The notes beneath the pieces are model-generated. The model was not told the DNA's origin. It saw nothing but the letters and a program-made list of their open reading frames with translations, and searched no databases. Source: Candidatus Babelota bacterium (GTDB lineage Bacteria; Babelota; Babeliae; Babelales; Babelaceae). Taken from it: DNA of 64,000 nucleotides. The first letter of the stretch is position 1; every line of letters starts with the position of its first letter. This document shows positions 1-64,000 of this stretch, piece by piece. The translations under genes were made by a program, and so were the position numbers. Where the stretch lies: the NCBI GenBank assembly GCA_023379005.1, contig JAMCTG010000002.1:14333-78332 (forward strand), in the 5' to 3' direction.

Positions 1-11
1 AAACTATTTTT

Positions 12-551
12 TTATTCTATTTCAATTTCTACTTTTTTGTTTTCGCTTCTTTCAAAAATAACTTTTAAATCACCTTCTTTGTAAGATAATTTATGTGTAT
101 TAACATTTACAAAACACCAATAAGGTTCTGTAAAATTATAAGTATTTTCATATACCACACAAGGATTTGATGGCCTATTATCAGGTATTGTAATATGATA
201 ATCAACCTGATTATCTTTCAATGTAATAGCAAGTTTATTTCCATTTTTGTTATAAATTATTACATTTAAACTGTTACCAATAATACTACTGCTAATATGA
301 TTTGGATCTACATCTTTTAGTTTAAATATAATAGTTAATGTCTTTTCATTTTCATCTTTAATAATTAAAGGCTTATAATTATTTTTTAATTCAGATGATT
401 CGCGTTGTTTGTCTGTTGAAGGTCCATAAGATGAAGAATATGGTCTTTTTAGTCCTACGCAATTTGTTCCAACGTATCTGTCAGGATCCATTGAATGTAA
501 GTTAGCTAATATCAAAACAGAAAATAATGTAACAATATTTAATTTAATCAT
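12..551 (-). CDS. exported Hsp20/alpha-crystallin-domain protein, paralog 1 of 5
   Basis: 179 aa; hydrophobic leader MIKLNIVTLFSVLILANLHS/M; C-terminal half is sHSP-like and ends KLSYKEGDLKVIFERSENKKVEIEIE (I/V-x-I/V tail); same layout as the next four ORFs. Confidence 0.55.
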   Translation of the reverse strand: MIKLNIVTLFSVLILANLHSMDPDRYVGTNCVGLKRPYSSSYGPSTDKQRESSELKNNYKPLIIKDENEKTLTIIFKLKDVDPNHISSSIIGNSLNVIIYNKNGNKLAITLKDNQVDYHITIPDNRPSNPCVVYENTYNFTEPYWCFVNVNTHKLSYKEGDLKVIFERSENKKVEIEIE

Positions 552-562
552 AGTAATTCTTT

Positions 563-1102
563 CTATTCAGTTTCAACTTCTATTTTTTTTGATTCTTTTT
601 TTTCAATCACAAATTTTAAGATTCCATGTTTATAAGAAGGTTTTACTGATTTTCCAAGATTTACTGCTGAAGGTAAAGATCTTTCACCAGATCTTTTATC
701 TGTAAGCATATCAATTATTTTGTCAGTTACTTTAAATTTCAATTTCGTATTATCTATAATTATTTTTAGTGTGATCGTATTGGATAATATTTCAATATTT
801 AATAAGTTATCATTTTGAGAAACTGTTATATTTTTTTTAGGATCTTCAACATTTATTCTTAATTTAATGAAGATATTATTTTCATCTTGTTTTATTTTTT
901 TGTGTTTAAGTGAATGTTCTATGTTTTCGACAGTATTTTGATCGATATTTTTTGCTGCTTCATTATCTTTTGCAACTATTTCCCAATCATCTTCTTGCTT
1001 CAATAAATTTGCACGACTTTCTAGATAGCCATATTTCATCGAAAATAAGTTGGTAAAAGATATTGCGCAAGTAATAAAAAATAATTTGTTAATATTGTTC
1101 AT
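563..1102 (-). CDS. exported Hsp20/alpha-crystallin-domain protein, paralog 2
   Basis: 179 aa; leader MNNINKLFFITCAISFTNLFS/M; C-terminus SLPSAVNLGKSVKPSYKHGILKFVIEKKESKKIEVETE matches the sHSP beta8-beta9 pattern (LPxxVd...a.y.nGvL.i.lpK). Confidence 0.6.
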   Translation of the reverse strand: MNNINKLFFITCAISFTNLFSMKYGYLESRANLLKQEDDWEIVAKDNEAAKNIDQNTVENIEHSLKHKKIKQDENNIFIKLRINVEDPKKNITVSQNDNLLNIEILSNTITLKIIIDNTKLKFKVTDKIIDMLTDKRSGERSLPSAVNLGKSVKPSYKHGILKFVIEKKESKKIEVETE

Positions 1103-1113
1103 GAATATCTCTT

Positions 1114-1632
1114 TTATTTGATTTCTACGTCGATTTTTTTTGGTTTTTTCTTAATCTGTTCTTTTTTTGGCAAAGTTATTGTTAAAATGCCTTTTTCATA
1201 AGAAGATTTAACTGAATCAATATCCACAACTGATGGTAAAGACCAATTATCGCAAAGTTTTTTTGCTCGACTTACAATTATTAAATAATTTAATGAATCA
1301 TCAGTTATTTGCATGTTTAAGCTAGAAAATTTGCCATTTATATTAACTATCAATTTGTAATCTGAAATGTTTATTTCAATATCTTTTTTAGGGTCATCTA
1401 CAATTGCTATTAATGTAATGAACAAATTTTTATCATCTTGCTTAACATTTTGATGTGTAGAGAAATTAATTTCTTGAAATGATTTTTCTATATCTTCATA
1501 CGTGAGATCAATCAATTCCTTTTGATCATGCATTTGTTCAATAATTCTTTGTGCTTCATCCCAATTTTCCATCGTAAATAATTTTGATGAAATTAATATA
1601 AATGAAAGCAAGAATATTTTAGTTTTGTTCAT
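1114..1632 (-). CDS. exported Hsp20/alpha-crystallin-domain protein, paralog 3
   Basis: 172 aa; leader MNKTKIFLLSFILISSKLFT/M; WSLPSVVDIDSVKSSYEKGILTITLPKKEQIKKKPKKIDVEIK is a near-textbook alpha-crystallin domain C-terminus with an IXI-type tail. Confidence 0.7.
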   Translation of the reverse strand: MNKTKIFLLSFILISSKLFTMENWDEAQRIIEQMHDQKELIDLTYEDIEKSFQEINFSTHQNVKQDDKNLFITLIAIVDDPKKDIEINISDYKLIVNINGKFSSLNMQITDDSLNYLIIVSRAKKLCDNWSLPSVVDIDSVKSSYEKGILTITLPKKEQIKKKPKKIDVEIK

Positions 1633-1641
1633 GAACTCTTT

Positions 1642-2211
1642 CTATTTGATTTCTACCTTAATTCTTTTAGGTTCTTTTTTTACTGATTCTTTTTTGGGTA
1701 ATGTGATAGTTAAAACACCATCTTTATAAGAAAGATCGACCATTTCTACATTTACACTTGCTGGCAATGAAAATCTTTTGCATATACAACTAGATGTATA
1801 ACTTGTAAAAACTTGATTATCTTTTTCTTTTTTTTCTTCTTTTTTGACCTCTTGCTTTACTGAGTAATTTAAAAAATTATCTTGAATCAGTATTTTCAAA
1901 GTTGTTTCTTTACCATTAACATCAATATTAAGTTTGTTATCAGCAACTTTTGCAATAAGATTTTTATCTGGATCTTCGATGTTTATTTTTACCGTGATAA
2001 AAACATGTGTGTCATCTTTTTTGACATTTTCAGTTTTTATATCGACCAAATTATTTTCATTTTTAATTTCTTCAAAACATCTATTGATAGCCCTATCCAT
2101 TTCATGATGCATTTGAGCAAATTGAATCATTGCTTCTTCACAATCCATACCAAAAGATTTTGATGAAATTAATACAAAGGAGAGTAAGAAAAGTTTATTT
2201 ATTTTATTCAT
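1642..2211 (-). CDS. exported Hsp20/alpha-crystallin-domain protein, paralog 4
   Basis: Start moved from 2232 to the ATG at 2211 (MNKINKLFLLSF..., as in the paralogs), with a GAGGT Shine-Dalgarno 5-6 nt upstream; FSLPASVNVEMVDLSYKDGVLTITLPKKESVKKEPKRIKVEIK. Confidence 0.7.
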   Translation of the reverse strand: MNKINKLFLLSFVLISSKSFGMDCEEAMIQFAQMHHEMDRAINRCFEEIKNENNLVDIKTENVKKDDTHVFITVKINIEDPDKNLIAKVADNKLNIDVNGKETTLKILIQDNFLNYSVKQEVKKEEKKEKDNQVFTSYTSSCICKRFSLPASVNVEMVDLSYKDGVLTITLPKKESVKKEPKRIKVEIK

Positions 2212-2218
2212 AAAAACC

Positions 2219-2713
2219 TCATTGTTTTTCAATGATTATTGTTAAAACACCGCCTATATAAAAACGTTGCATTTTATTAAAATTTACAGTTGTGGGAAAT
2301 TGTAGACATTTCACTGAAGGTCCATATAAACGATAAGGTTTTATATTGGACCACCTATCATGTGTTGAACCTACTTTTTTCATTTCTTTGGTAACCATAT
2401 AACTCAAAGAACTATTGTCAATTGAGATCCATAATCTTTTTTCTTTTTCCAAAATATCGATATTTAAAAGACCATCAACATTAACAAGTATATCTGTAAC
2501 ATACTCAACATTTGCTTTTATATTAATAATAATATTATTTTCATCTTCCTTAATATTAATTGAAACATTATCTGTTTCATTTTGTCTAACAATTTTGGAT
2601 TCTTGATAATCATTTAGATCGATACGATCTTTTGTATTATAAGGATGCATGGAAAAAGAATCTGTGAAAATTGTTGCGCAATAAATTAAAAATAACTTAT
2701 TTATCTTGTTCAT
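2219..2713 (-). CDS. exported Hsp20/alpha-crystallin-domain protein, paralog 5 (no C-terminal tail)
   Basis: 164 aa; leader MNKINKLFLIYCATIFTDSFS/M; ends LQFPTTVNFNKMQRFYIGGVLTIIIEKQ, so it lacks the lysine-rich/IXI tail of paralogs 1-4. Confidence 0.55.
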   Translation of the reverse strand: MNKINKLFLIYCATIFTDSFSMHPYNTKDRIDLNDYQESKIVRQNETDNVSINIKEDENNIIINIKANVEYVTDILVNVDGLLNIDILEKEKRLWISIDNSSLSYMVTKEMKKVGSTHDRWSNIKPYRLYGPSVKCLQFPTTVNFNKMQRFYIGGVLTIIIEKQ

Positions 2714-2789
2714 AAAAACCTCACAGAATAATGATTAAAACTGATTTTAATTTATCAAAAAAGTAAAAATTTTTCAATATGAAAACTTT

Positions 2790-3119
2790 TTAAAATAATC
2801 TTTCGCCGTTTTCAACTTTTTCATCAGGACTTAATAAAATGACCTGACCAGATTTTGATGGTAATCCCAATACAAGAACTTGAGATTTAAATGGACCAAT
2901 TTGTTTTTCAGGAAAATTTGTAACAGCAATAATTTGTTTTCCAATAAGATCTTCTTTTTTATAATTTGTAATTTGAGCAGATGAATATTTAATTCCTAAT
3001 TTTTCGCCAAAATCTATTGTTAATTTATATGCCGGTTTTCTAGCTTGCGGAAAATCTTCAACTTTTATTATCGTACCAGAATTTATCTCGATTTTTATAA
3101 AATCTTCGTATGTAATCAT
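2790..3119 (-). CDS. csaA: tRNA-binding-domain chaperone CsaA
   Basis: 109 aa; collinear with my recollection of B. subtilis CsaA (FxKxDIRxGTIxKxExFPxARxPAxKLxIDFG...GIKxSSAQIT...VIAVxNFP...FKSxVLVLG). Confidence 0.85.
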   Translation of the reverse strand: MITYEDFIKIEINSGTIIKVEDFPQARKPAYKLTIDFGEKLGIKYSSAQITNYKKEDLIGKQIIAVTNFPEKQIGPFKSQVLVLGLPSKSGQVILLSPDEKVENGERLF

Positions 3120-3151
3120 AATAATTTAATTATCTTAAAAATTCCTTTTAT

Positions 3152-3190
3152 CGGGCCCCCGTAACTACGGCCATGGGCCGTATGCTTGGT
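3152..3190. other. GC-rich palindrome cluster between the OMP gene and csaA
   Basis: cgggcccccgtaactacggccatgggccgtatgcttgg: overlapping palindromes GGGCCC, CCGT-AACT-ACGG and ACGGCC-ATG-GGCCGT (6-bp stem, 3167-3181) in otherwise AT-rich spacer; it lies directly downstream of the minus-strand OMP gene, but no U-run follows immediately. Confidence 0.35.
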
Positions 3191-3191
3191 T

Positions 3192-4448
3192 CTAAAAATT
3201 TAAAGTGAACATAAAACCTAAAGTATTTGCTGCCATAGATCTTTTGCCATCAAAACCTAATTTATAAAATGTACTGATAAATGGTCTTACAGGATAATTA
3301 CAACAATCTTTTTGAGCATCGTAATTCAAAAAAAAGATTAGACTATGATTTGTAAATTCTTGCAAACTTTCTGCGGCGTTAGCAATTATCGCATTTATTT
3401 TATCTGTGTGTGGAAATATTTTATCGCGATCATGTTGCATAAATTCATAAGCAATTCTAAAACTAAATCGTCTACAAAAACTTGTAATGTCTCCATATAA
3501 CGTAAAATAATTTGTTACGCCAAAATGTTTAAAAGTTGCTGTCTTATTTACCAAAAATAAATCTGTTTGGCTTCGATCTATTTTTATTCTTCTACATCTT
3601 GTGTTTCCAAAAAGTGGCATAAAATCCGCATTTGCCCCAAAGCGTAAATAATTTAAAAATCTTAAATCAAGACCGGCACCTAACATAAAACCCCAACCCC
3701 CATCATTTCCAAATGGTATTGCAAGCAGTTCATTTACATTTGTATGTTTGCCTGTAGGGAAAATCATGCCAAATTGAGCATTGACTCTTACATTTTCAAG
3801 CCAAGGTTTTGCTTGAGGAAAATCTCGAAGCCACATGGCTTGCAAAGTTAAATCACCAACGCCTCTACGTTTCCATCCATCTAAAGATAAACAACCAATT
3901 TGTTCAACTTGTTGTAATAGATTGTTTGCTTGAGGAACTTGAGCTTCAAAAGTGGGTGCTTCGACTTCTGTAAATTTTACATTTTTAAGTTCCATTTCAA
4001 AATATGGCAAAAAAAGACCAATTATAAAATCATGAGGTAAATAATAACGTAAACCAAACATCACATTTGCATTAACTTTAAAACACCCTGAAGGTATAAA
4101 TAAACCATGAGTTTTATTGTCATCATCAATATTAAATAATTGGCTTAATTGACCAACTGATGAATCAACAGGAAAACCTTTTAATGCAGCTAACGCATCT
4201 TGTTCGCATTGATAAATTTGCAGAGGATGTACTTGGCGAGTAAAAGTCCTTTCTCCTTGGCAAATTTCTTGAAATCCTTTTACCTCTAAAGAACCTTCAT
4301 AACCTATGGACAACGCTAATCTATTGCATGGATGTTTTGGAGGAAGTAATAAAATATCATACGGTCTAAATAAATTAATTGGCGCTATAAATGCATTTAA
4401 GTTTAGGCCAAAAAGACATAATAATAAGATGTACAAATTTTTTTTCAT
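3192..4448 (-). CDS. putative outer-membrane beta-barrel protein, cysteine-rich
   Basis: 418 aa; leader MKKNLYILLLCLFGLNLNA/F; C-terminal ...FMFTLNF ends in the Phe typical of OMP beta-barrels; alternating hydrophobic/aromatic pattern; about nine Cys in the mature part. Confidence 0.5.
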   Translation of the reverse strand: MKKNLYILLLCLFGLNLNAFIAPINLFRPYDILLLPPKHPCNRLALSIGYEGSLEVKGFQEICQGERTFTRQVHPLQIYQCEQDALAALKGFPVDSSVGQLSQLFNIDDDNKTHGLFIPSGCFKVNANVMFGLRYYLPHDFIIGLFLPYFEMELKNVKFTEVEAPTFEAQVPQANNLLQQVEQIGCLSLDGWKRRGVGDLTLQAMWLRDFPQAKPWLENVRVNAQFGMIFPTGKHTNVNELLAIPFGNDGGWGFMLGAGLDLRFLNYLRFGANADFMPLFGNTRCRRIKIDRSQTDLFLVNKTATFKHFGVTNYFTLYGDITSFCRRFSFRIAYEFMQHDRDKIFPHTDKINAIIANAAESLQEFTNHSLIFFLNYDAQKDCCNYPVRPFISTFYKLGFDGKRSMAANTLGFMFTLNF

Positions 4449-4469
4449 GTGTGCTAAACCTTTAATTTT

Positions 4470-7226
4470 TTAATTATGTACACGTAATCCAAAGTCGCCC
4501 CCGATCATAAAACTTCCATTTGCAGAGTTTCTAACTAATTGCGTTAAAGATTTAAAATCATCAATGCCTAACGTAACTGGTACATTCGTTCTTGCCGCAA
4601 ATGATGACCCACTTAAATTTGGTAATTTGTAAAATTCAAATATTGGCGCAGTGTTTGTAAATCTGCTTCTTGATACATATAAATTTGCACCATCTGTTGA
4701 TACATAATTTCTGTATTTGCCAATATTTAATAAAAATGTTGTAACTTTACTTGTAAATTGGTCAGGTAATGACATAAATACTGGTCCATTTAAATATCCT
4801 CTGTAAATTCTTGCTTGTTGAAAACCAACATACGCATTTAAAATATAAATATTTGTAGGATCGGCAGACTTTTTATTTAAACTTATATCAAATAGCCTTG
4901 TAATTGGACCAACACTTTCTTGCAAATTTACAAACATCCATTGCGCACTGTTTATATCATTTATAGCATCAGGTGTTACTGAAGGCCCTGTTCTTAAAAG
5001 CCCATTACTTGTGCCTAATAATGCAATATTATTTTTTACAATAAGATCTGAAAAATAAGTATTTTGAAATCCTTGAATGTTTTGTGGCGCTGCTAATTGT
5101 ACAGAATTTAAATTATTATTTTGAAAATTTGTAGCCGATGCAGTGAATCTGTCCACACTATTGTTAGAAAGAACGTATAACAAATTATTTCTTGAGATTA
5201 ATTTTCTAACATTTGCAAAATTGCCAACTTTTTTAAATGAGAAATTATTATTTAAGCCTATAAATCCTTTTTGTAGACCAGTCGTTGCATTCCAACCATT
5301 GCCATTTTCATCACTTAGAATAGCAATGCCACCAATTCCTCCAACAACTAACCAGCCAAAATTTCCATCGGATAAAATTTCTGCTGCAATAATTGGACCA
5401 ATATCGTTTAATGCACCACCAGAAATAGAAATACCAGTTATGTTGCTTGATGCTGTTAATCCTTCTAATGTTCCATTTGTTGAAGAAAAAATAACGTTTC
5501 CAAAATTAGGTTCCGGGCCAAATAGATTATTAGTATCAGATCCATTTTGCAACAATAAAACTTTTTTATAACCAGTAAAAACATTAATCGAGATTCTGTT
5601 TCCAATAGTTGTCGAAAAACTGTCTGTATCAAAAGGAAAATCAAAAACTCCTTGAATACCAGCAATTTCTTTTGGAAATTGTTGTTGAAGAACTGTGCTG
5701 ATTCCTGCATCTCCTGTATTCCATGCTGTTCTTTCAACATTAACTGCAGATGTTGCAAATTGGCTTGATCCTGTCAAATACCAAGCTTTTGTAGAATTTA
5801 TATCCTGATTAATTCCAAAAATTGATCGTCCTTGAGTATAAGTTCTTACCCATTTTGTCCAATTTACGATTGATCCATCTGGCCCAAAAATTGCTTGGCT
5901 ATAAAAAATTCCTGGTTCTTGAGCATTTCCACTATTAGAGATGGCAACATAAACTGAATCTCCGCTTATGAAAATATCTTGGACATTTGCAGGTAAAGGG
6001 CCTTGACCAATTTGTGCTGCAATATCAGTATTATTTGGCATTCCGGACGGTGTTGTTGCAGGAGAAATTAGAATTCTAGCAGTAAATGCTTGAGTCCCTG
6101 TGTTGTTAAAAACTGATTTTGCTGTTTGAGTTTTGTCTGCAATAGTTCCTAGGAAGTTGCCACCGTTATTTACTAAAGGTAATGCAAAAACTTGATTTGC
6201 AGTTGTTACAATTAAATATTTTAAATATGTACTTGTGCTCATTGTTCGCACTTTATCAATCGAGACAGATGTCAAAGCACCTTGTGCGGCAATAATTTGG
6301 TTTGTGCCCGCAATTGCAGAATCTGGTGCAATTGGACTTAAAATAAGTTGGTTATTTTGAATATAAGCCATGACTACAGCTCTAATTCCATCTGTTGCTC
6401 CGGGACCAGCCTGCCCTTGTAAGGCTATGTACAACCTTGAAAGATTTTCATCCCAATGCATATCAACAATTTGATTTGTAATATTTGTAAGATCTCCATT
6501 TATTTTTACCGCTGGTGTACTTACATTTAATTGCACTGCTCTATTACCATTAGCAATTCCATTTTGCGCATCAAAAATATTAAATGAAAAACTATCAACA
6601 ATTTTTTCTTGCCCATTTTCGGTAACTTTTGTTGATGTTTTTTGAAATATTAAAAAAATGATTCCAGAATCACCTGTACCGAAATTTCCTGCAGCAGATT
6701 GGACAGCAGCAAACACAATACTTCCTATGCTAGGATTATCTGTTCCCGGTTGTGATGTTTGAAGACCTACGATTTTTGCCGTATTACTTATGCCACTTGC
6801 ATCATGAATATTTTGGGCACTAGTAACAATTGGAATATTAGAATTCATTTGTAATTGATTTATATAAATCGAACTTCCATCTCCTTCTTTTACCACAACA
6901 GGCATCATCCCTAGCAAAGACATTAAATTGATTTGAGCACCATTTAAAGGATTAGATTGTTCATCAACATTATTTAATTTTACTTTTAGAGGAGTTATTC
7001 CAAGAAAGTCATTATTGTTTATTCCAGAAATTGCTATCGAATAAATATTTTCTGGAACAGCTTGCTGCGCCGCTACAACTAACATTCCAGTTGGTCTATA
7101 AATTTTGTTTAACCCTATTGGAAATGAAAATGATTGAATTGAATTTTTATTGTCGCCTTGAATTAATTGTGCTGCCTTGATTGGTGAAAATAAAATTAAA
7201 AAGAGTTCAAGAATCAAAATTAACAT
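4470..7226 (-). CDS. large exported protein of unknown function (N/G/S/T/I-rich, no Cys seen)
   Basis: 918-aa uninterrupted ORF; hydrophobic leader ...SPIKAA/Q; I see no Cys in the translation; visibly less AT-rich than its neighbours; AAGGG SD upstream. Confidence 0.6.
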   Translation of the reverse strand: MLILILELFLILFSPIKAAQLIQGDNKNSIQSFSFPIGLNKIYRPTGMLVVAAQQAVPENIYSIAISGINNNDFLGITPLKVKLNNVDEQSNPLNGAQINLMSLLGMMPVVVKEGDGSSIYINQLQMNSNIPIVTSAQNIHDASGISNTAKIVGLQTSQPGTDNPSIGSIVFAAVQSAAGNFGTGDSGIIFLIFQKTSTKVTENGQEKIVDSFSFNIFDAQNGIANGNRAVQLNVSTPAVKINGDLTNITNQIVDMHWDENLSRLYIALQGQAGPGATDGIRAVVMAYIQNNQLILSPIAPDSAIAGTNQIIAAQGALTSVSIDKVRTMSTSTYLKYLIVTTANQVFALPLVNNGGNFLGTIADKTQTAKSVFNNTGTQAFTARILISPATTPSGMPNNTDIAAQIGQGPLPANVQDIFISGDSVYVAISNSGNAQEPGIFYSQAIFGPDGSIVNWTKWVRTYTQGRSIFGINQDINSTKAWYLTGSSQFATSAVNVERTAWNTGDAGISTVLQQQFPKEIAGIQGVFDFPFDTDSFSTTIGNRISINVFTGYKKVLLLQNGSDTNNLFGPEPNFGNVIFSSTNGTLEGLTASSNITGISISGGALNDIGPIIAAEILSDGNFGWLVVGGIGGIAILSDENGNGWNATTGLQKGFIGLNNNFSFKKVGNFANVRKLISRNNLLYVLSNNSVDRFTASATNFQNNNLNSVQLAAPQNIQGFQNTYFSDLIVKNNIALLGTSNGLLRTGPSVTPDAINDINSAQWMFVNLQESVGPITRLFDISLNKKSADPTNIYILNAYVGFQQARIYRGYLNGPVFMSLPDQFTSKVTTFLLNIGKYRNYVSTDGANLYVSRSRFTNTAPIFEFYKLPNLSGSSFAARTNVPVTLGIDDFKSLTQLVRNSANGSFMIGGDFGLRVHN

Positions 7227-7308
7227 GTTTTACCCTTAATTTTTCAAAGCTGTAGTTGTGGTGCTTTTAGAAATAGCATTTTACAATATTTTTTAACAAT
7301 TTAAAAAT

Positions 7309-7386
7309 CTACTTCGCCAAAATCATTATTTTTAAATTAAAATAAAATAGCGAAGTAGCCCTTCGTAGCTTTAGCGGAGTAGGGTC
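7309..7386. repeat. inverted repeat CTACTTCGC / GCGAAGTAG plus a GC-rich tail in the divergent intergenic region
   Basis: 7309-7317 ctacttcgc pairs with 7350-7358 gcgaagtag (9 bp, 32-nt loop of A/T only), followed by gcccttcgtagctttagcggagtagggtc; shares CTTCGC/GCGAAG/CGTAGC motifs with 9620-9702 and 57560-57590. Confidence 0.4.
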
Positions 7387-7489
7387 ATTTTTCAATAAAG
7401 CTCTTGCAAATGAAAAAATTTATGTTATTTCTATAATATACGTCTTATAATTAATTTCTTATCATTTAAAATTTTTTACAGAAACATTC

Positions 7490-9055
7490 ATGCACACAAA
7501 AATTTTTTCCGCAACGACAATTGGCGTCGAGACAAATCAGGTAGATGTAGAAGTAGATCTTTCTTTTGGTATTTTGCAATTTTCAATCGTGGGTCTTCCG
7601 GACGCAGCAATTAAGGAAAGTAAGCAAAGAGTTTTAACAGCTTTAAAAAATTCGGGAATAAAAATTCCTGAAAGAAAAATTACTGTAAACTTGGCACCTG
7701 CAGATATAAAAAAAGAAGGAACTCTTTTTGATTTGCCAATTGCATTAGGAATAATGATTGCTGGTGATTTTTTAAATGTGAGCAATGAATTTATAAATGA
7801 AACAATGTTCCTTGGAGAATTGTCATTAGATGGCCACATTACACCAGTCAAAGGAATTTTGCCGATTGCATGTGACGCAAAAAAATTAAACAAAAAAAGA
7901 TTAATAGTTCCTTTTGCAAATGCTCAGGAAGCAGGGTTAATTAAAGATATCGAAGTTGTTGGCATCAAACATTTAACGCAATTGGTTGCATATTTAAAAG
8001 GTGAAGAAAATATTTCTTGCACTACAACTGATTTTAAAAATTTAGGACATATTGATGCAGAAAAAATTTTAAATTTTAATCAAGTAAAAGGACAACATCA
8101 GGCAAAAAGAGCATTGCAAATTGCTGCCGCAGGAAAACATAATATTTTATTTATCGGTTCTCCAGGGTCCGGCAAAACAATGCTTGCAAAACGTTTGCCT
8201 ACAATTTTACCTAAAATGGAGTTTGATGAAATTATCGAGACGAGTAAAATTTATTCAGTTACAGGAAAGCTTACAAACAAACCACTAATTGTTGAGCGTC
8301 CATTTAGAAGTCCTCATCATACAATTTCTCAAGCAGGGTTAGTCGGTGGTGGATCTTATCCGCAGCCGGGTGAAATAAGTTTGGCTCATAATGGAATTTT
8401 ATTTTTAGATGAACTTACAGAATTTAAAAGAGACACATTAGAAGCCCTTAGACAACCATTAGAAAATCATACAGTTTGTATTTCGCGCGCACAGCAGACA
8501 TTAATATTTCCATCTTCATTTTTATTAGTTGCAGCATTAAATCCTTGTCCTTGTGGGTTTTTTGCAGATAAAAAAAGACCATGTGTTTGTTCGATGCAAC
8601 AAATTGAAAAATATTTAGCAAAACTTTCGGGACCACTGTTAGACCGAATTGATTTACAAATTATGGTGCCATCGGTTGATTATGAAACTGTAACTGCAAA
8701 AAATGAAAACAATTTAAGTTCAGAACAGATTTTTGAAAAAGTAAATTTGGCTGTGCAAAAACAAAAAGTAAGATTTAAAAAAACAAATATGTTCAATTCT
8801 ATAATGTCCAGCCAAGAAGTTGAAAAATATTGTATTTTGTCAGCTGGCGCTGAAGATATAATTAAAAAATCTTTTGACAAATTGGGCTTAACTATGCGTG
8901 GATATCATAAGTTGCTAAAAGTTGCCCGTACAATTGCAGATTTAGAAAATAGCGAAAATATTGAAAGCTCACATGTCCAAGAAGCATTAATTTATCGTTC
9001 ACTGGACCAAAGTTTTGATAAGTTAAAGAACTCCACACATGCTGAAAAATCCTAA
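7490..9055 (+). CDS. comM: YifB/ComM family Mg-chelatase-like AAA+ ATPase
   Basis: 521 aa; N-terminal Lon-protease-like domain (GVETNQVDVEVDLSFGILQFSIVGLPDAAIKESKQRV), Walker A GSPGSGKT, ILFLDELTEF, Cys cluster CPCGFFADKKRPCVC. Confidence 0.85.
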   Translation: MHTKIFSATTIGVETNQVDVEVDLSFGILQFSIVGLPDAAIKESKQRVLTALKNSGIKIPERKITVNLAPADIKKEGTLFDLPIALGIMIAGDFLNVSNEFINETMFLGELSLDGHITPVKGILPIACDAKKLNKKRLIVPFANAQEAGLIKDIEVVGIKHLTQLVAYLKGEENISCTTTDFKNLGHIDAEKILNFNQVKGQHQAKRALQIAAAGKHNILFIGSPGSGKTMLAKRLPTILPKMEFDEIIETSKIYSVTGKLTNKPLIVERPFRSPHHTISQAGLVGGGSYPQPGEISLAHNGILFLDELTEFKRDTLEALRQPLENHTVCISRAQQTLIFPSSFLLVAALNPCPCGFFADKKRPCVCSMQQIEKYLAKLSGPLLDRIDLQIMVPSVDYETVTAKNENNLSSEQIFEKVNLAVQKQKVRFKKTNMFNSIMSSQEVEKYCILSAGAEDIIKKSFDKLGLTMRGYHKLLKVARTIADLENSENIESSHVQEALIYRSLDQSFDKLKNSTHAEKS

Positions 9056-9464
9056 TTTCGGGACTCCCGGAAAAGAATTTTCTGGGCATACAATTCTTGG
9101 CATTGGTATAGATGCAATAGAAATTGAGCGATTTAAAAACTGGCATTTGTACAGCATAAAAACTTTATCTAAAATTTTTACTAAGTCAGAAATAGAATAT
9201 TGTCTGTCAGTCAAAAATTTATCTGCTCAAAGATTTGCGTCACGTTTTGCTGCAAAAGAGGCTGCGTATAAAGCAACAAGTGATCTATTAACTAAGACAA
9301 GTTTTATTCAATTTTGTAAATTTGTTGAAGTTCAAAATTGCCCTTCAGGTAGGCCAGGCATTGTTTTTAAGCAATCTGTTCTCGAAAATATCAAAATTCA
9401 CCTGAGCATAACCCATACCAGATCGACTTCTATGGCTTTTGTATTGTTGCAAAAAATTGCATAA
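9039..9464 (+). CDS. acpS: holo-[acyl-carrier-protein] synthase
   Basis: 141 aa; ILGIGIDAIEIERF... and FAAKEAAYKA motifs typical of AcpS; overlaps the comM stop by 17 nt. Confidence 0.75.
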   Translation: MLKNPNFGTPGKEFSGHTILGIGIDAIEIERFKNWHLYSIKTLSKIFTKSEIEYCLSVKNLSAQRFASRFAAKEAAYKATSDLLTKTSFIQFCKFVEVQNCPSGRPGIVFKQSVLENIKIHLSITHTRSTSMAFVLLQKIA

Positions 9465-9499
9465 GTGGTTATTTTTACTTTAGCTAATAATATTTTTTG

Positions 9500-9528
9500 T
9501 TGACAATTATAAAAAAAAGCCCATAATT
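9500..9528 (+). promoter_or_regulatory. sigma70-like promoter for tRNA-fMet
   Basis: TTGACA (9500-9505), 16-nt spacer, CATAAT (9522-9527); the -10 ends 15 nt upstream of tRNA position 1. Confidence 0.55.
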
Positions 9529-9542
9529 TAAAACGAATGTAT

Positions 9543-9619
<77 letters not shown>

Positions 9620-9621
9620 GT

Positions 9622-9826
9622 CTTCGCTCCTTCGGAGCTACGCCTGGCACAGCCAGTTCTTTAAAGGATTGGACATTAAGTTTAATCGTGAAAAGCGAAG
9701 ACTGTCCGGCGAAGCAACAAGATTTTATACTTGAAGCATTAAATACTAAAGCGTAGACGGACTAGTTACAAATTCAAAATAAACTTCTTCGTTCCTTCAG
9801 AAATGACTGGCAAGCCAGTTCTTTTT
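9622..9826 (+). repeat. two ~41-nt direct repeats immediately 3' of the tRNA, bracketing a GC-enriched structured spacer
   Basis: 9622-9662 cttcgctccttcggagctacgcctggcacagccagttcttt versus 9787-9826 cttcgttccttcagaaatgactggcaagccagttcttttt (about 80% identical by eye); 9620-9627 gtcttcgc pairs with 9695-9702 gcgaagac. Confidence 0.5.
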
Positions 9827-9964
9827 ATGACTTTTAACAATAAGTTTTAACCCAATCCTAAAGCCATACCGCTAATTATTTCAGTAAAAAACCCTTTTTA
9901 TTTCAAATAATTTAATAACACACCATCCCTTTTTGTCCTAAAATAAGCTATTTTATCTCAATTA

Positions 9965-9999
9965 TTGACTATTTGAACTGAAATATGTCATTCTATAAT
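9965..9999 (+). promoter_or_regulatory. candidate promoter of the ANK array (copy 1)
   Basis: TATAAT at 9994-9999; the TTGACT at 9965-9970 is 23 nt upstream (too far) and TTGAAC at 9973-9978 gives a 15-nt spacer; the region is a near copy of 12433-12502 with a 5-nt insertion. Confidence 0.3.
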
Positions 10000-10030
10000 T
10001 AAAGAAATGGTTTTAATAAAGAGATAAATA

Positions 10031-10885
10031 ATGTTAAAAAAATATTTAATTACACTTTTAATATTAAGTTTTGTTCCAAATCTTACTTTTTCAATGACCA
10101 AACTTAGCCAGTGGATTATTCAATTTTTTAAAACACAAGAAAAGTTTCACGAATTTGAAAAATTTCCTGCAGACATAAAATTAGAAATTTTGGCACAAAG
10201 TTTTAATGACATTGTCGATCAAAATAAATCTGTTGAAGAAAATATCAAAAAATTATTTGCACATCGTGCCATGTTAATGCGATTGAGTCCAGAGATAAAA
10301 GAACTTGTAGGTTCTGTAGGTAGAGTGAGAATTTTGCAAGAAATTGGCAATCAATTATCGAAAATGATATCTGATGCTATTGAGTTACAGAAAAGAATAA
10401 AGAATAACGAAGAATTGGTAAAAGCAGTTTCAAATTTTGCAAATAATCAAGATGTTATAAAAGCATTAACATATATAAAAAATGAAGAGGGTCATACTTT
10501 AATGCATCAAGTAGCTTTTTATGGCGATGTTAATGCAATAAAAATTTTAAAACAAGCTGGTGCAGATGTTGATGCAAAAAATATCCATGGAGACACACCA
10601 TTATTAGAAGCTACAAGAAGAAATATAACTAAAGCAGTTAAGAAATTAATTGAATTTGGTGCAAATGCTAATGAACGTAACAATTATAAATTTGCACCTA
10701 TACATAATGCAGTTATAAACGAAAATCTTGAGATGATAAATAGTCTATTAAATGCTGGTGCCAATATAAATGTGCAAGATTTTCTTGGAAAAACACCTCT
10801 AGATTTTGCTATTAATCGTGGCAATGAAGATATTAAAAATTATCTCATCGAACATGGTGCTAAGTCTGGCAAGGATTTGCCATGA
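10031..10885 (+). CDS. exported F-box-like / ankyrin-repeat protein (array member 1)
   Basis: 284 aa; leader ...VPNLTFS/M; FPADIKLEILAQSF resembles the F-box core LPxE[IL]xxxI[LF]xxL; ANK repeats (GHTLMHQVAFYGDVNAIKILKQAGADVDAKN, GDTPLLEA..., FAPIHNAV..., GKTPLDFA...); tail HGAKSGKDLP. Confidence 0.8.
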   Translation: MLKKYLITLLILSFVPNLTFSMTKLSQWIIQFFKTQEKFHEFEKFPADIKLEILAQSFNDIVDQNKSVEENIKKLFAHRAMLMRLSPEIKELVGSVGRVRILQEIGNQLSKMISDAIELQKRIKNNEELVKAVSNFANNQDVIKALTYIKNEEGHTLMHQVAFYGDVNAIKILKQAGADVDAKNIHGDTPLLEATRRNITKAVKKLIEFGANANERNNYKFAPIHNAVINENLEMINSLLNAGANINVQDFLGKTPLDFAINRGNEDIKNYLIEHGAKSGKDLP

Positions 10886-11721
10886 AGAAATTATTATTTA
10901 TTTTATTAATCCCAAATCTTATTTTTTCAATGGGCCCTGAACCAATGGAAATTGTGCCAACTGAAAGCAATATTTTAGAAAAATTTCCACAATTTGAAGA
11001 ATTTTCTCCCGAAATAAAATTAGAAATTTTAGCACAAAGTTTCAGAGGAATTGTTGATCCAAATAAATCAGCTGAAGAAAATATAAAAAATTTATTAGAT
11101 CATCGCGAGATATTAATGGAATTAAGTACAGAAATAAAAGAGCTTGTTGGCAATGTCGGCAAGGTAAGAATTTTACGAGAAATTGGTAATCAATTGTCAA
11201 AAATGTTGGCTAAAAGTGTAGAAGAAGAACGATTCTTGACTAATCAAAGAGATTTGGTAATAGCGGTCTCTAATTTTTCAAATAATAAAGATATGATTAA
11301 AGCCTTAACCTATGTAAAAGACTGGTCAAATGATACATTAATGCACGCAGCAGCTTTTGGAGATATTAATGCAATAAAAATTTTAAAAGAAGCGGGTGCT
11401 GACATTGATGCAATAGGGTACTATAAAGTTACGCCATTGCATTATGCTGCTGAACATAAAATTGCTGATGCTGTTAAAACTTTAATAGAATTAGGTGCTA
11501 ATGTAAATGCAAAAGATCATGCTGAAAGAACACCTTTGTATATGGCAATTACGTCAGGAAATCTTGAGATTGTTAAGAATTTAATAGCAGCTGGATCTGA
11601 CATCAATGCAGAAAATATGTTTGGAACTTCTCCATTAGATCTTGCTATCAGTCGTGTTAATAAAGATATTCAAAAATATTTAATCGAACATGGTGCTAAA
11701 TCTGGTGAGGATTTGCCATGA
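10882..11721 (+). CDS. exported F-box-like / ankyrin-repeat protein (array member 2)
   Basis: 279 aa; ATGA overlap with member 1; leader MKKLLFILLIPNLIFS/M; FSPEIKLEILAQSF; 4-5 ANK repeats; tail HGAKSGEDLP. Confidence 0.8.
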   Translation: MKKLLFILLIPNLIFSMGPEPMEIVPTESNILEKFPQFEEFSPEIKLEILAQSFRGIVDPNKSAEENIKNLLDHREILMELSTEIKELVGNVGKVRILREIGNQLSKMLAKSVEEERFLTNQRDLVIAVSNFSNNKDMIKALTYVKDWSNDTLMHAAAFGDINAIKILKEAGADIDAIGYYKVTPLHYAAEHKIADAVKTLIELGANVNAKDHAERTPLYMAITSGNLEIVKNLIAAGSDINAENMFGTSPLDLAISRVNKDIQKYLIEHGAKSGEDLP

Positions 11722-12329
11722 AGAAATTATTATTTATTTTATTTATCCCAAATTTTATTTTTTCAATGGAAGAAAAATAAGAAGCAAAAATTGAATTGCA
11801 GGAATTTCCAGCAGAGACATTATGCAATATAGTTGAATATCTTTTTGGCGGTTTAATAGATACCTCGAAGACTGTTCAACAAAATATTAGATTATTATTT
11901 AAAAGAAGAGCTGAATTAGCATCACTTAGCCCGTATTTCAAAAATTTAATAATGGAAACTTGTAAGCCTGAAGTTTTAAAAGCAATTGGTCAAGAATTAT
12001 CTAAGCTTCTTAGTTCTCCAAATAAAGCTGAATATTTTTTTAATCAAATTGCATTTAGAGAATCAATCTTAAAAGATTTTTCTCAAAATCAAGATGTTCT
12101 TAAAGCATTAACTTATGTGAAAGCTGAAAATGGATATACTTTGTTACATTTTTTTAACAATGATTTAGGTTTTGAAGCATTAAAAAAACTTGTTGATGCT
12201 GGTGCAGATGTTAATGCGAAAAATGAAGATGGTAAAACGCCACTTGACAACGTTTTAGGTTCTAAATATTTAGAAATCAAACAATATCTTATTAATCATG
12301 GAGCAAAATCCGGCAAGGATTTGCCATAA
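11718..12329 (+). pseudogene. F-box-like / ankyrin paralog (array member 3) interrupted by an in-frame TAA after the leader
   Basis: The ATG at 11718 (ATGA overlap with member 2) encodes MKKLLFILFIPNFIFSMEEK, then TAA at 11778-11780; the same frame continues EAKIELQEFPAETLCNIVEYLF...HGAKSGKDLP. The ORF track only recovers the 3' part, from a TTG at 11796. Confidence 0.6.
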
Positions 12330-12440
12330 ATTCATTTTGCAATTTTAAAATTTATTGAGCACTGTGAATGTCAATGTTTTCAAACAATTTATACATTTTT
12401 ATCTATTTTTTACATTACTATAAGATATTTAAGTCAATTA

Positions 12441-12470
12441 TTGGCTAATTGAATTGTGTCATTGTATAAT
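12441..12470 (+). promoter_or_regulatory. candidate sigma70-like promoter of ANK array member 4
   Basis: TTGGCT (12441-12446), 18-nt spacer, TATAAT (12465-12470); duplicated copy of the region upstream of member 1. Confidence 0.4.
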
Positions 12471-12502
12471 TAATAAATTATTTTAATATAAAAGGCTAAA
12501 TA

Positions 12503-13252
12503 ATGTTAAAAATTTATTTGATTCTTAGTTTAACTATTTTTCCCAGTTTAATTCTATCAATGAATTCGGATAAAATGGAAATTATTCCAGTAGAAGTTGT
12601 TGATTCTAATAAATCAGCTGAAGAAATTTTTCAAAAATTATTTACTCGTGGTGCAGATACAAGGTTTGGAAGAGAACGAATTTTGAAAGAAATAGGAAAT
12701 GAACTATCTAAAACATTATCTAAACATCTCGAACGAAAGAAAAGATTGAATAATTCCAAAGAATTAGTAAAAATAATTTCTAATTTTGCTGGTAATAGTG
12801 ACGTCATTGAAGCTTTGAAAGAAATAAAAAGTGACTCAGGGGAGACATTAATGCATGCTGCTGCTTTGTATGGGGATGTTAACGCAATAAAAATTTTAAA
12901 AGAAGCGGGAGCTAATGTTAATGCAAGCGCTGAGGACGGAAGAACGCCGCTACACGATGCTGCATGGAAGAACAATATTGAAGCAGTCAAAATTTTACTA
13001 GAATATGGTGCTAAGGTTAATGTAGATGATGTTGTGAAAACTACACCATTACATCTTGCAGCTATAGCAAAAAGTAATCCTGCTACGATACTTGATACAG
13101 TACATATTCTATTGTGTGCTGGGGCTAATATTAATGCACGAAATATTAATAGAAATACTCCATTAGATTTAGCGTATGCGTCTTATGGTTCTGAAGAATT
13201 AAAACAATATTTGATTGATCGTGGTGCTAAAACGTGGCGAGATTTGCCATAA
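12503..13252 (+). CDS. exported ankyrin-repeat protein (array member 4, F-box-like segment deleted)
   Basis: 249 aa; leader ...FPSLILS/M; aligns with members 1-3 but lacks the FPxEIKLEILAQSF block (MEIIPVEVV-DSNKSAEE); ANK repeats; tail RGAKTWRDLP. Confidence 0.8.
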   Translation: MLKIYLILSLTIFPSLILSMNSDKMEIIPVEVVDSNKSAEEIFQKLFTRGADTRFGRERILKEIGNELSKTLSKHLERKKRLNNSKELVKIISNFAGNSDVIEALKEIKSDSGETLMHAAALYGDVNAIKILKEAGANVNASAEDGRTPLHDAAWKNNIEAVKILLEYGAKVNVDDVVKTTPLHLAAIAKSNPATILDTVHILLCAGANINARNINRNTPLDLAYASYGSEELKQYLIDRGAKTWRDLP

Positions 13253-13279
13253 AAATCTAGTTATGCTTCAAAATAACCT

Positions 13280-13723
13280 TTAAAATGCGTTATTTTGGCG
13301 TAGTAGAATAAACTCATTGGCAATTTTTAGAATTTCTTGAGCATTATGAAATGTTAATTGTTTTAAAACTTCATTGTATGGAAGCCATTTAAAATCAACA
13401 TGTTCATAAGAAATTTTTACAATATCACTTTTTGCTTTTCCCAAAAAATAAACAACTTTTTTTGAAACCAGTTCTTTATCTTTGTCTCTGAACATATAAG
13501 AAATTTGTTCTTGAAATCCTGGAATAATATCAACTTCAATTCCTGCTTCTTCAAAAAGTTCTCTTTTTGCAGTGTCGATTAACTCTTCATTTTCTTCTAC
13601 TTTTCCTTTTGGAAAATCCCAGTAGCCTGACACGGCATTTAAAACGAGATATTTAATGAAAGGTTTTCCTTCATCTCGATCAACATAAAATGTAATTATA
13701 CCTGCCGACGTTTCTTTTTTCAT
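13280..13723 (-). CDS. Nudix hydrolase, Ap4A-hydrolase (NUDT2)-like
   Basis: 147 aa; Nudix box GKVEENEELIDTAKRELFEEAGI (GX5EX7REUXEEXGU); WDFPKGKVE resembles the asymmetric Ap4A hydrolases. Confidence 0.75.
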   Translation of the reverse strand: MKKETSAGIITFYVDRDEGKPFIKYLVLNAVSGYWDFPKGKVEENEELIDTAKRELFEEAGIEVDIIPGFQEQISYMFRDKDKELVSKKVVYFLGKAKSDIVKISYEHVDFKWLPYNEVLKQLTFHNAQEILKIANEFILLRQNNAF

Positions 13724-13724
13724 A

Positions 13725-15353
13725 CTAATTTAAAAAATAAATTTTTAACTTAAACAATTTTCTTGTTCTATACATAAGTAAAAACATAAATACAGCTAGT
13801 GGACTTACCCACATCCATAATCCAAGACCATTAATTAAAAAATCTCTCGGATTTAGATTCATCACCAAATCTATGATTGGTAATTTTATTAATAAATTAT
13901 TAGTGACTAAAAAGTCAATCAGATAATAAATTCCAAAATAAATTGTGGCAAATACGGTGCATATAAATAACATCTGGAGCAATAATCGCATTAAAAATAA
14001 GATAAAATCATTTATGTATAGGTTAAATTTGTAATATTTATGCAAAACATAAATAAAAACTATTGTTTGTAAAATTGCTGCTAGCGATGTTGCAAGAGCA
14101 AGTCCATATGTCTGTAAATGTTTAATTAAAACAAAATTTAATAATGTATTTACGCATGTACCTCCTGCAGAAATTAAAGTTGGAATAAAAGTTTCATGAA
14201 GCCCATAATAAATATTTAAAAGAATTTTATTTAATGAAAAGAAAAATAAACCAATTAAAAATGCAATCATAATGTACTGTGCTCTTATAACTGCGTCTAA
14301 ACAAAAATCTTTACAATGGAAAATTGTGTAAAAAATTTTGTAGGAAAATGACATCATAAAAATTGTGACTGGCAGAGTAACCCACAATACAAATTTAGTT
14401 GATTCTAAAAGATAATAACTGAGCCTTTTAGGTGCGTATGATGCAATTCTTGTAAAATAAGGCAATAATGTTGTTGAAAATGCAACTGCAAAAACTCCTA
14501 AAGCAATTCGTGTAAAGCCCCAAGAATAAGAAAGCAAGGAAACGTCTCCTACTTTCATGTAAGAGGCGAATGCTTGGTCTATCCACAAATTAATTTCAAT
14601 GATACTTGTGCTAAAAAGAACAGGCAAAAATTTAAAAACAGCTTGTTTAAAATAGTGCCAAGTTTTTTCATCTGGCCTTTCAAAACTTAAATCATATTTT
14701 AAATATGCAATTAAATGCATTATTAATTGAGTAAAGCCAGCAAGTAAAATAAAATAAGCAAGATAATAAATTGGTAATTTAAAAAATAAGCAGAGTAATA
14801 AACCACCAATATAAACTACATTTATAACAACCTGGCCAAATGCTGGAACAAAAAAATGTCCGACAGCATTTAAAGCTCCACCAAACAATGCGCTGCTAGA
14901 TATAAATAAAATGAAAAAAATTAAAACTCTAGTAAGTTGAACTGCATAGGCAAGTCGCTCGCCATGAAAGCCTGGAACTAATATGGAAAGTACAAATTCT
15001 GTTTTGCAGAAAATTAAAAAACAAAATAAGAACAAAGAAATTTGAAATGCCACAAAAGTTAAAGTTATGAGCTTGTTTATTTGTCTTTTATCTTCACCTT
15101 TTTTGAGCATAGAAACAAAAGTAGGAATAAATGCAGCGCTTAATGCACCTTCGGCAAAAACTTTTCTTAAAGTGTTTGGAATTTTAAAAGCTGTTACAAA
15201 AGCATCTGGAATTGCGCCGAAGCCTAAATATCTTATTTGTAAAACTTCTCTTACGAGTCCTAAAAGTCTACTTAAAAGTGTTGAGCTTGCTATTTGCGCA
15301 GTTTTTTGCAGGAGATTTTTTCTAGAAAGTTTCGTTTGCATGTAGGCCACCAT
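13725..15353 (-). CDS. murJ: lipid II flippase MurJ/MviN
   Basis: 542 aa polytopic membrane protein; N-terminus SSTLLSRLLGLVREVLQIRYLGFGAIPDAFVTAFKIPNTLRKVFAEGALSAAFIPTF is the conserved MurJ signature; the ATG at 15341 (MQTKLS) is an alternative start. Confidence 0.85.
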   Translation of the reverse strand: MVAYMQTKLSRKNLLQKTAQIASSTLLSRLLGLVREVLQIRYLGFGAIPDAFVTAFKIPNTLRKVFAEGALSAAFIPTFVSMLKKGEDKRQINKLITLTFVAFQISLFLFCFLIFCKTEFVLSILVPGFHGERLAYAVQLTRVLIFFILFISSSALFGGALNAVGHFFVPAFGQVVINVVYIGGLLLCLFFKLPIYYLAYFILLAGFTQLIMHLIAYLKYDLSFERPDEKTWHYFKQAVFKFLPVLFSTSIIEINLWIDQAFASYMKVGDVSLLSYSWGFTRIALGVFAVAFSTTLLPYFTRIASYAPKRLSYYLLESTKFVLWVTLPVTIFMMSFSYKIFYTIFHCKDFCLDAVIRAQYIMIAFLIGLFFFSLNKILLNIYYGLHETFIPTLISAGGTCVNTLLNFVLIKHLQTYGLALATSLAAILQTIVFIYVLHKYYKFNLYINDFILFLMRLLLQMLFICTVFATIYFGIYYLIDFLVTNNLLIKLPIIDLVMNLNPRDFLINGLGLWMWVSPLAVFMFLLMYRTRKLFKLKIYFLN

Positions 15354-16017
15354 CTTTTAGTTCGAGAATAACGTCCATTTTATTTACAATATTTTCATCA
15401 TGCGAGCTTACGATGAGTCCAATATTGTGCAGTTTTGAATAATTTATTAAATAATTTATAACATCATCAGCATTTTTTCTATCTAAATGTGCAGTTGGTT
15501 CATCGGCTAAAATGAATGATGGTTCATTAAATAACGCTCTTGCCAGAGCGACTCGTTGTTGCTCGCCACCAGAAAGTGCCATTGCGGATGAAAAAGCCTT
15601 TTCTTCGATGTTAAATTGCTTTAAAAGCATTTTGCCTTTTTCGTAACATTCATCAAAATTTTTGCCTGAAACAAGACCTTTAATTACAACATTTTCCAAA
15701 ACATTTAATTCTGGAATTAAATAAGGATATTGAAATATAAGACCAATTTCTTGATTTAAAATCTTGTTTTTTTCAGATTCTTTTAATTTGTTTATGTCTT
15801 GGTTGTCATACATAATTTGGCCAGAATCTGGCTTGTCGAGCCCGGCAATTAAAAACAATAGGGTTGACTTGCCAGAACCTGATATACCTTTAATTGCATA
15901 CATTTTATTATGGTTAAAAGTGTATGAAACATTATTCAGAATCTTTAATTCTTTATCTGTTTGGATAAATTTTTTGGTCAAGTTGATTAGAGAAATTTGA
16001 TTGATTTTGTTTTTCAT
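15322..16017 (-). CDS. ABC transporter ATP-binding protein (LolD/MacB-type)
   Basis: 231 aa; Walker A GISGSGKST, signature LSGGEQQRVALARAL, Walker B ILADEPTAHLD; the stop overlaps the murJ 5' end. Confidence 0.8.
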   Translation of the reverse strand: MKNKINQISLINLTKKFIQTDKELKILNNVSYTFNHNKMYAIKGISGSGKSTLLFLIAGLDKPDSGQIMYDNQDINKLKESEKNKILNQEIGLIFQYPYLIPELNVLENVVIKGLVSGKNFDECYEKGKMLLKQFNIEEKAFSSAMALSGGEQQRVALARALFNEPSFILADEPTAHLDRKNADDVINYLINYSKLHNIGLIVSSHDENIVNKMDVILELKDGGLHANETF

Positions 16018-16115
16018 AAATATAATTTTTAAAGTTTAATATTAATTTACACCTAAAAATTATCTTTTCAATTTAAGCTTTTTGCAAAGTGTGTTTTTTT
16101 GAACGAATATGTTTA

Positions 16116-17006
16116 TCAATTATTTTTTTTTACTGATGTAAGTCTAGTCAAAAGATCTGTAGTATGTATCTGCCAATCTTGTAAATCTTTTTTATATTTT
16201 TCTAGAAAATCTGTATCATCTCTGAAATGTGTTTTTATTCCTAAAATTTCATAAAGAAATGGTCTTTTTATATAATTTATGCAGTCGATAAGATTAGGAG
16301 CACTATATAATATAACACATAGCGTAGATAATATTTGTCCAATCAATAAACCTCGTTCGGGAATTCCACCTGGTGCCATACATAAAGGTATTGCAACAAT
16401 TGAGCTAGGAAACACAATGCTGGATACTATATCTATAAATAAATATATTTCAAAAGCATTTTTGCAATTTTCAATATCTTTTATTATCAATTCCAAAGTT
16501 TTTAAATCAGTTTTAAAATTTGTATCTAAAATTTTAAGTTTTTCAAAGTTTTGATTTTGATTATAGGCCGAATAATCTTTTATATGACTCGTGAGCTGTT
16601 CCTTAAGTATTATTTTTAAATTGTCAAAATTTCCGCGACTGACTAAGCGATATAAAATGAAAAATCTAGGTATTTTCTTTTTCAATTCTTTAACAATTAA
16701 GGTTCTTGCATTTGAGGGTGGCTTGCATGTTTTATAGGAGCGACAAAGCCCCAGCGCATAGATCTGGTCTTCTAAGGTTTCTGATTTATTTAAATAAAAT
16801 TGATTTATATCTTCAGCAATTGTAACCGCTTGCTCTCCAGTTAAGCCAAATCTTGGTGCCATAAATAAAACTAATGCTTTATCGTTAGGTTCTAAATATG
16901 ATCCAACATATTTCCAAATCTCTACTGGCATAAGCTTAAGAATATTTTTTTTGGGAAGGCTTAAAGTTGTAAAAAATAGACCAAGGATATAAATTATTTT
17001 TTTCAT
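16116..17006 (-). CDS. F-box-like protein with a bilobed hydrophobic segment (paralog A)
   Basis: 296 aa; hydrophobic N-terminus; LMPVEIWKYVGSYLEPNDKALVLFMAP fits the F-box consensus LPxEIxxxIxxxLdpkdL; two hydrophobic stretches separated by APGGIPERG (IYLFIDIVSSIVFPSSIVAIPLCM / LLIGQILSTLCVILYSAP). Confidence 0.5.
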   Translation of the reverse strand: MKKIIYILGLFFTTLSLPKKNILKLMPVEIWKYVGSYLEPNDKALVLFMAPRFGLTGEQAVTIAEDINQFYLNKSETLEDQIYALGLCRSYKTCKPPSNARTLIVKELKKKIPRFFILYRLVSRGNFDNLKIILKEQLTSHIKDYSAYNQNQNFEKLKILDTNFKTDLKTLELIIKDIENCKNAFEIYLFIDIVSSIVFPSSIVAIPLCMAPGGIPERGLLIGQILSTLCVILYSAPNLIDCINYIKRPFLYEILGIKTHFRDDTDFLEKYKKDLQDWQIHTTDLLTRLTSVKKNN

Positions 17007-17054
17007 TTTTTTTAAATTATAAAATCAGTTAACATATTGTATCGTGCCATCAAT

Positions 17055-17975
17055 TTAAGCATTTTTTAAAGTTTGGTCTAACTTATAGTTTAGCGATAAT
17101 AAATATTTAATATGTTTGTACAATTTTTTGATAGGTTCAAACTTTTTTGAAAGCTCATTAATAGAAGATTCAGGAGAATAATCTTCTCCGTTTAAAACGC
17201 AATTTAAAAATAAATAATTGTTGTTAAATGGAACTGAATAAATTTTTTCTGGCAACAAGTATAAAGATAATATTATTGTATAAATAATTATCCTTATGTA
17301 ATTGATTTGACATTGGTTCATATCTGCACCCATTTCTGTTACAGAAAACAGACAAAACTCAAATATTAGATATAAGCACAAAATTAGAATACCATCATTT
17401 TTTAATTTAAATGTTCGTTGTAATGCATCTTCTGTATTTTCTAGCTCATTAATAATCAGGCAAAGAATTAAAAGATCTGAACTTATTTCTTTTTTTAAAA
17501 GTGCCAATTTATTAATATTTTTCTTATTTTTTAAATAATTATAGGTAATTTTTTGTTTTACTTTTTTTTGATAAAAAAAATCATTTAATTGGCTAAATTC
17601 TCTCGTTCTAATTTTATTGTAAATTAATGATAATTGTTTAATTTTGGTTTTTAATTTTTCTGTTATTATCTTTCGAGCATTAGAGGTCTGCTGTGAAGTT
17701 TTGAAAGCCGTGCATTGCCTTAAAGAATGAATGAGTTCTTCAATAGTTTCTGTTTTTTTTAATGTGCTAGACAATATAAAATTTACAATCCTGTCAGCTT
17801 GATTATTTGTAAGTCCCAAATTAGGTGCTATAAAATAAATTAATGCTTTATCATTTGGATTTAAATGATCAGCCACTAAATTCCAAAGAGGTAGAGGCAT
17901 AAGGCCAAGTACAGTTTTTTCAGGGCTGCTTAAAGTCATCAAAAATAAAATTAGAATAAAAATTATTTTTTTCAT
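17055..17975 (-). CDS. F-box-like protein with a bilobed hydrophobic segment (paralog B)
   Basis: 306 aa; same layout as 16116-17006: LMPLPLWNLVADHLNPNDKALIYFIAP, later ILILCLYLIFEFCLFSV ... YIRIIIYTIILSLYLLP. Confidence 0.5.
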   Translation of the reverse strand: MKKIIFILILFLMTLSSPEKTVLGLMPLPLWNLVADHLNPNDKALIYFIAPNLGLTNNQADRIVNFILSSTLKKTETIEELIHSLRQCTAFKTSQQTSNARKIITEKLKTKIKQLSLIYNKIRTREFSQLNDFFYQKKVKQKITYNYLKNKKNINKLALLKKEISSDLLILCLIINELENTEDALQRTFKLKNDGILILCLYLIFEFCLFSVTEMGADMNQCQINYIRIIIYTIILSLYLLPEKIYSVPFNNNYLFLNCVLNGEDYSPESSINELSKKFEPIKKLYKHIKYLLSLNYKLDQTLKNA

Positions 17976-18112
17976 TTTTTGTGATATTTAAAAGTAAATA
18001 TTAACAATTATATAAAAATATTTTTATATTAACTATTTACTTTCAAATATCAATTAAGTACCATTTTAATGTGAAAGTATTTTTCATTTATTTAAAAAAA
18101 AGGGAGAAACTT

Positions 18113-18343
18113 ATGTGTTCACATCCTTTACACGGTTTGTTTATTACAGCAGGGTTAATTTCTGCATTAGCAGCAATTAACATAGGTGCTGTTGCTTTTG
18201 GTTGGGATTTTTTCACAGCACCAATGGTGGTTGAATATCTTCATAGATATTTAAATGTTGTTCGTTACATCGTTGGTATTGCAGGTATCATCAAACTTAT
18301 TGGCGTTGCGAAATGGATCGCGTATCCTTGCCACTGTAAATAA
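18113..18343 (+). CDS. small two-TM membrane protein
   Basis: Start moved to the ATG at 18113, preceded by a GGGAGA SD; 76 aa with two hydrophobic helices (GLFITAGLISALAAINIGAVAF, VVRYIVGIAGIIKLIGV); followed by a hairpin. Confidence 0.5.
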   Translation: MCSHPLHGLFITAGLISALAAINIGAVAFGWDFFTAPMVVEYLHRYLNVVRYIVGIAGIIKLIGVAKWIAYPCHCK

Positions 18344-18350
18344 TTTTTTG

Positions 18351-18381
18351 CGGCTCCATTGTTTTTTTTAAAATGGGGCCG
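18351..18381 (+). terminator. hairpin terminator candidate
   Basis: cggctccatt / aatggggccg: 10-bp stem with one G-U pair and an 11-nt loop, followed by uaauuauuuuc. Confidence 0.45.
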
Positions 18382-18413
18382 TAATTATTTTCTTGTTCTG
18401 AAGATTTCTTTTT

Positions 18414-19223
18414 TTACTTAATTTTAATATTTAATTTCTGAAGATCTGTTACTAACTTATCGTAATTTTCAAATAATACTGCTTTAAATCCTAATTTCAA
18501 TCCTAAACTTGTTGCCTTTTTAAAGCATTCTTCTTCTCTTTCAACAAACAAACTGTTTTTAGGATCAATCTGATATTTGTCAATTAGATGATTAAATGCA
18601 TTGTCACTTGGCTTGATATGTCCTGAATTTCCTGAACAAATAATGTGAGTAAAATTATTCATTACTTGAGGATATTGTTTTACTAACATGTCTATTGTTG
18701 CCTGATTTTTATTTGTAAGAATGTGAAGCTTAATTCCCTGTTTTCTTAAATTATTTAAAAGTGCAAGCAATTTTGCATTTGGATTTAATAACGAAACTTC
18801 TTCTTTGGGATCAAAAGAAATTGTAGCAGCATTGCGCAGAATACCGCTTTCAAATAAATTAAACCAACTGGCATTCTTGTCGATAATTGAAATTATTCTT
18901 TTTTTTGCCTCTTCTCCTGAAATTCTATTTAAAAGATATTTACACCAAATATTAGGTAATTTACGTTTGCGAAAAATTGCCTTGTTCTCAATTTCAGGAT
19001 ATCTGTGTCTTTTTTCTGCTTCTTCTATCAAATCTACTAATTTATGGTGATATTTATCTACCAATGGATCGCTTAAAAAACCCATTCCTAAACTTTCCAA
19101 AACCGGAGCCGCATTAAGTTCAAAGACTATCTCATCAAGTTCAAAAATAATATCTTGAACAGCAGAACCGCTAAAGAAAATTGATAAAATTAAAAAATTG
19201 AAAATTAAGTAAAATTTATTCAT
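18414..19223 (-). CDS. exported HAD-fold-like protein with substituted catalytic motifs
   Basis: 269 aa; leader; IIFELDEIVFEL in place of HAD motif I (hhhDxDxT), LHILTNKN (motif II), GHIKPSDNAF (motif III Lys), LFVEREEE in place of the motif IV acidic pair. Confidence 0.35.
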   Translation of the reverse strand: MNKFYLIFNFLILSIFFSGSAVQDIIFELDEIVFELNAAPVLESLGMGFLSDPLVDKYHHKLVDLIEEAEKRHRYPEIENKAIFRKRKLPNIWCKYLLNRISGEEAKKRIISIIDKNASWFNLFESGILRNAATISFDPKEEVSLLNPNAKLLALLNNLRKQGIKLHILTNKNQATIDMLVKQYPQVMNNFTHIICSGNSGHIKPSDNAFNHLIDKYQIDPKNSLFVEREEECFKKATSLGLKLGFKAVLFENYDKLVTDLQKLNIKIK

Positions 19224-19352
19224 AATTATTCTTCGAAAAAAGTTGAATATAGTTACATTATAACATAAAAGAAGTGAAGCCAGAAATGGTAATAGCCAAA
19301 CGTTATAAAATCTAATATATTATAATGATTATGAAGAATTTCTTGGGGGTTT

Positions 19353-19844
19353 ATGAAAATATTTTATTCACTGTTTTTGAGCTTATTTTATCTGTCGGCA
19401 ATTCAGGCAATGCAGTTTGTAAATTCCAATAAGATTGTAATCAAGGAAATTGAAAATAATAGCTCATCTTTAATTGAACTAAAATCTGAAAAAATGTCAT
19501 CTCAGTTTAAAGCATTAAAAAAATCAAAACTAAAGAGATCAGTTATTCTGCCATTTGTGCCGCTTATAAAAAATCTTGTAGCTTACACGCGTGATAAATA
19601 TTATTGTCCAAAGGGTGCCATGGTCATAAAAACCAATTTTGGAAAATATGGTATTTGGCAAAATGAAACAGGTATAATTTGTGTTTTAAAAAATAAAAAA
19701 AGTGATGAAAATGAGTTGCCGAAAAATTTATTCAAAGCATCAAATTATATGGCTACAAAAAGCGAAAATAACTCGTCAAAATATATAAATATTTGCCTCA
19801 TGGTTGATCCGCAAGATGGGTTTGTTGTAAAACAAATAAAATAA
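19353..19844 (+). CDS. exported hypothetical protein
   Basis: 163 aa ORF; GGGGG SD-like run upstream; leader MKIFYSLFLSLFYLSAIQA/M; I recognise no family. Confidence 0.45.
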   Translation: MKIFYSLFLSLFYLSAIQAMQFVNSNKIVIKEIENNSSSLIELKSEKMSSQFKALKKSKLKRSVILPFVPLIKNLVAYTRDKYYCPKGAMVIKTNFGKYGIWQNETGIICVLKNKKSDENELPKNLFKASNYMATKSENNSSKYINICLMVDPQDGFVVKQIK

Positions 19845-19858
19845 TTTTATACAAATTC

Positions 19859-19888
19859 TTGATTTTCTCTTTCGAAATTTTTTAAGAT
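19859..19888 (+). promoter_or_regulatory. candidate promoter of the small basic protein gene
   Basis: TTGATT (19859-19864), 18-nt spacer, TAAGAT (19883-19888); it would give a leader of about 70 nt. Confidence 0.25.
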
Positions 19889-19966
19889 AAAACTGGTAGT
19901 TGTATTAAAACCATAACCCAGGGTTGAAAAACTTGTCAGCCTGAAAGGTTAAAAGAAGGAGAGACC

Positions 19967-20104
19967 ATGGTTGCAAAGAGAAAAAAAGTAGCTAAAAGAA
20001 AAGTAGCAAAAAAAGGTGCAAAACGTAAAACTGCAAAAAGAGCAAAGGGTAAAAAAACTACTCCTATGGCTCGTAGAGCAGGCAAAAAAGCAGCAAAAAA
20101 ATAA
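19967..20104 (+). CDS. 45-aa lysine/arginine-rich basic protein (histone H1/Hc1-like composition); not in the ORF track
   Basis: ATG at 19967 with AAGGAG 5 nt upstream; MVAKRKKVAKRKVAKKGAKRKTAKRAKGKKTTPMARRAGKKAAKK, TAA at 20102-20104; followed by a 12-bp stem hairpin and T-run. Confidence 0.6.
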   Translation: MVAKRKKVAKRKVAKKGAKRKTAKRAKGKKTTPMARRAGKKAAKK

Positions 20105-20136
20105 GTTTTGCCGGAGTCTGGCAAAGACAAAATCAA

Positions 20137-20180
20137 AATAACCCCTTATACTAGATTATATAAAGTATTAAGGGGTTATT
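20137..20180 (+). terminator. intrinsic terminator after the small basic protein gene
   Basis: aataacccctta / taaggggttatt: 12-bp stem, 20-nt loop, followed by atttttggg. Confidence 0.55.
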
Positions 20181-20196
20181 ATTTTTGGGATTTTGT

Positions 20197-22818
20197 ATGT
20201 ATCGTCCAATCTTTAAGAGTTTAAAAAACGGTCTAAACGTAATAGTCGTAGAAAAAAAAGATATTCCAAAGGTAAGTGTTCAGCTTTGGTATAATGTCGG
20301 TTCAAAAGATGAAAAAAGCAGCGAAAAAGGTATTGCTCACTTAATTGAGCATATGATTTTTAAAGGCACAAAAAAGCTTTCTGAATCTGATATTAATCTC
20401 ATTACGCACAAACTTTCTGGCAGTACCAATGCTTTTACATCTTACGATTATACGGGCTATCTTTTTGAGCTTCCTAGCCAACACTGGCAAGAAGTTATGC
20501 CTATTATGGCCGACTGCATGAAAAATTGCACATTCAAGGAACAACATCTAAATTCTGAATTAAAGGCCGTAATTCAAGAATTAAAGATGTACAAGGACGA
20601 CTATTCAACGTCTTTGATCGAAATATTAATGTCCCAAATTTTTCCGGATCATCCATACCATCACCCAATTATTGGCTACAAACAAGATCTTTGGAATTTA
20701 AATCGAGAAAATTTAGTTAATTTTTACCAAAAACATTATAACCCAAGTAATGCCACTTTAATTGTTGTTGGCGATGTTGATGCTGAGGAAGTTTTTAAAT
20801 CAGCGCAGGAAAATTTTGGTCCAATTGAGCCAAATTTGGATTATAAAAAAGATGAATACTATGCTGGTAAGGAAATTTGCTCAAAATCTGTCACTTTATA
20901 CAAAGATATTCAACAGCCTTTTGTTCTGCTTTGTTGGGTAATCGATGGTTTATCTGCCGGAAATGATTATCTTTGGGATATTTTAAATTGGGCTTTAGTA
21001 CGTGGTAAAGGTTCAAGATTGCACCGCGAATTGATTGATGAAAAACAATTGATTACAGAAGTTGATGGCCTCATGTATGATCTTTTTGAGCATGGTCTGT
21101 ACATGCTTCATTTCCAACCAAAAGATGTTAACAAGATTGATGAAATTATAGAAATTATCAACAAAAATATCCAAGATATTGCACAAAATGGATTAAAGGA
21201 AGAAGAAATTCAAAGAGCTATAAAAAAATCCAAAGTTGTATATTTAGATGATCTTGAAGATACACAAAAGCAAGCTTATGCATTGGGCAAATATTACTTG
21301 GCCTTAAATAACATTAACTATTTTTACGACTACCCAAATTTATTGGAAAAAAAAGAAAATGGTGACCAAATTCAGGAATTAGTAGCAAAATATTTGCGAT
21401 CTACTTTAATGCATAAGGGAACAGTTTTACAATTACCAGAATCTGAAAAACAATATGCATTAGAACTTCAAGAATTGTCTGACCAAGAAGATGAAAAAAT
21501 TTTAAAAGGTAAGACAAGACAGGCGGAAATTGAAGAAGGGGTTCATGTTAATTTAATTGAGGCAAAAGAACCTAAAACTTTTGATTATCCAGAATATAAC
21601 ACAATTGTTTTAGACAATGGCTTAAAAGTAATTTATTACCCCAAAAATAACTTGCCAAAAATAGACTTAATTTTGGATTTAAAAGCAAAATATTTTTATG
21701 ACCCTGAAGATATTCAAGGGCTAGGAAATTTTGTCAGCCAAATGTTATTAGAGGGGACAATTAATTATAATTGCCAGGAACTTGCAAAAGAAATCGAATC
21801 ACACGGAATGACAATTATAACCGCTCCCGGTCAAGTTGTTATGAGCATGTTAAGTTCAGATCTTGAAAAAGGCATGCAAATTTTGACCGACATTCTAAAA
21901 AATTCAGTCTTGTCAGTCGAATCCCTAGAAAAATTAAAACACAGGGTTATAAGCGAAATTAAAACGTTCTGGGATAATCCTGGACAATTCGCAGGACAAT
22001 TAATTAAAGGTAAAATTTATCAAGGACATCCTTATAGCAAAAATATCCTTGGTTTAATTGATACAATTTCAAAAATTAAAAGAGATGATTTAATTAGTTA
22101 TTTCAAAAAATTCGTCACACCTGAAAGCGCAACTTTAAGTATTGTTGGTAATTTTACAGATTCACAGTTAAAAAATGTTTTACAAAAAACTCTAAATACT
22201 TGGATGGGTAGTAAAATTTCTGACATAGTATTTCCGGCTCTAAAAGATATTCAATACGAAGAAATTAATCATCATATTGTAAGGGACCAAACAGTTCTTG
22301 CTTATGCAGGGTTGTCTGTCAAAAGATTGGACCCTGATTATGACAAGTTATTATTGTTTGACCAAATTTTTGGCGGTGGTCTACTTGGTTCAATGAGTTC
22401 AAGACTTTTTGACCTTCGTGAACGTTCTGGGCTTTTTTATACAATTTCTGGTTCATTAATTAATAGACCAGACAAACAACCTGGATTGGTTTATATAAAA
22501 ACTATAGTTTCCAATGATAGGTTAAAAGAAGCAGAAAAATCTATTGAAAACTTAATTGGTACTGTAATTGAAACAATAGAACCGGCAGAACTGGAAGAAG
22601 CAAAAAGAGTTGTTATAAATTCACTTTCAGACAATTTTAGTTCTTATCGAGCAATAGCAAACAGTATCTTGTTCTTAGAAAATTATGGATTAAATATTGA
22701 TTACTTAAAAAATCGAGCATCTGATTTAGCAAAAATAGATTTAGAAGACGTTCAAACAACTGCAGCAAAATTTTTAAATACTGAAAAATTAAAGAAATTT
22801 AGAATTGGAAGAATATAA
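20197..22818 (+). CDS. M16 (pitrilysin) family zinc peptidase, duplicated two-unit form
   Basis: Inverted zinc motif HLIEHMIFKGT (HxxEH) in the first unit and a second M16-like unit after about residue 470; start set at the ATG at 20197 (MYRPIF) rather than the TTG at 20185. Confidence 0.8.
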   Translation: MYRPIFKSLKNGLNVIVVEKKDIPKVSVQLWYNVGSKDEKSSEKGIAHLIEHMIFKGTKKLSESDINLITHKLSGSTNAFTSYDYTGYLFELPSQHWQEVMPIMADCMKNCTFKEQHLNSELKAVIQELKMYKDDYSTSLIEILMSQIFPDHPYHHPIIGYKQDLWNLNRENLVNFYQKHYNPSNATLIVVGDVDAEEVFKSAQENFGPIEPNLDYKKDEYYAGKEICSKSVTLYKDIQQPFVLLCWVIDGLSAGNDYLWDILNWALVRGKGSRLHRELIDEKQLITEVDGLMYDLFEHGLYMLHFQPKDVNKIDEIIEIINKNIQDIAQNGLKEEEIQRAIKKSKVVYLDDLEDTQKQAYALGKYYLALNNINYFYDYPNLLEKKENGDQIQELVAKYLRSTLMHKGTVLQLPESEKQYALELQELSDQEDEKILKGKTRQAEIEEGVHVNLIEAKEPKTFDYPEYNTIVLDNGLKVIYYPKNNLPKIDLILDLKAKYFYDPEDIQGLGNFVSQMLLEGTINYNCQELAKEIESHGMTIITAPGQVVMSMLSSDLEKGMQILTDILKNSVLSVESLEKLKHRVISEIKTFWDNPGQFAGQLIKGKIYQGHPYSKNILGLIDTISKIKRDDLISYFKKFVTPESATLSIVGNFTDSQLKNVLQKTLNTWMGSKISDIVFPALKDIQYEEINHHIVRDQTVLAYAGLSVKRLDPDYDKLLLFDQIFGGGLLGSMSSRLFDLRERSGLFYTISGSLINRPDKQPGLVYIKTIVSNDRLKEAEKSIENLIGTVIETIEPAELEEAKRVVINSLSDNFSSYRAIANSILFLENYGLNIDYLKNRASDLAKIDLEDVQTTAAKFLNTEKLKKFRIGRI

Positions 22819-22852
22819 AAAAAGAGGAGCCGGGCTTTAAATTTAGTTAAAC

Positions 22853-23770
22853 TTATCTTTCTCTTTGGGTGGTTAATTTTTCATATGCTTTATTTACAAT
22901 AATTTCAGCATCTTTTTTTAGTTCTTCTGCTGTTTTATTTCCAAATTTCATACCTTTTATAATCTGGAAGTTTTTATTAATCGATGTTAACGCGCGAGTT
23001 TTTCCAATATCAAAAAATCTTGGTTCATAAATATTCGGTTGGAGGCTTAAAATATCGCGAGGAGTTGATTGTTCTGTAAGCCTACTGTTAATAAGTTTGA
23101 AAGGTATAATTTTTACGATTGCGTTATCTATAACTTCTTTTATTTTACTGTATAGTTGTTCTGTTTCAAAACCTTTTTTTAAATATTCAATTTTCTTTAA
23201 AGCAGTTTCGTATCGTTGATTAATTTCGTTAATTGAAATATCGGGATATGCTGAACCTAATAAACTATAGCTTGGTGAACTTGCTGTTACATTAAATCCA
23301 TATAGTACGCTTAAAATTTTATACGGATCTCCTTTAACATATGGGCTTGCAGTTGCTAAACGAATTTTTTCTAACATAAGTTCATTTTCTGTAAAATTAT
23401 TTCGCCCTTTAACTAAACTTATTCCTTTCGAATAATCAAGATCATTAACTATTAGATTTATTACTTTATTACGTTTGTCCGTCTCTCTTTTTATGCTTAT
23501 ATCGAATGCATTAGTATCACTTTCAGAAGCTTTGATATAAATTTCTGGATTAGTAGAAAGATCTCTAAATGATTGTACGACTTCCTTTGGTTTTATCGGA
23601 GTGAATATTGTTGAAGGTGTAACTCGTTTTTCAGGTGAAATATTAGTTACAATATAGTAATAAATTGGTCTATTCATATTATTTTTAATAATAATATTTG
23701 GCTGTATTTGGGAATTTAAAGCGATAAACTGTATGACAAAAAAGAGATTTATTAATTTATTTATTTTCAT
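22853..23770 (-). CDS. exported protein with two J-domain-like (HPD-less) modules, paralog 1
   Basis: 305 aa; leader ...FIALNS/Q; PSYSLLGSAYPDISINEINQRYETALKKIEYLKKGFETEQLYSKIKEVIDNAIVKI aligns with J-domain helices I-III, with EYL in place of HPD; second module TPRDILSLQ...AEIIVNKAYEKL. Confidence 0.45.
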   Translation of the reverse strand: MKINKLINLFFVIQFIALNSQIQPNIIIKNNMNRPIYYYIVTNISPEKRVTPSTIFTPIKPKEVVQSFRDLSTNPEIYIKASESDTNAFDISIKRETDKRNKVINLIVNDLDYSKGISLVKGRNNFTENELMLEKIRLATASPYVKGDPYKILSVLYGFNVTASSPSYSLLGSAYPDISINEINQRYETALKKIEYLKKGFETEQLYSKIKEVIDNAIVKIIPFKLINSRLTEQSTPRDILSLQPNIYEPRFFDIGKTRALTSINKNFQIIKGMKFGNKTAEELKKDAEIIVNKAYEKLTTQRER

Positions 23771-23797
23771 TTTTTTCCTTTTTTTCTACATTGTGCT

Positions 23798-24538
23798 CTA
23801 TCTTGATCTTTGATTAGTTAATTTTTTGTAGGCATTATCAATTATTTTTATGACTTGATTATAAAATTCAGGATCTTGTTTTCCCAAATAGCGGACTTTA
23901 TTTGTAAGAGAAATCCATTTTTGTTCTACATCTTCTTCTTTCAATTTTGTAGGATCAGCTTCTAATTTAAATCCCAACACATAATGAGCAGGGGAATTTG
24001 CCGTTACAAATTGCTCTCTTGGTAATCTTGCCAAATCTTGTGGTGATGTTATTCCTCTTAAAATTGCTGTGATAATTCTATATGGATCTTTTTGTAACTG
24101 ACCTAATCTTATTTTTTCAATATTAAAGTCTCTTTTTTGAAAATTATTTTTTTCATCACCAAATTCATAAGTTAAATTTATGTCTGGGCGTAACGGAGCA
24201 TCTTTAATTTTTATCAAAATAGTTTTATTTCTAAGGTCTTGTAATGGGAAAAAATAAATTTTATCTGCCATATCATTTTTTAATGAATCAGTGATTAAAA
24301 ATATTGGAAAAGTATTTTTTTCTTTTATAAATGAACCACCTTTAGCAGATTTTTTTGAAGAAAGAGGTATGAAATTATTTTTTGTTGGTTCAGTTTGTTT
24401 GTTTCCTATTGCATAATAAACCGGATCTTTACTTTCATTTTTTATCTCATATTTTACCATTACTGGTACAATTTTTTGGGCATTTAGAATTGCAAACTGT
24501 GCAATTAAAAATGCAACAATTAATTTATTTATTTTCAT
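23798..24538 (-). CDS. exported J-domain-like (HPD-less) protein, paralog 2
   Basis: 246 aa; N-terminal half paralogous to 22853-23770; PAHYVLGFKLEADPTKLKEEDVEQKWISLTNKVRYLGKQDPEFYNQVIKIIDNAYKKL. Confidence 0.45.
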   Translation of the reverse strand: MKINKLIVAFLIAQFAILNAQKIVPVMVKYEIKNESKDPVYYAIGNKQTEPTKNNFIPLSSKKSAKGGSFIKEKNTFPIFLITDSLKNDMADKIYFFPLQDLRNKTILIKIKDAPLRPDINLTYEFGDEKNNFQKRDFNIEKIRLGQLQKDPYRIITAILRGITSPQDLARLPREQFVTANSPAHYVLGFKLEADPTKLKEEDVEQKWISLTNKVRYLGKQDPEFYNQVIKIIDNAYKKLTNQRSR

Positions 24539-24547
24539 TTTTTTCCT

Positions 24548-25108
24548 TTATTTTCCTTTAATTGCTTCGCTATAAGCTTTTTGTAATACTAAGCCTGCAA
24601 TTTTGGATTCCATTAAACTATTTGGTATCTGATTTGGTTCTTTAAAATATTCTATATTAGCCTTCATTTGGTCTGCTCTTTTATTAAATGCATCATTTAT
24701 ATCACATTTATTTGCTTTGGGGCTTATACCAAGAATTTGAAAAGCAGTTGATTTTTCAGTCAGATTTTTATCAATTAATTTATAATGTTTTAATAGACTA
24801 TATGCATTTGAAACTATTGTTTTTAATTCATTATAGAGATTTCGAGTATCGGGTTGTTTTCTTAAATACTCGAATGTTTTTAAAATTTTTAAATATGCTT
24901 GTTTAATTTCAGGCAAAGTTAGATTTGTTGGTATGTTTAAAAGTTCATAAGTTGCGCTACTTTTTGTCAAAACAATAGGTTTTTTGGCAAATCCATTAGT
25001 TTTGTTTGCATAAACGCTTAATAATCTATAAGCACCGCCATTTTGTTGAATCTGGCAATAAACAAGATTAAAAATGAATATATTGGTTAATAATAATATT
25101 TTTTTCAT
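24548..25108 (-). CDS. exported protein with two J-domain-like (HPD-less) modules, paralog 3
   Basis: Start set at MKKILLL (25108), GGGGAGAG SD upstream; SATYELLNIPTNLTLPEIKQAYLKILKTFEYLRKQPDTRNLYNELKTIVSNAYSLL and TAFQILGISPKANKCDINDAFNKRADQMKANIEYFKEPNQ...LQKAYSEAI. Confidence 0.5.
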   Translation of the reverse strand: MKKILLLTNIFIFNLVYCQIQQNGGAYRLLSVYANKTNGFAKKPIVLTKSSATYELLNIPTNLTLPEIKQAYLKILKTFEYLRKQPDTRNLYNELKTIVSNAYSLLKHYKLIDKNLTEKSTAFQILGISPKANKCDINDAFNKRADQMKANIEYFKEPNQIPNSLMESKIAGLVLQKAYSEAIKGK

Positions 25109-25257
25109 TTTAGGCTCTCCCCTACCTAAAAAAAATATACTAAAAGAAAATAACAAAAAGCAATGATATTTTATTATTTTTTAAAAAATGCTTTTAAATA
25201 AAGATAATTTTGTAAGTTTGGCACGTCCAATATTTTCAATAATCTAAATAAAATTTG

Positions 25258-25286
25258 TTGACCATGAGAAATTATGATCTGATAAT
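25258..25286 (+). promoter_or_regulatory. candidate sigma70-like promoter
   Basis: TTGACC (25258-25263), 17-nt spacer, GATAAT (25281-25286), about 90 nt upstream of the ANK gene at 25379. Confidence 0.35.
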
Positions 25287-25378
25287 ATTAAAAATTTATT
25301 CAAATCACCTTCATTTACAAAATAATTAACATTGATAGAATATTCAGCTGATTTTCAATATTTTTATTAAGGAGCATC

Positions 25379-26239
25379 ATGTTCAAAAAATTAGTTGTTT
25401 CAATTTTACTTTCAAACCTTATTTTTAATTCTTATTCAATGGAAAGAAATGATATCGTCGAGTTACCACGTGATTACGATATTTGCCCTGTCCCAGATAA
25501 TAATCTCCCTGTTGCATTTGTAGGTTTTAATACTCCAGCTGAAACACAAATTGTCATTAAAAATAAAAGTTTGGAAGATCTCAGAACAATACTAAAAAAT
25601 ATAAAACAAAGAGGTTCATTTTATGACTTTGAACTTGTTCAATTGGCAAAATTTAATCCGGATGATCTTGGCAGAGAAATGTTCTTTTTTTTTAATAGTA
25701 AATGCGTAATAACTGCGTTAATTCAGTCTGGTGCAAATGTTAATTTAAGAGATGAAAATCAAAATACTCCTTTACACCTTTCCTTATCAGTAGCATCCGA
25801 CCGTTTTGGGGAAAATTATGATGTTGTATCAAAATATCTAATTTTTTATAAAGCAGATGTTAATGCCGAAAACGGTATTCGTACTACCCCTTTGCATATT
25901 GCTACATCAAGAAATGATCGGGATATTACGAAATTATTGTTGGCTGCAAAAGCAAACGTAAATGTTAGAAACAATGTTGACGCTACTCCTCTTCAAATTT
26001 CAATTAAGAATCAAAATGCCGCAATAGTTGAGATTCTTATTAAGGCTGGAGCAGATATTAATGCAAAAGACAAATTTGGTAGAACTCCTCTAGATTATGC
26101 AGAAGTGTTTGCAGGTGATTCAATTATAAAAATATTAAAGGAAAAAGGAGCTAAGCACGGAGAAGGTTTAATAACTAGAGATCTAGAAAACGAAGAAAAC
26201 CTAAAACTTGATGAATCTTATTTAAAAAAATATGGATGA
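25379..26239 (+). CDS. exported ankyrin-repeat protein
   Basis: 286 aa; AAGGAG SD; leader ...IFNSYS/M; ANK repeats (NQNTPLHLSL..., RTTPLHIATSRNDRDITKLLLAAKANVNVRN, DATPLQISIKNQNAAIVEILIKAGADINAKD, GRTPLDYA). Confidence 0.85.
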   Translation: MFKKLVVSILLSNLIFNSYSMERNDIVELPRDYDICPVPDNNLPVAFVGFNTPAETQIVIKNKSLEDLRTILKNIKQRGSFYDFELVQLAKFNPDDLGREMFFFFNSKCVITALIQSGANVNLRDENQNTPLHLSLSVASDRFGENYDVVSKYLIFYKADVNAENGIRTTPLHIATSRNDRDITKLLLAAKANVNVRNNVDATPLQISIKNQNAAIVEILIKAGADINAKDKFGRTPLDYAEVFAGDSIIKILKEKGAKHGEGLITRDLENEENLKLDESYLKKYG

Positions 26240-26260
26240 ACTTTAATTAAAAAAACAAGG

Positions 26261-26284
26261 GGGACATGGTCTAGACCGTGTCCC
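26261..26284 (+). terminator. hairpin terminator candidate
   Basis: gggacatgg / ccgtgtccc: 9-bp stem with one G-U pair, containing the GGTCTAGACC palindrome; the downstream tract is AT-rich, not a pure T-run. Confidence 0.4.
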
Positions 26285-26308
26285 AATTAATTATTTTAAG
26301 GACTTAGA

Positions 26309-26638
26309 GTGTTCAAAAAAATTTTTGCTTCAATATTATTATCTTTCAATTTTTTATGTGCTACTAATCACTTTGAAATTGAAAAGATAGAAATTCAAGT
26401 TTCCCCTAGAACAGCAAAAAAAAGAGATATTAATAGGATTTTTTCAGATTTGGATAATTTGCAAAACGAACATGATCAAGAAATAAAAAAACAGAAATTG
26501 CTGGATTTAATCACACAATTATCAAACTTTGAGGTGCAAGAACTAATAAATGGAATGGTGAATTATGCCAGCTATAATACTATTCATGAAGAAACTCAAA
26601 AATTATTTTATAAAATACTAGTAAAGTTAACAACGTAA
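26309..26638 (+). CDS. small exported hypothetical protein
   Basis: 109 aa; GTG start with AAGGA 6 nt upstream; hydrophobic leader MFKKIFASILLSFNFLCA. Confidence 0.4.
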   Translation: MFKKIFASILLSFNFLCATNHFEIEKIEIQVSPRTAKKRDINRIFSDLDNLQNEHDQEIKKQKLLDLITQLSNFEVQELINGMVNYASYNTIHEETQKLFYKILVKLTT

Positions 26639-26653
26639 AATAAAAGGATGTGG

Positions 26654-26977
26654 ATGTTAAAAAAATTAGTTTTAGCTTTGTTATTTTTTAATATTTTTTT
26701 TAATTCTTATGCGATGGAACCAAATTTAGATGACGAAGCTGTGGCTCAAATATATTACGAGACTGAAGCAAAAAAATTACTTTTCCAATTAAAACAAGTA
26801 AAAAAAGAAATTGATAAGTTCGAAGCAGAAAAATTACAAACCATTATTAGTAAGTTACATATTTCCAAACAAGGCTCAATTGGGTCTATTTTAAAAGTGC
26901 TGGGTAAAAAGTTAGTTTCTGATGCAGAAATTTTACCTTTATTTGTATCTATGATTGCACAAATGCAACAAGTTTAA
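26654..26977 (+). CDS. small exported hypothetical protein
   Basis: Start at the second ATG (26654, AAAGGA 5 nt upstream); leader MLKKLVLALLFFNIFFNSYA/M; helical, K/E-rich. Confidence 0.4.
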   Translation: MLKKLVLALLFFNIFFNSYAMEPNLDDEAVAQIYYETEAKKLLFQLKQVKKEIDKFEAEKLQTIISKLHISKQGSIGSILKVLGKKLVSDAEILPLFVSMIAQMQQV

Positions 26978-27178
26978 TCACTGACTAACGGTACAAACTT
27001 GCTTTTGTAATTTTTCTAAATAGTTTGATGTATCTTTATGTAACTCTCTTAACAAGCTTTCAGCTTCTTTGTCGCCTGCTTTTTTTGCATCATCTATTGC
27101 ATGTTTTTCTAAGAACCAAGTAATTTTACTTAATTCTGCCATTAATTTAACTTTATTATAACTACAGTTATCTAACAT
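26978..27178 (-). CDS. small helical hypothetical protein
   Basis: 66 aa, no leader; its stop abuts the stop of the convergent 26654-26977 gene with zero spacer. Confidence 0.35.
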   Translation of the reverse strand: MLDNCSYNKVKLMAELSKITWFLEKHAIDDAKKAGDKEAESLLRELHKDTSNYLEKLQKQVCTVSQ

Positions 27179-27344
27179 TATCTGTCCTTTGAAAAATAAT
27201 ATAATTTACCGACTTTTTTTATTTGTAATGTACATTTTCTTTTCTAAAAATTTCAATATTAATTTTCAAAGGTATCATCTGCCAATCAAAATTTGTTAGG
27301 CTCTGAGCAAAGATACTTTTATATTTAGAAAAAGGTTGGGTTTT

Positions 27345-28601
27345 ATGAAAATAACCAAAATTTTAGCTAGAGAAATTTATGATTCTCGTGGTTGGCCTAC
27401 CGTGCAATGCGAAATAATTTTAAATAACCAATTTTCGGTTAAATCTAGTGTGCCTTCAGGAATATCAAAGGGGCCTTATGAAGCAATTGAATTACGAGAT
27501 GGTGGTAAACGTTTAAGTGGTCAAGGCGTTTTAAAAGCAATTGAAAATATTGAATTATTTTTAGCTCCGCAATTTTTGTCAAAAGAACCAAATGGTTTAG
27601 AAATGGATATGAAAATTTTGGCAGCAGATTCGACTCCAGACAAATCTAAGCTTGGAGCAAATGCAACTTTAGCTTTAAGTATGGCATTATACAAAGCTCA
27701 AGCATTTTCTGAAAATGTTGAACTTTATGAACTTATTGCTTGGGTTTTTGGTTCAGAAACTGTTTCATTGCCATTTCCTATGTTTAATTTAATCAATGGT
27801 GGTTTACATTCTAATAATAATTTAATTATTCAAGAATTTATGATCGTACCGATTGGTCTTTCCAACTTTAGAGCATCAATGGAAGTTGCGGTGAATGTAT
27901 ACCATGAATTGCAAAATATATTAAAAAAAATGAATCGCAATTTTGCAATTGGTGATGAAGGAGGAATTGCCTGTGGAATAGAAGACGATCTTGAAGCTTT
28001 AGAACTTTTGCAGAAAGCAATTGATACGGTTGTAAAAAATAGTGGTAGTAAATGTGTTATTGCTTTAGATATTTCTGCTGAGAGATTATATAATGCTTCA
28101 AAAAAAATCTATAATTGGGGTGGTGATAAATTATCTTCTGAAGAATTAATGTATGTTTATTTAAATTTATTAGAAAAATATCCTATTTATTCATTAGAAG
28201 ATCCATTTGCAAGTAATGATTTAGAATCTTGGGCAAAATTAAATAAAATAGCTGATGGCAAAATACAAATTGTTGGTGACGATATTTTTGCAACCAATAT
28301 GGCGCGAATAGTAAAAGGTCTTGAACAAAAGGCTGCAAATGCAACGATTGTAAAACCTAATCAGATAGGTACGATAACTGAAACTTTACAAACAATAAAA
28401 ATGTGCAAAGAAGTTGGGGTAAATACAATCGTTTCACATAGATCTGGAGAAACTGAAGACAATTTTATAGCAGATTTAGCTGTCGGAGCAAGTGCCGGCC
28501 AAATTAAAGCAGGTGGATGTGCTCGCGGTGAACGAATAGCCAAATATAATCGTTTACTTACAATTGAAGATAAATTAGCTCTTCATTTGCTTAATACTTG
28601 A
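27345..28601 (+). CDS. eno: enolase (phosphopyruvate hydratase)
   Basis: MKITKILAREIYDSRGWPTVQCEI..., IGDEGG, VGDDIF, KPNQIGTITET, SHRSGETED enolase signatures; start set at the ATG at 27345. Confidence 0.92.
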   Translation: MKITKILAREIYDSRGWPTVQCEIILNNQFSVKSSVPSGISKGPYEAIELRDGGKRLSGQGVLKAIENIELFLAPQFLSKEPNGLEMDMKILAADSTPDKSKLGANATLALSMALYKAQAFSENVELYELIAWVFGSETVSLPFPMFNLINGGLHSNNNLIIQEFMIVPIGLSNFRASMEVAVNVYHELQNILKKMNRNFAIGDEGGIACGIEDDLEALELLQKAIDTVVKNSGSKCVIALDISAERLYNASKKIYNWGGDKLSSEELMYVYLNLLEKYPIYSLEDPFASNDLESWAKLNKIADGKIQIVGDDIFATNMARIVKGLEQKAANATIVKPNQIGTITETLQTIKMCKEVGVNTIVSHRSGETEDNFIADLAVGASAGQIKAGGCARGERIAKYNRLLTIEDKLALHLLNT

Positions 28602-31112
28602 AAAAGGATCATCTTCCATCGCTATCAATTCTTTAACGCGTTCTTTTACGGGTATAGCGGCAGGCTTCCTTTTTGCTATTAAAGGAGGTTCTGGTATAAT
28701 TTTTTCTTCCTTCACAGTACATCCAAATTCAGAACGCTTTGCTTGTCTAGACCCAGTTGTTTTCCTAATATCTTCTCTAAAATGTTTTGGCTTAATTTCT
28801 GAATTTTTAGCATCATTCAAGTAACCATTTATAATGTCGCGATCTTGGCCATTATTAAAGAATAAATGAGTAATAGGATCGCGGTTGTTATTCAAAATAT
28901 CTGAATTATCAAGATCTTTATCAGAACTTCTAATTTTGTCTGTAGTATAACGGTCCATGCCTTTTCTTAATTTTGGATCTACAATTGTTGGACAAATAAA
29001 TACAACAAGATTATTTTTCACCACAGCCGTTTCAGTTTTACTAAATAACCAACCGATAATCGGAATTTGCCCTAAAATTGGGGTTTGTGTTCTTACTTCT
29101 TGTTCTGTATCTTGCATTAATCCGCCTATGGCTAATACGTTTCCACTTCCAAGATTAGCATTTGTCGTTACACTTCGAGTTCTTCTTGTAAAGTTTGTAG
29201 GATTAGCTGATTCATATTCGTCGATATTAATATCTATTTTTAAATTTAATCTATCTAGCGAACTTATTCTTGGCAAAACAGTTACTTGTATAGAAGCTGG
29301 AACGTCAACTTGTTTGATCGTAATTGTACCACCAGTTGGTGTTCCTTCCGCGTTACCTGTGGCACGTCTTATTGTGACCGATTCAACACTTGCTTTTTGG
29401 TTATTTGTCGTTACAAAAAAAGGATGAGACAAAACTTTAGTATTCAAATTTTCTTTTAAAATTTGTAATAATCCCCAAATTCCACTTCCATTATTATCAT
29501 TGAAAGCAAATATTAAAGATCCTGCACTTACATTTGGATTTGCAAGAATATTAGAAAGTGTAGCCGATGTTGCTACAGGAGCTAATAAATCTGTTGCTAA
29601 TGTTACTGGCTGAGGTGCTGGTGGTGCAGTGGTTATTGATCCTCCATAAACTGTGTTGACGTCAGTAATATGTGAAGCTAAGAAATTTGCTGTATTACCA
29701 CAATCTAATAATCCACCTTTATTTCTAACTGTACCAGCAATTAAATCATCATTTTCTTTTGTAATGTCTAAAATTAAAACTTCAAGAATAACTTGTGGTT
29801 GTGGTTTGTCTAATTTTTGAACTAATTCTTTAATTCTTAAGAAATCACTTTCTCTTGCAGCAATAATTAACCTATTTCCGCCCTGATAAACCTGTCCTTT
29901 TTGTGCTTCAGCCGGACCACCTGCAAGTTGAGTTCCTGTAACGGGCTCTGCTTCTCTTCTAGGTTTTGCAGCTTCAGGCTGAATTATAACACCCTCAAAA
30001 TATCTTTCAGGACCGCCAGCAGCTTCTTTAACCACTTGTTCTTGTCCTGTTCCAATGCTAACAATTCTTTGTAAAACTTTTGCAAATTCATCAGCATCGA
30101 GATATTGAAGATTAATATAATGCAAGATTGATTTTCCAGTTTCTGGAGCGACGTCAATATATTCAGCAATGAATTCTTTAATGCGTTGTACTGCCGTGTC
30201 TTTTCCAATAAGAATTAATCTGTTTAATCTTCCATAAGAAAAAACGCCTGTTCCGGAAGTAAAAAATAAATTACTTTCTGTTTTAGGCCCACTTCTTAAC
30301 GGAAAACGTGAATCTTGAGTTGGAGGAATTAATTCTTTAAATAATTTTACTATTGTATCTGCATTTGTATAAAAAAGCGGGATAACTTCTACCGCTTCTC
30401 TATATCCAGTATTATCAAGGGCTACAACTATTTTCATTGCACTTGCTATATTATTAGCATTGTCTGAGATAATTACTGCATTTGAACGAGGATCATATAA
30501 AAAAATACCTTCAGGTGTTAATATGTCCTTTAACATTGTATTTAAAGGATCTGCCGTATCCTTATTTTCTGGAACACGAATATTTTTTAAATAATATACG
30601 TATCGAATTTTTTGTTCAGTTGCAGGAATATTTTCAGGAGATACGTTAATAAAAAGAGGCATAGGTTCTCTTGAAACATTTGGATCTGTTTTTACAATTG
30701 AAAAAATTCCAGTTTCATCAACAGTTAAACTATAACCAGATAATGTTAAAAAAGTTAGAAGAAATTCCCAAGCTTTGTCTAAACTTATTTTTTCTGGATA
30801 GTTAAATGTAATTTTTTGGTTTATAGCTTGCGCACCTTGTGGCAAAATAATATTTAAATCTTTTTTTTCAGCAATCAAATTTATAATATTTATCAGATTT
30901 TCATCTGTAAAAGAAAAATCTATTAATATTTCTTTTCTTTTTCTTCTTTTTTTTGGTTTTCTATTTGTTTCGTTTTCAATAAGATTTTTGATTTTTAAGT
31001 CGGGCAAATTTTCTGCAATTCCAGAAATAACTGGCTTTTCCTCATTAGATTGAGAAAATAATAAAGAGCTGTCATATAAAAATATCACAAATAAAAGTAT
31101 AAATTTGATCAT
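28575..31112 (-). CDS. secretin A (GspD/PilQ family)
   Basis: 845 aa; leader ...SLLFS/Q; N0-like FSFTDENLINIINLIAEKKDLNIIL...ISLDKAWEFLLTFLTLSGY, N-domains, secretin core VLAIGGLMQDTEQEVRTQTPILGQIPIIGWLFS...LVVFICPTIV; C-terminal extension of about 130 aa; ATGA overlap with the upstream gene. Confidence 0.88.
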   Translation of the reverse strand: MIKFILLFVIFLYDSSLLFSQSNEEKPVISGIAENLPDLKIKNLIENETNRKPKKRRKRKEILIDFSFTDENLINIINLIAEKKDLNIILPQGAQAINQKITFNYPEKISLDKAWEFLLTFLTLSGYSLTVDETGIFSIVKTDPNVSREPMPLFINVSPENIPATEQKIRYVYYLKNIRVPENKDTADPLNTMLKDILTPEGIFLYDPRSNAVIISDNANNIASAMKIVVALDNTGYREAVEVIPLFYTNADTIVKLFKELIPPTQDSRFPLRSGPKTESNLFFTSGTGVFSYGRLNRLILIGKDTAVQRIKEFIAEYIDVAPETGKSILHYINLQYLDADEFAKVLQRIVSIGTGQEQVVKEAAGGPERYFEGVIIQPEAAKPRREAEPVTGTQLAGGPAEAQKGQVYQGGNRLIIAARESDFLRIKELVQKLDKPQPQVILEVLILDITKENDDLIAGTVRNKGGLLDCGNTANFLASHITDVNTVYGGSITTAPPAPQPVTLATDLLAPVATSATLSNILANPNVSAGSLIFAFNDNNGSGIWGLLQILKENLNTKVLSHPFFVTTNNQKASVESVTIRRATGNAEGTPTGGTITIKQVDVPASIQVTVLPRISSLDRLNLKIDINIDEYESANPTNFTRRTRSVTTNANLGSGNVLAIGGLMQDTEQEVRTQTPILGQIPIIGWLFSKTETAVVKNNLVVFICPTIVDPKLRKGMDRYTTDKIRSSDKDLDNSDILNNNRDPITHLFFNNGQDRDIINGYLNDAKNSEIKPKHFREDIRKTTGSRQAKRSEFGCTVKEEKIIPEPPLIAKRKPAAIPVKERVKELIAMEDDPFSSIKQMKS

Positions 31113-31666
31113 AATGTTGACTCTTTAGGTTTTAAAGTTGCAATTACTAAAGTCACATCAACTACATTCTTTTTAGGAACTTTTGTTATTATCAATTCCT
31201 TTGTATAAACTCTTTCATTTTGGTCTATTTTATACAAAAGATTACAAAGTTGCTGCATATTTAAATTTATAAAGCTAGAATCTAATTTTATTTCTGTATA
31301 ATCTTCATTTAAATCTTCTTCTAGAGGTTCTGGCTCTTTAGAAGTATTTGTACCTAAATCCAACTCTCTAATTAGATTTGCCATAAATTGTGCGATCTTA
31401 AAATTTTTGTCCTGCGCCAGTAGTTCATCAACTTCTCTTTTTTGTGCCTGAATTGATTCATACTCTTCTAAAATTTCTTTTACCTGTCTTCGTTGCTCAT
31501 TTATAGTTTTCAATTTTCTCAACAAGAAATTTGTATTACTATTTTGTCTCCAAATTAATAATCCTATCAACGTTAAAAATACAAGATTAAAAATTAATAA
31601 ATATTGATAAAATTGTCTTTTATCTAAATTTATTATTGTATCTTTTAATTTTGCAAAAGTTGCCAT
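31109..31666 (-). CDS. PilO/GspM-like bitopic inner-membrane assembly protein
   Basis: 185 aa; short cytoplasmic N-terminus, one TM (YLLIFNLVFLTLIGLLIW), a coiled segment, then a periplasmic domain; sits between a PilM/N-like gene and a secretin. Confidence 0.5.
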   Translation of the reverse strand: MATFAKLKDTIINLDKRQFYQYLLIFNLVFLTLIGLLIWRQNSNTNFLLRKLKTINEQRRQVKEILEEYESIQAQKREVDELLAQDKNFKIAQFMANLIRELDLGTNTSKEPEPLEEDLNEDYTEIKLDSSFINLNMQQLCNLLYKIDQNERVYTKELIITKVPKKNVVDVTLVIATLKPKESTL

Positions 31667-31675
31667 TTACGTACC

Positions 31676-33301
31676 CTAGCTTTCTTTATTTACCGTGATA
31701 GTAATATTAAAATTAGGCGTTTCCATTCTTGGGACATTATAAAAAGGTCCACTTTTTAATTCTTGTTCAAATATTGTTAATTCAGGAAAACCTTTTACTG
31801 ATCCTTCTAAATCTATTTTTGTTTCATTATCTACATTATAAATTCTAAGTTTTTTTAGCTGCAATCCTATTCCATCACGATCAATTCTTGAACTCAATTC
31901 TTGTAAATATTTCAAAAATGAATATCTATTTTTTGAAGATAACGCAAACCAAATGCTTTCTTCTTTTGCAATTTCAGTTTTTGATACATCAATAGTATCC
32001 TTTAGTGTATTTCTCTTTAATCTTTTTTTGTCTAATGCAAGTCGTCTATTCAATGCAGCAATCGCTTGCTTTTCAGATGCTTCAATTTCGTTTGTTAATC
32101 TTCTCGAATTTAAAAAACCATTTACAATAATAGCTATAAAAATGCACAGTAATAAAATTCCTGCAAATATTAATTGTTTATTTAAAAGAGAGGTTTGTAC
32201 TTTTAAGGAACGTTCTACATAAAGATTAAAATTTTCAGTCAAATCAGATTCTAATGCAGCTGCTAATGATGGTAAAAATGTGTTGGGAATTGTATTTTCG
32301 ACCTTAATGATAAGATTTCCATTATGGACCAATTTGTTTACATTAAATTTTTCAGTTTGAACATGTAATTTTTCTTGCATTAACTCTGGAATTCCATTTA
32401 TTTCAGAAAGGAACCCAGTCAATATAATTTTTGAAACATCATTTGTATCTTTAGTTTTTTCTTTATAAGCAATAAAAGTAAGATGAATTTCATTTAAAAT
32501 TTCTTCACATTCTTGCAAAATTGCTTGTCTTAGTTTTTCATGATCATTTTGTTCTGTTCCAAAACGTGAAATACGTTCAAAAACTTCTACAACATCCATT
32601 GAAAGTTTTGCAGACACTTTTTTAACAAGAGAATAAAAACCTTTTGGAATGACTCTTATGTATTTAATTTGTTTGTCTAAAATTAAAGCAATTCCGGTAG
32701 AATACATGTCAGAAACTATTAAAGCATTTAGCGGTTTTTCTAAGTATTTTGGATTATATTTTAATAGTCCTGCTAGTTCGATTATATCGACTGTAATTTT
32801 ATCAATTTTGATTTGCGCTGCTTCTATAATTGCTAAATTCTCTGCGATAACATCTTTTTTTACTATAACTACTAAGACATCAGATTTTTTTTCTGCCGGA
32901 TATTCTTTTGTGATTATGCAATCTATTACAGCTTGATCAAGTGTAAACGGTAATTGGCTTTCAATTTCAAACGGAACAATTTGTTTAATTTTGTTAAGAC
33001 CAATTATAGGCAATGTTAAATACAAAAATATTGCATTATTGCACGACAAACTTAAGTTTATTGCGTCATATTTAATTTTTTGTAAAAGTATTTTTAAAGC
33101 AGAAGAAGCTCTTTCTTGAAAAGGTATTTCAGTTTCTGGAGCAATAGTTTGTTCAATAATTTTTTCGATTGTTCTTTTATTGCCGCTGAACTGTACAACA
33201 GTGGCACGCACATTATTTTTACTAATTTCTATTCCAACTACTTTTTTACCAAAAATGTAATAGGAACCAATTTTTTCAGGTATGAAAATATTTTTTAACA
33301 T
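31676..33301 (-). CDS. PilM-PilN fusion-like / GspL-like assembly protein
   Basis: 541 aa; N-terminal actin-like PilM pattern (GKKVVGIEISKNNVRATVVQF...), one TM (LIFAGILLLCIFIAIIVNGFL) near residue 375, periplasmic C-terminal domain; overlaps the secretin B stop by 7 nt. Confidence 0.6.
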   Translation of the reverse strand: MLKNIFIPEKIGSYYIFGKKVVGIEISKNNVRATVVQFSGNKRTIEKIIEQTIAPETEIPFQERASSALKILLQKIKYDAINLSLSCNNAIFLYLTLPIIGLNKIKQIVPFEIESQLPFTLDQAVIDCIITKEYPAEKKSDVLVVIVKKDVIAENLAIIEAAQIKIDKITVDIIELAGLLKYNPKYLEKPLNALIVSDMYSTGIALILDKQIKYIRVIPKGFYSLVKKVSAKLSMDVVEVFERISRFGTEQNDHEKLRQAILQECEEILNEIHLTFIAYKEKTKDTNDVSKIILTGFLSEINGIPELMQEKLHVQTEKFNVNKLVHNGNLIIKVENTIPNTFLPSLAAALESDLTENFNLYVERSLKVQTSLLNKQLIFAGILLLCIFIAIIVNGFLNSRRLTNEIEASEKQAIAALNRRLALDKKRLKRNTLKDTIDVSKTEIAKEESIWFALSSKNRYSFLKYLQELSSRIDRDGIGLQLKKLRIYNVDNETKIDLEGSVKGFPELTIFEQELKSGPFYNVPRMETPNFNITITVNKES

Positions 33302-35811
33302 ACTAGTGCTTCCGGTGCTGGTTCTTCTTTTCCATTAATTAAATCACTAAGTCTTCTTTTTTTATTTGAATTTTTAATTTCAACTATTTTTTCGACGTGT
33401 TCAATTGGTACAGGAGCTGGAGTAGTTTCTGGTAATCGTTCTTGGTCTATTGGAGATGTACCTTCTTCTACAAAAAATCTTTCATCAAGATATCTACCTT
33501 TTTTGTTTGCAAATTTATCAAGCTCCGCTAACTCTTTATCTTTTGCAAATTGGTTACTATCTCTGAAGAACCATCTATAAATTGGGTCTCTTTGCTCATA
33601 TTTTCTACGCATACTGCGCAATAATGTTCTGCTTTCATTCATCTTGTCCGTCGTAAATTGTTCAGCAAATTCTTTTTGTGAAGGCATAATAATTTCTGGT
33701 GAAATTAAAATTAAAATACTACTTTTTGTTGCAATTTTTGTTTTGTCTTTAAATAACCAACCAATAATGGGGATGTCACCTAAAATGGGCCATTTGGTTT
33801 GTTCAGCAATTGTGCTAGTTCTTATTAATCCACCTAATGCAAGAACTTCATTATTTGCAACTAAAGCAGAAGTTGATACAGCTTTTTTGAGTCTGTTACC
33901 GCTAGTCGGGTCTGAATCTGTAAATTGTTCAAGAGTTACGTTTACATCTAAATAAACAGTACCATCATGATTAATTAAAGGAACAAGTGTTACTTTTAAA
34001 TTTGCAGGAAGATCTTCAATACTGTCTTGACTCGTGTTACCAACGACTTTAGCTGCTTGAACACGTCTTGTTTCACCTATAGATATTTGCGCAGGATATT
34101 TGTGTGTTGCGATCAAAAATGGATTTGCAACAATACTGACTTTTGTTATCGAATCTAAAATTCTAAGAAATCCTGCGACACCAAAAATATCATTTGCAAA
34201 TGATATTAATGTTGAACCAGCCTGCTGGCCAACTGCTAATGCAACCAAGTTGCCTAAAAGTCGTGTAGCTCCTGTTCCAGTTGGATTTTGAATTGCTGTT
34301 GAAATGCCTGTGTTTTGGAAATTAATATTTGGTATCCCAGTCCCACAACTAAAGCCTGGAACTTTGTCTCTCAATTGTGTACCAAGACTTTTTTGATTCG
34401 TAATATCCACATTTATTATCATAACTCTTATTGCAACTTGGGGTTGTTCAATATCTAATTCATTAATTAAATCTAATATTTTTTTAAAATCATCATAATC
34501 TGATTTTATAATTAAACGATTTCCTGATTTTTCTGGCGTAATTGAGACTTGTTTAAAATATTTTTCTCCTCCACGCACTCCTCCAACTTGGGCAGCAGGT
34601 GTTCCAGTTTGAAACTTTGTTGCTTCAGTTAAAATATTTGCAATCGTTTCAGCGTCAATAAATTTCAGTTGAATAATATTAAGTGGTGAGTAAGGAATAT
34701 CTAGTTCTTTATCTATTTTAGTTTTTATAAATTTTTCAACTCGGGCAATAGCTTCTCTGGTACCAAGGGCTATCAATGAATTGTTTTGTAAATAAGGAAT
34801 CAATCTTAGAGTTTCTGAAAAATAACTTACTGTTGGGGTTCTATGTGGAACAGGTCTCGGTCCATAAGGGGATTCAGGTGGACCTTTTTGAGTTAATGCT
34901 TTGTATAATTCTGCAACTTTATCTGCATCTGCATGTTTTAACCTTATAACCGATAACATTTCAGGCATAGTTGCTTTGTCGAGTTCTATAATGACTCTCA
35001 TTAAAGATTTAATATATCCTGCTTTGTCAGTGATTAAAATTGCTCGAAGATCTGGAAATTCAATTGTAGGTGAAGAAGTTGTACTACGCATTTGTTCTAA
35101 AACACTTTTAACTACAGGTATACTTGTGTTTTCAATGAAATATACATAACGAATTTTCATATCGTTATCCGGCAATAAATTTGGGTCAGTGCCGATATAA
35201 GTTGGAAGTGGAACTTTATTTGCCATTCCCCCGGTTTTGGGATCCGTATTTGTGATACGATAAACATTTTTTGCAGGGCCAGGAACTACAGCAAGTCCAG
35301 ACATATCTAAAAATGTTAAGAAAATATCCCAAACTTGTTTTTTTGTCATAGGCACATGGGATTTAAAAGTAATTTTATTTCCTAAAACATTTTTTCCGCC
35401 CGCAGGTGTAGGTTTAATTTCGTCGTCAGTAATAAATTGAATTTTATAATTTTTTTCAATGAATTGAACTAAATTTGAAAGATCTGCATCTTCAAAATAT
35501 AAAGTTAAAAATTCATTTTCTTCAGTAGTATCAAATGGCTTGGTGTAATCTGCCATGTATTGTTTAGAAGGGAAAGTTTCTTTTTTTGGAATTTCTTTTT
35601 TCTCTTCAAATTCTTGTTCTTCTTCTTTTTTAAGCTGAGCTAATTCTTGACCAATATCTTCTGGTTGAACTATTTTATGTTCAGTTTTTGATGGATCAAT
35701 AATGTCGGGAATAGAATTTATTTTTTTTGAATTAGCAACCTCTGCCGCATTCAAGTGCGTTAAAAATATCAAAAATATTATTAATGGAATTTGTTTTATA
35801 ATATTTTTCAT
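33295..35811 (-). CDS. gspD: secretin B (GspD family)
   Basis: 838 aa; leader; N0-like LYFEDADLSNLVQFIEKNYKIQFI...VWDIFLTFLDMSGL, secretin core VLALGGLIRTSTIAEQTKWPILGDIPIIGWLFKDKT...ILILISPEII; directly downstream of the GspC-like gene. Confidence 0.85.
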   Translation of the reverse strand: MKNIIKQIPLIIFLIFLTHLNAAEVANSKKINSIPDIIDPSKTEHKIVQPEDIGQELAQLKKEEEQEFEEKKEIPKKETFPSKQYMADYTKPFDTTEENEFLTLYFEDADLSNLVQFIEKNYKIQFITDDEIKPTPAGGKNVLGNKITFKSHVPMTKKQVWDIFLTFLDMSGLAVVPGPAKNVYRITNTDPKTGGMANKVPLPTYIGTDPNLLPDNDMKIRYVYFIENTSIPVVKSVLEQMRSTTSSPTIEFPDLRAILITDKAGYIKSLMRVIIELDKATMPEMLSVIRLKHADADKVAELYKALTQKGPPESPYGPRPVPHRTPTVSYFSETLRLIPYLQNNSLIALGTREAIARVEKFIKTKIDKELDIPYSPLNIIQLKFIDAETIANILTEATKFQTGTPAAQVGGVRGGEKYFKQVSITPEKSGNRLIIKSDYDDFKKILDLINELDIEQPQVAIRVMIINVDITNQKSLGTQLRDKVPGFSCGTGIPNINFQNTGISTAIQNPTGTGATRLLGNLVALAVGQQAGSTLISFANDIFGVAGFLRILDSITKVSIVANPFLIATHKYPAQISIGETRRVQAAKVVGNTSQDSIEDLPANLKVTLVPLINHDGTVYLDVNVTLEQFTDSDPTSGNRLKKAVSTSALVANNEVLALGGLIRTSTIAEQTKWPILGDIPIIGWLFKDKTKIATKSSILILISPEIIMPSQKEFAEQFTTDKMNESRTLLRSMRRKYEQRDPIYRWFFRDSNQFAKDKELAELDKFANKKGRYLDERFFVEEGTSPIDQERLPETTPAPVPIEHVEKIVEIKNSNKKRRLSDLINGKEEPAPEALVC

Positions 35812-35825
35812 TTTTTATTCCAGGT

Positions 35826-36974
35826 TTATTGCATATTTTTGAACAATCTTCCCTGAGAAGGTCTTGCTCCATGGTTCAACATAGCTTGTCTTTCATGTTG
35901 AGTAATATCCCTTATCAGAGGTTTAAAGGTCAACTGTTCATTCCTCAACATCTCTTTTTCTTTTTCTGTATCAATCATTTTTTTTATAACGCCATTTTTT
36001 TCTATGGTTGGTACAATTTCTTTTGTCTCTGTCTTTTGATCGGAAGATTTTTTCAAAAGTTGTAAATGGTATGTGATACTAGTTCTTTGGCCTAATCGAG
36101 CGAATTCAATTACAATCTTATCACCAACTGAAAGTTTTGTAACCTGGTTATAAACTTCAACACGGCTCTTAGTATCATTAATTCTCATTCCATTGATAGT
36201 TACAATAATGTCACCTGCTTGTAAACCAAGTGCGCTGCCGATAGATTGATTTGTCAATCTTCCAACTCTAACTCCAAGACTTTTACCTTTTCTAAATACA
36301 GTAGTTAAATCTAAAGCATCTATAAATTGAGCTAAGTTATTAATTCTTTCAGCAAAAGCATTTGGATCTACAATAAATTCAGTTGAAGAAATTGACTGTA
36401 TAACATTGGACCATGAACTTGAAGCAAGAGTATTAATTTCTGCCTGGGCATCAGTTTGATTTATAAATAATGATTCTTGTTGACCATTAGAGCGAATCAA
36501 AATTATTTTTTGGGGTAAAATTCTAAGTATGTAAGCATCTTCAATTTTATCATTTTGAGAATATAGTTTTTCTTCGTTAGTTTTTGTATTTTGTACAATT
36601 GCTTGTGCCATGCTTTCATTTGTTCCCATTATTATTCCCTTAAGTTTTAAAGCTAATGGCTCTAAAAATTGTGGTTTAGGAATTTCTTTTTCTTCAGGAA
36701 CAAATTTTGGAGTTGGAGGAACTGGGATTGGTGGAACTAAAGTTTTTACTTCTTCTTCAACAACTACAGGTTTTACATAAGTACCAAAAAGATCATCAGT
36801 AACTATTCTAGTGCAATCAACTTTTGCTGCTTCCTTTTTTATTTGTTTTGTGATAATTTCTGGTTCGATACGTGCACGTTTAGGAATTTGGACTTGTGAA
36901 AAAAATATAAAGACCAAGGTTGCCAAAAAAGTTGTCAGCAGAGAACTATTTAAAATCCACATTTGGCTTTGCAT
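35826..36974 (-). CDS. gspC: GspC-like protein (TM + HR/PilP-like domain + PDZ)
   Basis: 382 aa; N-terminal TM LLTTFLATLVFIFF; Pro-rich linker; LKLKGIIMGTNESMAQAIVQN...YILRILPQKIILI (HR-like); PDZ GVRVGRLTNQSIGSALGLQAGDIIVTINGMRIND. Confidence 0.65.
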   Translation of the reverse strand: MQSQMWILNSSLLTTFLATLVFIFFSQVQIPKRARIEPEIITKQIKKEAAKVDCTRIVTDDLFGTYVKPVVVEEEVKTLVPPIPVPPTPKFVPEEKEIPKPQFLEPLALKLKGIIMGTNESMAQAIVQNTKTNEEKLYSQNDKIEDAYILRILPQKIILIRSNGQQESLFINQTDAQAEINTLASSSWSNVIQSISSTEFIVDPNAFAERINNLAQFIDALDLTTVFRKGKSLGVRVGRLTNQSIGSALGLQAGDIIVTINGMRINDTKSRVEVYNQVTKLSVGDKIVIEFARLGQRTSITYHLQLLKKSSDQKTETKEIVPTIEKNGVIKKMIDTEKEKEMLRNEQLTFKPLIRDITQHERQAMLNHGARPSQGRLFKNMQ

Positions 36975-37078
36975 TTTTATTCCTTATCTAAACCCTCTTT
37001 CTAAATACTCTCCTCAAGTCATTTTTTTGTCAAGTTTGTCTGTTTATTTTTACAAAAATGCTTAGTTTAAATACTTTA

Positions 37079-37870
37079 TTATTGTGCGCCAGCCTCACGC
37101 AAAATTTTTTCGATGTTTTCAAATTTCTTATCAATGGAAAATTGTTTTCTTAAATTTCTTTGATATATTGCTACCTGCAATGGTGTGACATTAGTTTGGT
37201 TTAAATAATTTTTTGCGTTAACATCCGCGCCCAATTCTAGAAATTTTAAAACCAAATTTTCAAATCCTCGCTCAACAGCTATATGTAAAAGCGATCCTTT
37301 CAAATTTGAATGCGTTTTTATATTTATTTTGTTTAGATTAAACAATAATTTAAATACATATTCTTCTTCGATTTGCAAGACCCACATACACGGTGTCCAT
37401 CCGTGTTGACATTGCAAATTTATGTCTATCCCTTTGTTTAATAACATTATGATAACCAAATATTTTAATGTTTTATTTTTCCAGAGTATACGTGAGGCTA
37501 TATGTAAATAAGATTCTTGCTCAAAGTTTTGCAAATTAATATCAAGTTTTTTATTTTTCAAAAGTTCTTCAATTACTTGCAAATAAAAGGAATTAATCTC
37601 CGATTCTTCTTCTGCACATTTTCTAATTGCACATTCAAGAGCTGTCGTTCCACCTGTATTTTGAAAATTAATATATGGACAATTTTCTATAATTTTTTTG
37701 CATGCCTCAAAGTCTTTAAATCCTAATAATATATAACTATGAAGAACAGTATTGAAATTTTTATCCAGAAATTCTGGCTCCCTATTTTCCAAACTTTGTT
37801 TTATTAAACAATTCATTGAATTTGAATTAAAAATGGAAGTAGCCAAGAGAATAAAGATTGTTTTTTTCAT
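37079..37870 (-). CDS. exported ankyrin-repeat protein
   Basis: 263 aa; leader ...SIFNSNS/M; ANK repeats (FNTVLHSYIL..., GGTTALECAI..., ESYLHIAS..., GSLLHIAVERGFENLVLKFLELGADVNAKN, VTPLQVAI). Confidence 0.8.
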   Translation of the reverse strand: MKKTIFILLATSIFNSNSMNCLIKQSLENREPEFLDKNFNTVLHSYILLGFKDFEACKKIIENCPYINFQNTGGTTALECAIRKCAEEESEINSFYLQVIEELLKNKKLDINLQNFEQESYLHIASRILWKNKTLKYLVIIMLLNKGIDINLQCQHGWTPCMWVLQIEEEYVFKLLFNLNKINIKTHSNLKGSLLHIAVERGFENLVLKFLELGADVNAKNYLNQTNVTPLQVAIYQRNLRKQFSIDKKFENIEKILREAGAQ

Positions 37871-37891
37871 GATGTATTTTGTTTAAATGTT

Positions 37892-38209
37892 TTAGTCGTG
37901 ATAACCCAAAGAAGGCTTTAAATTTTTTGAATCAATATCAATGTATGTTGTTATAATATTTTTAAGTTTTATTACTTCTGCTCTTTTACCAGCTATAAAT
38001 AAAATATTTTTCTGTAGAGCTAAAATTACTAAAGATTCTAAATCTATTATGTAAATACTTACTGTCGCAGATTCTTTAATAAGGCTTGCAACATAATCAG
38101 AATCCACAAATTTAAGTTCTATGACTTCATTTATATTTGCATCACTTGAATGCTCCATACAATTAATAGAAATTAAGACAAATAAGCACATAAATAATAT
38201 TGATTTCAT
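37892..38209 (-). CDS. free-standing secretin N1-type (Secretin_N-like) domain mini-protein
   Basis: 105 aa; AAGGAG SD 7 nt upstream; leader MKSILFMCLFVLISINC/M; EVIELKFVDSDYVASLIKE...NILFIAGKRAEVIKLKNIITTYIDID parallels secretin A EVIPLFYTNADTIVKLFKE...NRLILIGKDTAVQRIKEFIAEYIDV. Confidence 0.55.
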   Translation of the reverse strand: MKSILFMCLFVLISINCMEHSSDANINEVIELKFVDSDYVASLIKESATVSIYIIDLESLVILALQKNILFIAGKRAEVIKLKNIITTYIDIDSKNLKPSLGYHD

Positions 38210-38213
38210 ATTT

Positions 38214-38705
38214 CTACTCCTTAATTGGATCTTCAGATAAATGTTCTAATTTTGAAATTAACAAATATTTTAATGCCTTATTGTGCCAATCGGAATTTCG
38301 TACTAAATCTAATGGTGTTTGTTCGCTTTTATCTTTCAAATTTACATTAATATCTTTATTATCCAAAAGTATCATTATCATTTTAAAATAAGAACTTTCA
38401 CCTGAATAAACTTTTAAACATGAACGAATTGCTAAATGTAATGGAGTTAATCCTTCATTATCCTGAACATTAATATTAATTCCTTGATTAATCAAATACT
38501 TAAATAAAATAATATTGGTTCTTACTATTGCCCAATGTAATGCCGTTCTAGAATTTTTATCAGTGTCATTAATCAGATTTATTTTATTTTCTAAATTAAA
38601 TCTGATTGTTTCTAAATTTCCATTTTTTGCATTTTCAAAAAAATCAAATTTCATGGCAAAAGAATTTAGATATAATGTGCTAAAAATAAAAAATATTTTT
38701 TTCAT
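38214..38705 (-). CDS. exported ankyrin-repeat protein
   Basis: 163 aa; leader ...LYLNSFA/M; ANK repeats (SRTALHWAIVRTNIILFKYLINQGININVQD, GLTPLHLAI..., EQTPLDLV). Confidence 0.8.
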   Translation of the reverse strand: MKKIFFIFSTLYLNSFAMKFDFFENAKNGNLETIRFNLENKINLINDTDKNSRTALHWAIVRTNIILFKYLINQGININVQDNEGLTPLHLAIRSCLKVYSGESSYFKMIMILLDNKDINVNLKDKSEQTPLDLVRNSDWHNKALKYLLISKLEHLSEDPIKE

Positions 38706-38723
38706 GCTTTTCTTGTTTTAAAA

Positions 38724-39134
38724 TTAATTTTCTGTTTGGGATTGTAATTTTTGATAAGTAAATTTTGGTGATGTTATTACTAGAATATTATTTTGAAAAT
38801 ACATAAAATATCCTTGCTTTATCATGAATGTGTAAACTCCATTCCATGCTTGGTCGATAGTTATCTTTTCAAGAAAATTAAATTTAACTTTCCAAGTTGG
38901 AATTAGTTCTTCTATATAAGTAATAATTCCAACCTTTGTGCATAATAATGAAAAAAAATCCAATAAATCTACATTATTAAGAGAAAATCCAATTAAAGTA
39001 TCTTGGTCTATTCCATTTAAATTTTCTTTTAATTCATCAAGTTGTTTTCTTGAATTAAGGTTTGCTATATCGTCTTGCATCGCAAATAAAAAAAGAAAAT
39101 TTAAAATGAAAAAGTTAAAAAAAACTTTTTTCAT
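38724..39134 (-). CDS. free-standing secretin N0-type domain mini-protein
   Basis: The ATG at 39134 forms an ATGA overlap with the moxR stop; leader MKKVFFNFFILNFLFLFA/M; LIGFSLNNVDLLDFFSLLCTKVGIITYIEE...KVKFNFLEKITIDQAWNGVYTFMIKQGYFMYFQNNILVITS aligns residue for residue with secretin A LIDFSFTDENLINIINLIAEKKDLNIILPQ...KITFNYPEKISLDKAWEFLLTFLTLSGYSLTVDETGIFSIV. Confidence 0.6.
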   Translation of the reverse strand: MKKVFFNFFILNFLFLFAMQDDIANLNSRKQLDELKENLNGIDQDTLIGFSLNNVDLLDFFSLLCTKVGIITYIEELIPTWKVKFNFLEKITIDQAWNGVYTFMIKQGYFMYFQNNILVITSPKFTYQKLQSQTEN

Positions 39135-40105
39135 GGGCAAGCAATTTTTTGTAAAATAGTTTTAATAATATGGTCTGAAGTAATATTTTCTGCTTCAGCT
39201 TCATAATTTAAAATTAATCTATGTCTTAAAATTGCAGGGCAAACAAATTTAACATCATCTGGGATTACAAAATTTCTTTTATTTAAAAATGCGTTTGCCT
39301 TTGCAGCATTGTGCAGAGCAATTGTAGCTCTTGGAGATACGCCATAGCTAATATATTTTTTTAAATTTGTAAGCCCAAAATTTTCTGGAGTTCTAGTTGC
39401 AAAAACTATATCAACAATATAATTGATTATTTTTTCATCAATATAAATCTGATTTACAATTTTTTGCGCATCAAATATTTCCGGTTTGTTTAAAACTTGT
39501 TTTATTTGTTCAAAGTCTAAATTTTTATGCAAAATTTCTCTCTCTTGCATAATGTTTGGATAACCAATAATCAGTTTGAACATAAATCTATCCACTTGTG
39601 CTTCGGGCAGTCTATATGTTCCTTCTTGTTCTAGTGGATTTTGTGTTGCAAAAACTAAAAATGGTTCTTCCAAAATATGTGTAGTTGAACCAATTGTTAC
39701 CTGATGTTCTTGCATTGCTTCTAAAAGTGCAGCCTGTACCTTTGCAGGCGCTCTATTAATTTCGTCAGCTAAAATTAAGTTAGCAAAAATTGGACCTTTT
39801 TTTGTTTCAAATTCTTGAGTTTTTGGATTATAAACAAGTGTACCAATTAAATCTGCCGGCAAAAGATCGGGCGTAAATTGAATGCGTTTAAATGAAAGAC
39901 CCATTGCTTTTGTAACTGCTTTTATTATTGTAGTTTTTGCAACTCCAGGAACACCTTCCAGTAAAATGTGTCCATTGCATAAAATAGCTAACAAAATAAA
40001 GTTGCATGTTTCAGTTTGCCCCACAACAATTTTATTAACTTCATTGGTTAATTGTTGGAAATTGTCACTAATTTTTTCAAGATAGTTTTGATCAATGGTA
40101 TTCAT
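39131..40105 (-). CDS. moxR: MoxR-family AAA+ ATPase
   Basis: VVGQTETCNFILLAILCNGHILLEGVPGVAKT (Walker A), ILADEINRAPAKVQAALLEAMQE (Walker B/sensor), FLVFATQNP; start set at MNTIDQ (40105), directly after the mlaF stop. Confidence 0.85.
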   Translation of the reverse strand: MNTIDQNYLEKISDNFQQLTNEVNKIVVGQTETCNFILLAILCNGHILLEGVPGVAKTTIIKAVTKAMGLSFKRIQFTPDLLPADLIGTLVYNPKTQEFETKKGPIFANLILADEINRAPAKVQAALLEAMQEHQVTIGSTTHILEEPFLVFATQNPLEQEGTYRLPEAQVDRFMFKLIIGYPNIMQEREILHKNLDFEQIKQVLNKPEIFDAQKIVNQIYIDEKIINYIVDIVFATRTPENFGLTNLKKYISYGVSPRATIALHNAAKANAFLNKRNFVIPDDVKFVCPAILRHRLILNYEAEAENITSDHIIKTILQKIACP

Positions 40106-40857
40106 ATTTTTTGACTTTCTGTTTGAATAGGTCCTACAGTTAAACCTCGAACAAATTGATAAATGTAAGGATTGTCTGATTGCCAAATAGTTGTAGCAGG
40201 TCCAAAATATCTAATTTTTCCCTGATACAATAGTGCAACATAATCAACATAATTGAAAACTTCAACATCATGAGATATTACAACTGACGTTATATTTAAA
40301 TTTTTTTGCATCGTGGACATTAGTTCATGAACAATTTTTGATGTTATCGGATCTAGACCCGATGTAGGTTCATCATACAAAATTATAGAAGGATTGTTAA
40401 TTAAAGTTCTTGCAATACCGACTCTTTTTTTCATTCCCCCAGAAAGTTCACTTGGATATTTATACAAAATATCTTCTGACAAATTAACCAAATTTAATTT
40501 ATTTTTAACTATTTCTAAAACTTCATTCTTATTTATGCCATCTTCCAATAAAGTAAGACCTACGTTTTCAAAAATATTTAAAGAATCTAAAAGAGCTGCA
40601 AATTGAAATACATAACCACATTTTTTAAAAACAAAATCTTTTTTATTTTCTTTTAATTTTGTAATATCTGTTCCATCAATAATAATTGAACCGGATGTTG
40701 GTTTTATAAGGCCCATAATTTGTTTTAAAAGAACAGATTTTCCTTCACCGGAACCACCAATTATGCACGTAATTTTACCCTTTGGAATTTTTAGATCAAT
40801 TCCATTAATGACAAAGCGATTATTAAATTCTTTTTTAAGATCAATTATTTCGATCAT
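40102..40857 (-). CDS. mlaF: MlaF-type ABC transporter ATP-binding protein
   Basis: 251 aa; Walker A GGSGEGKS, LSGGMKKRVGIARTL, ILYDEPTSGLDP; follows an MlaE-type permease. Confidence 0.8.
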   Translation of the reverse strand: MIEIIDLKKEFNNRFVINGIDLKIPKGKITCIIGGSGEGKSVLLKQIMGLIKPTSGSIIIDGTDITKLKENKKDFVFKKCGYVFQFAALLDSLNIFENVGLTLLEDGINKNEVLEIVKNKLNLVNLSEDILYKYPSELSGGMKKRVGIARTLINNPSIILYDEPTSGLDPITSKIVHELMSTMQKNLNITSVVISHDVEVFNYVDYVALLYQGKIRYFGPATTIWQSDNPYIYQFVRGLTVGPIQTESQKI

Positions 40858-40858
40858 T

Positions 40859-41644
40859 TTAAAACAAAATTAAACTGAGAATATAATCTGTAACTAAAAT
40901 TAAAATTGAACCGGTAACAACTGTTTTTGTTGCTGCAAGAGCAACTTGTTGTGAACCTTTAAATGCAAAATATCCATTGTATGTTGCTACGCTTGAAAAA
41001 ATAAATCCAAAAAAAATTGATTTGATTAGACCACTTAAAATATCAAATATAGTTAAATATTGTGTGATATTATTTACATATTCATAAGGATTTAATTCCA
41101 AAACTTGGGTGCAATAAATATACCCACCAATAATGCCACACATCATGGAAAATATTGTTAAAAAAGGAGTGGTAAGAACACTTGCAAGAACTCTTGGTAC
41201 AATTAAATATTGGTAAGGATCAATATTTAAAGTTTTCAAAGCATCAACTTGTTCCGTAACTTGCATAGTTCCAATTTCTGCCGCAATTGAAGAACCTGAT
41301 CTTCCTGTAACCATTAACGCAGTAAGAACCGGTCCAATTTCTCGACACATAGAAATTGATACTGCTACTCCAATTAATTCTTGAATTCCAAATTTTTTGA
41401 AACCAATATACGTCTGCAAGGCAATAACAAAACCTGTTCCAGTACCAGTTAAAAAAATAATTGGAAAAGATCCCACACCGATCTTTTCCATCTGCATTAA
41501 CAATTGTTTAATTTTTAATTTTTGCGTAAAAAGTGATTTGAAAATTTTGTATAAAAATATAAAAAAATTTCCAAGACTAAAAAGTAAATCTAAAGTTACT
41601 GCTCCAATTGAATCAATAAACTGAAATGTTAACTTTACAAGCAT
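40859..41644 (-). CDS. mlaE: MlaE-type ABC transporter permease
   Basis: 261 aa; polytopic; GVGSFPIIFLTGTGTGFVIALQ, REIGPVLTALMVTGRSGSSIAAEIGTMQVTEQVDAL are MlaE/Ttg2B family signatures. Confidence 0.8.
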   Translation of the reverse strand: MLVKLTFQFIDSIGAVTLDLLFSLGNFFIFLYKIFKSLFTQKLKIKQLLMQMEKIGVGSFPIIFLTGTGTGFVIALQTYIGFKKFGIQELIGVAVSISMCREIGPVLTALMVTGRSGSSIAAEIGTMQVTEQVDALKTLNIDPYQYLIVPRVLASVLTTPFLTIFSMMCGIIGGYIYCTQVLELNPYEYVNNITQYLTIFDILSGLIKSIFFGFIFSSVATYNGYFAFKGSQQVALAATKTVVTGSILILVTDYILSLILF

Positions 41645-41663
41645 GAAATGCTTTTTAAATTAA

Positions 41664-42002
41664 TTATTGATTTTCAGTTGAGCCTTCTGTTGGTGCAGAA
41701 GTGGTTATTGGCGCCATTGGCATTTGCTGAGCCGGAATAACAATTTTGCTTAAGTATCTTGATGTTTCAGCTTGTCTTGTTTTCATTATAGCAAGCATAA
41801 GCGAACCGCCCATAAATATAATTGCAAGTGTCCAAGTTATTTTTTGGAACAAATCTTGACCACCAGATCCGCCAAAAAGCATTTGCACGTTTCCACCAAT
41901 GCCACCCATTCCTGCGCTACTTTTGCTTTTTTGCAGCATAATTATAATTGCTAATAAGAAACAGTTAAAAACAAATAAAGATAAAAGTAATCCGTACAAC
42001 AT
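41664..42002 (-). CDS. secG: preprotein translocase subunit SecG
   Basis: 112 aa; two TMs flanking a Gly-rich loop (LQKSKSSAGMGGIGGNVQMLFGGSGGQDLFQKITW). Confidence 0.8.
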   Translation of the reverse strand: MLYGLLLSLFVFNCFLLAIIIMLQKSKSSAGMGGIGGNVQMLFGGSGGQDLFQKITWTLAIIFMGGSLMLAIMKTRQAETSRYLSKIVIPAQQMPMAPITTSAPTEGSTENQ

Positions 42003-42004
42003 GG

Positions 42005-42751
42005 TTATTTTCCTTTTGATGTTACAATTTTTTTTATTTCTTGAATATCTAGGCTGGCTTTTCCTATTAAAAAACCATCTAGATCAAAAATGTTTTTTAA
42101 TTCATCTATATTTCTACTACTAATACTACCACCATATAAAACTTTTGTCTTCACCTCTGGCAGAGTAACCTTTAAATACATTTTAACCCATTTGGTGATT
42201 TCATAAATTTCACTTGCCAATGGGGTATTTCCACTTCCAATAGCCCATACCGGCTCATAAGCAAATATAATTTCTTTTACATTTAAATTGATAATTTCCT
42301 GGACAATAGGTTCTAATTGCTGGGCAAGAGCGTCTAAAGTTAAATTTTTATCTTTTTCTTCTCTAGTTTCTCCTATACATATTATTGGGTTAATATGTTG
42401 AGAAATTAAAGCTTTGGTTTTCTTTGCTATTTGATAATAGTTTTCATTTAATTCAGTTCTTGTTTCACTATGGCCAATAATACAATAGAGGCACCCAATT
42501 TCTTTAAGTGATTTTGCGCTAACTTGTCCTGTATGTGATCCTAATAAGTATTGACTACAATTTTGAGCACCGATTTCTATCTCTGATTTATCAAAAATTT
42601 CCTTTATTGTCTGCAAGGAAGTAAAAGACGGGCAAAGAATAAAAAAATGATTGTTTGTAGAAAGTTTAATTAATTCTTCTTTATTTTCTTTGCACCATAA
42701 AATTTCTTCAAGATGACTTTTTTCCATTTTCCAATTTAAAACTATTTCCAT
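42005..42751 (-). CDS. tpiA: triosephosphate isomerase
   Basis: 248 aa; IGHSETR, AYEPVWAIGSGNT, YGGSI motifs. Confidence 0.88.
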   Translation of the reverse strand: MEIVLNWKMEKSHLEEILWCKENKEELIKLSTNNHFFILCPSFTSLQTIKEIFDKSEIEIGAQNCSQYLLGSHTGQVSAKSLKEIGCLYCIIGHSETRTELNENYYQIAKKTKALISQHINPIICIGETREEKDKNLTLDALAQQLEPIVQEIINLNVKEIIFAYEPVWAIGSGNTPLASEIYEITKWVKMYLKVTLPEVKTKVLYGGSISSRNIDELKNIFDLDGFLIGKASLDIQEIKKIVTSKGK

Positions 42752-42888
42752 AAGTCCTCTAACGTAAAAATTAATTTATTCCTTAATATAAGTTTTTCTT
42801 TAGTTTTTTAAAATCTTGAACTTATGGCTCGAGTTAAATAGCATATAAGTTATCTATTTTTCATAACCATTAAAAGTGGGAGAACCTA

Positions 42889-45831
42889 ATGCTGATTAAA
42901 ACAGATAAAGTTCTGTTAAGTTTATTAATATCTATCGTTACATGTTATGGCGGTGGAGTTGTACCAGTTGGTGCTGGAGGATATACCACAGTCTTACCTG
43001 CAGGCCAAAAAGGTCCATCTAATAGGTTAGGTAATCCCGTTACACCAAAAGTTACTGCAAGTTTTAATCAAGTTCCAATTACTCACAAAGATTGGTCATC
43101 ACTAATTTGGCAATGGGAACCGACAAACCCATATTCTGAAAATATATTTTTGCATCCTCTAGCATTTAGAGCAAGAGCAAATGGTTTGGGAGTTTGTTAT
43201 CCTAATTGGAATAGCGTTACGCCAATTACTTCAACTGCACCAAAAGGACATAGTCTGCAAGAATATCATTTTGAATATATTCAAGATATGGTAGTTGGGG
43301 TTGTTGGACTTAATTCTCCAGATACAAGAGTAGATTCATATACAGATTGGACTGTTACTGCTTTTTGGAGTGGAAATGCAAGAACGTTAAAAGCAACTAT
43401 AGGCCATGGATTACCTTTTGCATATTTTGAAATATCAGGCGATGCTGCTTTAATAACTGGTGCTGCAGTGCCAACAGTTTGGTCTAATGCAAATGGTGTT
43501 TTGGGAATTACAATTTCCGGAAAACATTATGGTGTTTTTGCTCCAGCAGGTTCTACTTGGACTGTCAGTGGAACAAATTTGCAATCTAGCTTGGCTGGTA
43601 AAAATTATTTCTCTATAGCAGTTCTTCCTGATAATACTGCAACTACCTTAGAATATTATCGCCAACATGCATATGCATTTGTAACAGATACAAAAGTAAG
43701 CTGGAATTATGATCAAAATAGTTCAAACGTTACAACAAATTTTAATGTTAACACAGTATTAAAAGAATCTGGCAATGGAAATGTAAATCAACCATTATTA
43801 GCACTTTATCGTCATCAATGGTTGAACACAACTGCAACATTGACAAACTATACTTATATAAGTCCTCGTGGGCAAATGAAAGTTTTAGATGGTTCATCAT
43901 TTTCAACTATATTGCAATATAATGGTGTTCTTCCTGAAATTCCGCTTGTTGCTAAAGATGGTGAAAATACATTTAGCCTTAGTCAATTATATGGGTATGT
44001 TGATGCAATTTATAAACAAACCCCAACTGCTCGCTGGAATAATATTGCACCAGGTTCTGGTGATACGTATTGGTTCGGAAAAGCAGCAGGAAGAGTTGCA
44101 AGATTAGTTCATATTGCTGATCAAGTGAATCATACGGCTGCAAGAGATTTATTTATTCAAGAAATAAAAAATCGTTTGCAAGAATGGTTAGATGGTGTTG
44201 GCTCAACTTTATATTATTACAACAATACATGGAAAACATTAATTGGTTATCCTGCTAGTTATGGTTCAGACACAGATTTAAATGATCATCATTTCCATTG
44301 GGGATATGCAATTATTGCAGCTTCGACAGTTGCTCAATTTGATCCTGCATGGGCATCATCTTCTCAATGGGGTGGTATGTTGGAACTGTTAGCAAAAGAT
44401 GTAAATAATTGGGATAGAACAGATACAAGATTTCCATTCTTGCGGTATCTGGACTGTTATGCCGGTCATAGTTATGCAAATGGATCAAGTTTATTCGGAG
44501 CAGGCAACAATGAAGAATCATCTTCTGAAGCTATGAATTGCGCAATCGGTATGATTCTACTTGGAGAAGCTACAGGAAATAATGCATTGCGCGATCTTGG
44601 TATTTATTATTATACAACTGAAATTAGTGCAATTGAGCAATATTGGTTTGATATAGACAATATTGTTTTTCCAACCAATTTTGCAAAACCAGTCGTAGGC
44701 ATGGTTTGGAGCAATGGCGGTGCTTATGCCATTTGGTGGGATGGATATGTTGAAGAACTTCATGGTATAAACTTCTTACCAATTACAGGCGGTTCAGTTT
44801 ATCTTGGAAGAAATCCTGATTATCTAAAAATAAATCAAGACTTTATGAATTCAAATCATGGTGGTAATGATTCATGGCGTGATATTCATATGGAAGTTCA
44901 AGCTCTTTATGATCCAGCTGGTGCAATAAATAAATTTAATACGATTCCATATACCATTGAAGCAGGAGAATCTAAAGCACACACTTATTATTGGATTCAT
45001 AATTTAAATGTTCTTGGAAGATTAAATAAAACAGTTACAGCAAATGTTCCTAGTTATAATGTGTTTACAAATAATAATGTGAAAACGTATGTTGCACATA
45101 ATTTTGGAACAAATCCAATTACTGTACAATTTTCTGATGGCGCTAAATTAAATGTTCCTGCAAGAGCTACTGCAACAGGCAATGGCACAGATGTTATAAT
45201 AACTCCAACAATAACTCCTCCACCGCCAGCACCAAATCCTGATAAGCCATTAGATTTTGTTATAGATTTTGTTGCAATTGATTCAGGAAAATTAGATGTT
45301 TCATTTGCTCCACTATGGTCAACAACTAATGTTGATTTGACATATGTTTATACAACTGGTGAAAAACATCGTGTAGATTTGATTAATAATAATAATGTTT
45401 GGCAAACAGAAATTTCAGGATTAAATGATGGCCAAATTGTTAAAGTATATTTTACATACGAAAAAGGTGGACAAGTTTTAACAACAGGTTGGATGCAAGT
45501 AAGATATGAATTACCATGCTCTCAATGCATTTGCCTGCCTTGTGAACCTTGCACGCCAACATCAGATGGACCATATCAACAAAATGTAACAACAATATCA
45601 CCAAATAAAATACGAATTAACTTTATTCCGAATATTGCTGCAAAATTTGTTGAAGTATATTATTCAGTCAATGGACAAGGAACGACAAGTCACTCAATGG
45701 TAAATACAAATGGCACTTGGTCATATCCAGTTTATGCAAGAACTGGTGATGATGTAAAATATCTCTTCTTCTATGAATTGATAGATGGAACAATTGCATA
45801 TACAACTTGGTTTGATTATTTGAGACAGTAA
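42889..45831 (+). CDS. glycoside hydrolase family 81 endo-beta-1,3-glucanase with two C-terminal CBM-like domains
   Basis: 980 aa; GGGAG SD; leader; GH81 signatures LNDHHFHWGYAIIAAS and NNEESSSEAMNCAIG; PPPPAP linker, then two beta-rich modules of about 95 aa separated by the Cys cluster LPCSQCICLPCEPC. Confidence 0.8.
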   Translation: MLIKTDKVLLSLLISIVTCYGGGVVPVGAGGYTTVLPAGQKGPSNRLGNPVTPKVTASFNQVPITHKDWSSLIWQWEPTNPYSENIFLHPLAFRARANGLGVCYPNWNSVTPITSTAPKGHSLQEYHFEYIQDMVVGVVGLNSPDTRVDSYTDWTVTAFWSGNARTLKATIGHGLPFAYFEISGDAALITGAAVPTVWSNANGVLGITISGKHYGVFAPAGSTWTVSGTNLQSSLAGKNYFSIAVLPDNTATTLEYYRQHAYAFVTDTKVSWNYDQNSSNVTTNFNVNTVLKESGNGNVNQPLLALYRHQWLNTTATLTNYTYISPRGQMKVLDGSSFSTILQYNGVLPEIPLVAKDGENTFSLSQLYGYVDAIYKQTPTARWNNIAPGSGDTYWFGKAAGRVARLVHIADQVNHTAARDLFIQEIKNRLQEWLDGVGSTLYYYNNTWKTLIGYPASYGSDTDLNDHHFHWGYAIIAASTVAQFDPAWASSSQWGGMLELLAKDVNNWDRTDTRFPFLRYLDCYAGHSYANGSSLFGAGNNEESSSEAMNCAIGMILLGEATGNNALRDLGIYYYTTEISAIEQYWFDIDNIVFPTNFAKPVVGMVWSNGGAYAIWWDGYVEELHGINFLPITGGSVYLGRNPDYLKINQDFMNSNHGGNDSWRDIHMEVQALYDPAGAINKFNTIPYTIEAGESKAHTYYWIHNLNVLGRLNKTVTANVPSYNVFTNNNVKTYVAHNFGTNPITVQFSDGAKLNVPARATATGNGTDVIITPTITPPPPAPNPDKPLDFVIDFVAIDSGKLDVSFAPLWSTTNVDLTYVYTTGEKHRVDLINNNNVWQTEISGLNDGQIVKVYFTYEKGGQVLTTGWMQVRYELPCSQCICLPCEPCTPTSDGPYQQNVTTISPNKIRINFIPNIAAKFVEVYYSVNGQGTTSHSMVNTNGTWSYPVYARTGDDVKYLFFYELIDGTIAYTTWFDYLRQ

Positions 45832-45845
45832 CATAACTTAAAAAA

Positions 45846-45881
45846 GAGGCCCGTCATTTTATTTAAAAAATGACGGGCCTC
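45846..45881. terminator. bidirectional intrinsic terminator
   Basis: gaggcccgtcatttt / aaaatgacgggcctc: 15-bp stem, flanked by aaaaa on the left and ttttt on the right; lies between convergent genes. Confidence 0.8.
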
Positions 45882-45884
45882 TTT

Positions 45885-46085
45885 TTACATTTGCTCTTCG
45901 TATTTTTGTTGATTTTTTTGAGCTTCATCTATTTCTTTTTGTGTTCTGTGTACTGAGCCCTCAGGAACCTTTCCATCAGCGATATATTCTGCAGTTGGAA
46001 TCTCCCCTGTGGAATTATTCGTTTGATACATCGCCATTAAATTCGCAGAAACAATCAATGAAATTATTAATAATAACTTCTTCAT
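45885..46085 (-). CDS. small exported hypothetical protein
   Basis: 66 aa; AAAGGAG SD; leader MKKLLLIISLIVSANLMA/M. Confidence 0.45.
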   Translation of the reverse strand: MKKLLLIISLIVSANLMAMYQTNNSTGEIPTAEYIADGKVPEGSVHRTQKEIDEAQKNQQKYEEQM

Positions 46086-46223
46086 ATTTTCTCCTTTATT
46101 TTACACTATTATACTACTTTTTACCCTATCAAATCCGATGAGTATTTGTCAATGGTTAGGTCCATTTGGAGCATGTATCAGTGTATTTTAGTCAAAATAT
46201 GAAATTACACAAAACTTACTTCT

Positions 46224-47309
46224 TTATTGAATTCTTAACGGTTTAAGTTTCGCAAAATCTTTATTCAAAAATGCTCTGATTAATTCTATACAACTTAGTT
46301 CACCAAAAAGTTCATTATGATCAACACCAGGCACTTTTAGATAATAAACTTCATTGCCTAATTTCGCATGTTCCAATGCCCAATTTTCAGATTCTTCATG
46401 TGGAATAATACGATCTTTTGAACCATGAACAATTAATATTGGCTTATTTAATTTCACAACTGCGGGAATTTCCGTATTTAATTCAATGCGATCTGCTGAA
46501 ATTGAATTTGCAGATTTGATAGATGAAGACATCAACCATTGCGGGAATCTTATTCCAAAGCCCGAAGACTGAACTGATGAAACTTCTGCTACATGGCTGA
46601 CAGTAGCTGGAGGATTAATAAATGGACATAACATAATAAACCCATCTGCAGGTTTTTGGTCTTTTTTAAATTTGCTCATCAAACGTGCAACAATTCCGCC
46701 GCCTCGTGAACCTCCTAAAAGATACACGTCCATTTTGTTACTAGGATCGAGTCTTTTCAATTGTTGTGTTGCAATAAAATATTGATATGCTGCCATAACT
46801 AATTCAAGTTCAGTGCCTATATTCAATGCCTTATCATGGTGATCATAAAAATCTGGCACAAATGATGCTGCGTTGCTATCGAGATGTTTAATATATTGTT
46901 CAAAATTGTAACCAGTATCTCCCAAGCCATGAAAGGCGATAATGACTTTGTTACCTGCACATGAAAGTTTACATGCATTATTTGCTATAAAAACATATTT
47001 AATAATTTTAAGAATTTGTTTTTTTTGTTTTTCGTTTGTAATAAAGGAATTAAATACATTTTTCAAATCTGGTGATAAAAAACTTTTGTCTTTAGGTTTT
47101 TCTACATATTTATATATGTCTGGTAAAAGGTCAGGATAACCTTCATTGAAACATCTGTGCAAAATAGGCGCAAGTACTGAAAAGGCATCATCATATTTGG
47201 TGCCCAATTTTTCAAATGGCCAAACGTTATCAAAATCAGTTTGGAAATTGTCCATGGAGTGAAGACCTACAAATATGCATGACAATAATAATATTTTTGA
47301 AAGATTCAT
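46224..47309 (-). CDS. exported alpha/beta-fold serine hydrolase
   Basis: Start set at MNLSKILLL (47309) with AAGAGGT 4 nt upstream; nucleophile elbow GGSRGGG, VHGSKDRIIP and VDHNE as candidate Asp/His triad positions. Confidence 0.6.
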   Translation of the reverse strand: MNLSKILLLSCIFVGLHSMDNFQTDFDNVWPFEKLGTKYDDAFSVLAPILHRCFNEGYPDLLPDIYKYVEKPKDKSFLSPDLKNVFNSFITNEKQKKQILKIIKYVFIANNACKLSCAGNKVIIAFHGLGDTGYNFEQYIKHLDSNAASFVPDFYDHHDKALNIGTELELVMAAYQYFIATQQLKRLDPSNKMDVYLLGGSRGGGIVARLMSKFKKDQKPADGFIMLCPFINPPATVSHVAEVSSVQSSGFGIRFPQWLMSSSIKSANSISADRIELNTEIPAVVKLNKPILIVHGSKDRIIPHEESENWALEHAKLGNEVYYLKVPGVDHNELFGELSCIELIRAFLNKDFAKLKPLRIQ

Positions 47310-47506
47310 TTTTACCTCTTTATGGTTTTTTGAGCCCATTTTTACTCATATTTTTTATATTATACTAAATCCCAAAAATGTCGATTTCCATTTCCATTTA
47401 CCCTGATATAATCATCATTTTAGGCTGAATATTGCTTTATTAGCTCGATTATTGCTATATTATATTTAAATAGAATTAATTTAAATAATTAGATAAAGGA
47501 TATAGT

Positions 47507-48328
47507 ATGAAATTCAATTTAAGATATTTATTATTAGGAATATTTTTACTAATAAGTAATATTGTTGCAATGGCGCCAGCTGAAGAAAGTTATATACCAA
47601 ATGCTACATATTTTGTTCGCATACAACGTCACCTTAGCGACAATTCCTGCTTAAGAGGGCCATATGCATATTGGCATGAACCAACTTATGGTTATAAAGG
47701 AGGTATATCAATTACAGGTACAATTACAGACTGCTTTAAATATCCAGAATTGTTTACCCAAGAAATGAGAAATGCTTTATTTAAAGACCAAAATTTAACA
47801 TTCGTTAGTTTTCTCGATGCAAATAAAAAAGTGTTATCTACTTTAAAAATAATTTCAAAGCCATCGACCTTCAATTTTACACAATTTGATGATGCCGTTG
47901 TTAAACTACTCGATCCAAATTCTAAAGTAAAAATAATAAAAGCTGAGATCCGTTTGGCAAGTTCAGGATATCCAAAAATATGGGCGATAAACTTTTATGA
48001 TAAATATAATGATCCATTACTTGGAAAATGGCAAATACAGGAAAAAAGCAGTTATGAAACTTTGACAGGTAAAAAATTTGTAGAGATGGTAGATAGATTA
48101 AAAGAATATTTTGATATCAGTGGCATCGATTCTGAAGCTGTAAAAGCAGAATTTAACTCATGGCGCTTATCTTTTACTGATGAAGATTTAAAAGCTTTAA
48201 ATGAATTAATAGAAGGTTCAAGAAAAGAAGTGCCAACTCCAGGAATTTCAGCCGATTTGCAAGCCGCAATTAAAAGATTACAAGAAGGTTTAAAAGCTAT
48301 GGTAACAGTAGTTGAAAAGGTAAAATAA
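47507..48328 (+). CDS. exported hypothetical protein
   Basis: 273 aa; AAGGA SD; leader ...LISNIVA/M; no recognisable family. Confidence 0.45.
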   Translation: MKFNLRYLLLGIFLLISNIVAMAPAEESYIPNATYFVRIQRHLSDNSCLRGPYAYWHEPTYGYKGGISITGTITDCFKYPELFTQEMRNALFKDQNLTFVSFLDANKKVLSTLKIISKPSTFNFTQFDDAVVKLLDPNSKVKIIKAEIRLASSGYPKIWAINFYDKYNDPLLGKWQIQEKSSYETLTGKKFVEMVDRLKEYFDISGIDSEAVKAEFNSWRLSFTDEDLKALNELIEGSRKEVPTPGISADLQAAIKRLQEGLKAMVTVVEKVK

Positions 48329-48361
48329 AAAAATCTAAATTTAAACAAAAAAAGGACGAAA

Positions 48362-49057
48362 ATGAATATAAAGAATTTTTTACTTATGAGTATGATATTA
48401 ACACAATTTAGTATTAAATCCGTATCTACACTACATGATTTGGCAGTCGCAATAGTTGGAAAGGATATTGATACAGTAAGACAAATATTGGATGACGGAT
48501 TTGATGTCAATTCTCAAAATGAAATTTCTGGTGATACACCAATCATTTTAACCATAAATGAGTTTAATGCTGCTAAAGCATTTGTCAATCGAGTAGAAAT
48601 AGAAAATTTTTATAAAGAAATTATAAAACTTTTACTTGATCGAGGCGCTGATCCTACGATAAAAAATCGTTATTACCAATCCGCAATTGATCTTGCAAAA
48701 AAGACACAAAATCAAGAATTAATAAAATTGATTGAAGAAGGTTCAAAGCTGCAACGACAAAAAAGAATTGCTGAGCAAAAGTCTAAAGAAATTTTTGACG
48801 CAATAGAAATATCAGATATAAATGCAATCAAAAAATTAGGAGAAAAGGTTTCATTTATTTATGTAAAAGATGAAAAAGGAAACAATCCTCTGCATAAAGC
48901 TGTATCTAAAGGAAATGAAGAAATAGTTGGTTTAATTTTAAAAATTCAGCCACAATTGGCAAGAATACCAAATAATCGAGGAGAAACTCCTATTGATCTT
49001 GCTGCAAATAGACCTAAGATTCTTGAAACACTGATCAAATTAGGTTATAAAAAATAA
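48362..49057 (+). CDS. ankyrin-repeat protein
   Basis: 231 aa; AAGGA SD; ANK repeats (GDTPIILTI..., QSAIDLAKKTQNQELIKLI, GNNPLHKAVSKGNEEIVGLILK, GETPIDLAA). Confidence 0.75.
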   Translation: MNIKNFLLMSMILTQFSIKSVSTLHDLAVAIVGKDIDTVRQILDDGFDVNSQNEISGDTPIILTINEFNAAKAFVNRVEIENFYKEIIKLLLDRGADPTIKNRYYQSAIDLAKKTQNQELIKLIEEGSKLQRQKRIAEQKSKEIFDAIEISDINAIKKLGEKVSFIYVKDEKGNNPLHKAVSKGNEEIVGLILKIQPQLARIPNNRGETPIDLAANRPKILETLIKLGYKK

Positions 49058-49074
49058 AATTATCAATAAGTTAA

Positions 49075-49105
49075 AAAAAGAGCCGGATTTTTTTTGGCTC
49101 TTTTT
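49075..49105. terminator. bidirectional terminator candidate
   Basis: aaaaagagcc / ggctcttttt with an 11-nt loop; A-run on the left and T-run on the right; between convergent genes. Confidence 0.45.
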
Positions 49106-49150
49106 TTATTTATAACAAACTTATCTTTGTACTGTTCGCCTACGAAGCTT

Positions 49151-49387
49151 TTATCTGCAATTATTGGTATCAGCTCTTTGTACTCTATTAAATTTTGCTG
49201 ACCTTGTACGACGTATTCTACGGCTTCCATCAGGCAATCCTTGATATGGGTCTGCGCCTACATAAACAGGATTTGAGGGATTATAATTAATAGCATTTGT
49301 TACTGTGCCTCCGATAGGAACTCCATAAGGTTGGGCTACTAAATTTACATATGTAATTACTAAGGATATTAATAACATTTTTTTCAT
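49151..49387 (-). CDS. small exported hypothetical protein
   Basis: 78 aa; AAGGAAG SD; leader MKKMLLISLVITYVNLVA/Q. Confidence 0.4.
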   Translation of the reverse strand: MKKMLLISLVITYVNLVAQPYGVPIGGTVTNAINYNPSNPVYVGADPYQGLPDGSRRIRRTRSAKFNRVQRADTNNCR

Positions 49388-49497
49388 ATATTCTTCCTTT
49401 ATATTACTTTTATCTTATTAAACTTTATGTCTATTTGTAAATGATTGCAGTAAATTTAATAAAGATAAATAAAAAAAGAAGGCTAGATAAATATCTT

Positions 49498-52062
49498 TCA
49501 AGTTATAATAAACTTATCTTTTTCTAAATCAACACTGATTTGTTTTACATCAGGATTTTTTAAAATATGCTGTGCAATTGGTGTCGAAATGTAATGGTAA
49601 ATTGCTCTTTTAAGAGGCCTTGCACCAAATTCTTTTTCATAACCAAGCTCGGCAATTTTTTGTATAGCAACGTCAGAAATTTTGAAAGTAATATTTTTTT
49701 CAGATAATCTTTTGCCGAGTTCGTCTAATTGAATTTTAGCAATTTTTACAACATCCTTTTCTTCTAAGGATCTAAAGAAGACAACAGAATCTATTCTATT
49801 TAAAAATTCTGGTCTAAAGGTTTTTCTTAAAATTTCTTCAATTTGTGTTTTAACTTTATCATTTATTTCTTTTGCTTCTAAAATAATGTGCGAACCAATA
49901 TTAGAAGTCATTATTATCACACAATTTTTAAAAGAAACTGTACGTCCTTGGCCATCAGTCAAATGACCTTCATCAAGAATTTGTAAGAATATATTAAATA
50001 CATCTGGATGAGCTTTTTCTATTTCATCAAATAAAACTACGCTGTATGGATGTCTTCTTACTTGTTCAGTTAATTGGCCACCTTCTTCAAAACCAACATA
50101 ACCTGGAGGTGCACCAATTAATCTTGCAACCGCATGTTTTTCCATATATTCAGACATATCAATTCTGATCATTTTATTAGGATCATCGAATAAAAAGTCT
50201 GCTAATGTTTTTGCAACTTCTGTTTTTCCGACACCAGTTGGTCCTAAAAATAAAAATGAACCTATTGGTTTATTTGGTTCAGTAAGTCCTGCACGGTGCA
50301 TTTGAATTGCATTCGAAATTGCTTCTATTGCTTCATTTTGACCAATAACACGCTCTTTTAAAATGGCAGCCATGTTAATAATTTTTTGTTTTTCACTTGC
50401 TTCTAATTTTGAAACCGGAATTCCAGTCCAACGGGAAAGAACAATGGCAATGTCATGCTCAGTTACTTCTTCTTTGATTAAAGAATTTTTTACTCTCGTA
50501 AATTTCTTTTCTTCTTTTTCTAGATCTTGTTCTAACTTTACAAGCTTGCCATATTTAATTTCTGAAGCTTTTGCATAATCACCTTCGCGTTCTGCTTTTT
50601 GAAATTGATATTGAGCTTTTTCTATTTCTTCTTTTAACTTTTTAATATTTTCCAAAGGCGCTTTTTCTGCTTTCCAATGACTTAATAAAGTTTGATGTTT
50701 TTCTTTTATTGTTGCTAACTCTTTTTCTAATTCAGCTAACCGTTTTTTTGCAGCTTCGTTATCTTTTTCTTTTTGCAGTGCAACTTTTTCAATCTCTAAT
50801 TGTCTGATTTTTCTATCTAGTCTGTCAATTTCTTCCGGCTGAGAATCTAGACGCATTTTTACCATTGCAGCAGCTTCGTCAATTAAATCAATTGCTTTGT
50901 CTGGCAAGAATCTGTCAGGAATATTTTTTGCCGAAAGAATAACTGCATCAACTAACGCTTGGTCTTTAATTTTAATTCCATGGTGCATTTCATAACGTTC
51001 TTTAAGGCCACGCAAAATTGAAATTGCATCTTCGATTGTTGGTTCTTCTACCAAAACTTTTTGGAATCTTCTTTCAAGCGCTGCATCTTTTTCTATATAT
51101 TTTTTATATTCATTTAAAGTTGTTGCACCAATGCAGTGTAGTTCGCCACGCGCAAGTGCAGGCTTTAATAAATTTGATGCATCCATACCGCCTGTTCCCG
51201 AAGCTCCAGCGCCTACAAGCATATGAAGTTCATCAATAAATAAAATTATTTGGTCCTGGCTTTCTTGGACTTCTTTTAAAACACCTTTTAGTCTTTCTTC
51301 AAATTCACCTTGGTATTTTGCCCCGGCAATTAAAAGCCCTAAATCCAAAGCATAAATAGTGCTGCCCTTTAAACTTTCAGGTACATCATTGTTTATAATT
51401 CTTTGGGCAATTCCTTCTACAATTGCAGTTTTACCAACTCCGGGTTCACCAATTAAAACAGGATTATTTTTTGTTCTACGAGACAAAATTTGAATTACTC
51501 TGCGAATTTCTTCGTGTCTTCCAATGACTGGGTCTAATTTACCTTCGCGAGCTTGTTGAGTAATATTTTGGCAATATTTTTCTAAAATTTGATATTGTTT
51601 TTCAGCGCCTTTTTCAGATGCTGTTTTACCTTTTCGCAAAGTTTGCATATGTGCCAAAATATTTTTTTTAGTAAAAGCTGACGCTTTTAGAAATTTATTT
51701 ATGCTTTCTGGTAATCCAATACCATCACTAAAGCTTAATAAAAAATGTTCAAGAGTAATATAAGTATCATTTAAAGACTTAGCTTCTTTTTCACAATTTT
51801 CTAAAAAAGATTGCAATGTTGAATCAACTACAAGTTTTGCACCTTCGACACGCGCCAATTTTTGCAGTTCTTGATCAGACAAATCTTTTAATTGTGAAAT
51901 ATCAATATTTAAAAGTTTATAAACTGAGATACAAAAAGCATCTTCAAGTGATTGTCTAAAAATGTGTAATGGTGTTAAAGTAGGACTTTTAAGTTTTGTA
52001 GCCAAATTGATTGAACTATTAATTAGCTCTTGGCTCCAAGTTGTAAAATTTTCAAAATTCAT
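49498..52062 (-). CDS. clpB: ATP-dependent disaggregase ClpB
   Basis: 854 aa; two AAA+ modules ([16 protein letters not shown]), long coiled-coil middle domain, Clp N-domain. Confidence 0.93.
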
Positions 52063-52110
52063 AAAATTACTCTACAAAAAATTTTTTATTTTTTTTATCA
52101 AATCTAAATT

Positions 52111-52168
52111 AAGGGGCCCCCAATTTTTTGTTAGGGGTCCCCAAATTTATATTTAAGTAAATTTGGGG
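52111..52168. promoter_or_regulatory. G4/C4 palindrome pair plus an 11-bp stem hairpin upstream of clpB
   Basis: TTAAGGGGCCCCCAATT (centre about 52117) and TTAGGGGTCCCCAAATT (centre about 52138), 21 nt apart; ccccaaattta (52139-52149) pairs with taaatttgggg (52158-52168); lies in the 111-nt spacer between the upstream gene's stop and the clpB start. Confidence 0.4.
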
Positions 52169-52173
52169 CTTGA

Positions 52174-53529
52174 TTATAATGCTAATACATTTTCTATATG
52201 TGTAAAGTTAGAATTTAATTTTGATAAATATTCAGACAATCCGTCAACAGAATCAGGATTTACCGGCATAGCATTTGCATCACGTTTTAATTTTGCAAGT
52301 GCTGCCAAAGTGCTGGAAATTTTAAATTTCAGTCTTTCCATTTCTTGTCTAACAGAATCACTTGCCGTTGAATTGTTACCAAGAGCTACTCGTAATCGAT
52401 TTAGTTCATCTTGAAGTTTTTTGATTTCTTTTTGATATTCAACTTTTGTTTTTTCAACCGCATCTTTTACATTTTGGCCATCTGTGATGCGTTTTAGTTC
52501 TATTGCAAGTTCTCTTTCTCTTACAGTTAATTGATGTCTTTGTCTTTCAAGATCTGCTTGTTGATTTGCAAGTGTCTGTGCTTTATTTTTTTCTTTTTGC
52601 AATTTTGCCTGAACCTTTTTGCGTTCATTTTCAATTTGAGCTTCTTTTTCTTTTATTTGAATATCTAACCATTTTTGTTTTTGTTCATGTTCAATTTTTT
52701 CTTTTTTCTCAACTTCATAACGCTGCCAGCAAAGAATATTTTTTAAAGTATACTCAAGTGCTGAAATAACCCAACTTGAATCTTGGCTTGTAAATATTCC
52801 GTAATTAATTGTTTGGTTAGATAAATTTTTTAATTGCTGAAGTTCATTTGATAAATTGTTACAATAGTCTACAAATGGGAATAATGAATTTTGTTTCAAT
52901 TTAATTAAAGCCTCTAATTCCTGATAATAATTAGCGCTATTGCTATTTGCCAACCCTATTTCTTGATCGTACTTTATTTTAAGCTGCCTAATTAATATTT
53001 CAAATTCAAATGCATATTTTCCAACATTTAAAAATTTTTCATAATTTACCAAATCATTTTTAAGTTGTTTTAAATTACTTAACAATTGTTGGTCTATATT
53101 GTTTTTGAACTTTAACTGAATCTTACCTTCATATTCGCAAACAAATCTAATATCGGTTAGCAAGTCTTGACAAGTTTGCTTAACAGTTTGATTTTTAGTT
53201 TGGATGATTGCGATAAATGCTTTAAATTTATCTTGATTCATATCAGATACTTTTAAAAATGAAAATTCTAACATGTATTTTTTATTTAAATTTTCTATGT
53301 CAATTTTAAGGTTTACCAAAAACTTTTCATCAGAGATAATTTTTTCTAGTTTATCGATCTCTTTTGCTTTGCGATTTTTATTGTATCGTTCATAAAATGC
53401 CCAGCATGTTGTACCAATGGTTGTAAGTGCGGCTAAGCCAAATAAAGCATCTTTAGTTTCTGATGTTTTAATTATTGACGGACAAATAGTAAGAGAAGTT
53501 AAGAATAATATTTTAGAATTAAATTTCAT
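52174..53529 (-). CDS. membrane-anchored long coiled-coil protein
   Basis: Start set at MKFNSKILFL (53529), AAGGA SD; two N-terminal hydrophobic segments, then about 400 aa rich in K/E/Q heptad-like sequence (EKKEKIEHEQKQKWLDIQIKEKEAQIENERKKVQAKLQKEKNKAQ...). Confidence 0.5.
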   Translation of the reverse strand: MKFNSKILFLTSLTICPSIIKTSETKDALFGLAALTTIGTTCWAFYERYNKNRKAKEIDKLEKIISDEKFLVNLKIDIENLNKKYMLEFSFLKVSDMNQDKFKAFIAIIQTKNQTVKQTCQDLLTDIRFVCEYEGKIQLKFKNNIDQQLLSNLKQLKNDLVNYEKFLNVGKYAFEFEILIRQLKIKYDQEIGLANSNSANYYQELEALIKLKQNSLFPFVDYCNNLSNELQQLKNLSNQTINYGIFTSQDSSWVISALEYTLKNILCWQRYEVEKKEKIEHEQKQKWLDIQIKEKEAQIENERKKVQAKLQKEKNKAQTLANQQADLERQRHQLTVRERELAIELKRITDGQNVKDAVEKTKVEYQKEIKKLQDELNRLRVALGNNSTASDSVRQEMERLKFKISSTLAALAKLKRDANAMPVNPDSVDGLSEYLSKLNSNFTHIENVLAL

Positions 53530-53593
53530 AAATATCCTTTTGTAGTAATACAAAATATATTATGAACAAAAATATTTTTTTATCAAAAGGGTA

Positions 53594-54883
53594 CTATTTT
53601 TTAGATCTTAACAATCTATGATATTTGATTGCGAAATGGTGCGCATAGTCGCGCAGCGATATTAGTAATTTACCAAGAGGTTCTTGGACTTTGAGTTGCA
53701 ATGAAGCAGATTCACCAGGAATAAAAACTTGTTCTTCTCTTTTTGCAAGACTTATGATTTTTGCTTGCGGCAAAACTGAACATACTGAATTTAACTGCCC
53801 TTTTCCGCCATCGATTAAAATAACATCAGGCAAATCACCAAGACGATATCTGCGAGAAACAATTTCTTGCAATGCAGCATAATCATTTTGTTCAGTCAAA
53901 GTTTTAATTTTAAATCTTCTGAATTTATTTTTATCTGGTCTGCCATTTGTAAATCTAATGCATGAACCTGTCATATAACTGCTTTGAAAATGTGAGATAT
54001 CAAAACAATCAATAGTAATAGGAGTTTTATCTAATTTTAAAACTTTTTGTAATTCTAAAAGACCTTCATCAGTAATTGCAGGAATTTCTGCTCTGTCACT
54101 TGTTACAATTGCAATTGCTGTTCGATATTTTTTTTCAGAAAAACCAGTTTTAATTGTTTCGAAAATAATTTCGACATCATCTAGATATTTATTTAAATGA
54201 CGAGATTTTTCAAATTCAAAATTTTGATTATGTTCTTTAATCTTATTTAAAATCGTATTTTTAAATTCTTTATGATTGCCATCAATTGCCTGTTGAGCTA
54301 ATTGAACTCGAATTTTATAATCTTCTGAATTAAATATTTTTGTGCAGTTTCCAGCACAGTTTCCCATGTGGAAATCAAGACATCCGGATTCAATTTCTGT
54401 TTTACACATTCGTAATTTAAAAGTTCTTACAAGATAATCATAAGTACTTCTTGCGCTGCCTTTGTGTAAAAACGGACCAAAATAAGTTCCTTTTTCGCCT
54501 TTTATTCGAACTAATTTAAATTCAGGAACTTCAGTGTTGGTAATTAATATATATAAAAATGGATTACCATTTTTTAATAAGACATTAAATTTTGGCTTAT
54601 ATTCTTTAATAAGCTGAGCTTCTAAAAGTAATGCTTCTGTTTCATTTTTAGTCAGAATATGTTCAAGACTAGAATATTCTGCAATAAGATCTTTTACTTT
54701 CCAATCCTGATTTTGTTTTGAAAAATAAGAAGCAATCCTTTTCTTTAAAGATTTAGCCTTACCTACATAAATGATGGTATTGGTCGTATCTTTAAAGATA
54801 TAAATTCCTGGTAAATTCGGTAATGATTCTTTAATTTTGATATCTTGAATATTCATATAATTAAATATAACAAAATCTATCAA
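53594..54883 (-). CDS. uvrC: excinuclease ABC subunit C lacking the C-terminal (HhH)2 domain
   Basis: GIY-YIG (PGIYIFKDTTNTIIYVGKAKSLKKRIASYF), UVR-like segment (FEFEKSRHLNKYL), EndoV-like domain (IDCFDISHFQ...), ends DYAHHFAIKYHRLLRSKK; probable start at the ATG at 54856 (MNIQD). Confidence 0.75.
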   Translation of the reverse strand: MIDFVIFNYMNIQDIKIKESLPNLPGIYIFKDTTNTIIYVGKAKSLKKRIASYFSKQNQDWKVKDLIAEYSSLEHILTKNETEALLLEAQLIKEYKPKFNVLLKNGNPFLYILITNTEVPEFKLVRIKGEKGTYFGPFLHKGSARSTYDYLVRTFKLRMCKTEIESGCLDFHMGNCAGNCTKIFNSEDYKIRVQLAQQAIDGNHKEFKNTILNKIKEHNQNFEFEKSRHLNKYLDDVEIIFETIKTGFSEKKYRTAIAIVTSDRAEIPAITDEGLLELQKVLKLDKTPITIDCFDISHFQSSYMTGSCIRFTNGRPDKNKFRRFKIKTLTEQNDYAALQEIVSRRYRLGDLPDVILIDGGKGQLNSVCSVLPQAKIISLAKREEQVFIPGESASLQLKVQEPLGKLLISLRDYAHHFAIKYHRLLRSKK

Positions 54884-54919
54884 AATTGTCTATTTGTAAT
54901 AATGATTTTGGGGGGGTTT

Positions 54920-55723
54920 TTACTCAATTAACTGAGACAAAAAATCTATTTTATTAATTAATTCAGATATTTCCTTGCTGTGATATGGTATAGACTTTAA
55001 AAATTTTAGTGCTTGTTCATAATTATTTTGTTCATAATATATGAGTCCTATTTGGTAATTTGCATCCACTTGAAACCATAAAAGAAGTTCTAAATGCTTA
55101 GACGCTGCACTTTTTAAATAAAAAAGAGCTTCATCATATTTTTTTAAATTGACAAAAAACATCCCCAAATGATATTCCGCTTCTTTTTTGCTCGATAAAT
55201 CTCTGGTGCACCGAGCTAATTGGAAATATTTTAATGCTTCATCATATTTGTTTTGCTGTTCATAAATTCTTGCAATAAATAATTGAGAATAACCTTTTTT
55301 AAAATTCTCAAAATCAGTATTTCCGGATTCTGACTCAATTGCTTTAAATAAAGTTATCGCTTTCTCATAATCTTTTGCCAAAAATAAATTTAATGCCTCG
55401 TTATATTTATTAGATAAATCATCTAATTTAGATTTTAATCTAGCTTTATTTTCATTTCTTCTATTTGCACGTTTTATATTGCCTGGTATTTCATCTTCTA
55501 ATTGTCGTTTGCGTTTATCTTTTTCAGTTTCAACAACTTTTTGCTTTTCCTGTTCTTTTTCGATTGTTGGAAATAATTGCGTATCTAGAGATTGAGATGA
55601 CTGTTTCATCATATCTAATATTTCTTGAATTTCCTTTTCTTGCTCGCTAAACGGTTCAGATTCCATTGCTAATGTAAAAGAATTTATGCATGTAAACATA
55701 AGTATATATTTTATTTTATTCAT
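54920..55723 (-). CDS. exported TPR-repeat protein
   Basis: 267 aa; leader ...INSFTLA/M; repeated Y-x-x-A-x-x-x-F/Y motifs (YEKAITLFKAI, YDEALKYFQLA, YDEALFYLKSA, YEQALKFLKSI). Confidence 0.65.
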   Translation of the reverse strand: MNKIKYILMFTCINSFTLAMESEPFSEQEKEIQEILDMMKQSSQSLDTQLFPTIEKEQEKQKVVETEKDKRKRQLEDEIPGNIKRANRRNENKARLKSKLDDLSNKYNEALNLFLAKDYEKAITLFKAIESESGNTDFENFKKGYSQLFIARIYEQQNKYDEALKYFQLARCTRDLSSKKEAEYHLGMFFVNLKKYDEALFYLKSAASKHLELLLWFQVDANYQIGLIYYEQNNYEQALKFLKSIPYHSKEISELINKIDFLSQLIE

Positions 55724-55925
55724 TTTTTTATTTTTTATGCCTATTGATATGGTAGATTCATTAATAACAATTAATATACTAAATTTTTTTAAGATTATAT
55801 ATTTGAAATAATAGAAAATTAAATTCTAATTCATCTTAAATATCTCAATTTTCAGCTAAATTCTTTTCATTTTAGTCTATTTTCAATTAATATTAGAAAC
55901 AATAATTACTGATCAAAAGGATTTT

Positions 55926-56135
55926 ATGAATCAAAAACTTAATAATTTTATAAGCTTATTTGCTATTATTTTAGGGTTATTTCTAATAATTTGGGGAATG
56001 TCTTACTTTGCAATACCTTTGATTTTGATTTTATTAGGAATAGCTGCAATGGGGTATGGTTTTAAGTTAAGAGGAGGGGTTTATAGATCTGCAATGGTTT
56101 TTATGAGTAATTTTTCTAAGTTTCAAAAACGTTAA
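55926..56135 (+). CDS. small two-TM membrane protein
   Basis: 69 aa; AAAGGA SD; two hydrophobic helices. Confidence 0.4.
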   Translation: MNQKLNNFISLFAIILGLFLIIWGMSYFAIPLILILLGIAAMGYGFKLRGGVYRSAMVFMSNFSKFQKR

Positions 56136-56153
56136 TTAAAAAAAGGAGACGTA

Positions 56154-56834
56154 ATGAATTTTCCACATAACAAAAGTGTGTTTTCGATAAAAGAGGCATT
56201 AGCTTATCCATTTGTAACATTTTATAATAGGCCATTAGCTGTTTTAGGCATAACACTTTCTGCATTTATTTATTTTATTCCGACATTTATATTGGCTGGG
56301 ATTTTCTTTTTATTAAATAGAGATACTTTACTATATAGTAACTTTACTTTTACAAATCTATTATATAATAAAATTAATTTGATACTTGTAATAGCAATAT
56401 TGTTGATAGGAATAATTGGAGTTTTGTGGTATCGAGTTTTCTTAATTAGCTCAGCAGTTAAACTTTACAATAAAAAAGAAATTGAATTTTCTGATTTATT
56501 TGAAAAATCTGATTCTATTTTAAAATTGCTTGGATATTATATTTTATTCGGGTTGTTATTTGCATTAGGTTTAGTTTTATTAGTTATTCCTGGAATATAT
56601 TGGTACATAACTTATGTTTTTGGAGAATTTTTTATTGTAGATAAAGGTGCTGATGTATTTGAGGCTTTTACTAAATCTGCAAAAATAACAAGTGGATTAA
56701 AATTAAAACTTTTCGGTTATTTTATTTTATTAACTATTTTGGTCAGTCTACTTTCATTAGTTCCAATTGTGGCTATTTTGATAGAACCGATCAGAATAAT
56801 TTCTAAAGTTTACGTATACAAAAAAATTTCATAA
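56154..56834 (+). CDS. polytopic membrane protein of unknown function
   Basis: 226 aa; AAGGAG SD; 4-5 predicted TM helices. Confidence 0.45.
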   Translation: MNFPHNKSVFSIKEALAYPFVTFYNRPLAVLGITLSAFIYFIPTFILAGIFFLLNRDTLLYSNFTFTNLLYNKINLILVIAILLIGIIGVLWYRVFLISSAVKLYNKKEIEFSDLFEKSDSILKLLGYYILFGLLFALGLVLLVIPGIYWYITYVFGEFFIVDKGADVFEAFTKSAKITSGLKLKLFGYFILLTILVSLLSLVPIVAILIEPIRIISKVYVYKKIS

Positions 56835-58649
56835 TCTGCGTTTAAATTTTTTTTCGAGTTCCATAAGCTCGATTGACCAAAAAGTTGGTCTCCCGTGAGG
56901 GCAGGTGAACCTGTTAGCGCATTTGTAAAGGTCGCTGACGAGTTGTTCCATTTCGATTTCTGTTAATAAATCGCCTGCTTTAACCGCAGCTTTGCAAGCC
57001 ATCTGTGCACGCATTTTTTCAATTAATATTTTTTTTGCATCTTCATGATTGAAATTATTTTGCTCATCTAAAATGGAAATTAATGATTTAACAATTTCTT
57101 CTACTGATTGTTTTTGCAAAAATTGTGGAATACTTTTGACAACTATTTCTTCGGTTCCAAATTGTTCTATTTCAATTCCATTGTCTTTAAAAATAGAGAT
57201 AGATTCATTAAGAATGTTTAAATCGTCTTTAGATATCTTAATAATTTTTGGAGAAATTAAATTATTCGTGTTTGCAAGATTAAATTTTTGTTCAAATTTT
57301 TCATACAAAATTCTTTCATGAGCAGCATGTTGATCGACAAAAACTGTTCCTTCTTGATTTTGTAAAATAATGTAAGTTTTATGAAGTTGTCCAAGAATTT
57401 TAAAATTTTGAGTTGTATTTATAATAGTGTTTTGAGTTTCTTGAACAATTGTTTGATATTGAGAGACGGCTGCAGAGTTAAAACTTTTATTTATTGTTTC
57501 AGAGAAATCTTTATTTTCCGAAGGCTGCCTGTTCTGCAAATCCATAAAATTTATCGGAGGCCTGCCCGCCGTAGCCTCTGGCGAAGGCTGGGAGGGTTTT
57601 TCAATAGTTATTGATAGTGAATCTGTTTTTGAAGCAGGCAATAATAAACTTTGCAAATATTGCTCAAGTCTTATTTTGGTCATTTTTTCAATCAACATAT
57701 CAATAGTTCTAGGATGCAAAAATAAAATTTCGTCCTTTCGTGGATGAATATTCACATCAATATTTTTTGGATTAATTTTAATAAAAATAAAAGCCGAGGG
57801 AAATTTTCCTGCGGGCAAAATATTTAAATAACCCTTAATTAATGCTTGAGATAATTTATAGTTTTTTACCCATCGAGAATTTACAAAAAAATAAATCAAA
57901 TTTCTGTCATAACGAGAAAATTGTGGTTGTGATATTCCACCGATAATTTCAGCTTGCGCAAATTCATCTTTAATTGAACAATCTAAAATATTATTAGATA
58001 AATTATTATCAAAAATTTGTGCAATTCTTTTTTTAAATGAATCCACGGCTGGGCAGTTATATAAAATTTTATCATCTGAATAAAATTTAAAAGCGACATC
58101 AAAATAATTTAAAGACATCGCATAAAATATTTGTAATATTGCACGCTGCTCTGTTTCTTTTGTTTTTAAAAATTTTTTTCTTGCAGGGACATTGTCGAAA
58201 ATATTTTGAATTTCAATTTCTGTTCCAATATTTAAAGCAATTTTTTCTTCTTTTAAAATATTTGAGTTTGCAATATGTAAAGCTGTTCCTTCTTTAAAAT
58301 TTGCATGTCTTGTTTTTAAAGTTACAGAACTTACCGAACAAATACTCGAAAGAGCTTCTCCACGAAATCCATGAGTATTTAAAGTTTCAAGATCATCGAC
58401 TGAAGAAATTTTGCTAGTTGTATGATGCAAAATAGACATCTTTGCATCTTGCTCAGACATGCCACAGCCATCATCGACAATCTTGATTAATTTTTTTCCA
58501 CCTTCTTTTATATAAATGGAAATATTTTTTGCACCGGCATCAATAGAATTTTCAAGTAATTCTTTAACAATATTGGCAGGCCTTTCGACCACTTCTCCAG
58601 CTGCAATTTTTTGTGCTTCATGTGGCGGTAGTTGTTTGATGATGTTCAT
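56829..58649 (-). CDS. mutL: DNA mismatch repair protein MutL
   Basis: Start set at MNIIKQLPPHEAQKIAAGEVVERPANIVKELLENSIDAG (58649); GHKL ATPase motifs (DDGCGM, GFRGEAL); C-terminal endonuclease-type domain (DQHAAHERILYE, CPHGRPT). Confidence 0.92.
   Translation of the reverse strand: MNIIKQLPPHEAQKIAAGEVVERPANIVKELLENSIDAGAKNISIYIKEGGKKLIKIVDDGCGMSEQDAKMSILHHTTSKISSVDDLETLNTHGFRGEALSSICSVSSVTLKTRHANFKEGTALHIANSNILKEEKIALNIGTEIEIQNIFDNVPARKKFLKTKETEQRAILQIFYAMSLNYFDVAFKFYSDDKILYNCPAVDSFKKRIAQIFDNNLSNNILDCSIKDEFAQAEIIGGISQPQFSRYDRNLIYFFVNSRWVKNYKLSQALIKGYLNILPAGKFPSAFIFIKINPKNIDVNIHPRKDEILFLHPRTIDMLIEKMTKIRLEQYLQSLLLPASKTDSLSITIEKPSQPSPEATAGRPPINFMDLQNRQPSENKDFSETINKSFNSAAVSQYQTIVQETQNTIINTTQNFKILGQLHKTYIILQNQEGTVFVDQHAAHERILYEKFEQKFNLANTNNLISPKIIKISKDDLNILNESISIFKDNGIEIEQFGTEEIVVKSIPQFLQKQSVEEIVKSLISILDEQNNFNHEDAKKILIEKMRAQMACKAAVKAGDLLTEIEMEQLVSDLYKCANRFTCPHGRPTFWSIELMELEKKFKRRL
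57519..57590. repeat. 9-bp direct repeats (CGAAGGCTG) 63 nt apart, bracketing a GC-rich in-frame segment of the mutL linker
   Basis: cgaaggctg at 57519-57527 and 57582-57590; the interval includes ggaggcctgcccgccgtagcctctgg, by eye about 70% GC against a roughly 25-30% background; encodes QPS-PEATAGRPPINFMDLQNR-QPS. Confidence 0.5.
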
Positions 58650-58726
58650 AATGATAATTTTTTTCTTATATATATATATTTTATAATGTAACACAAAAAA
58701 TTATTTAAAAAAAATTGCAAAAAAAT

Positions 58727-58751
58727 AGGCCAACAAATTTCTTGTTGGCCT
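58727..58751 (-). terminator. intrinsic terminator after the Cys-rich protein gene
   Basis: aggccaaca / tgttggcct: 9-bp stem, 7-nt loop; on the minus strand it is followed by auuuuuuugcaauuuuuuuu. Confidence 0.65.
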
Positions 58752-58769
58752 TATAAATTATTTAATTAA

Positions 58770-59249
58770 TTAAAATATTGCTTCAGCAATAACTGCGCTT
58801 GTGAAATATTTCATCCATTCAGCTTTGTCTTCTTTCAACATTCTCATTAATCTATCTAATGTATTTCTCATTGGTGATCTATCACAACAAGAACTACCAC
58901 GCGTTTCGCAATCTTTTGTCATTTCTTGTGCTGGTGCAGGTTTTGGTTTTGAACATGCACATTTAGATTTATCTTCCATATTCAAATAACGTTGCATACA
59001 TTTCATTGTATAAAATGTCATGACTGCTGGAGCCATTTTGCAGGCAACTCTTCTGTATATTGGCGCAGCATCTCCATCTTTTCCAAGGAAGAAATTTTTA
59101 CCACAGTGTCTGTAGCTATCAAGACATGACCAAATAGACCAGGAAGAAGCTGGAGGGGTTGTACTATCAGTACTCATTGCAGAAGTTGATGCTACGAATG
59201 CAAATGCTGCAAGAGCAAAAAGTTTATTGAAGTGTGAAGATATAATCAT
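58770..59249 (-). CDS. exported cysteine-rich protein, compositional outlier
   Basis: 159 aa; AAAGGA SD; leader ...FVASTSA/M; nine Cys in the mature part (about 135 aa), rich in A/M/R/P, unlike its K/N/I-rich neighbours; visibly higher GC; has its own terminator. Confidence 0.55.
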   Translation of the reverse strand: MIISSHFNKLFALAAFAFVASTSAMSTDSTTPPASSWSIWSCLDSYRHCGKNFFLGKDGDAAPIYRRVACKMAPAVMTFYTMKCMQRYLNMEDKSKCACSKPKPAPAQEMTKDCETRGSSCCDRSPMRNTLDRLMRMLKEDKAEWMKYFTSAVIAEAIF

Positions 59250-59303
59250 AAAATATCCTTTCTTATAAAATTCACCGCCGACAATTATAAAATTCTTTTT
59301 TTA

Positions 59304-60713
59304 TTAAGTAAAATTAATTTTTCTTGAGTTGCCAATATTAGAGTATTTGAAATTTAAATCATTTAAAATTTTAATGTCAACAATATTTCTTGCATCAACA
59401 ACAAAGTGATTTTTCATTAATTTTTTTATTTTATTCCAATCCAATTCTTTAAATTCTTGCCACTCTGTTAAAATTACAGCGCAATCTGAATTTTCTAATG
59501 CATCATACTCATTTGCGCAATATTCAATATCATGAATTTCTCTTTTCATATTATCCATTGCAATAGGGTCATAAGCTTTAATATTTGCACCAAAAGTTTT
59601 TAACTTTTCCATGATTGTAATTGCAGGTGAATATCGAACATCATCAGTGTTTGGCTTAAATGATAATCCTAAAATTGTAATATTTTTATTTTTTAAATTA
59701 CCATCGAAAAATTTTAAGATTTTTTTAAAAATATAATTTACTTGTTCTTCATTTACATCAATTGCGGCGCGAATTACTTTTAAGTCTAAACCATTTGAAG
59801 CAGCGGTATATAATAATGCTTGAGTATCTTTTGGAAAACATGAACCACCAAAACCAGGTCCTGGTTTTAAAAATTCAGGACCAATTCTGTGGTCAAGGCC
59901 CATGCCTTTTGCAACTGCGTCAATATTGGCACCAGTAATGTCGCACAATTTAGCCATTTCATTAATAAAAGAAATTTTAACTGCCAAAAATGAATTTGAT
60001 GCATATTTAATTGTTTCAGCACTTAAAAGATCTGTTAAAACAAAAGGAACATTTCTTTCGATAAAAGGAAAATAAACTTCTTCCATTAATGCAAATGCTC
60101 TTTCATTTTCTGCGCCAATTACAACTCGGTCTGGTTTTATAAAATCCAATATTGCACTTCCTTCGCGTAAAAATTCAGAATTATTTACAATATCGAATGT
60201 AATATTGTTTGAACAATTTTCACCTATAATTTGTTTTACCAAATTACTTGTTCCTACTGGCACTGTACTTTTCATGCAAATAAGTTTGTATTCATTTAAA
60301 TTTTTACCAATTGTTTTGGCTACAGATTTGACTGCATCAATATTTGCTTTGCCATCTTCAGCCATTGGGGTATTAACCGCGACAAAAATTATTTCATTAT
60401 TTTTTATTGCTTCACCAATATTTGTCGAAAATGATAAATTTCCTGTTTTGATATTTCTGCTTACAAGAATATCTAAGCCGGGCTCATAAATTGGAATTAT
60501 GGAATTTCTAAGACTATCAATTTTTTTTTCATCAATGTCTGCGCAAGTAACATTATGATTAAAATCAGCAAGACATGCTCCAAGAACTAATCCAACATAA
60601 CCAGTTCCAATTACTGCAATATTTTTTTTATGTTCTTTTGCATTTCTATAATGATCCTCAAATGACAATATTGTTAAAAAATAAAATAAAAATAAATATA
60701 TAATTTGCTTCAT
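59304..60713 (-). CDS. ugd: UDP-glucose 6-dehydrogenase with an N-terminal hydrophobic extension
   Basis: 469 aa; IAVIGTGYVGLVLGACLA (Rossmann fold), GGSCFPKD catalytic Cys motif; preceded by about 30 aa, MKQIIYLFLFYFLTILSFEDHY..., with no internal ATG before the GxGxxG. Confidence 0.88.
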   Translation of the reverse strand: MKQIIYLFLFYFLTILSFEDHYRNAKEHKKNIAVIGTGYVGLVLGACLADFNHNVTCADIDEKKIDSLRNSIIPIYEPGLDILVSRNIKTGNLSFSTNIGEAIKNNEIIFVAVNTPMAEDGKANIDAVKSVAKTIGKNLNEYKLICMKSTVPVGTSNLVKQIIGENCSNNITFDIVNNSEFLREGSAILDFIKPDRVVIGAENERAFALMEEVYFPFIERNVPFVLTDLLSAETIKYASNSFLAVKISFINEMAKLCDITGANIDAVAKGMGLDHRIGPEFLKPGPGFGGSCFPKDTQALLYTAASNGLDLKVIRAAIDVNEEQVNYIFKKILKFFDGNLKNKNITILGLSFKPNTDDVRYSPAITIMEKLKTFGANIKAYDPIAMDNMKREIHDIEYCANEYDALENSDCAVILTEWQEFKELDWNKIKKLMKNHFVVDARNIVDIKILNDLNFKYSNIGNSRKINFT

Positions 60714-60726
60714 TAGATCTCTCTTT

Positions 60727-62271
60727 TTATTGATTCAAAAAATGCATAAACGTATCTTCAATTCCTTCATCAAGTTTAACTTTAGGATGATAATTTAACT
60801 TTGAAGAAATTTTTCTTATGTCCGGACATCTTAACTTCGGGTCTGTTGAATCTATTTGTTCTACAAATTCTATTTCTGGTAAATAATTAAGATATGTTTG
60901 ACCAATATTTTGTAATTTTTTTGCCAAATCCACAATTGTAAATTCATCTGTATTACCCACATTGAAAATTCTACCTTCTATATTTTTTTCTGATGATAAT
61001 TCGTCAGCTTCTAAAACTTTTAGAATTCCATCAATCATATCTGAAATGTATGTAAAACTTCTGGTCTGCATTCCATTTCCATAAATTTTCATTGGTTTAT
61101 TTTGCAAAATATTTTTAATAAAATTTGTAACTACTCTGCCATCATTTAAAGACATACCAGGTCCGTATGTGTTAAAAATTCTTACGATTCTTGCGTCTAT
61201 ATTATAATTTTCAAAATAAATTTTAATTAAGGTCTCTGCTCCTCGTTTTGACTCATCATATTGTGCTCGTATTCCAATTGGATTAACATTTCCAGCGTAA
61301 TTTTCATTTTGAGGATGTTCTTTAGGATCACCATAAATTTCGGATGTAGAGCTAAATAAATATCTAGCTTTTTTTCTTACAGCTAAATCTAATGTATTTT
61401 TTGTGCCATGAAGTCCAGCGCATAAAGTTTCTATAGGAAGTCTGTAGTAAAATTCAGGACTTGGAACTGATGCAAGATGAACAATAATATCTATCAGTCC
61501 TTTGACATCAAAAGGTAAAGATACATCTACTTTGTGAAATTCAAAATTTTCGTTATCTAACAAATCTGTGATATTTGATTTGCTTGCACACAATAAATTA
61601 TCCAGAACAATCACATAATGCCCTTTGTCTAAAAGAGCTCGTGATAAATGGCTTCCAATGAATCCTGCTCCACCTGTTATCAAGATTCTTTTTTGATTAT
61701 TATTTATTTTACATTTCGGTGTTATGATGATTGGTCTATTAATGATGGGGTCAACAAAAATTTCAGTTAGATTAAGATCTTTATTGGGGTCGTCTTCTTT
61801 AGAAATATCTTTAAACGAAAATATCCTTTTTTCAAAACTTCTTTTATCTTCCATTCGTTTTAAATAAACTTGTTTTAAAGCATTATCTAGTTCCTGTTCC
61901 GAAAAATTATCTGGTAATAATAAAACTCTTACATCTAAATTTTTTATCTGTCTAAATCCTACACTTGCCCATGTTAATGCTACTCGGGATCCTTCAATTA
62001 GTGGAGCATTTTTATCTGTAGTTTTTGTATTTTGATTATTTTCAGGAATTGCCAAAATTACTGGCAAATTATGACGTTCAGCAATATCTATTAAATATGA
62101 AAAATCAAAAATTGCTTCATGGAAATAATCATTTTGCAGTTTTCGGCTATTCACATTTAAAGTAAATACACATGCGACAGGCTGTTTTCCTTCATTTAAT
62201 GTAAAAAAATGTTGTGAATAGATGTTAAAAATGGCGAGTAAAATAAAAAATTGATGCTTGAAAAGTTTCAT
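60727..62271 (-). CDS. UDP-glucuronate decarboxylase (UDP-xylose synthase)-like SDR with a 190-aa N-terminal extension
   Basis: 514 aa; C-terminal 320 aa: RILITGGAGFIGSHL, STSEIYG, YDESKRGAE (extended SDR, UXS/ArnA-decarboxylase type); N-terminal leader MKLFKHQFFILLAIFNIYS/Q plus an unassigned domain. Confidence 0.7.
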   Translation of the reverse strand: MKLFKHQFFILLAIFNIYSQHFFTLNEGKQPVACVFTLNVNSRKLQNDYFHEAIFDFSYLIDIAERHNLPVILAIPENNQNTKTTDKNAPLIEGSRVALTWASVGFRQIKNLDVRVLLLPDNFSEQELDNALKQVYLKRMEDKRSFEKRIFSFKDISKEDDPNKDLNLTEIFVDPIINRPIIITPKCKINNNQKRILITGGAGFIGSHLSRALLDKGHYVIVLDNLLCASKSNITDLLDNENFEFHKVDVSLPFDVKGLIDIIVHLASVPSPEFYYRLPIETLCAGLHGTKNTLDLAVRKKARYLFSSTSEIYGDPKEHPQNENYAGNVNPIGIRAQYDESKRGAETLIKIYFENYNIDARIVRIFNTYGPGMSLNDGRVVTNFIKNILQNKPMKIYGNGMQTRSFTYISDMIDGILKVLEADELSSEKNIEGRIFNVGNTDEFTIVDLAKKLQNIGQTYLNYLPEIEFVEQIDSTDPKLRCPDIRKISSKLNYHPKVKLDEGIEDTFMHFLNQ

Positions 62272-62368
62272 ATTTTTTTCCTAAATATTTTTTTTAAGAT
62301 GAATATTATTTTTTTTAAATGATGTCAATCTATTGAAATTTTCTTAAATTCAAAATAAGATTGCGAAA

Positions 62369-63358
62369 ATGGTTAAAAAAAAGAAAAAAACTATGATGCA
62401 AATTATTTTTAAAAAAAATACAATTTATTCGATCTTTGCTTTAGCTACTATATTTAGTTGCTATAGCTTAACAAAAAAAACATCTCATAATAAAAATCTT
62501 AAAGATCTTCAGAAATACTTTTCTACTTGGGGTTACGTCAAAGATCCACAAAAAAGACATTCAAGTTATCCCTATATTTCGGGAGATACATTCAGAACAA
62601 TTTGCAATTTTATAATAGATGAAACTGAAATCCCTTTTGATCCTGACAAAGTCAAACAAGGAGATATAATATTTATTTGTCCTAGATTACTTGAACCATT
62701 TTTTAAATATTATCACCCATTAATTCAATGTAGATACAAAATTTTAACTCACAATGAAGATATGGGAATTGCTGGAAAATTTAGCAATTATTTAGATGAT
62801 GAAAAAATAATTGCTTGGTTTGGCCAAAATGTTGAAGAAGTTCATCCAAAATTAATTCCGATCCCAATTGGGATTGCAAATTTATATTGGCCACATGGAG
62901 ATGTCAGAGTTTTTAGCAATGTACGTTCACAACTTAATAATGTTACAAAAAATAAATTACTTTATATGAACTTTAATCCCAGTACAAATTTGACCGAACG
63001 TTCAAAAGTGTATGAAATATTTAATAACAAATCTTTTTGTTTTAAATCTCCACAGAAGGACATTTTCAGTTATTTAAAAGACTGTACAGAATCTAAATTT
63101 GTTTTAAGCCCAAGAGGAAATGGATTAGATTGTCATAGAACGTGGGAAATATTTTTAATGGGTGCGTATCCAATTGTCAAAACGAGTGCGTGTGACAAAA
63201 TGTATGAAGATATGCCTGTTTTAATAATTAATGATTGGAATGAGGTAACAGAAGATTTTTTAAATACAAAATATGAAGAAATGAAAAATAAAAAATATAA
63301 TCATGAAAAGATCTTTGCTGATTATTGGTTTAACTTAATTAAAAGTTATAAATCATGA
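62369..63358 (+). CDS. membrane-anchored glycosyltransferase-like protein (exostosin/GT47-like C-terminal motif)
   Basis: 329 aa; K-rich N-terminus plus TM (IYSIFALATIFSCYSL); FVLSPRGNGLDCHRTWEIFLMGAYPIV resembles the exostosin motif (C/F)LxPxGxxxxSxRxxExxxxGCIPV. Confidence 0.4.
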   Translation: MVKKKKKTMMQIIFKKNTIYSIFALATIFSCYSLTKKTSHNKNLKDLQKYFSTWGYVKDPQKRHSSYPYISGDTFRTICNFIIDETEIPFDPDKVKQGDIIFICPRLLEPFFKYYHPLIQCRYKILTHNEDMGIAGKFSNYLDDEKIIAWFGQNVEEVHPKLIPIPIGIANLYWPHGDVRVFSNVRSQLNNVTKNKLLYMNFNPSTNLTERSKVYEIFNNKSFCFKSPQKDIFSYLKDCTESKFVLSPRGNGLDCHRTWEIFLMGAYPIVKTSACDKMYEDMPVLIINDWNEVTEDFLNTKYEEMKNKKYNHEKIFADYWFNLIKSYKS

Positions 63359-64000
63359 AATTAATAAACAAAATATTATTGATAGGCTCGGTTTTTTTGA
63401 TTTTGATTTTTACAGGTTATTCTAAATTCAATTCCGAAAAAGTTGATATTGTTATTTTTTCTTATGATAGACCAATGCAAGTTTATGCATTGCTTGAATC
63501 AATTCAAAAATATGTAAAAGGATATGGCCAAATATCTATGGTTTATCGTGTAAGCAATCAAGATTATAATGATGCTTATGAACAAGTAAAAAAAGATTTT
63601 TCATCAATTATTTATTTAAAGCAAGGACAAAACCCTAAAGATGATTTTAAAGATCTTACAATGCATGCTGCCTTTGAATCTCCAAATGAATACTTAGCAT
63701 TTTGTGTTGATGATGTTGTTGTAAAAGATAATTTAGATCTTTCATATTGTGCTACTAAATTAAAGCAAACAAATGCACATGCTTTTTTAGTGCGTCTTGG
63801 TAAAAATATTGTCCAATCTTATATGGGAAAATATAAAAGTCCTGTTCCGAAATTTGAAACCGTTGAAAATGGCTTACATTCATATATTTTTAGATATAGC
63901 AAAGGAGATTGGGCTTATCCAAATAATGTAGATTTTACAATTTATAGCAAACAAAAAATAAAAGGCATGCTAGAGAATATCCCAAAAGAAAATTTTCATA
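63355..64000 (+). CDS. membrane-anchored glycosyltransferase-like protein (5' partial, runs off the window)
   Basis: Not in the ORF track. The ATG at 63355 forms an ATGA overlap with the previous stop, and the frame is open to the window end (215 codons): MKLINKILLIGSVFLILIFTGYSKFNSEKVDIVIFSYDRPMQVYALLESI...AFCVDDVVV (GT-A-like hhhhSYDR start and DD-type motif). Confidence 0.5.
   Translation, partial: MKLINKILLIGSVFLILIFTGYSKFNSEKVDIVIFSYDRPMQVYALLESIQKYVKGYGQISMVYRVSNQDYNDAYEQVKKDFSSIIYLKQGQNPKDDFKDLTMHAAFESPNEYLAFCVDDVVVKDNLDLSYCATKLKQTNAHAFLVRLGKNIVQSYMGKYKSPVPKFETVENGLHSYIFRYSKGDWAYPNNVDFTIYSKQKIKGMLENIPKENFH

Follow-up and report, generated by a model that had tools for sequence, protein, structure and literature searches.

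The 64-kb window (the whole stretch of DNA analyzed here, 64,000 nucleotides) carries on its minus strand five packed genes, encoding, in order of transcription, a GspC-like protein, secretin B, a PilM-PilN fusion, a protein with a PilO/GspM fold, and secretin A (positions 28575 to 36974; Table 1). All five ORFs of the preliminary description were present, and the junctions calculated from their coordinates agreed with the tight coupling proposed there: a 14-nt gap between the GspC-like and secretin B genes, a 7-nt overlap between the secretin B and fusion genes, a 9-nt gap between the fusion and PilO/GspM-fold genes, and a 4-nt ATGA overlap leading into the secretin A gene. The 3' end of the secretin A gene overlaps a convergent enolase gene by 27 nt. 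Direct reading of the 104-nt spacer upstream of gspC, a candidate promoter region, revealed a perfect TTGACA (37028 to 37033) and a Shine-Dalgarno-like AAGGA. A consensus scan for promoter-like sites was uninformative in this AT-rich DNA (51 sites versus 55 expected from shuffles), as was the scan for terminators, which found no terminator-like site on the minus strand between any of the five genes. The five-gene operon is conserved across the parasitic phylum Dependentiae (TM6) and combines one alignment set with two secretins, which is an unusual arrangement.

Table 1. Positions of the operon genes and associated features in the window
Feature	Positions	Strand	Remarks
Secretin A gene	28575-31112	minus	845-aa ORF
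RDPITHLFF	28857-28883	minus	C-terminal motif; secretin A residues 744-752
A-specific Pro/Ala/charged insertion QPEAAKPRREAEPVTGTQLAGGPAEAQK	29898-29981	minus	In N3 domain; from alignment
PilO/GspM-fold gene	31109-31666	minus	185-aa ORF
PilM-PilN fusion gene	31676-33301	minus	541-aa ORF
Secretin B gene	33295-35811	minus	838-aa ORF
RDPIYRWFF	33565-33591	minus	Secretin B residues 741-749; found in B orthologues
GspC-like gene	35826-36974	minus	382-aa ORF
Candidate operon promoter region	36975-37078	minus	104-nt spacer upstream of gspC; weakly indicated
N1/N2-type ring-building-like small secreted protein	37892-38209	minus	105 aa; accessory, lineage-specific; hhalign
N0-like-only small secreted protein	38724-39140	minus	136-138 aa; accessory, lineage-specific; BLASTP and hhalign

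The GspC-like protein has an N-terminal transmembrane helix, an HR region, a PDZ domain, and a charged C-terminal tail. It was compared with the GspC families PF11356, TIGR01713, and NF041515. PF11356 (T2SSC) matched residues 12 to 170 (1.3e-9; 38.5 bits; Pfam cutoff, 27), and matches to PDZ_6 and PDZ_2 at about residues 234 to 301 remained under the Pfam cutoff of 27 (23.3 and 23.7 bits). Among the NCBIfam equivalogs, NF041515 (GspC_delta) scored 95.7 bits (4e-27; cutoff, 150) and the other model scored 60.3 bits (cutoff, 101.6). GspC orthologues occupy the same position in every related locus that is long enough. The protein is the equivalent of PilP, linking the inner-membrane platform to the secretin N0 domain. 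Since GspC has a homologous HR domain, the operon holds one full alignment set (C, MN, and O). The statement in the preliminary description that PilP is missing is thus misleading.

The 541-aa protein is a PilM-PilN fusion and the equivalent of GspL. It comprises a cytoplasmic actin-like PilM domain (residues ~1 to 355), a transmembrane segment with a long coiled-coil helix (~362 to 421), and a periplasmic alpha/beta domain (~455 to 537), and in its AF2 model (pLDDT, 88) PilN is fused rather than separate. At the sequence level, the protein matched PF11104 (PilM_2) with 8.8e-10 and 38.5 bits (cutoff, 27), TIGR01175 (pilM) with 4.5e-15 and 55.5 bits (cutoff, 133), and the Amuc_1101 family with 6e-11, far under the family cutoff. 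It could not be assigned to GspL by sequence, PF05134 (T2SSL) giving 0.0026 and 17.6 bits (cutoff, 25.5) and TIGR01709 giving 14.4 bits (cutoff, 65). In Foldseek searches the model matched PilM structures 5eou and 2ych with E values of 1e-22 to 1e-20 (TM, 0.76 to 0.81, the latter value for Thermus PilM) and the cytoplasmic domain of EpsL with 2e-9. The topology is GspL-like, and the fold is much closer to PilM than to EpsL. The best 150 matches among 1.84 billion representatives cover approximately the whole profile, and nearly all are ~500 to 570 aa long.

The 185-aa protein has a short cytoplasmic N terminus, a transmembrane helix running into a coiled coil, and a C-terminal ferredoxin-like domain. 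No match was found in Pfam or NCBIfam, and the DKNFKI and NERVYTKEL motifs are kept in nine homologues. The best Foldseek match of its AF2 model (pLDDT, 82) was PilO 2rjz (7.8e-4; probability, 1.0), followed by the PilO chain of 3jc8, EpsM 1uv7, Amuc_1100, and PulM 7ze0. The PilM/N-like and PilO-like identities given to the two proteins earlier were consistent with these searches, which placed both nearer to type IV pilus folds than to GspL and GspM.

Both secretins have a GspD-type architecture, in which N0 is followed by N1 to N3. Secretin B consists of a signal peptide, an acidic and lysine-rich linker, N0, N1 to N3, the secretin core, a conserved post-core segment, and a variable charged tail. 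Secretin A consists of a signal peptide, a divergent N0, N1 to N3, the core, a conserved post-core segment, and a variable charged tail, and it has an insertion of its own in N3. Matches to PF00263 (Secretin) place both in the secretin superfamily (B, 4.7e-32 and 111.3 bits; A, 5.9e-31 and 107.8 bits; cutoff, 27.5), and Secretin_N scored 85 bits in A (three domains) and 64 bits in B (cutoff, 28.2). The GspD N0 model (PF21305) matched B above its cutoff (3.5e-9) but A only below it (1.4e-3), and few A orthologues among the listed homologues carry the Pfam N0 flag. The core motifs GG and PxLGxIPxxGxxF are kept in both copies; because both have these universal secretin motifs as well as a common C-terminal motif, both look functional. 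Homologues of A form at least 274 clusters; secretin domains are present in the 120 listed, and the source names given among them are all Dependentiae, Babeliaceae, or GspD.

Secretin A had been read as the PilQ of a pilMNO-Q module, an assignment that the comparisons contradict. The best-scoring model for both secretins was that of GspD (TIGR02517; A, 262 bits; B, 233 bits), at scores below its equivalog cutoff of 351; equivalog-level NCBIfam cutoffs were all missed at this locus (GspC, 96 versus 150 bits; PilM, 55 versus 133 bits). The PilQ model (TIGR02515) scored 152 bits for A and 130 bits for B, under its cutoff of 284 and under both GspD scores, and the Pfam scan detected no AMIN domain in A or B. 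The best PDB matches were T2SS GspD structures 6i1x, 5zdh, and 5wq7 for B and GspD structures 5zdh, 5wq7, and 5wln for A. Solved GspD structures align to B in one stretch (residues ~135 to 715) and to A in two, covering N0 to N2 (66 to 355) and N3 with the core (~410 to 713), and tblastn to plasmid GspD and EtpD gave a colinear match over secretin residues 97 to 696. Matches to the Amuc_1098 family (B, 7.1e-13; A, 5.6e-15) were far under the cutoffs. HMM ranking, PDB ranking, domain content, and the neighbor-joining (NJ) tree described below rule out PilQ as the identity of secretin A, and the C-terminal motif in common with B argues the same way.

The Pfam secretin domain stops at residue 708 of 838 in B and at residue 712 of 845 in A, and thus the long C-terminal extensions noted in the preliminary description are real. 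The RDPI motif reported with them was located in both proteins. Residues P746 and F752 (A numbering) were invariant in the alignment of eight A and B sequences. The motif occurs in both paralogs of most relatives; the pattern scan missed it in L002_A, L018_A1, and L018_A2, the first of which carries the variant VEPIQHLFF. Searches of PDB sequences with the C-terminal tail gave no match. The Pro/Ala-rich insertion said to be present in A and absent from B was also found. All four A orthologues in the alignment have an insertion of variable sequence at this N3 site, and the B orthologues have none.

A and B are anciently diverged paralogs. They are 28% identical over 713 aa, and the B-to-A match scored 262 bits compared with ~120 bits for B to proteobacterial GspD or EtpD. 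The relatives fall into two clean orthogroups (309 to 933 bits within and 196 to 323 bits between). In the secretin phylogeny, a check proposed in the preliminary description, A and B formed sister clades (99% bootstrap support; A clade, 89%; B clade, 98%) apart from proteobacterial GspD, HofQ, and YscC; this NJ tree is small, its outgroups are proteobacterial only, and AT-rich compositional bias may affect its branching. Gene order C-B-MN-O-A followed by the convergent enolase gene was kept, wherever the contig reached, in 15 related loci collected by script (28% to 61% identity) and in two three-secretin loci; the related loci derive from Babeliales and Dependentiae MAGs. The two three-secretin loci owe their third secretin to a tandem duplication of the A-type gene, and the rest of the operon is unchanged. 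The B-to-MN and MN-to-O junctions of the relatives are mostly overlaps of 1 to 4 nt; only these two junctions give reliable values, as the start-codon heuristic inflates the C-to-B and O-to-A gaps (secretin N termini vary). One refuting outcome named in the preliminary description, a trivial and recent duplication in tandem that left one copy degenerate, is ruled out by the 28% identity, the clean orthogroups, and the retention of both copies at full length, where covered, across the 17 loci.

The window was described as lacking an ATPase, a platform protein, and a pilin, and this was borne out. A Pfam scan of the ORFs with 120 aa or more found no GspE/PilB, GspF/PilC, or prepilin in the 64 kb, and a Walker A and prepilin motif scan of window ORFs of at least 50 aa found no motor or pilin genes. 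Nor did the 17 related loci have motor, platform, prepilin peptidase, or (pseudo)pilin genes at distances of up to 10 kb from the operon; neither the window nor the related flanks hold a complete T2SS or type IVa pilus locus. Five tandem ORFs at positions 12 to 2713 were considered as pilins and rejected, as they encode signal-peptide-bearing paralogs with no prepilin motif, two of which match Pfam HSP20. Two small secreted proteins are encoded upstream of the operon. The N0-like protein resembles the N0 of secretin A (BLASTP, 33% identity and E value of 3e-7; hhalign, 91% probability, A residues 59 to 141), and the N2-like protein matched A residues 240 to 325 by hhalign (85% probability; E value, 6.6e-6), with no significant BLASTP match. 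Both are absent at the related loci. They were rejected as the remains of a complete third secretin, because neither their surroundings nor the rest of the window contain other sequence derived from a secretin. The signal-like N terminus that each of them has makes it unlikely that they are simple pseudogene fragments.

T2SS and type IV pilus assembly genes have been reported in TM6/Dependentiae, and a gspD/pulD-derived channel has been proposed for the pilus genes (passages in Yeoh 2016, Pagnier 2015, and Deeg 2019). According to the passages on these genes in Yeoh et al. (2016; PMC4776705), pilQ is absent from TM6 genomes, and all have two gspD genes, one of which possibly substitutes for pilQ; no pili were visible in the Babela micrographs described there. 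The COG counts in Additional file 11 of PMC4378268, which concern Babela and TM6SC1, two Dependentiae genomes other than the source genome, are 3 and 2 for PulD, 2 and 2 for PulE, 2 and 2 for PulF, 1 and 1 for PulO, 1 and 1 for PilM, and 0 and 0 for PilT, respectively. Secretin number (two or three) does not correspond one-to-one to the two motors. These tables place the motor, platform, peptidase, and pilin genes elsewhere in the two genomes. In Chromulinavorax, signal peptides are reported on 44% of the coding sequences, including 78% of its ankyrin proteins, and the secretion passages of the published Dependentiae genome analyses give the T2SS/type IV pilus-like system as the sole secretion system detected. 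The two-secretin arrangement is only partly noted in this literature: the term-searched passages of the TM6 descriptions do not contain the C-D-MN-O-D operon, the ratio of one platform to two channels, the sister relationship and age of the paralogs, the C-terminal motif, the N3 insertion, or the three-secretin variants.

As in the proteobacterial T2SS (Escherichia coli Gsp/Etp, Vibrio Eps, and Klebsiella Pul), a GspC with transmembrane, HR, and PDZ regions adjoins a secretin with GspD-type N0 to N3 and core, a bitopic actin-like protein and its small bitopic partner would connect to the ATPase, and the Dependentiae system probably exports folded, Sec-delivered proteins. However, the Dependentiae operon has two (or three) secretin paralogs, gspE to gspK are not at the locus, the GspL slot is taken by a full PilM fold with a PilN-like part, and the GspM slot is taken by a PilO-like protein with no HMM match. 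The secretin tails are also long, with a lineage-specific RDPIxxWFF motif that has no PDB match, and the equivalog cutoffs were missed. In common with the type IVa pilus PilM-N-O-P-Q (Pseudomonas, Myxococcus, and Thermus; HofMNOPQ in E. coli), the operon has the order M/N, O, and secretin, and PilM (TM, 0.76 to 0.81) and PilO folds are the best structural matches of the Dependentiae proteins. It differs from this system in the fusion of PilM and PilN, in having a GspC HR domain instead of the PilP lipoprotein, and in having GspD-type secretins with four N domains and no AMIN; PilT is counted as 0 in the published Dependentiae tables cited above. Atypical type IV filament systems (Chlamydiae, Bacteroidetes, and Akkermansia Amuc_1098 to Amuc_1102) are likewise non-proteobacterial mixes of T2SS and type IV pilus that fail standard models (PMC6668835). 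The Dependentiae PilM-like protein matches Amuc_1101, the secretins match Amuc_1098, and the 185-aa model matches Amuc_1100, with sequence similarity far under the cutoffs. In contrast, our searches gave no sign that those systems have a second secretin paralog, and neither TM6 nor multi-secretin loci are mentioned by Denise et al. (PMC6668835).

We give slightly better than an even chance to the explanation that the operon serves two separate secretin channels on one shared platform of a chimeric T2SS/type IV pilus-class (type IV filament) machine whose motors are encoded elsewhere. The operon would supply the outer-membrane and alignment half of this machine, and the motor ATPases, platform proteins, prepilin peptidase, and pseudopilins would be encoded elsewhere in the genome. 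The gene identities and folds, the paralogy, the synteny across the phylum, and the coupling are observed; beyond these, we infer that each secretin would form its own homo-oligomeric outer-membrane channel and that a single GspC/PilMN/PilO platform in the inner membrane would receive both channels through their N0 to N3 rings. Dependentiae have two GspE/PilB-GspF/PilC sets, and each channel would probably work with one of them. One channel may carry folded effectors exported by Sec, for example the ankyrin proteins with signal peptides, and the other may serve a fibre or a second cargo class, in the role that PilQ has elsewhere. Two machines sharing one alignment subcomplex, a possibility raised in the preliminary description, is the best fit to the evidence; Babela and TM6SC1 have two PulE, two PulF, and three or two PulD proteins but only one PilM. 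Moreover, the third secretin that arose by tandem duplication of A in an otherwise unchanged operon is easier to reconcile with interchangeable channels than with a fixed hetero-oligomer. Translation of both secretins from one operon, with an ATGA overlap leading into A, would be just as compatible with co-assembly.

A hetero-oligomeric or coaxially stacked channel, in which A and B belong to one machine and operon coupling sets their ratio, is unlikely. Every related locus that reaches A and B has them in one operon and in a constant order, they are translationally coupled (7-nt overlap out of B and 4-nt overlap into A), and they have the same N0 to N3 and core architecture as well as a C-terminal motif that could mediate subunit stapling. 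The operon has just a single copy each of GspC, PilMN, and PilO, and the divergence of the A N0 from the GspD model (1.4e-3 versus 3.5e-9 for B) could mean that only B contacts GspC. However, the 28% identity and the paralog-specific insertions make a common barrel interface less likely, the third paralog of some lineages and the two PulE/PulF sets fit alternative channels better, and the GspD matches in the PDB were deposited as single-sequence 12- to 15-mers. All secretin structures solved to date are, as far as we know, homo-oligomers. A composite conduit formed as a mixed ring or as two coaxial rings, with B docking on GspC and A contacting the periplasmic domains of PilMN/PilO or B itself, is rather doubtful. 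If correct, it would be the first hetero-oligomeric secretin and could reflect adaptation to the LPS-less outer membrane of Dependentiae and to a very large Sec-dependent effector load.

It is improbable that the locus is an evolutionary chimera serving two machines, in which a T2SS gspC-gspD pair stands beside pilM-N-O-(P)-Q and the Q slot holds either a true PilQ or a GspD replacement. The gene order does mirror gspCD and then pilMNO(P)Q (cf. hofMNOPQ and gspCDE of E. coli), and the 541-aa protein is far closer to PilM than to the EpsL cytoplasmic domain, with the 185-aa protein closest to PilO; but GspL and GspM are homologues of PilM-N and PilO, so that PilM-like sequence alone is no sign of a separate pilus module. 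The suggestion by Yeoh et al., in their passage on pilQ, that a gspD copy stands in for pilQ (PMC4776705) would also suit a chimera. However, secretin A is GspD-type by HMM, PDB, and domain comparisons and sister to B in the tree; it is therefore not an original PilQ, and only the replacement version remains. Neither PilP nor AMIN domains were detected, and PilT is absent from the published tables cited above. The earlier picture of a T2SS gspCD pair joined to a T4P pilMNO-Q module thus holds for the echo in gene order and for the PilM and PilO folds and fails on secretin A, which is not PilQ, and on PilP, which GspC covers. Very improbable is redundancy or decay, with one secretin dispensable, degenerating, or acting as a non-channel protein (e.g., a scaffold or pilotin-like helper). 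Both paralogs are full-length where covered and have invariant core motifs in lineages only 28% to 61% identical, and there are at least 274 A-type clusters, with secretin domains throughout the 120 listed. In reduced genomes of ~1 Mb, useless genes of ~2.5 kb would be lost. These points outweigh the divergent N0 and the variable low-complexity insertion and tail of A, as well as the upstream N0-only and N2-like ORFs, which demonstrate that pieces of secretins can be retained.

The Dependentiae, a widespread phylum, live as obligate intracellular parasites of protists. We know of no experimentally studied T2SS or type IV pilus in which one alignment subcomplex is permanently linked to two or three anciently diverged secretins, and to our knowledge this operon has never been studied functionally. 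With no other secretion system detected in the published analyses and signal peptides on up to 44% of the proteins, the operon is probably the main effector route across the outer membrane. It documents an intermediate or chimeric type IVa pilus/T2SS state outside Proteobacteria and bears on how these machines diversified. It also offers a natural test of how secretins pick their inner-membrane partners and of whether one platform serves several channels or the secretins mix.

The two secretins and their three partner genes occupy five consecutive minus-strand ORFs (see the table), which agree in position and in junctions with the preliminary description: in operon order, the first and third junctions are gaps of 14 and 9 nt, the second is a 7-nt overlap, and the fourth is an ATGA overlap of 4 nt. 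The core observation of that description, two secretins in a tight five-gene operon, thus stands at the level of ORFs, domains, motifs, and insertion. The secretin A gene also shares 27 nt with the 3' end of an enolase gene in convergent orientation. In this AT-rich window (GC content, ~29%), gspC is preceded by a spacer with a perfect TTGACA hexamer and a Shine-Dalgarno-like AAGGA ahead of the ATG. No good -10 hexamer was identified at standard spacing in the spacer, and the consensus promoter scan raised no flag there.

Positions of the operon genes and of other features in the window
Feature	Position	Strand	Length
Five tandem paralogous ORFs	12-2713	minus	164-196 aa each
Two large ORFs	3192-7226	minus	418 aa and 918 aa
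Ankyrin repeats	10031-13252	plus	
Ankyrin repeats	25379-26239	plus	
Secretin A	28575-31112	minus	845 aa
RDPITHLFF of secretin A	28857-28883	minus	
Pro/Ala-rich insertion of secretin A	29898-29981	minus	
PilO/GspM-fold protein	31109-31666	minus	185 aa
Predicted PilM-PilN fusion	31676-33301	minus	541 aa
Secretin B	33295-35811	minus	838 aa
RDPIYRWFF of secretin B	33565-33591	minus	
GspC-like protein	35826-36974	minus	382 aa
Spacer upstream of gspC	36975-37078	minus	104 nt
TTGACA	37028-37033		
Ankyrin repeats	37079-38705	minus	
N1/N2-like mini-protein	37892-38209	minus	
N0-only mini-protein	38724-39140	minus	
MoxR-type AAA+ ATPase	39131-40186	minus	
GH81-CBM56 protein	42889-45831	plus	980 aa
Ankyrin repeats	48362-49057	plus	

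Conserved domains support the GspC-like nature of the first gene product, which matches T2SSC, PDZ, and GspC_delta (Pfam and NCBIfam). The 541-aa protein matches PilM_2 (Pfam), and its AF2 model (39 homologues; pLDDT, 88) contains a complete PilM-type actin-like domain followed by a transmembrane/coiled-coil helix of ~60 residues and a small C-terminal alpha/beta domain. In Foldseek searches, this model matched Pseudomonas aeruginosa PilM with an E value of 1e-22 and Thermus PilM with a TM score of 0.81, whereas the EpsL and GspL cytoplasmic domains reached only 2e-9. Because of this domain succession, the protein is predicted to be a PilM-PilN fusion with GspL topology. The 185-aa protein has no Pfam or NCBIfam matches. 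Its AF2 model (pLDDT, 82) shows a transmembrane helix running into a coiled coil and then a ferredoxin-like domain, and its best Foldseek matches are PilO (2rjz and 5uvr), EpsM, PulM, and Amuc_1100, in line with the PilO/GspM-like assignment made earlier. The HR domain of GspC is homologous to that of PilP, PilM-N is the counterpart of GspL, and PilO is that of GspM; the Foldseek matches of both models are consistent with the last two correspondences.

Secretins A and B both match the Secretin, Secretin_N, and GspD-type N0 domains (Pfam), and each carries N0 plus three ring-building domains. The GspD model scored best for both (262 bits for A and 233 bits for B, versus 152 and 130 bits with the PilQ model), solved T2SS GspD structures ranked ahead of PilQ as PDB matches of A and B alike, and no AMIN domain was found in either protein by the Pfam scan. 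Both secretins are therefore classified, on sequence, as GspD type. The preliminary description had placed secretin A in a PilQ module; its identity as PilQ was rejected on the GspD-type scores and structure ranks, the missing AMIN domain, and its grouping with B in the tree described below.

The two secretins share 28% identity over 713 residues and fall into two clean orthogroups in all-against-all comparisons (309 to 933 bits within and 196 to 323 bits across groups). Secretin B is less similar to proteobacterial GspD and EtpD (~24% identity; ~120 bits) than to A. The placement of both relative to GspD and PilQ, which the preliminary description had left to phylogeny, was addressed with a neighbor-joining tree (583 well-aligned columns, 100 bootstraps) of 13 Dependentiae secretins, Escherichia coli GspD, EtpD, and HofQ (a PilQ family member), Aeromonas ExeD, and Sulfitobacter GspD, rooted with YscC. 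The A clade received 89%, the B clade 98%, and the sister grouping of A and B 99% bootstrap support, in a tree built by a simple method with few, exclusively proteobacterial outgroups, in which AT bias could inflate the A-B grouping. Within these limits, the tree makes A and B sister paralogs that separated before the sampled Dependentiae diversified.

The Pfam secretin domain stops ~130 residues short of the C terminus in A and B, and the RDPI motif and the Pro/Ala-rich insertion of A were both located, as had been described. The motif belongs to a post-core segment, YTxDK...(R/K)DP(I/V)xxxFF, which is common to A and B and had no counterpart in a sequence search of the PDB; beyond it, both tails are charged and variable. 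The insertion, in N3, characterizes the A clade by its position, and its sequence varies. Measured against the GspD N0 model, the N0 domain of A is consistently more divergent than that of B.

Relatives of the PilM-PilN protein and of secretin A were all Dependentiae (TM6) or Babeliales wherever named, and the window itself is typical of Dependentiae, with many signal peptide-bearing ankyrin-repeat genes and small-genome housekeeping genes. Window proteins were mapped onto 3 genome and 12 metagenome loci. Wherever the contig was long enough, these 15 loci had the order GspC, B, PilM-PilN, 185-aa protein, A, and convergent enolase, with 28 to 61% protein identity to the window; the junctions on either side of the PilM-PilN gene are mostly 1- to 4-nt overlaps, and TPI-SecG-MlaE-MlaF-MoxR lie upstream. 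The PilM-PilN family comprises 970 representatives at an E value of ≤1e-30 in a library of 1.84 billion proteins; the best 150 of these 970 all cover approximately the full profile and, with few exceptions, have lengths of ~500 to 570 aa. The conserved order and the wide PilM-PilN family indicate that the operon is old and selected as a unit.

Some secretin A matches were paired on one contig. Two related loci (L018, 1876 to 12349, and L017, 2 to 9701) have the order GspC, B, PilM-PilN, 185-aa protein, A1, A2, and convergent enolase, with A1 and A2 being 47 to 56% identical. The A-type gene has therefore undergone a further, lineage-specific duplication in tandem, which gave one sublineage an additional channel gene and left the other operon genes in single copy. 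Babela is likewise listed with three PulD genes.

The MoxR gene, on the same strand as gspC and preceded by MlaE-MlaF, directly abuts gspC in most relatives (gap of 127 nt in L003, 4906 to 5892; roughly 45 to 150 nt, between stop-to-stop frames or called genes, in L005 to L007, L012, L013, L016, and L018). It may be a member of the system or only a syntenic neighbor. Insertions of variable effector-like genes separate MoxR from gspC in the window and in locus L002. In the lineage of the window, these are two ankyrin-repeat genes (37079 to 37870 and 38214 to 38705, the two read, both with signal peptide-like N termini) interleaved with two mini-proteins, each with its own signal-like N terminus. 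One is 33% identical to the N0 domain of A (hhalign probability, 91%), and the other is similar to an N1/N2 ring domain (85%). Neither occurs in the related loci, and no further secretin remnant was found around them in the window; the two may act as free ring or adaptor domains in the periplasm, or they may be left over from a partial duplication.

Several other products in the window have signal-like N termini. The five tandem ORFs each start with such a hydrophobic segment, and two of them match Pfam HSP20/alpha-crystallin (2.5e-10 and 5.8e-13); the array would be an exported small-heat-shock-like family. The two large ORFs, with signal-like N termini, have no Pfam matches, and Gly, Asn, and Ser abound in the 918-aa product. 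The GH81 catalytic domain and two CBM56 modules identify a beta-1,3-glucanase, which may be secreted to degrade host walls and is a candidate for export by the secretin system. The 64 kb contain at least eight ankyrin-repeat genes, in keeping with the reported lifestyle of Dependentiae, which is rich in effectors and relies on Sec-dependent export; Deeg et al. 2019 report that LPS genes are absent and that 44% of Chromulinavorax CDS have signal peptides, including 78% of ankyrin proteins.

According to Yeoh et al. 2016 (PMC4776705), TM6 lacks pilQ and all genomes have two gspD copies, one of which may substitute for pilQ, a point that they call an open question. The T2SS is the sole secretion system that Pagnier et al. 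2015 (PMC4378268) found in Babela, and their COG table gives, for Babela/TM6SC1, PulD 3/2, PulE-PilB 2/2, PulF 2/2, PulG 3/0, PulO 1/1, PilM 1/1, and PilT 0/0, with PulF an isolated gene. In their survey of type IV filaments, Denise et al. 2019 (PMC6668835) mention neither TM6 nor multi-secretin loci and describe the T2SS of Chlamydiae and Bacteroidetes as chimeric or "generic." The two gspD genes are thus already published, whereas the following are apparently undescribed in the passages found by term search: (i) the conserved single operon; (ii) its ratio of one platform to two channels; (iii) how old the paralogs are and their relationship as sisters; (iv) the shared tail motif; and (v) the three-secretin variants.

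The window's order echoes gspCD followed by pilMNO(P)Q, as in E. coli gspCDE and hofMNOPQ, so that a duplicate of GspD may plausibly have taken the place of an ancestral PilQ. Of the earlier reading as a gspCD pair fused to a PilP-less pilMNO-Q module, the gene order stands and the PilP-less pilus half does not, since the HR domain of GspC is of the PilP type. Given this and the GspL and GspM correspondences, the operon would encode exactly one alignment subcomplex and two channels. As previously described, no motor ATPase, platform protein, or pilin was found in the 64-kb window by Pfam on the remaining ORFs of ≥120 aa, nor any GspE Walker A motif or prepilin leader by motif scan.

We lean, with moderate confidence, toward A and B forming two homo-oligomeric channels that would both dock on one shared GspC/PilM-PilN/PilO platform, with motors encoded elsewhere in the genome; of the two, one would presumably handle folded effectors delivered by Sec, and the other a fibre or another class of cargo. 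This reading is favored because other Dependentiae have two PulE, two PulF, and a single PilM, because the secretin duplicates further with the rest of the operon unchanged, and because every secretin structure known to us is a homo-oligomer. Decay or redundancy of one secretin is very unlikely; the universal secretin motifs are kept in both paralogs. A mixed or stacked A/B conduit would fit the strict predicted cotranscription, the tail motif common to both secretins, and the divergence of N0 in A, and the homo-oligomeric precedent speaks for separate channels; we judge such a conduit unlikely. Should the two secretins nevertheless co-assemble, the interest of the system would rise.

Follow-up and report, generated by a model that had tools for sequence, protein, structure and literature searches.

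Within the 64,000-nt stretch of Candidatus Babelota DNA analysed here (hereafter, the window), we find two small genes that each encode a single secretin-type domain behind a leader of its own. The first, mini-N0, is a free-standing, leader-bearing homologue of the secretin N0 domain; the second, mini-N1, encodes what we judge, with moderate confidence, to be a Secretin_N-type domain homologous to the N-domains of secretins. Together with two leader-bearing ankyrin-repeat genes they form a lineage-specific insertion between moxR and gspC, at the head of an operon that carries two secretins. As judged from their sequence, both mini-genes are intact, lineage-specific genes, which we tentatively trace to the duplication of one part of a secretin-A-like gene and take to serve today as periplasmic accessory or ‘decoy’ proteins; for that explanation taken as a whole we would give slightly less than an even chance. 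An earlier note on this DNA, made from its letters alone, had proposed soluble secretin ring domains at this position, and its interpretation as a whole is partly supported by what follows.

Working downstream from moxR along the minus strand (Table 1), the two mini-genes alternate with ANK1 and ANK2 and lie next to gspC, an interleaving already described, with the same coordinates, in the earlier note. The four inserted genes are tightly packed, with gaps of only 18, 4 and 21 nt between them and 104 nt before gspC. ANK1 and ANK2 are paralogues (36% identity over 105 aa, E=2e-13); a search for DNA repeats around the mini-genes found just short AT-rich similarities at the level of the leaders. 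Since the minus strand shows no terminator-like site from position 41462 to 35700, which takes in the whole stretch from moxR to gspC, the mini-genes and their ankyrin neighbours probably share a transcript with the two-secretin operon. The GspC-like protein that marks the downstream boundary also matches the NCBIfam model GspC_delta (E=4e-27, under that model's cut-off), and is a candidate docking partner for N0 domains. Among the matches listed, secretin B has at least 120 orthologues in Dependentiae; the 185-aa membrane protein of the operon has no significant match in either Pfam or NCBIfam. No T4SS genes are present among the scanned neighbours of the mini-genes, these being moxR, gspC, the two secretins and the PilM-like gene.

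Table 1. Genes of the insertion between moxR and gspC and of the adjoining operon, in order of transcription (window coordinates)
Feature	Coordinates	Strand	Description and evidence
moxR (AAA_3 ATPase), upstream boundary of insertion	39131..40186	(-)	Pfam AAA_3 E=2e-64; synteny
Mini-N0 gene, 136 aa	38724..39134	(-)	Secretin-A-type N0 domain, own leader
ANK1, leader-bearing ankyrin-repeat protein, 163 aa	38214..38705	(-)	Pfam Ank_4 E=1.8e-18, also Ank_2
Mini-N1 gene, 105 aa	37892..38209	(-)	Compact Secretin_N-type domain (moderate confidence), own leader
ANK2, leader-bearing ankyrin-repeat protein, 263 aa	37079..37870	(-)	Pfam Ank_2 E=3.8e-19
GspC-like protein (T2SSC/HR domain + PDZ), downstream boundary of insertion	35826..36974	(-)	Pfam T2SSC E=1.3e-9 + PDZ
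Secretin B (N0, Secretin_N domains, secretin domain)	33295..35811	(-)	Pfam matches
PilM/GspL-like assembly protein	31676..33301	(-)	Pfam PilM_2 E=8.8e-10; kept in all relatives examined
185-aa membrane protein of operon, conserved	31109..31666	(-)	185-186 aa gene in 5/5 distinct relatives examined
Secretin A	28575..31112	(-)	Pfam matches; N0 residues 63-150, N2-position domain residues 242-322; family closest to both mini-proteins

Mini-N0 opens with a leader (residues 1-19, MKKVFFNFFILNFLFLFA/M) and a predicted linker helix, which are followed by an N0 domain at approximately residues 45-122 (window ~38769-39002); the ORF stops 14 residues past the domain. That this ORF is a lone N0 domain, as had been claimed, is confirmed by each of several comparisons: against residues 63-151 of the resident secretin A it shows 28% identity (BLASTP, E=3e-7); compared with an alignment of secretin-A sequences, it is assigned a probability of 92.9% by hhalign (E=3.8e-7); a hidden Markov model of the secretin-A N0 domain, run on 1487 ORFs, returns it as the sole non-secretin match (E=1.5e-8); and it scores 33.4 bits with a profile built from 53 secretin-A N0 domains of Dependentiae. 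When mini-N0 is compared by phmmer with ~9400 ORFs, the best 30 matches are all N0 domains occupying the secretin-A position of their locus. The mini-protein does not lie at the N-terminus of a secretin, as N0 domains do in the channel proteins, ahead of N1-N3 and the pore domain; its last residue is 136, and an ankyrin gene comes next. A recent origin of mini-N0 by copying from the resident secretin A is unsupported: the secretin-A N0 domains of ~30 species score 13-28 bits against it, and the resident, at 25.6 bits, does not stand out as the single best.

The same identity is seen at the level of predicted structure, where the AF2 model of mini-N0 (pLDDT 75) has the topology beta-alpha-beta-beta-alpha-beta-beta (E32-37, H38-49, E52-55, E63-67, H74-87, E91-95, E98-102), and its best Foldseek matches are the N0 domains of PilQ, LspD, GspD and InvG (4ar0, 7pmp, 4jtm, 3ezj; probability 1.00, E ~1e-3). 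Saying this, the alignments that guided AF2 consisted of secretin domains, taken from the window and from database sequences, such that the models of both mini-proteins lean towards secretin folds. The curated libraries are silent here: mini-N0 has no match in Pfam or NCBIfam at E<=1, nor its mature domain at E<=10. The Pfam N0 model, with its cut-off of 27 bits, gives even the genuine resident secretin A just 18.9, and is therefore insensitive in this phylum.

For mini-N1 the leader occupies residues 1-17 (MKSILFMCLFVLISINC/M) and the domain approximately residues 28-94 (window ~37928-38128). The similarity is weaker than that of mini-N0, though significant with lineage-specific profiles. A pooled Secretin_N model run on the 1487 ORFs again returns a single non-secretin match, this ORF (E=8.4e-6), and the ORF scores a modest 20.1 bits with a 53-sequence Secretin_N profile from the phylum; it also retains both invariant columns of a 31-sequence domain alignment, an Asn (within QKNILFIAG) and a terminal Asp. 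The earlier note had called it a lone N1-type domain: the Secretin_N assignment stands, whilst the closest counterpart turns out to be the third periplasmic domain of secretin A (the N2 position, residues 238-322; hhalign probability 73.8%, E=2.9e-5) rather than N1 proper. Relative to the secretin domains of Dependentiae, its alpha1-beta2 loop is shorter by ~23 residues. The AF2 model (pLDDT 80.6), guided by secretin-domain alignments as above, is of beta-alpha-beta-beta-alpha topology (E8-14, H20-33, E44-48, E52-58, H59-73), with the N1/N2 domains of GspD (3oss_D, 3ezj), an N0-N1 fragment of MxiD and a KH domain as its best Foldseek matches; the structure prediction proposed in the earlier note hence yields the expected fold for both mini-proteins. 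Neither Pfam nor NCBIfam gives a PF03958 match, even for the mature domain at E<=10, and the only match in the curated libraries is to KH_PARP14_2 (E=0.003-0.006, 17 bits, below the cut-off of 27). The HMM search that had been suggested as a check thus gives a divided answer, the curated models detecting neither ORF and the phylum-specific profiles detecting both. The Secretin_N domains (N1/N2/N3; PF03958) resemble both ring-building motifs and the KH fold; from them mini-N1, whose predicted fold and invariant Asn and Asp are theirs, differs in being free-standing, with its own leader and shorter loop, and in falling below Pfam detection. N1-like ring-building motifs also occur outside secretins.

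The premise that N0 and N1 domains are confined to secretins or TonB-dependent receptors was too strong, and the novelty claimed on that basis overstated, free-standing N0-fold proteins as such being already known. DotD of the Legionella Dot/Icm T4BSS and the VirB7 protein XAC2622 of the Xanthomonas T4SS are small, free-standing N0-fold proteins of outer-membrane transport machines (PMC2951367, PMC3093366); both are described as lipoproteins of type IV systems, with no significant sequence similarity reported between the two (PMC3093366). They share with mini-N0 a small size, export (in mini-N0 predicted), and an N0 fold as the sole globular part, and a chain of the Dot/Icm outer-membrane complex (7mud_Ad) appears at rank 37 among the Foldseek matches of mini-N0. 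In contrast to them, mini-N0 has no lipobox (its leader, ...FLFLFA/MQDD, has no Cys), sits in a T2SS/T4P-like secretin operon and is related to secretin N0 domains (GspD, PilQ, InvG; PF21305 type_II_gspD_N0, STN family) at the level of sequence as well as of predicted topology. In the secretin systems, N0 acts as a docking site for HR domains, as described for GspC-GspD (PMC3169554) and for GspB/OutB-OutD (PMC9239104).

A comparison with related loci shows how the four genes came to stand where they do. Searching contigs with aligned secretin B yielded 73 such loci (the same genome-contig search with secretin B as a single sequence gave no match), and moxR stands immediately next to gspC in ~46 of the ~50 loci from Dependentiae in which both could be identified. 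The four window genes are therefore an insertion particular to this lineage, with intact flanking synteny, and not debris of a third secretin, as the earlier note had argued on other grounds; no secretin lies between moxR and gspC in any relative examined, and the idea that a third one formerly occupied the site is rejected on that synteny. The closest relative, whose secretin B is 58% identical, has four unrelated leader-bearing genes at this position. Inserts are limited to three lineages, that of the window, L001/L007 and L023, with effector-like, leader-bearing genes in L001 and L023, among them one for a RING-finger protein; the frameshift-riddled L077 and L078 have larger gaps and the remaining loci no insert, such that the idea of the junction as a general insertion hotspot is only partly true. 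Broken secretins do occur elsewhere, and in L016 (17028-19200), L072 and L078 they likewise give short ORFs matching the N0 and Secretin_N profiles. There, however, the pieces overlap in different frames and together add up to a full secretin length; they occupy the usual secretin positions, and no gene intervenes. In the window, intact ankyrin genes stand between the mini-genes, both of which begin with a leader.

Both mini-proteins are orphans, known from one metagenome-assembled genome (MAG), and represent a lineage-specific feature rather than a general system. A word-indexed search of 5.8 billion clustered proteins returned only the two proteins themselves, as did, for mature mini-N0, a complete HMMER run over 1.84 billion cluster representatives; a scan of JGI metagenomes gave nothing for mini-N1, and a sequence search of the PDB nothing at E<=10 for either. 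None of the 73 related loci has the mini-genes, nor do the lineage-specific profiles find a free-standing mini-gene among 7891 further ORFs of these loci. Of the conservation and synteny previously put forward as a check, the latter bears out the earlier claim, no relative having a secretin at the site, and the former does not, with no orthologue in any collection searched.

The order of the mini-genes, N0 followed by an N2-type domain in a single orientation, is the domain order of secretin A, which indicates an origin from a partial secretin duplicate. In what we take to be the most likely sequence of events, a partial duplicate made from the 5' end of a gene like that for secretin A would have landed in the moxR-gspC junction, together with a duplicated ankyrin gene, each piece then keeping or gaining a leader and its own start signals, and both single-domain proteins would be exported by Sec to the periplasm. 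Free mini-N0 could there offer the surface by which secretin N0 domains bind HR-domain proteins (GspC, GspB, PilP), and free mini-N1 a ring-building beta-alpha-beta-beta-alpha module; attached to GspC or to the secretin N-rings, they might, as accessory subunits or decoys, modulate the coupling of the inner-membrane platform to the channels. The analysis establishes which domains these are, that the genes are intact and how the insertion came about; expression, export, binding partners and any regulatory effect are here what we infer, and any capping, gating or adaptor role would be speculation. The more ambitious version, in which two periplasmic ring domains of the secretin system have become soluble, exported proteins in their own right that act in trans (the N0 domain titrating or bridging the GspC/HR platform, the N1-type domain inserting into or capping the N-rings), providing a new means of regulating or remodelling the two-secretin apparatus of Dependentiae, possibly tied to ankyrin export, we regard as unlikely; a link to the ankyrin proteins is suggested by adjacency only.

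Should the mini-proteins be made and engage the machinery of the secretins, they would be the first known case, as we know of none described earlier, of secretin vestibule domains that are soluble and act in trans; they could then be used as a natural probe of the way in which N0 and N1 contacts link the channel with the inner-membrane platform. If they have no role, the locus would still illustrate cleanly how domain-sized parts of a machinery gene can give rise to new exported genes in a reduced parasite genome. With mini-genes in one MAG only, their importance is limited accordingly.

The secretin-A-like order also keeps alive a second account, which we consider somewhat unlikely: that the 5' part of a secretin-A-like gene was copied to a site upstream of gspC and then broken up by insertion or duplication of an ankyrin gene, the resulting ORFs being near-neutral leftovers, perhaps translated but roleless, and as yet undeleted. 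Consistent with this are the orphan status of the proteins, the unrelated lineage-specific genes taken up at the same site in two other lineages, and the tail of mini-N1 (residues 95-105), which may weakly reach the opening strand of the domain that follows in secretins, as seen by hhalign though not by HMMER. Against it stands the integrity of the genes. Both proteins are only ~27-31% identical to any secretin domain, yet their frames remain open over 105 and 136 codons, for which the chance of a stop-free run at local composition is 3e-5 and 1e-6 respectively, indicating that the frames have most likely been maintained by selection. Codon usage is gene-like in the annotated frames (0.33 and 0.48 bits/codon for the mini-ORFs, against 0.02-0.09 for antisense ORFs; 0.41 for secG and 0.40 for the conserved 185-aa gene), domain boundaries are clean, and the leader lies just before each domain, directly so in mini-N1 and via the short linker helix in mini-N0. 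The start signals are as the earlier note had them: the ATG of mini-N0 at 39134, within ...CCCATGAAAA..., overlaps the TGA stop of moxR (an ATGA overlap), and mini-N1 starts at 38209, 7 nt past an AAGGAG that itself shares bases with the TAG stop of the ankyrin gene before it. Signs of a pseudogene, such as contiguous or overlapping frames without start signals or decayed codon usage, are absent from both mini-ORFs, as are spare DNA or other remnants from the spaces between the genes. Small parasite genomes, moreover, are prone to delete DNA that has no function.

A third account, to our minds distinctly improbable, would have the mini-proteins be secreted cargo or effectors, their N0 and KH-like N1 folds re-used as small modules that bind host targets and their genes kept beside the machinery that exports them. 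It draws on the alternation with leader-bearing ankyrin genes, on a leader type common to many putative secreted proteins of the window, on the effector-like genes, that for the RING-finger protein included, at the same junction in L001 and L023, and on the view of ankyrin proteins as host-interaction factors in the Dependentiae phylum (PMC4776705). However, neither mini-protein has a host-targeting motif, the KH match of mini-N1 is sub-threshold and its only one in the curated libraries, and the closest relatives of both are domains of the organism's own machinery, suggesting machinery partners as the more economical targets. The secretin-A-like order and the effector-like ankyrin neighbours, for their part, fit a by-product or a secreted cargo equally well. 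That the ORFs are spurious products of AT-rich DNA or an assembly artefact is highly improbable and largely refuted, for although curated Pfam and NCBIfam models give no match and the sequence is known from one MAG, the Pfam N0 model is sub-threshold for the genuine secretin A as well, lineage-specific profiles single out these two among 1487 ORFs and no free-standing mini-gene in the 7891 more, flanking synteny is intact and codon usage is frame-specific.

As to the leaders, both mini-proteins have the type typical of the window, as had been noted, and it is common to ~25 of its 58 genes. By inspection, that of mini-N1 (...LISINC/MEH) has a Cys where other local leaders have A, S or G before the Met; as a would-be lipobox it is atypical in its Asn at -1.

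Both mini-gene ORFs (locus tags M1446_00745 and M1446_00735) are borne by an 88-kb contig from an uncultured Candidatus Dependentiae MAG. Following its minus strand, the order runs tpiA, secG, mlaE, mlaF, moxR, the 136-aa ORF (mini-N0), ANK1, the 105-aa ORF (mini-N1), ANK2 and a GspC-like gene, then secretin B, a PilM-like gene, a conserved 185-aa gene and secretin A; ANK1 and ANK2 being leader-bearing ankyrin-repeat genes. The four inserted genes are spaced by 18, 4 and 21 nt, with 104 nt to gspC, and no terminator-like sites were found on the minus strand from moxR to gspC. The translation signals described in the earlier note are borne out by the sequence: the mini-N0 ATG at 39134 shares an ATGA with the moxR TGA stop, coupling the two genes, and an AAGGAG SD lies 7 nt upstream of the mini-N1 ATG at 38209. 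The longest ORF for moxR itself has a TTG start at 40186 and overlaps mlaF (40102-40857, minus) by 85 nt; its true start probably lies further downstream, for example at the Met of MNTIDQNYLEK, residue 28.

Features of the moxR to secretin A region, in minus-strand order
Feature	Position	Strand
moxR	39131-40186	minus
136-aa ORF (mini-N0)	38724-39134	minus
ANK1	38214-38705	minus
105-aa ORF (mini-N1)	37892-38209	minus
ANK2	37079-37870	minus
GspC-like gene	35826-36974	minus
secretin B	33295-35811	minus
PilM-like gene	between secretin B and 185-aa gene	minus
conserved 185-aa gene	between PilM-like gene and secretin A	minus
secretin A	28575-31112	minus

The 136-aa ORF is a secretin N0 domain, standing alone as first proposed; BLASTP, hhalign, HMM and phmmer searches agree, with AF2 and Foldseek in corroboration. 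Searches of curated Pfam, NCBIfam and PDB sequences gave no match; the resident secretin A also falls below the threshold of the Pfam N0 model (18.9 bits). BLASTP aligns the ORF with secretin A residues 63-151 (E=3e-7, 28% identity), hhalign with the secretin-A alignment (92.9% probability), and it scores 33.4 bits with a 53-sequence profile. Amongst 1487 stop-to-stop ORFs from the window and six related loci it is the sole non-secretin match of the secretin-A N0 HMM (E=1.5e-8), and its best 30 phmmer matches amongst ~9400 ORFs are all N0 domains, each in an ORF that occupies the secretin-A position at its locus. The mature protein is modelled (AF2 pLDDT 75) as a linker helix followed by beta-alpha-beta-beta-alpha-beta-beta, its closest PDB structures by Foldseek being the N0 domains of PilQ, LspD, GspD and InvG, with the Legionella Dot/Icm outer-membrane complex chain 7mud_Ad ranked lower. 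Since the model was guided by a secretin N0 alignment, it corroborates the sequence evidence rather than serving as independent proof.

The 105-aa ORF is probably an N1-type secretin domain, with moderate support. Its pairwise matches are weak; with a pooled Dependentiae Secretin_N HMM it is the sole non-secretin match (E=8.4e-6, in two pieces either side of a shortened loop), the invariant Asn and terminal Asp are both present in the alignment, and it scores 20.1 bits with the 53-sequence profile. The initial assignment as a lone N1-type domain probably stands as to Secretin_N type, by HMM and hhalign, but not as to position: amongst the six periplasmic domains of secretins A and B the best match is the third (N2 position; secretin A residues 238-322, hhalign 73.8%, E=2.9e-5), the secretin B counterpart also being matched. 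The AF2 model (pLDDT 80.6) has a beta-alpha-beta-beta-alpha topology, for which Foldseek returns GspD N1/N2, an MxiD N0-N1 fragment and a KH domain, the last agreeing with a sub-threshold Pfam KH match.

Several lines of sequence evidence favour both mini-ORFs being real, intact genes of exported type, as the earlier note held, rather than debris formed in situ; leaders, codon usage, open frames and synteny all count against debris of a third secretin. The window-typical leader (M-K/N-K, a hydrophobic stretch, a small residue then Met) is found on ~25 of 58 window genes and on both mini-ORFs. Their codon usage (frame-specific log-likelihoods of 0.33 and 0.48 bits per codon) is comparable to that of secG (0.41) and the conserved 185-aa gene (0.40), and so counts toward genes; antisense ORFs of the region give 0.02-0.09. 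For synteny we compared five distinct relatives, fetched via secretin-B orthologues, and 73 species-representative GTDB loci, to all of which the core operon order is common. None has a secretin at the mini-gene site, and moxR lies 4-305 nt from gspC in ~46 of the ~50 loci in which the two genes could both be located. Short ORFs matching the N-domain profile in L016, L072 and L078 (three related Dependentiae loci) are overlapping frameshift pieces at normal secretin positions, whereas the window's mini-ORFs bear leaders and have ankyrin genes between them.

Inserted genes at the moxR-gspC junction are confined to the window, to L001/L007 (the window's nearest relative, with secretin B 58% identical) and to L023. 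In the latter two the inserts bear leaders but are unrelated to the mini-genes; a RING-finger protein and a tandem pair are among them. Searching 5.8 billion clustered proteins with both mini-proteins returned self matches only, and mini-N0 again found only itself when 1.84 billion representatives were scanned in full with HMMER; JGI metagenome contigs yielded nothing for mini-N1, and the 73 related loci hold no mini-genes.

As to origin, mini-N0 belongs by sequence to the secretin-A type, whose N0 HMM matches it whilst the B-type HMM does not. With the phylum's A-type N0 domains its scores range over 13-28 bits and the resident copy is not the unique best, so that mini-N0 is either old or fast-evolving. 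The mini-genes keep the order and orientation of their secretin A counterparts (N0, then the N2-position domain), and ANK1 and ANK2 are paralogous (36% identity, E=2e-13). In the simplest history, a secretin-A-like 5' region would have been duplicated in part, then split by ankyrin-gene insertion or duplication, each piece keeping or gaining a leader. The mini-N1 tail reaches the first strand of the next secretin domain by hhalign, not by HMMER, and is not relied on.

PilP docks on secretin N0, and periplasmic rings are built from N1-type modules. Proteins with an HR domain, GspC and GspB among them, likewise dock on N0 (PMC3169554, PMC9239104). Because of these roles, our leading if tentative suggestion is that the mini-proteins may serve the two-secretin system as periplasmic accessory or decoy subunits. 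A lesser prospect is that the mini-genes are near-neutral leftovers of duplication. At local composition a stop codon is expected about every 10 codons, and a stop-free run has a probability of ~3e-5 for 105 codons and ~1e-6 for 136; with only ~27-31% identity to any secretin domain, their frames would have been kept open by selection, unless recently acquired from an unknown divergent donor. Secreted cargo, as with the neighbouring ankyrin proteins, seems unlikely, the kinship of the mini-proteins lying with secretins. Chance or artefact, in the ORFs or the resemblance, is barely credible.

Ring proteins of T3SS and of sporulation contain N1-like ring-building motifs. The claim that N0/N1 folds are confined to secretins or TonB-dependent receptors was too strong: DotD (Legionella T4BSS) and VirB7 XAC2622 (Xanthomonas) are small free-standing lipoproteins with an N0 fold (PMC2951367, PMC3093366), and phage baseplate proteins and VgrG contain N0-like folds (PMC3093366), as structure search with the 136-aa model also supports. 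Novelty was to this extent overstated; the observation itself is confirmed, and its interpretation is borne out in part, as regards intact, exported-type genes. Unlike DotD and VirB7 XAC2622, the mini-proteins are related at sequence level to secretin domains of the same organism, neither looks like a lipoprotein, and their genes lie within the secretin operon. That the phylum has two copies of gspD as a core feature is already known (PMC4776705).

In some Dependentiae, secretin A is followed in tandem by a third secretin (L006, Babela massiliensis, 18003-20354; L016, 17028-19200), that of L016 comprising four overlapping frameshift pieces—a pseudogene or long-read assembly error—and the L072 and L078 operons are frameshifted throughout. 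In those ~46 of ~50 Dependentiae species loci (within L008-L075) the gene for a MoxR-family AAA+ ATPase lies directly 5' of gspC and secretin B, commonly with mlaE and mlaF in front of it; such linkage across the phylum may hint at a putative role in secretion-system assembly. Unrelated leader-bearing orphan genes occupy mlaF-moxR or moxR-gspC junctions in L001 (6171-8634), L002 (3963-7671) and L023 (3607-6751), amongst them genes for a RING-finger protein, for a 321/336-aa tandem pair and for four 189-253-aa proteins (three ~230-250 aa); recruitment of secreted-protein genes to the side of secretin genes seems to have occurred repeatedly.

In the ~25 window genes the leader's last residue is S, A, G or C with Met next (...LHSM, ...LFSM, ...SYAM; examples at 12-2713, 10031-13252, 25379-26977, 45885-46085 and 54920-55723), an ending also frequent in the L001 and L002 insert genes; it may mark the secreted proteome or reflect a cleavage-site pattern typical of the lineage. 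Two further large, leader-bearing minus-strand ORFs (4470-7226, 918 aa; 3192-4448, 418 aa) match nothing in Pfam at E<=0.01. Judged by their near-identical leaders (MN.INKLF...S[FL][SGT]M), the five tandem ORFs of 164-196 aa at 12-2713 (minus) look like a tandemly expanded exported-protein family.
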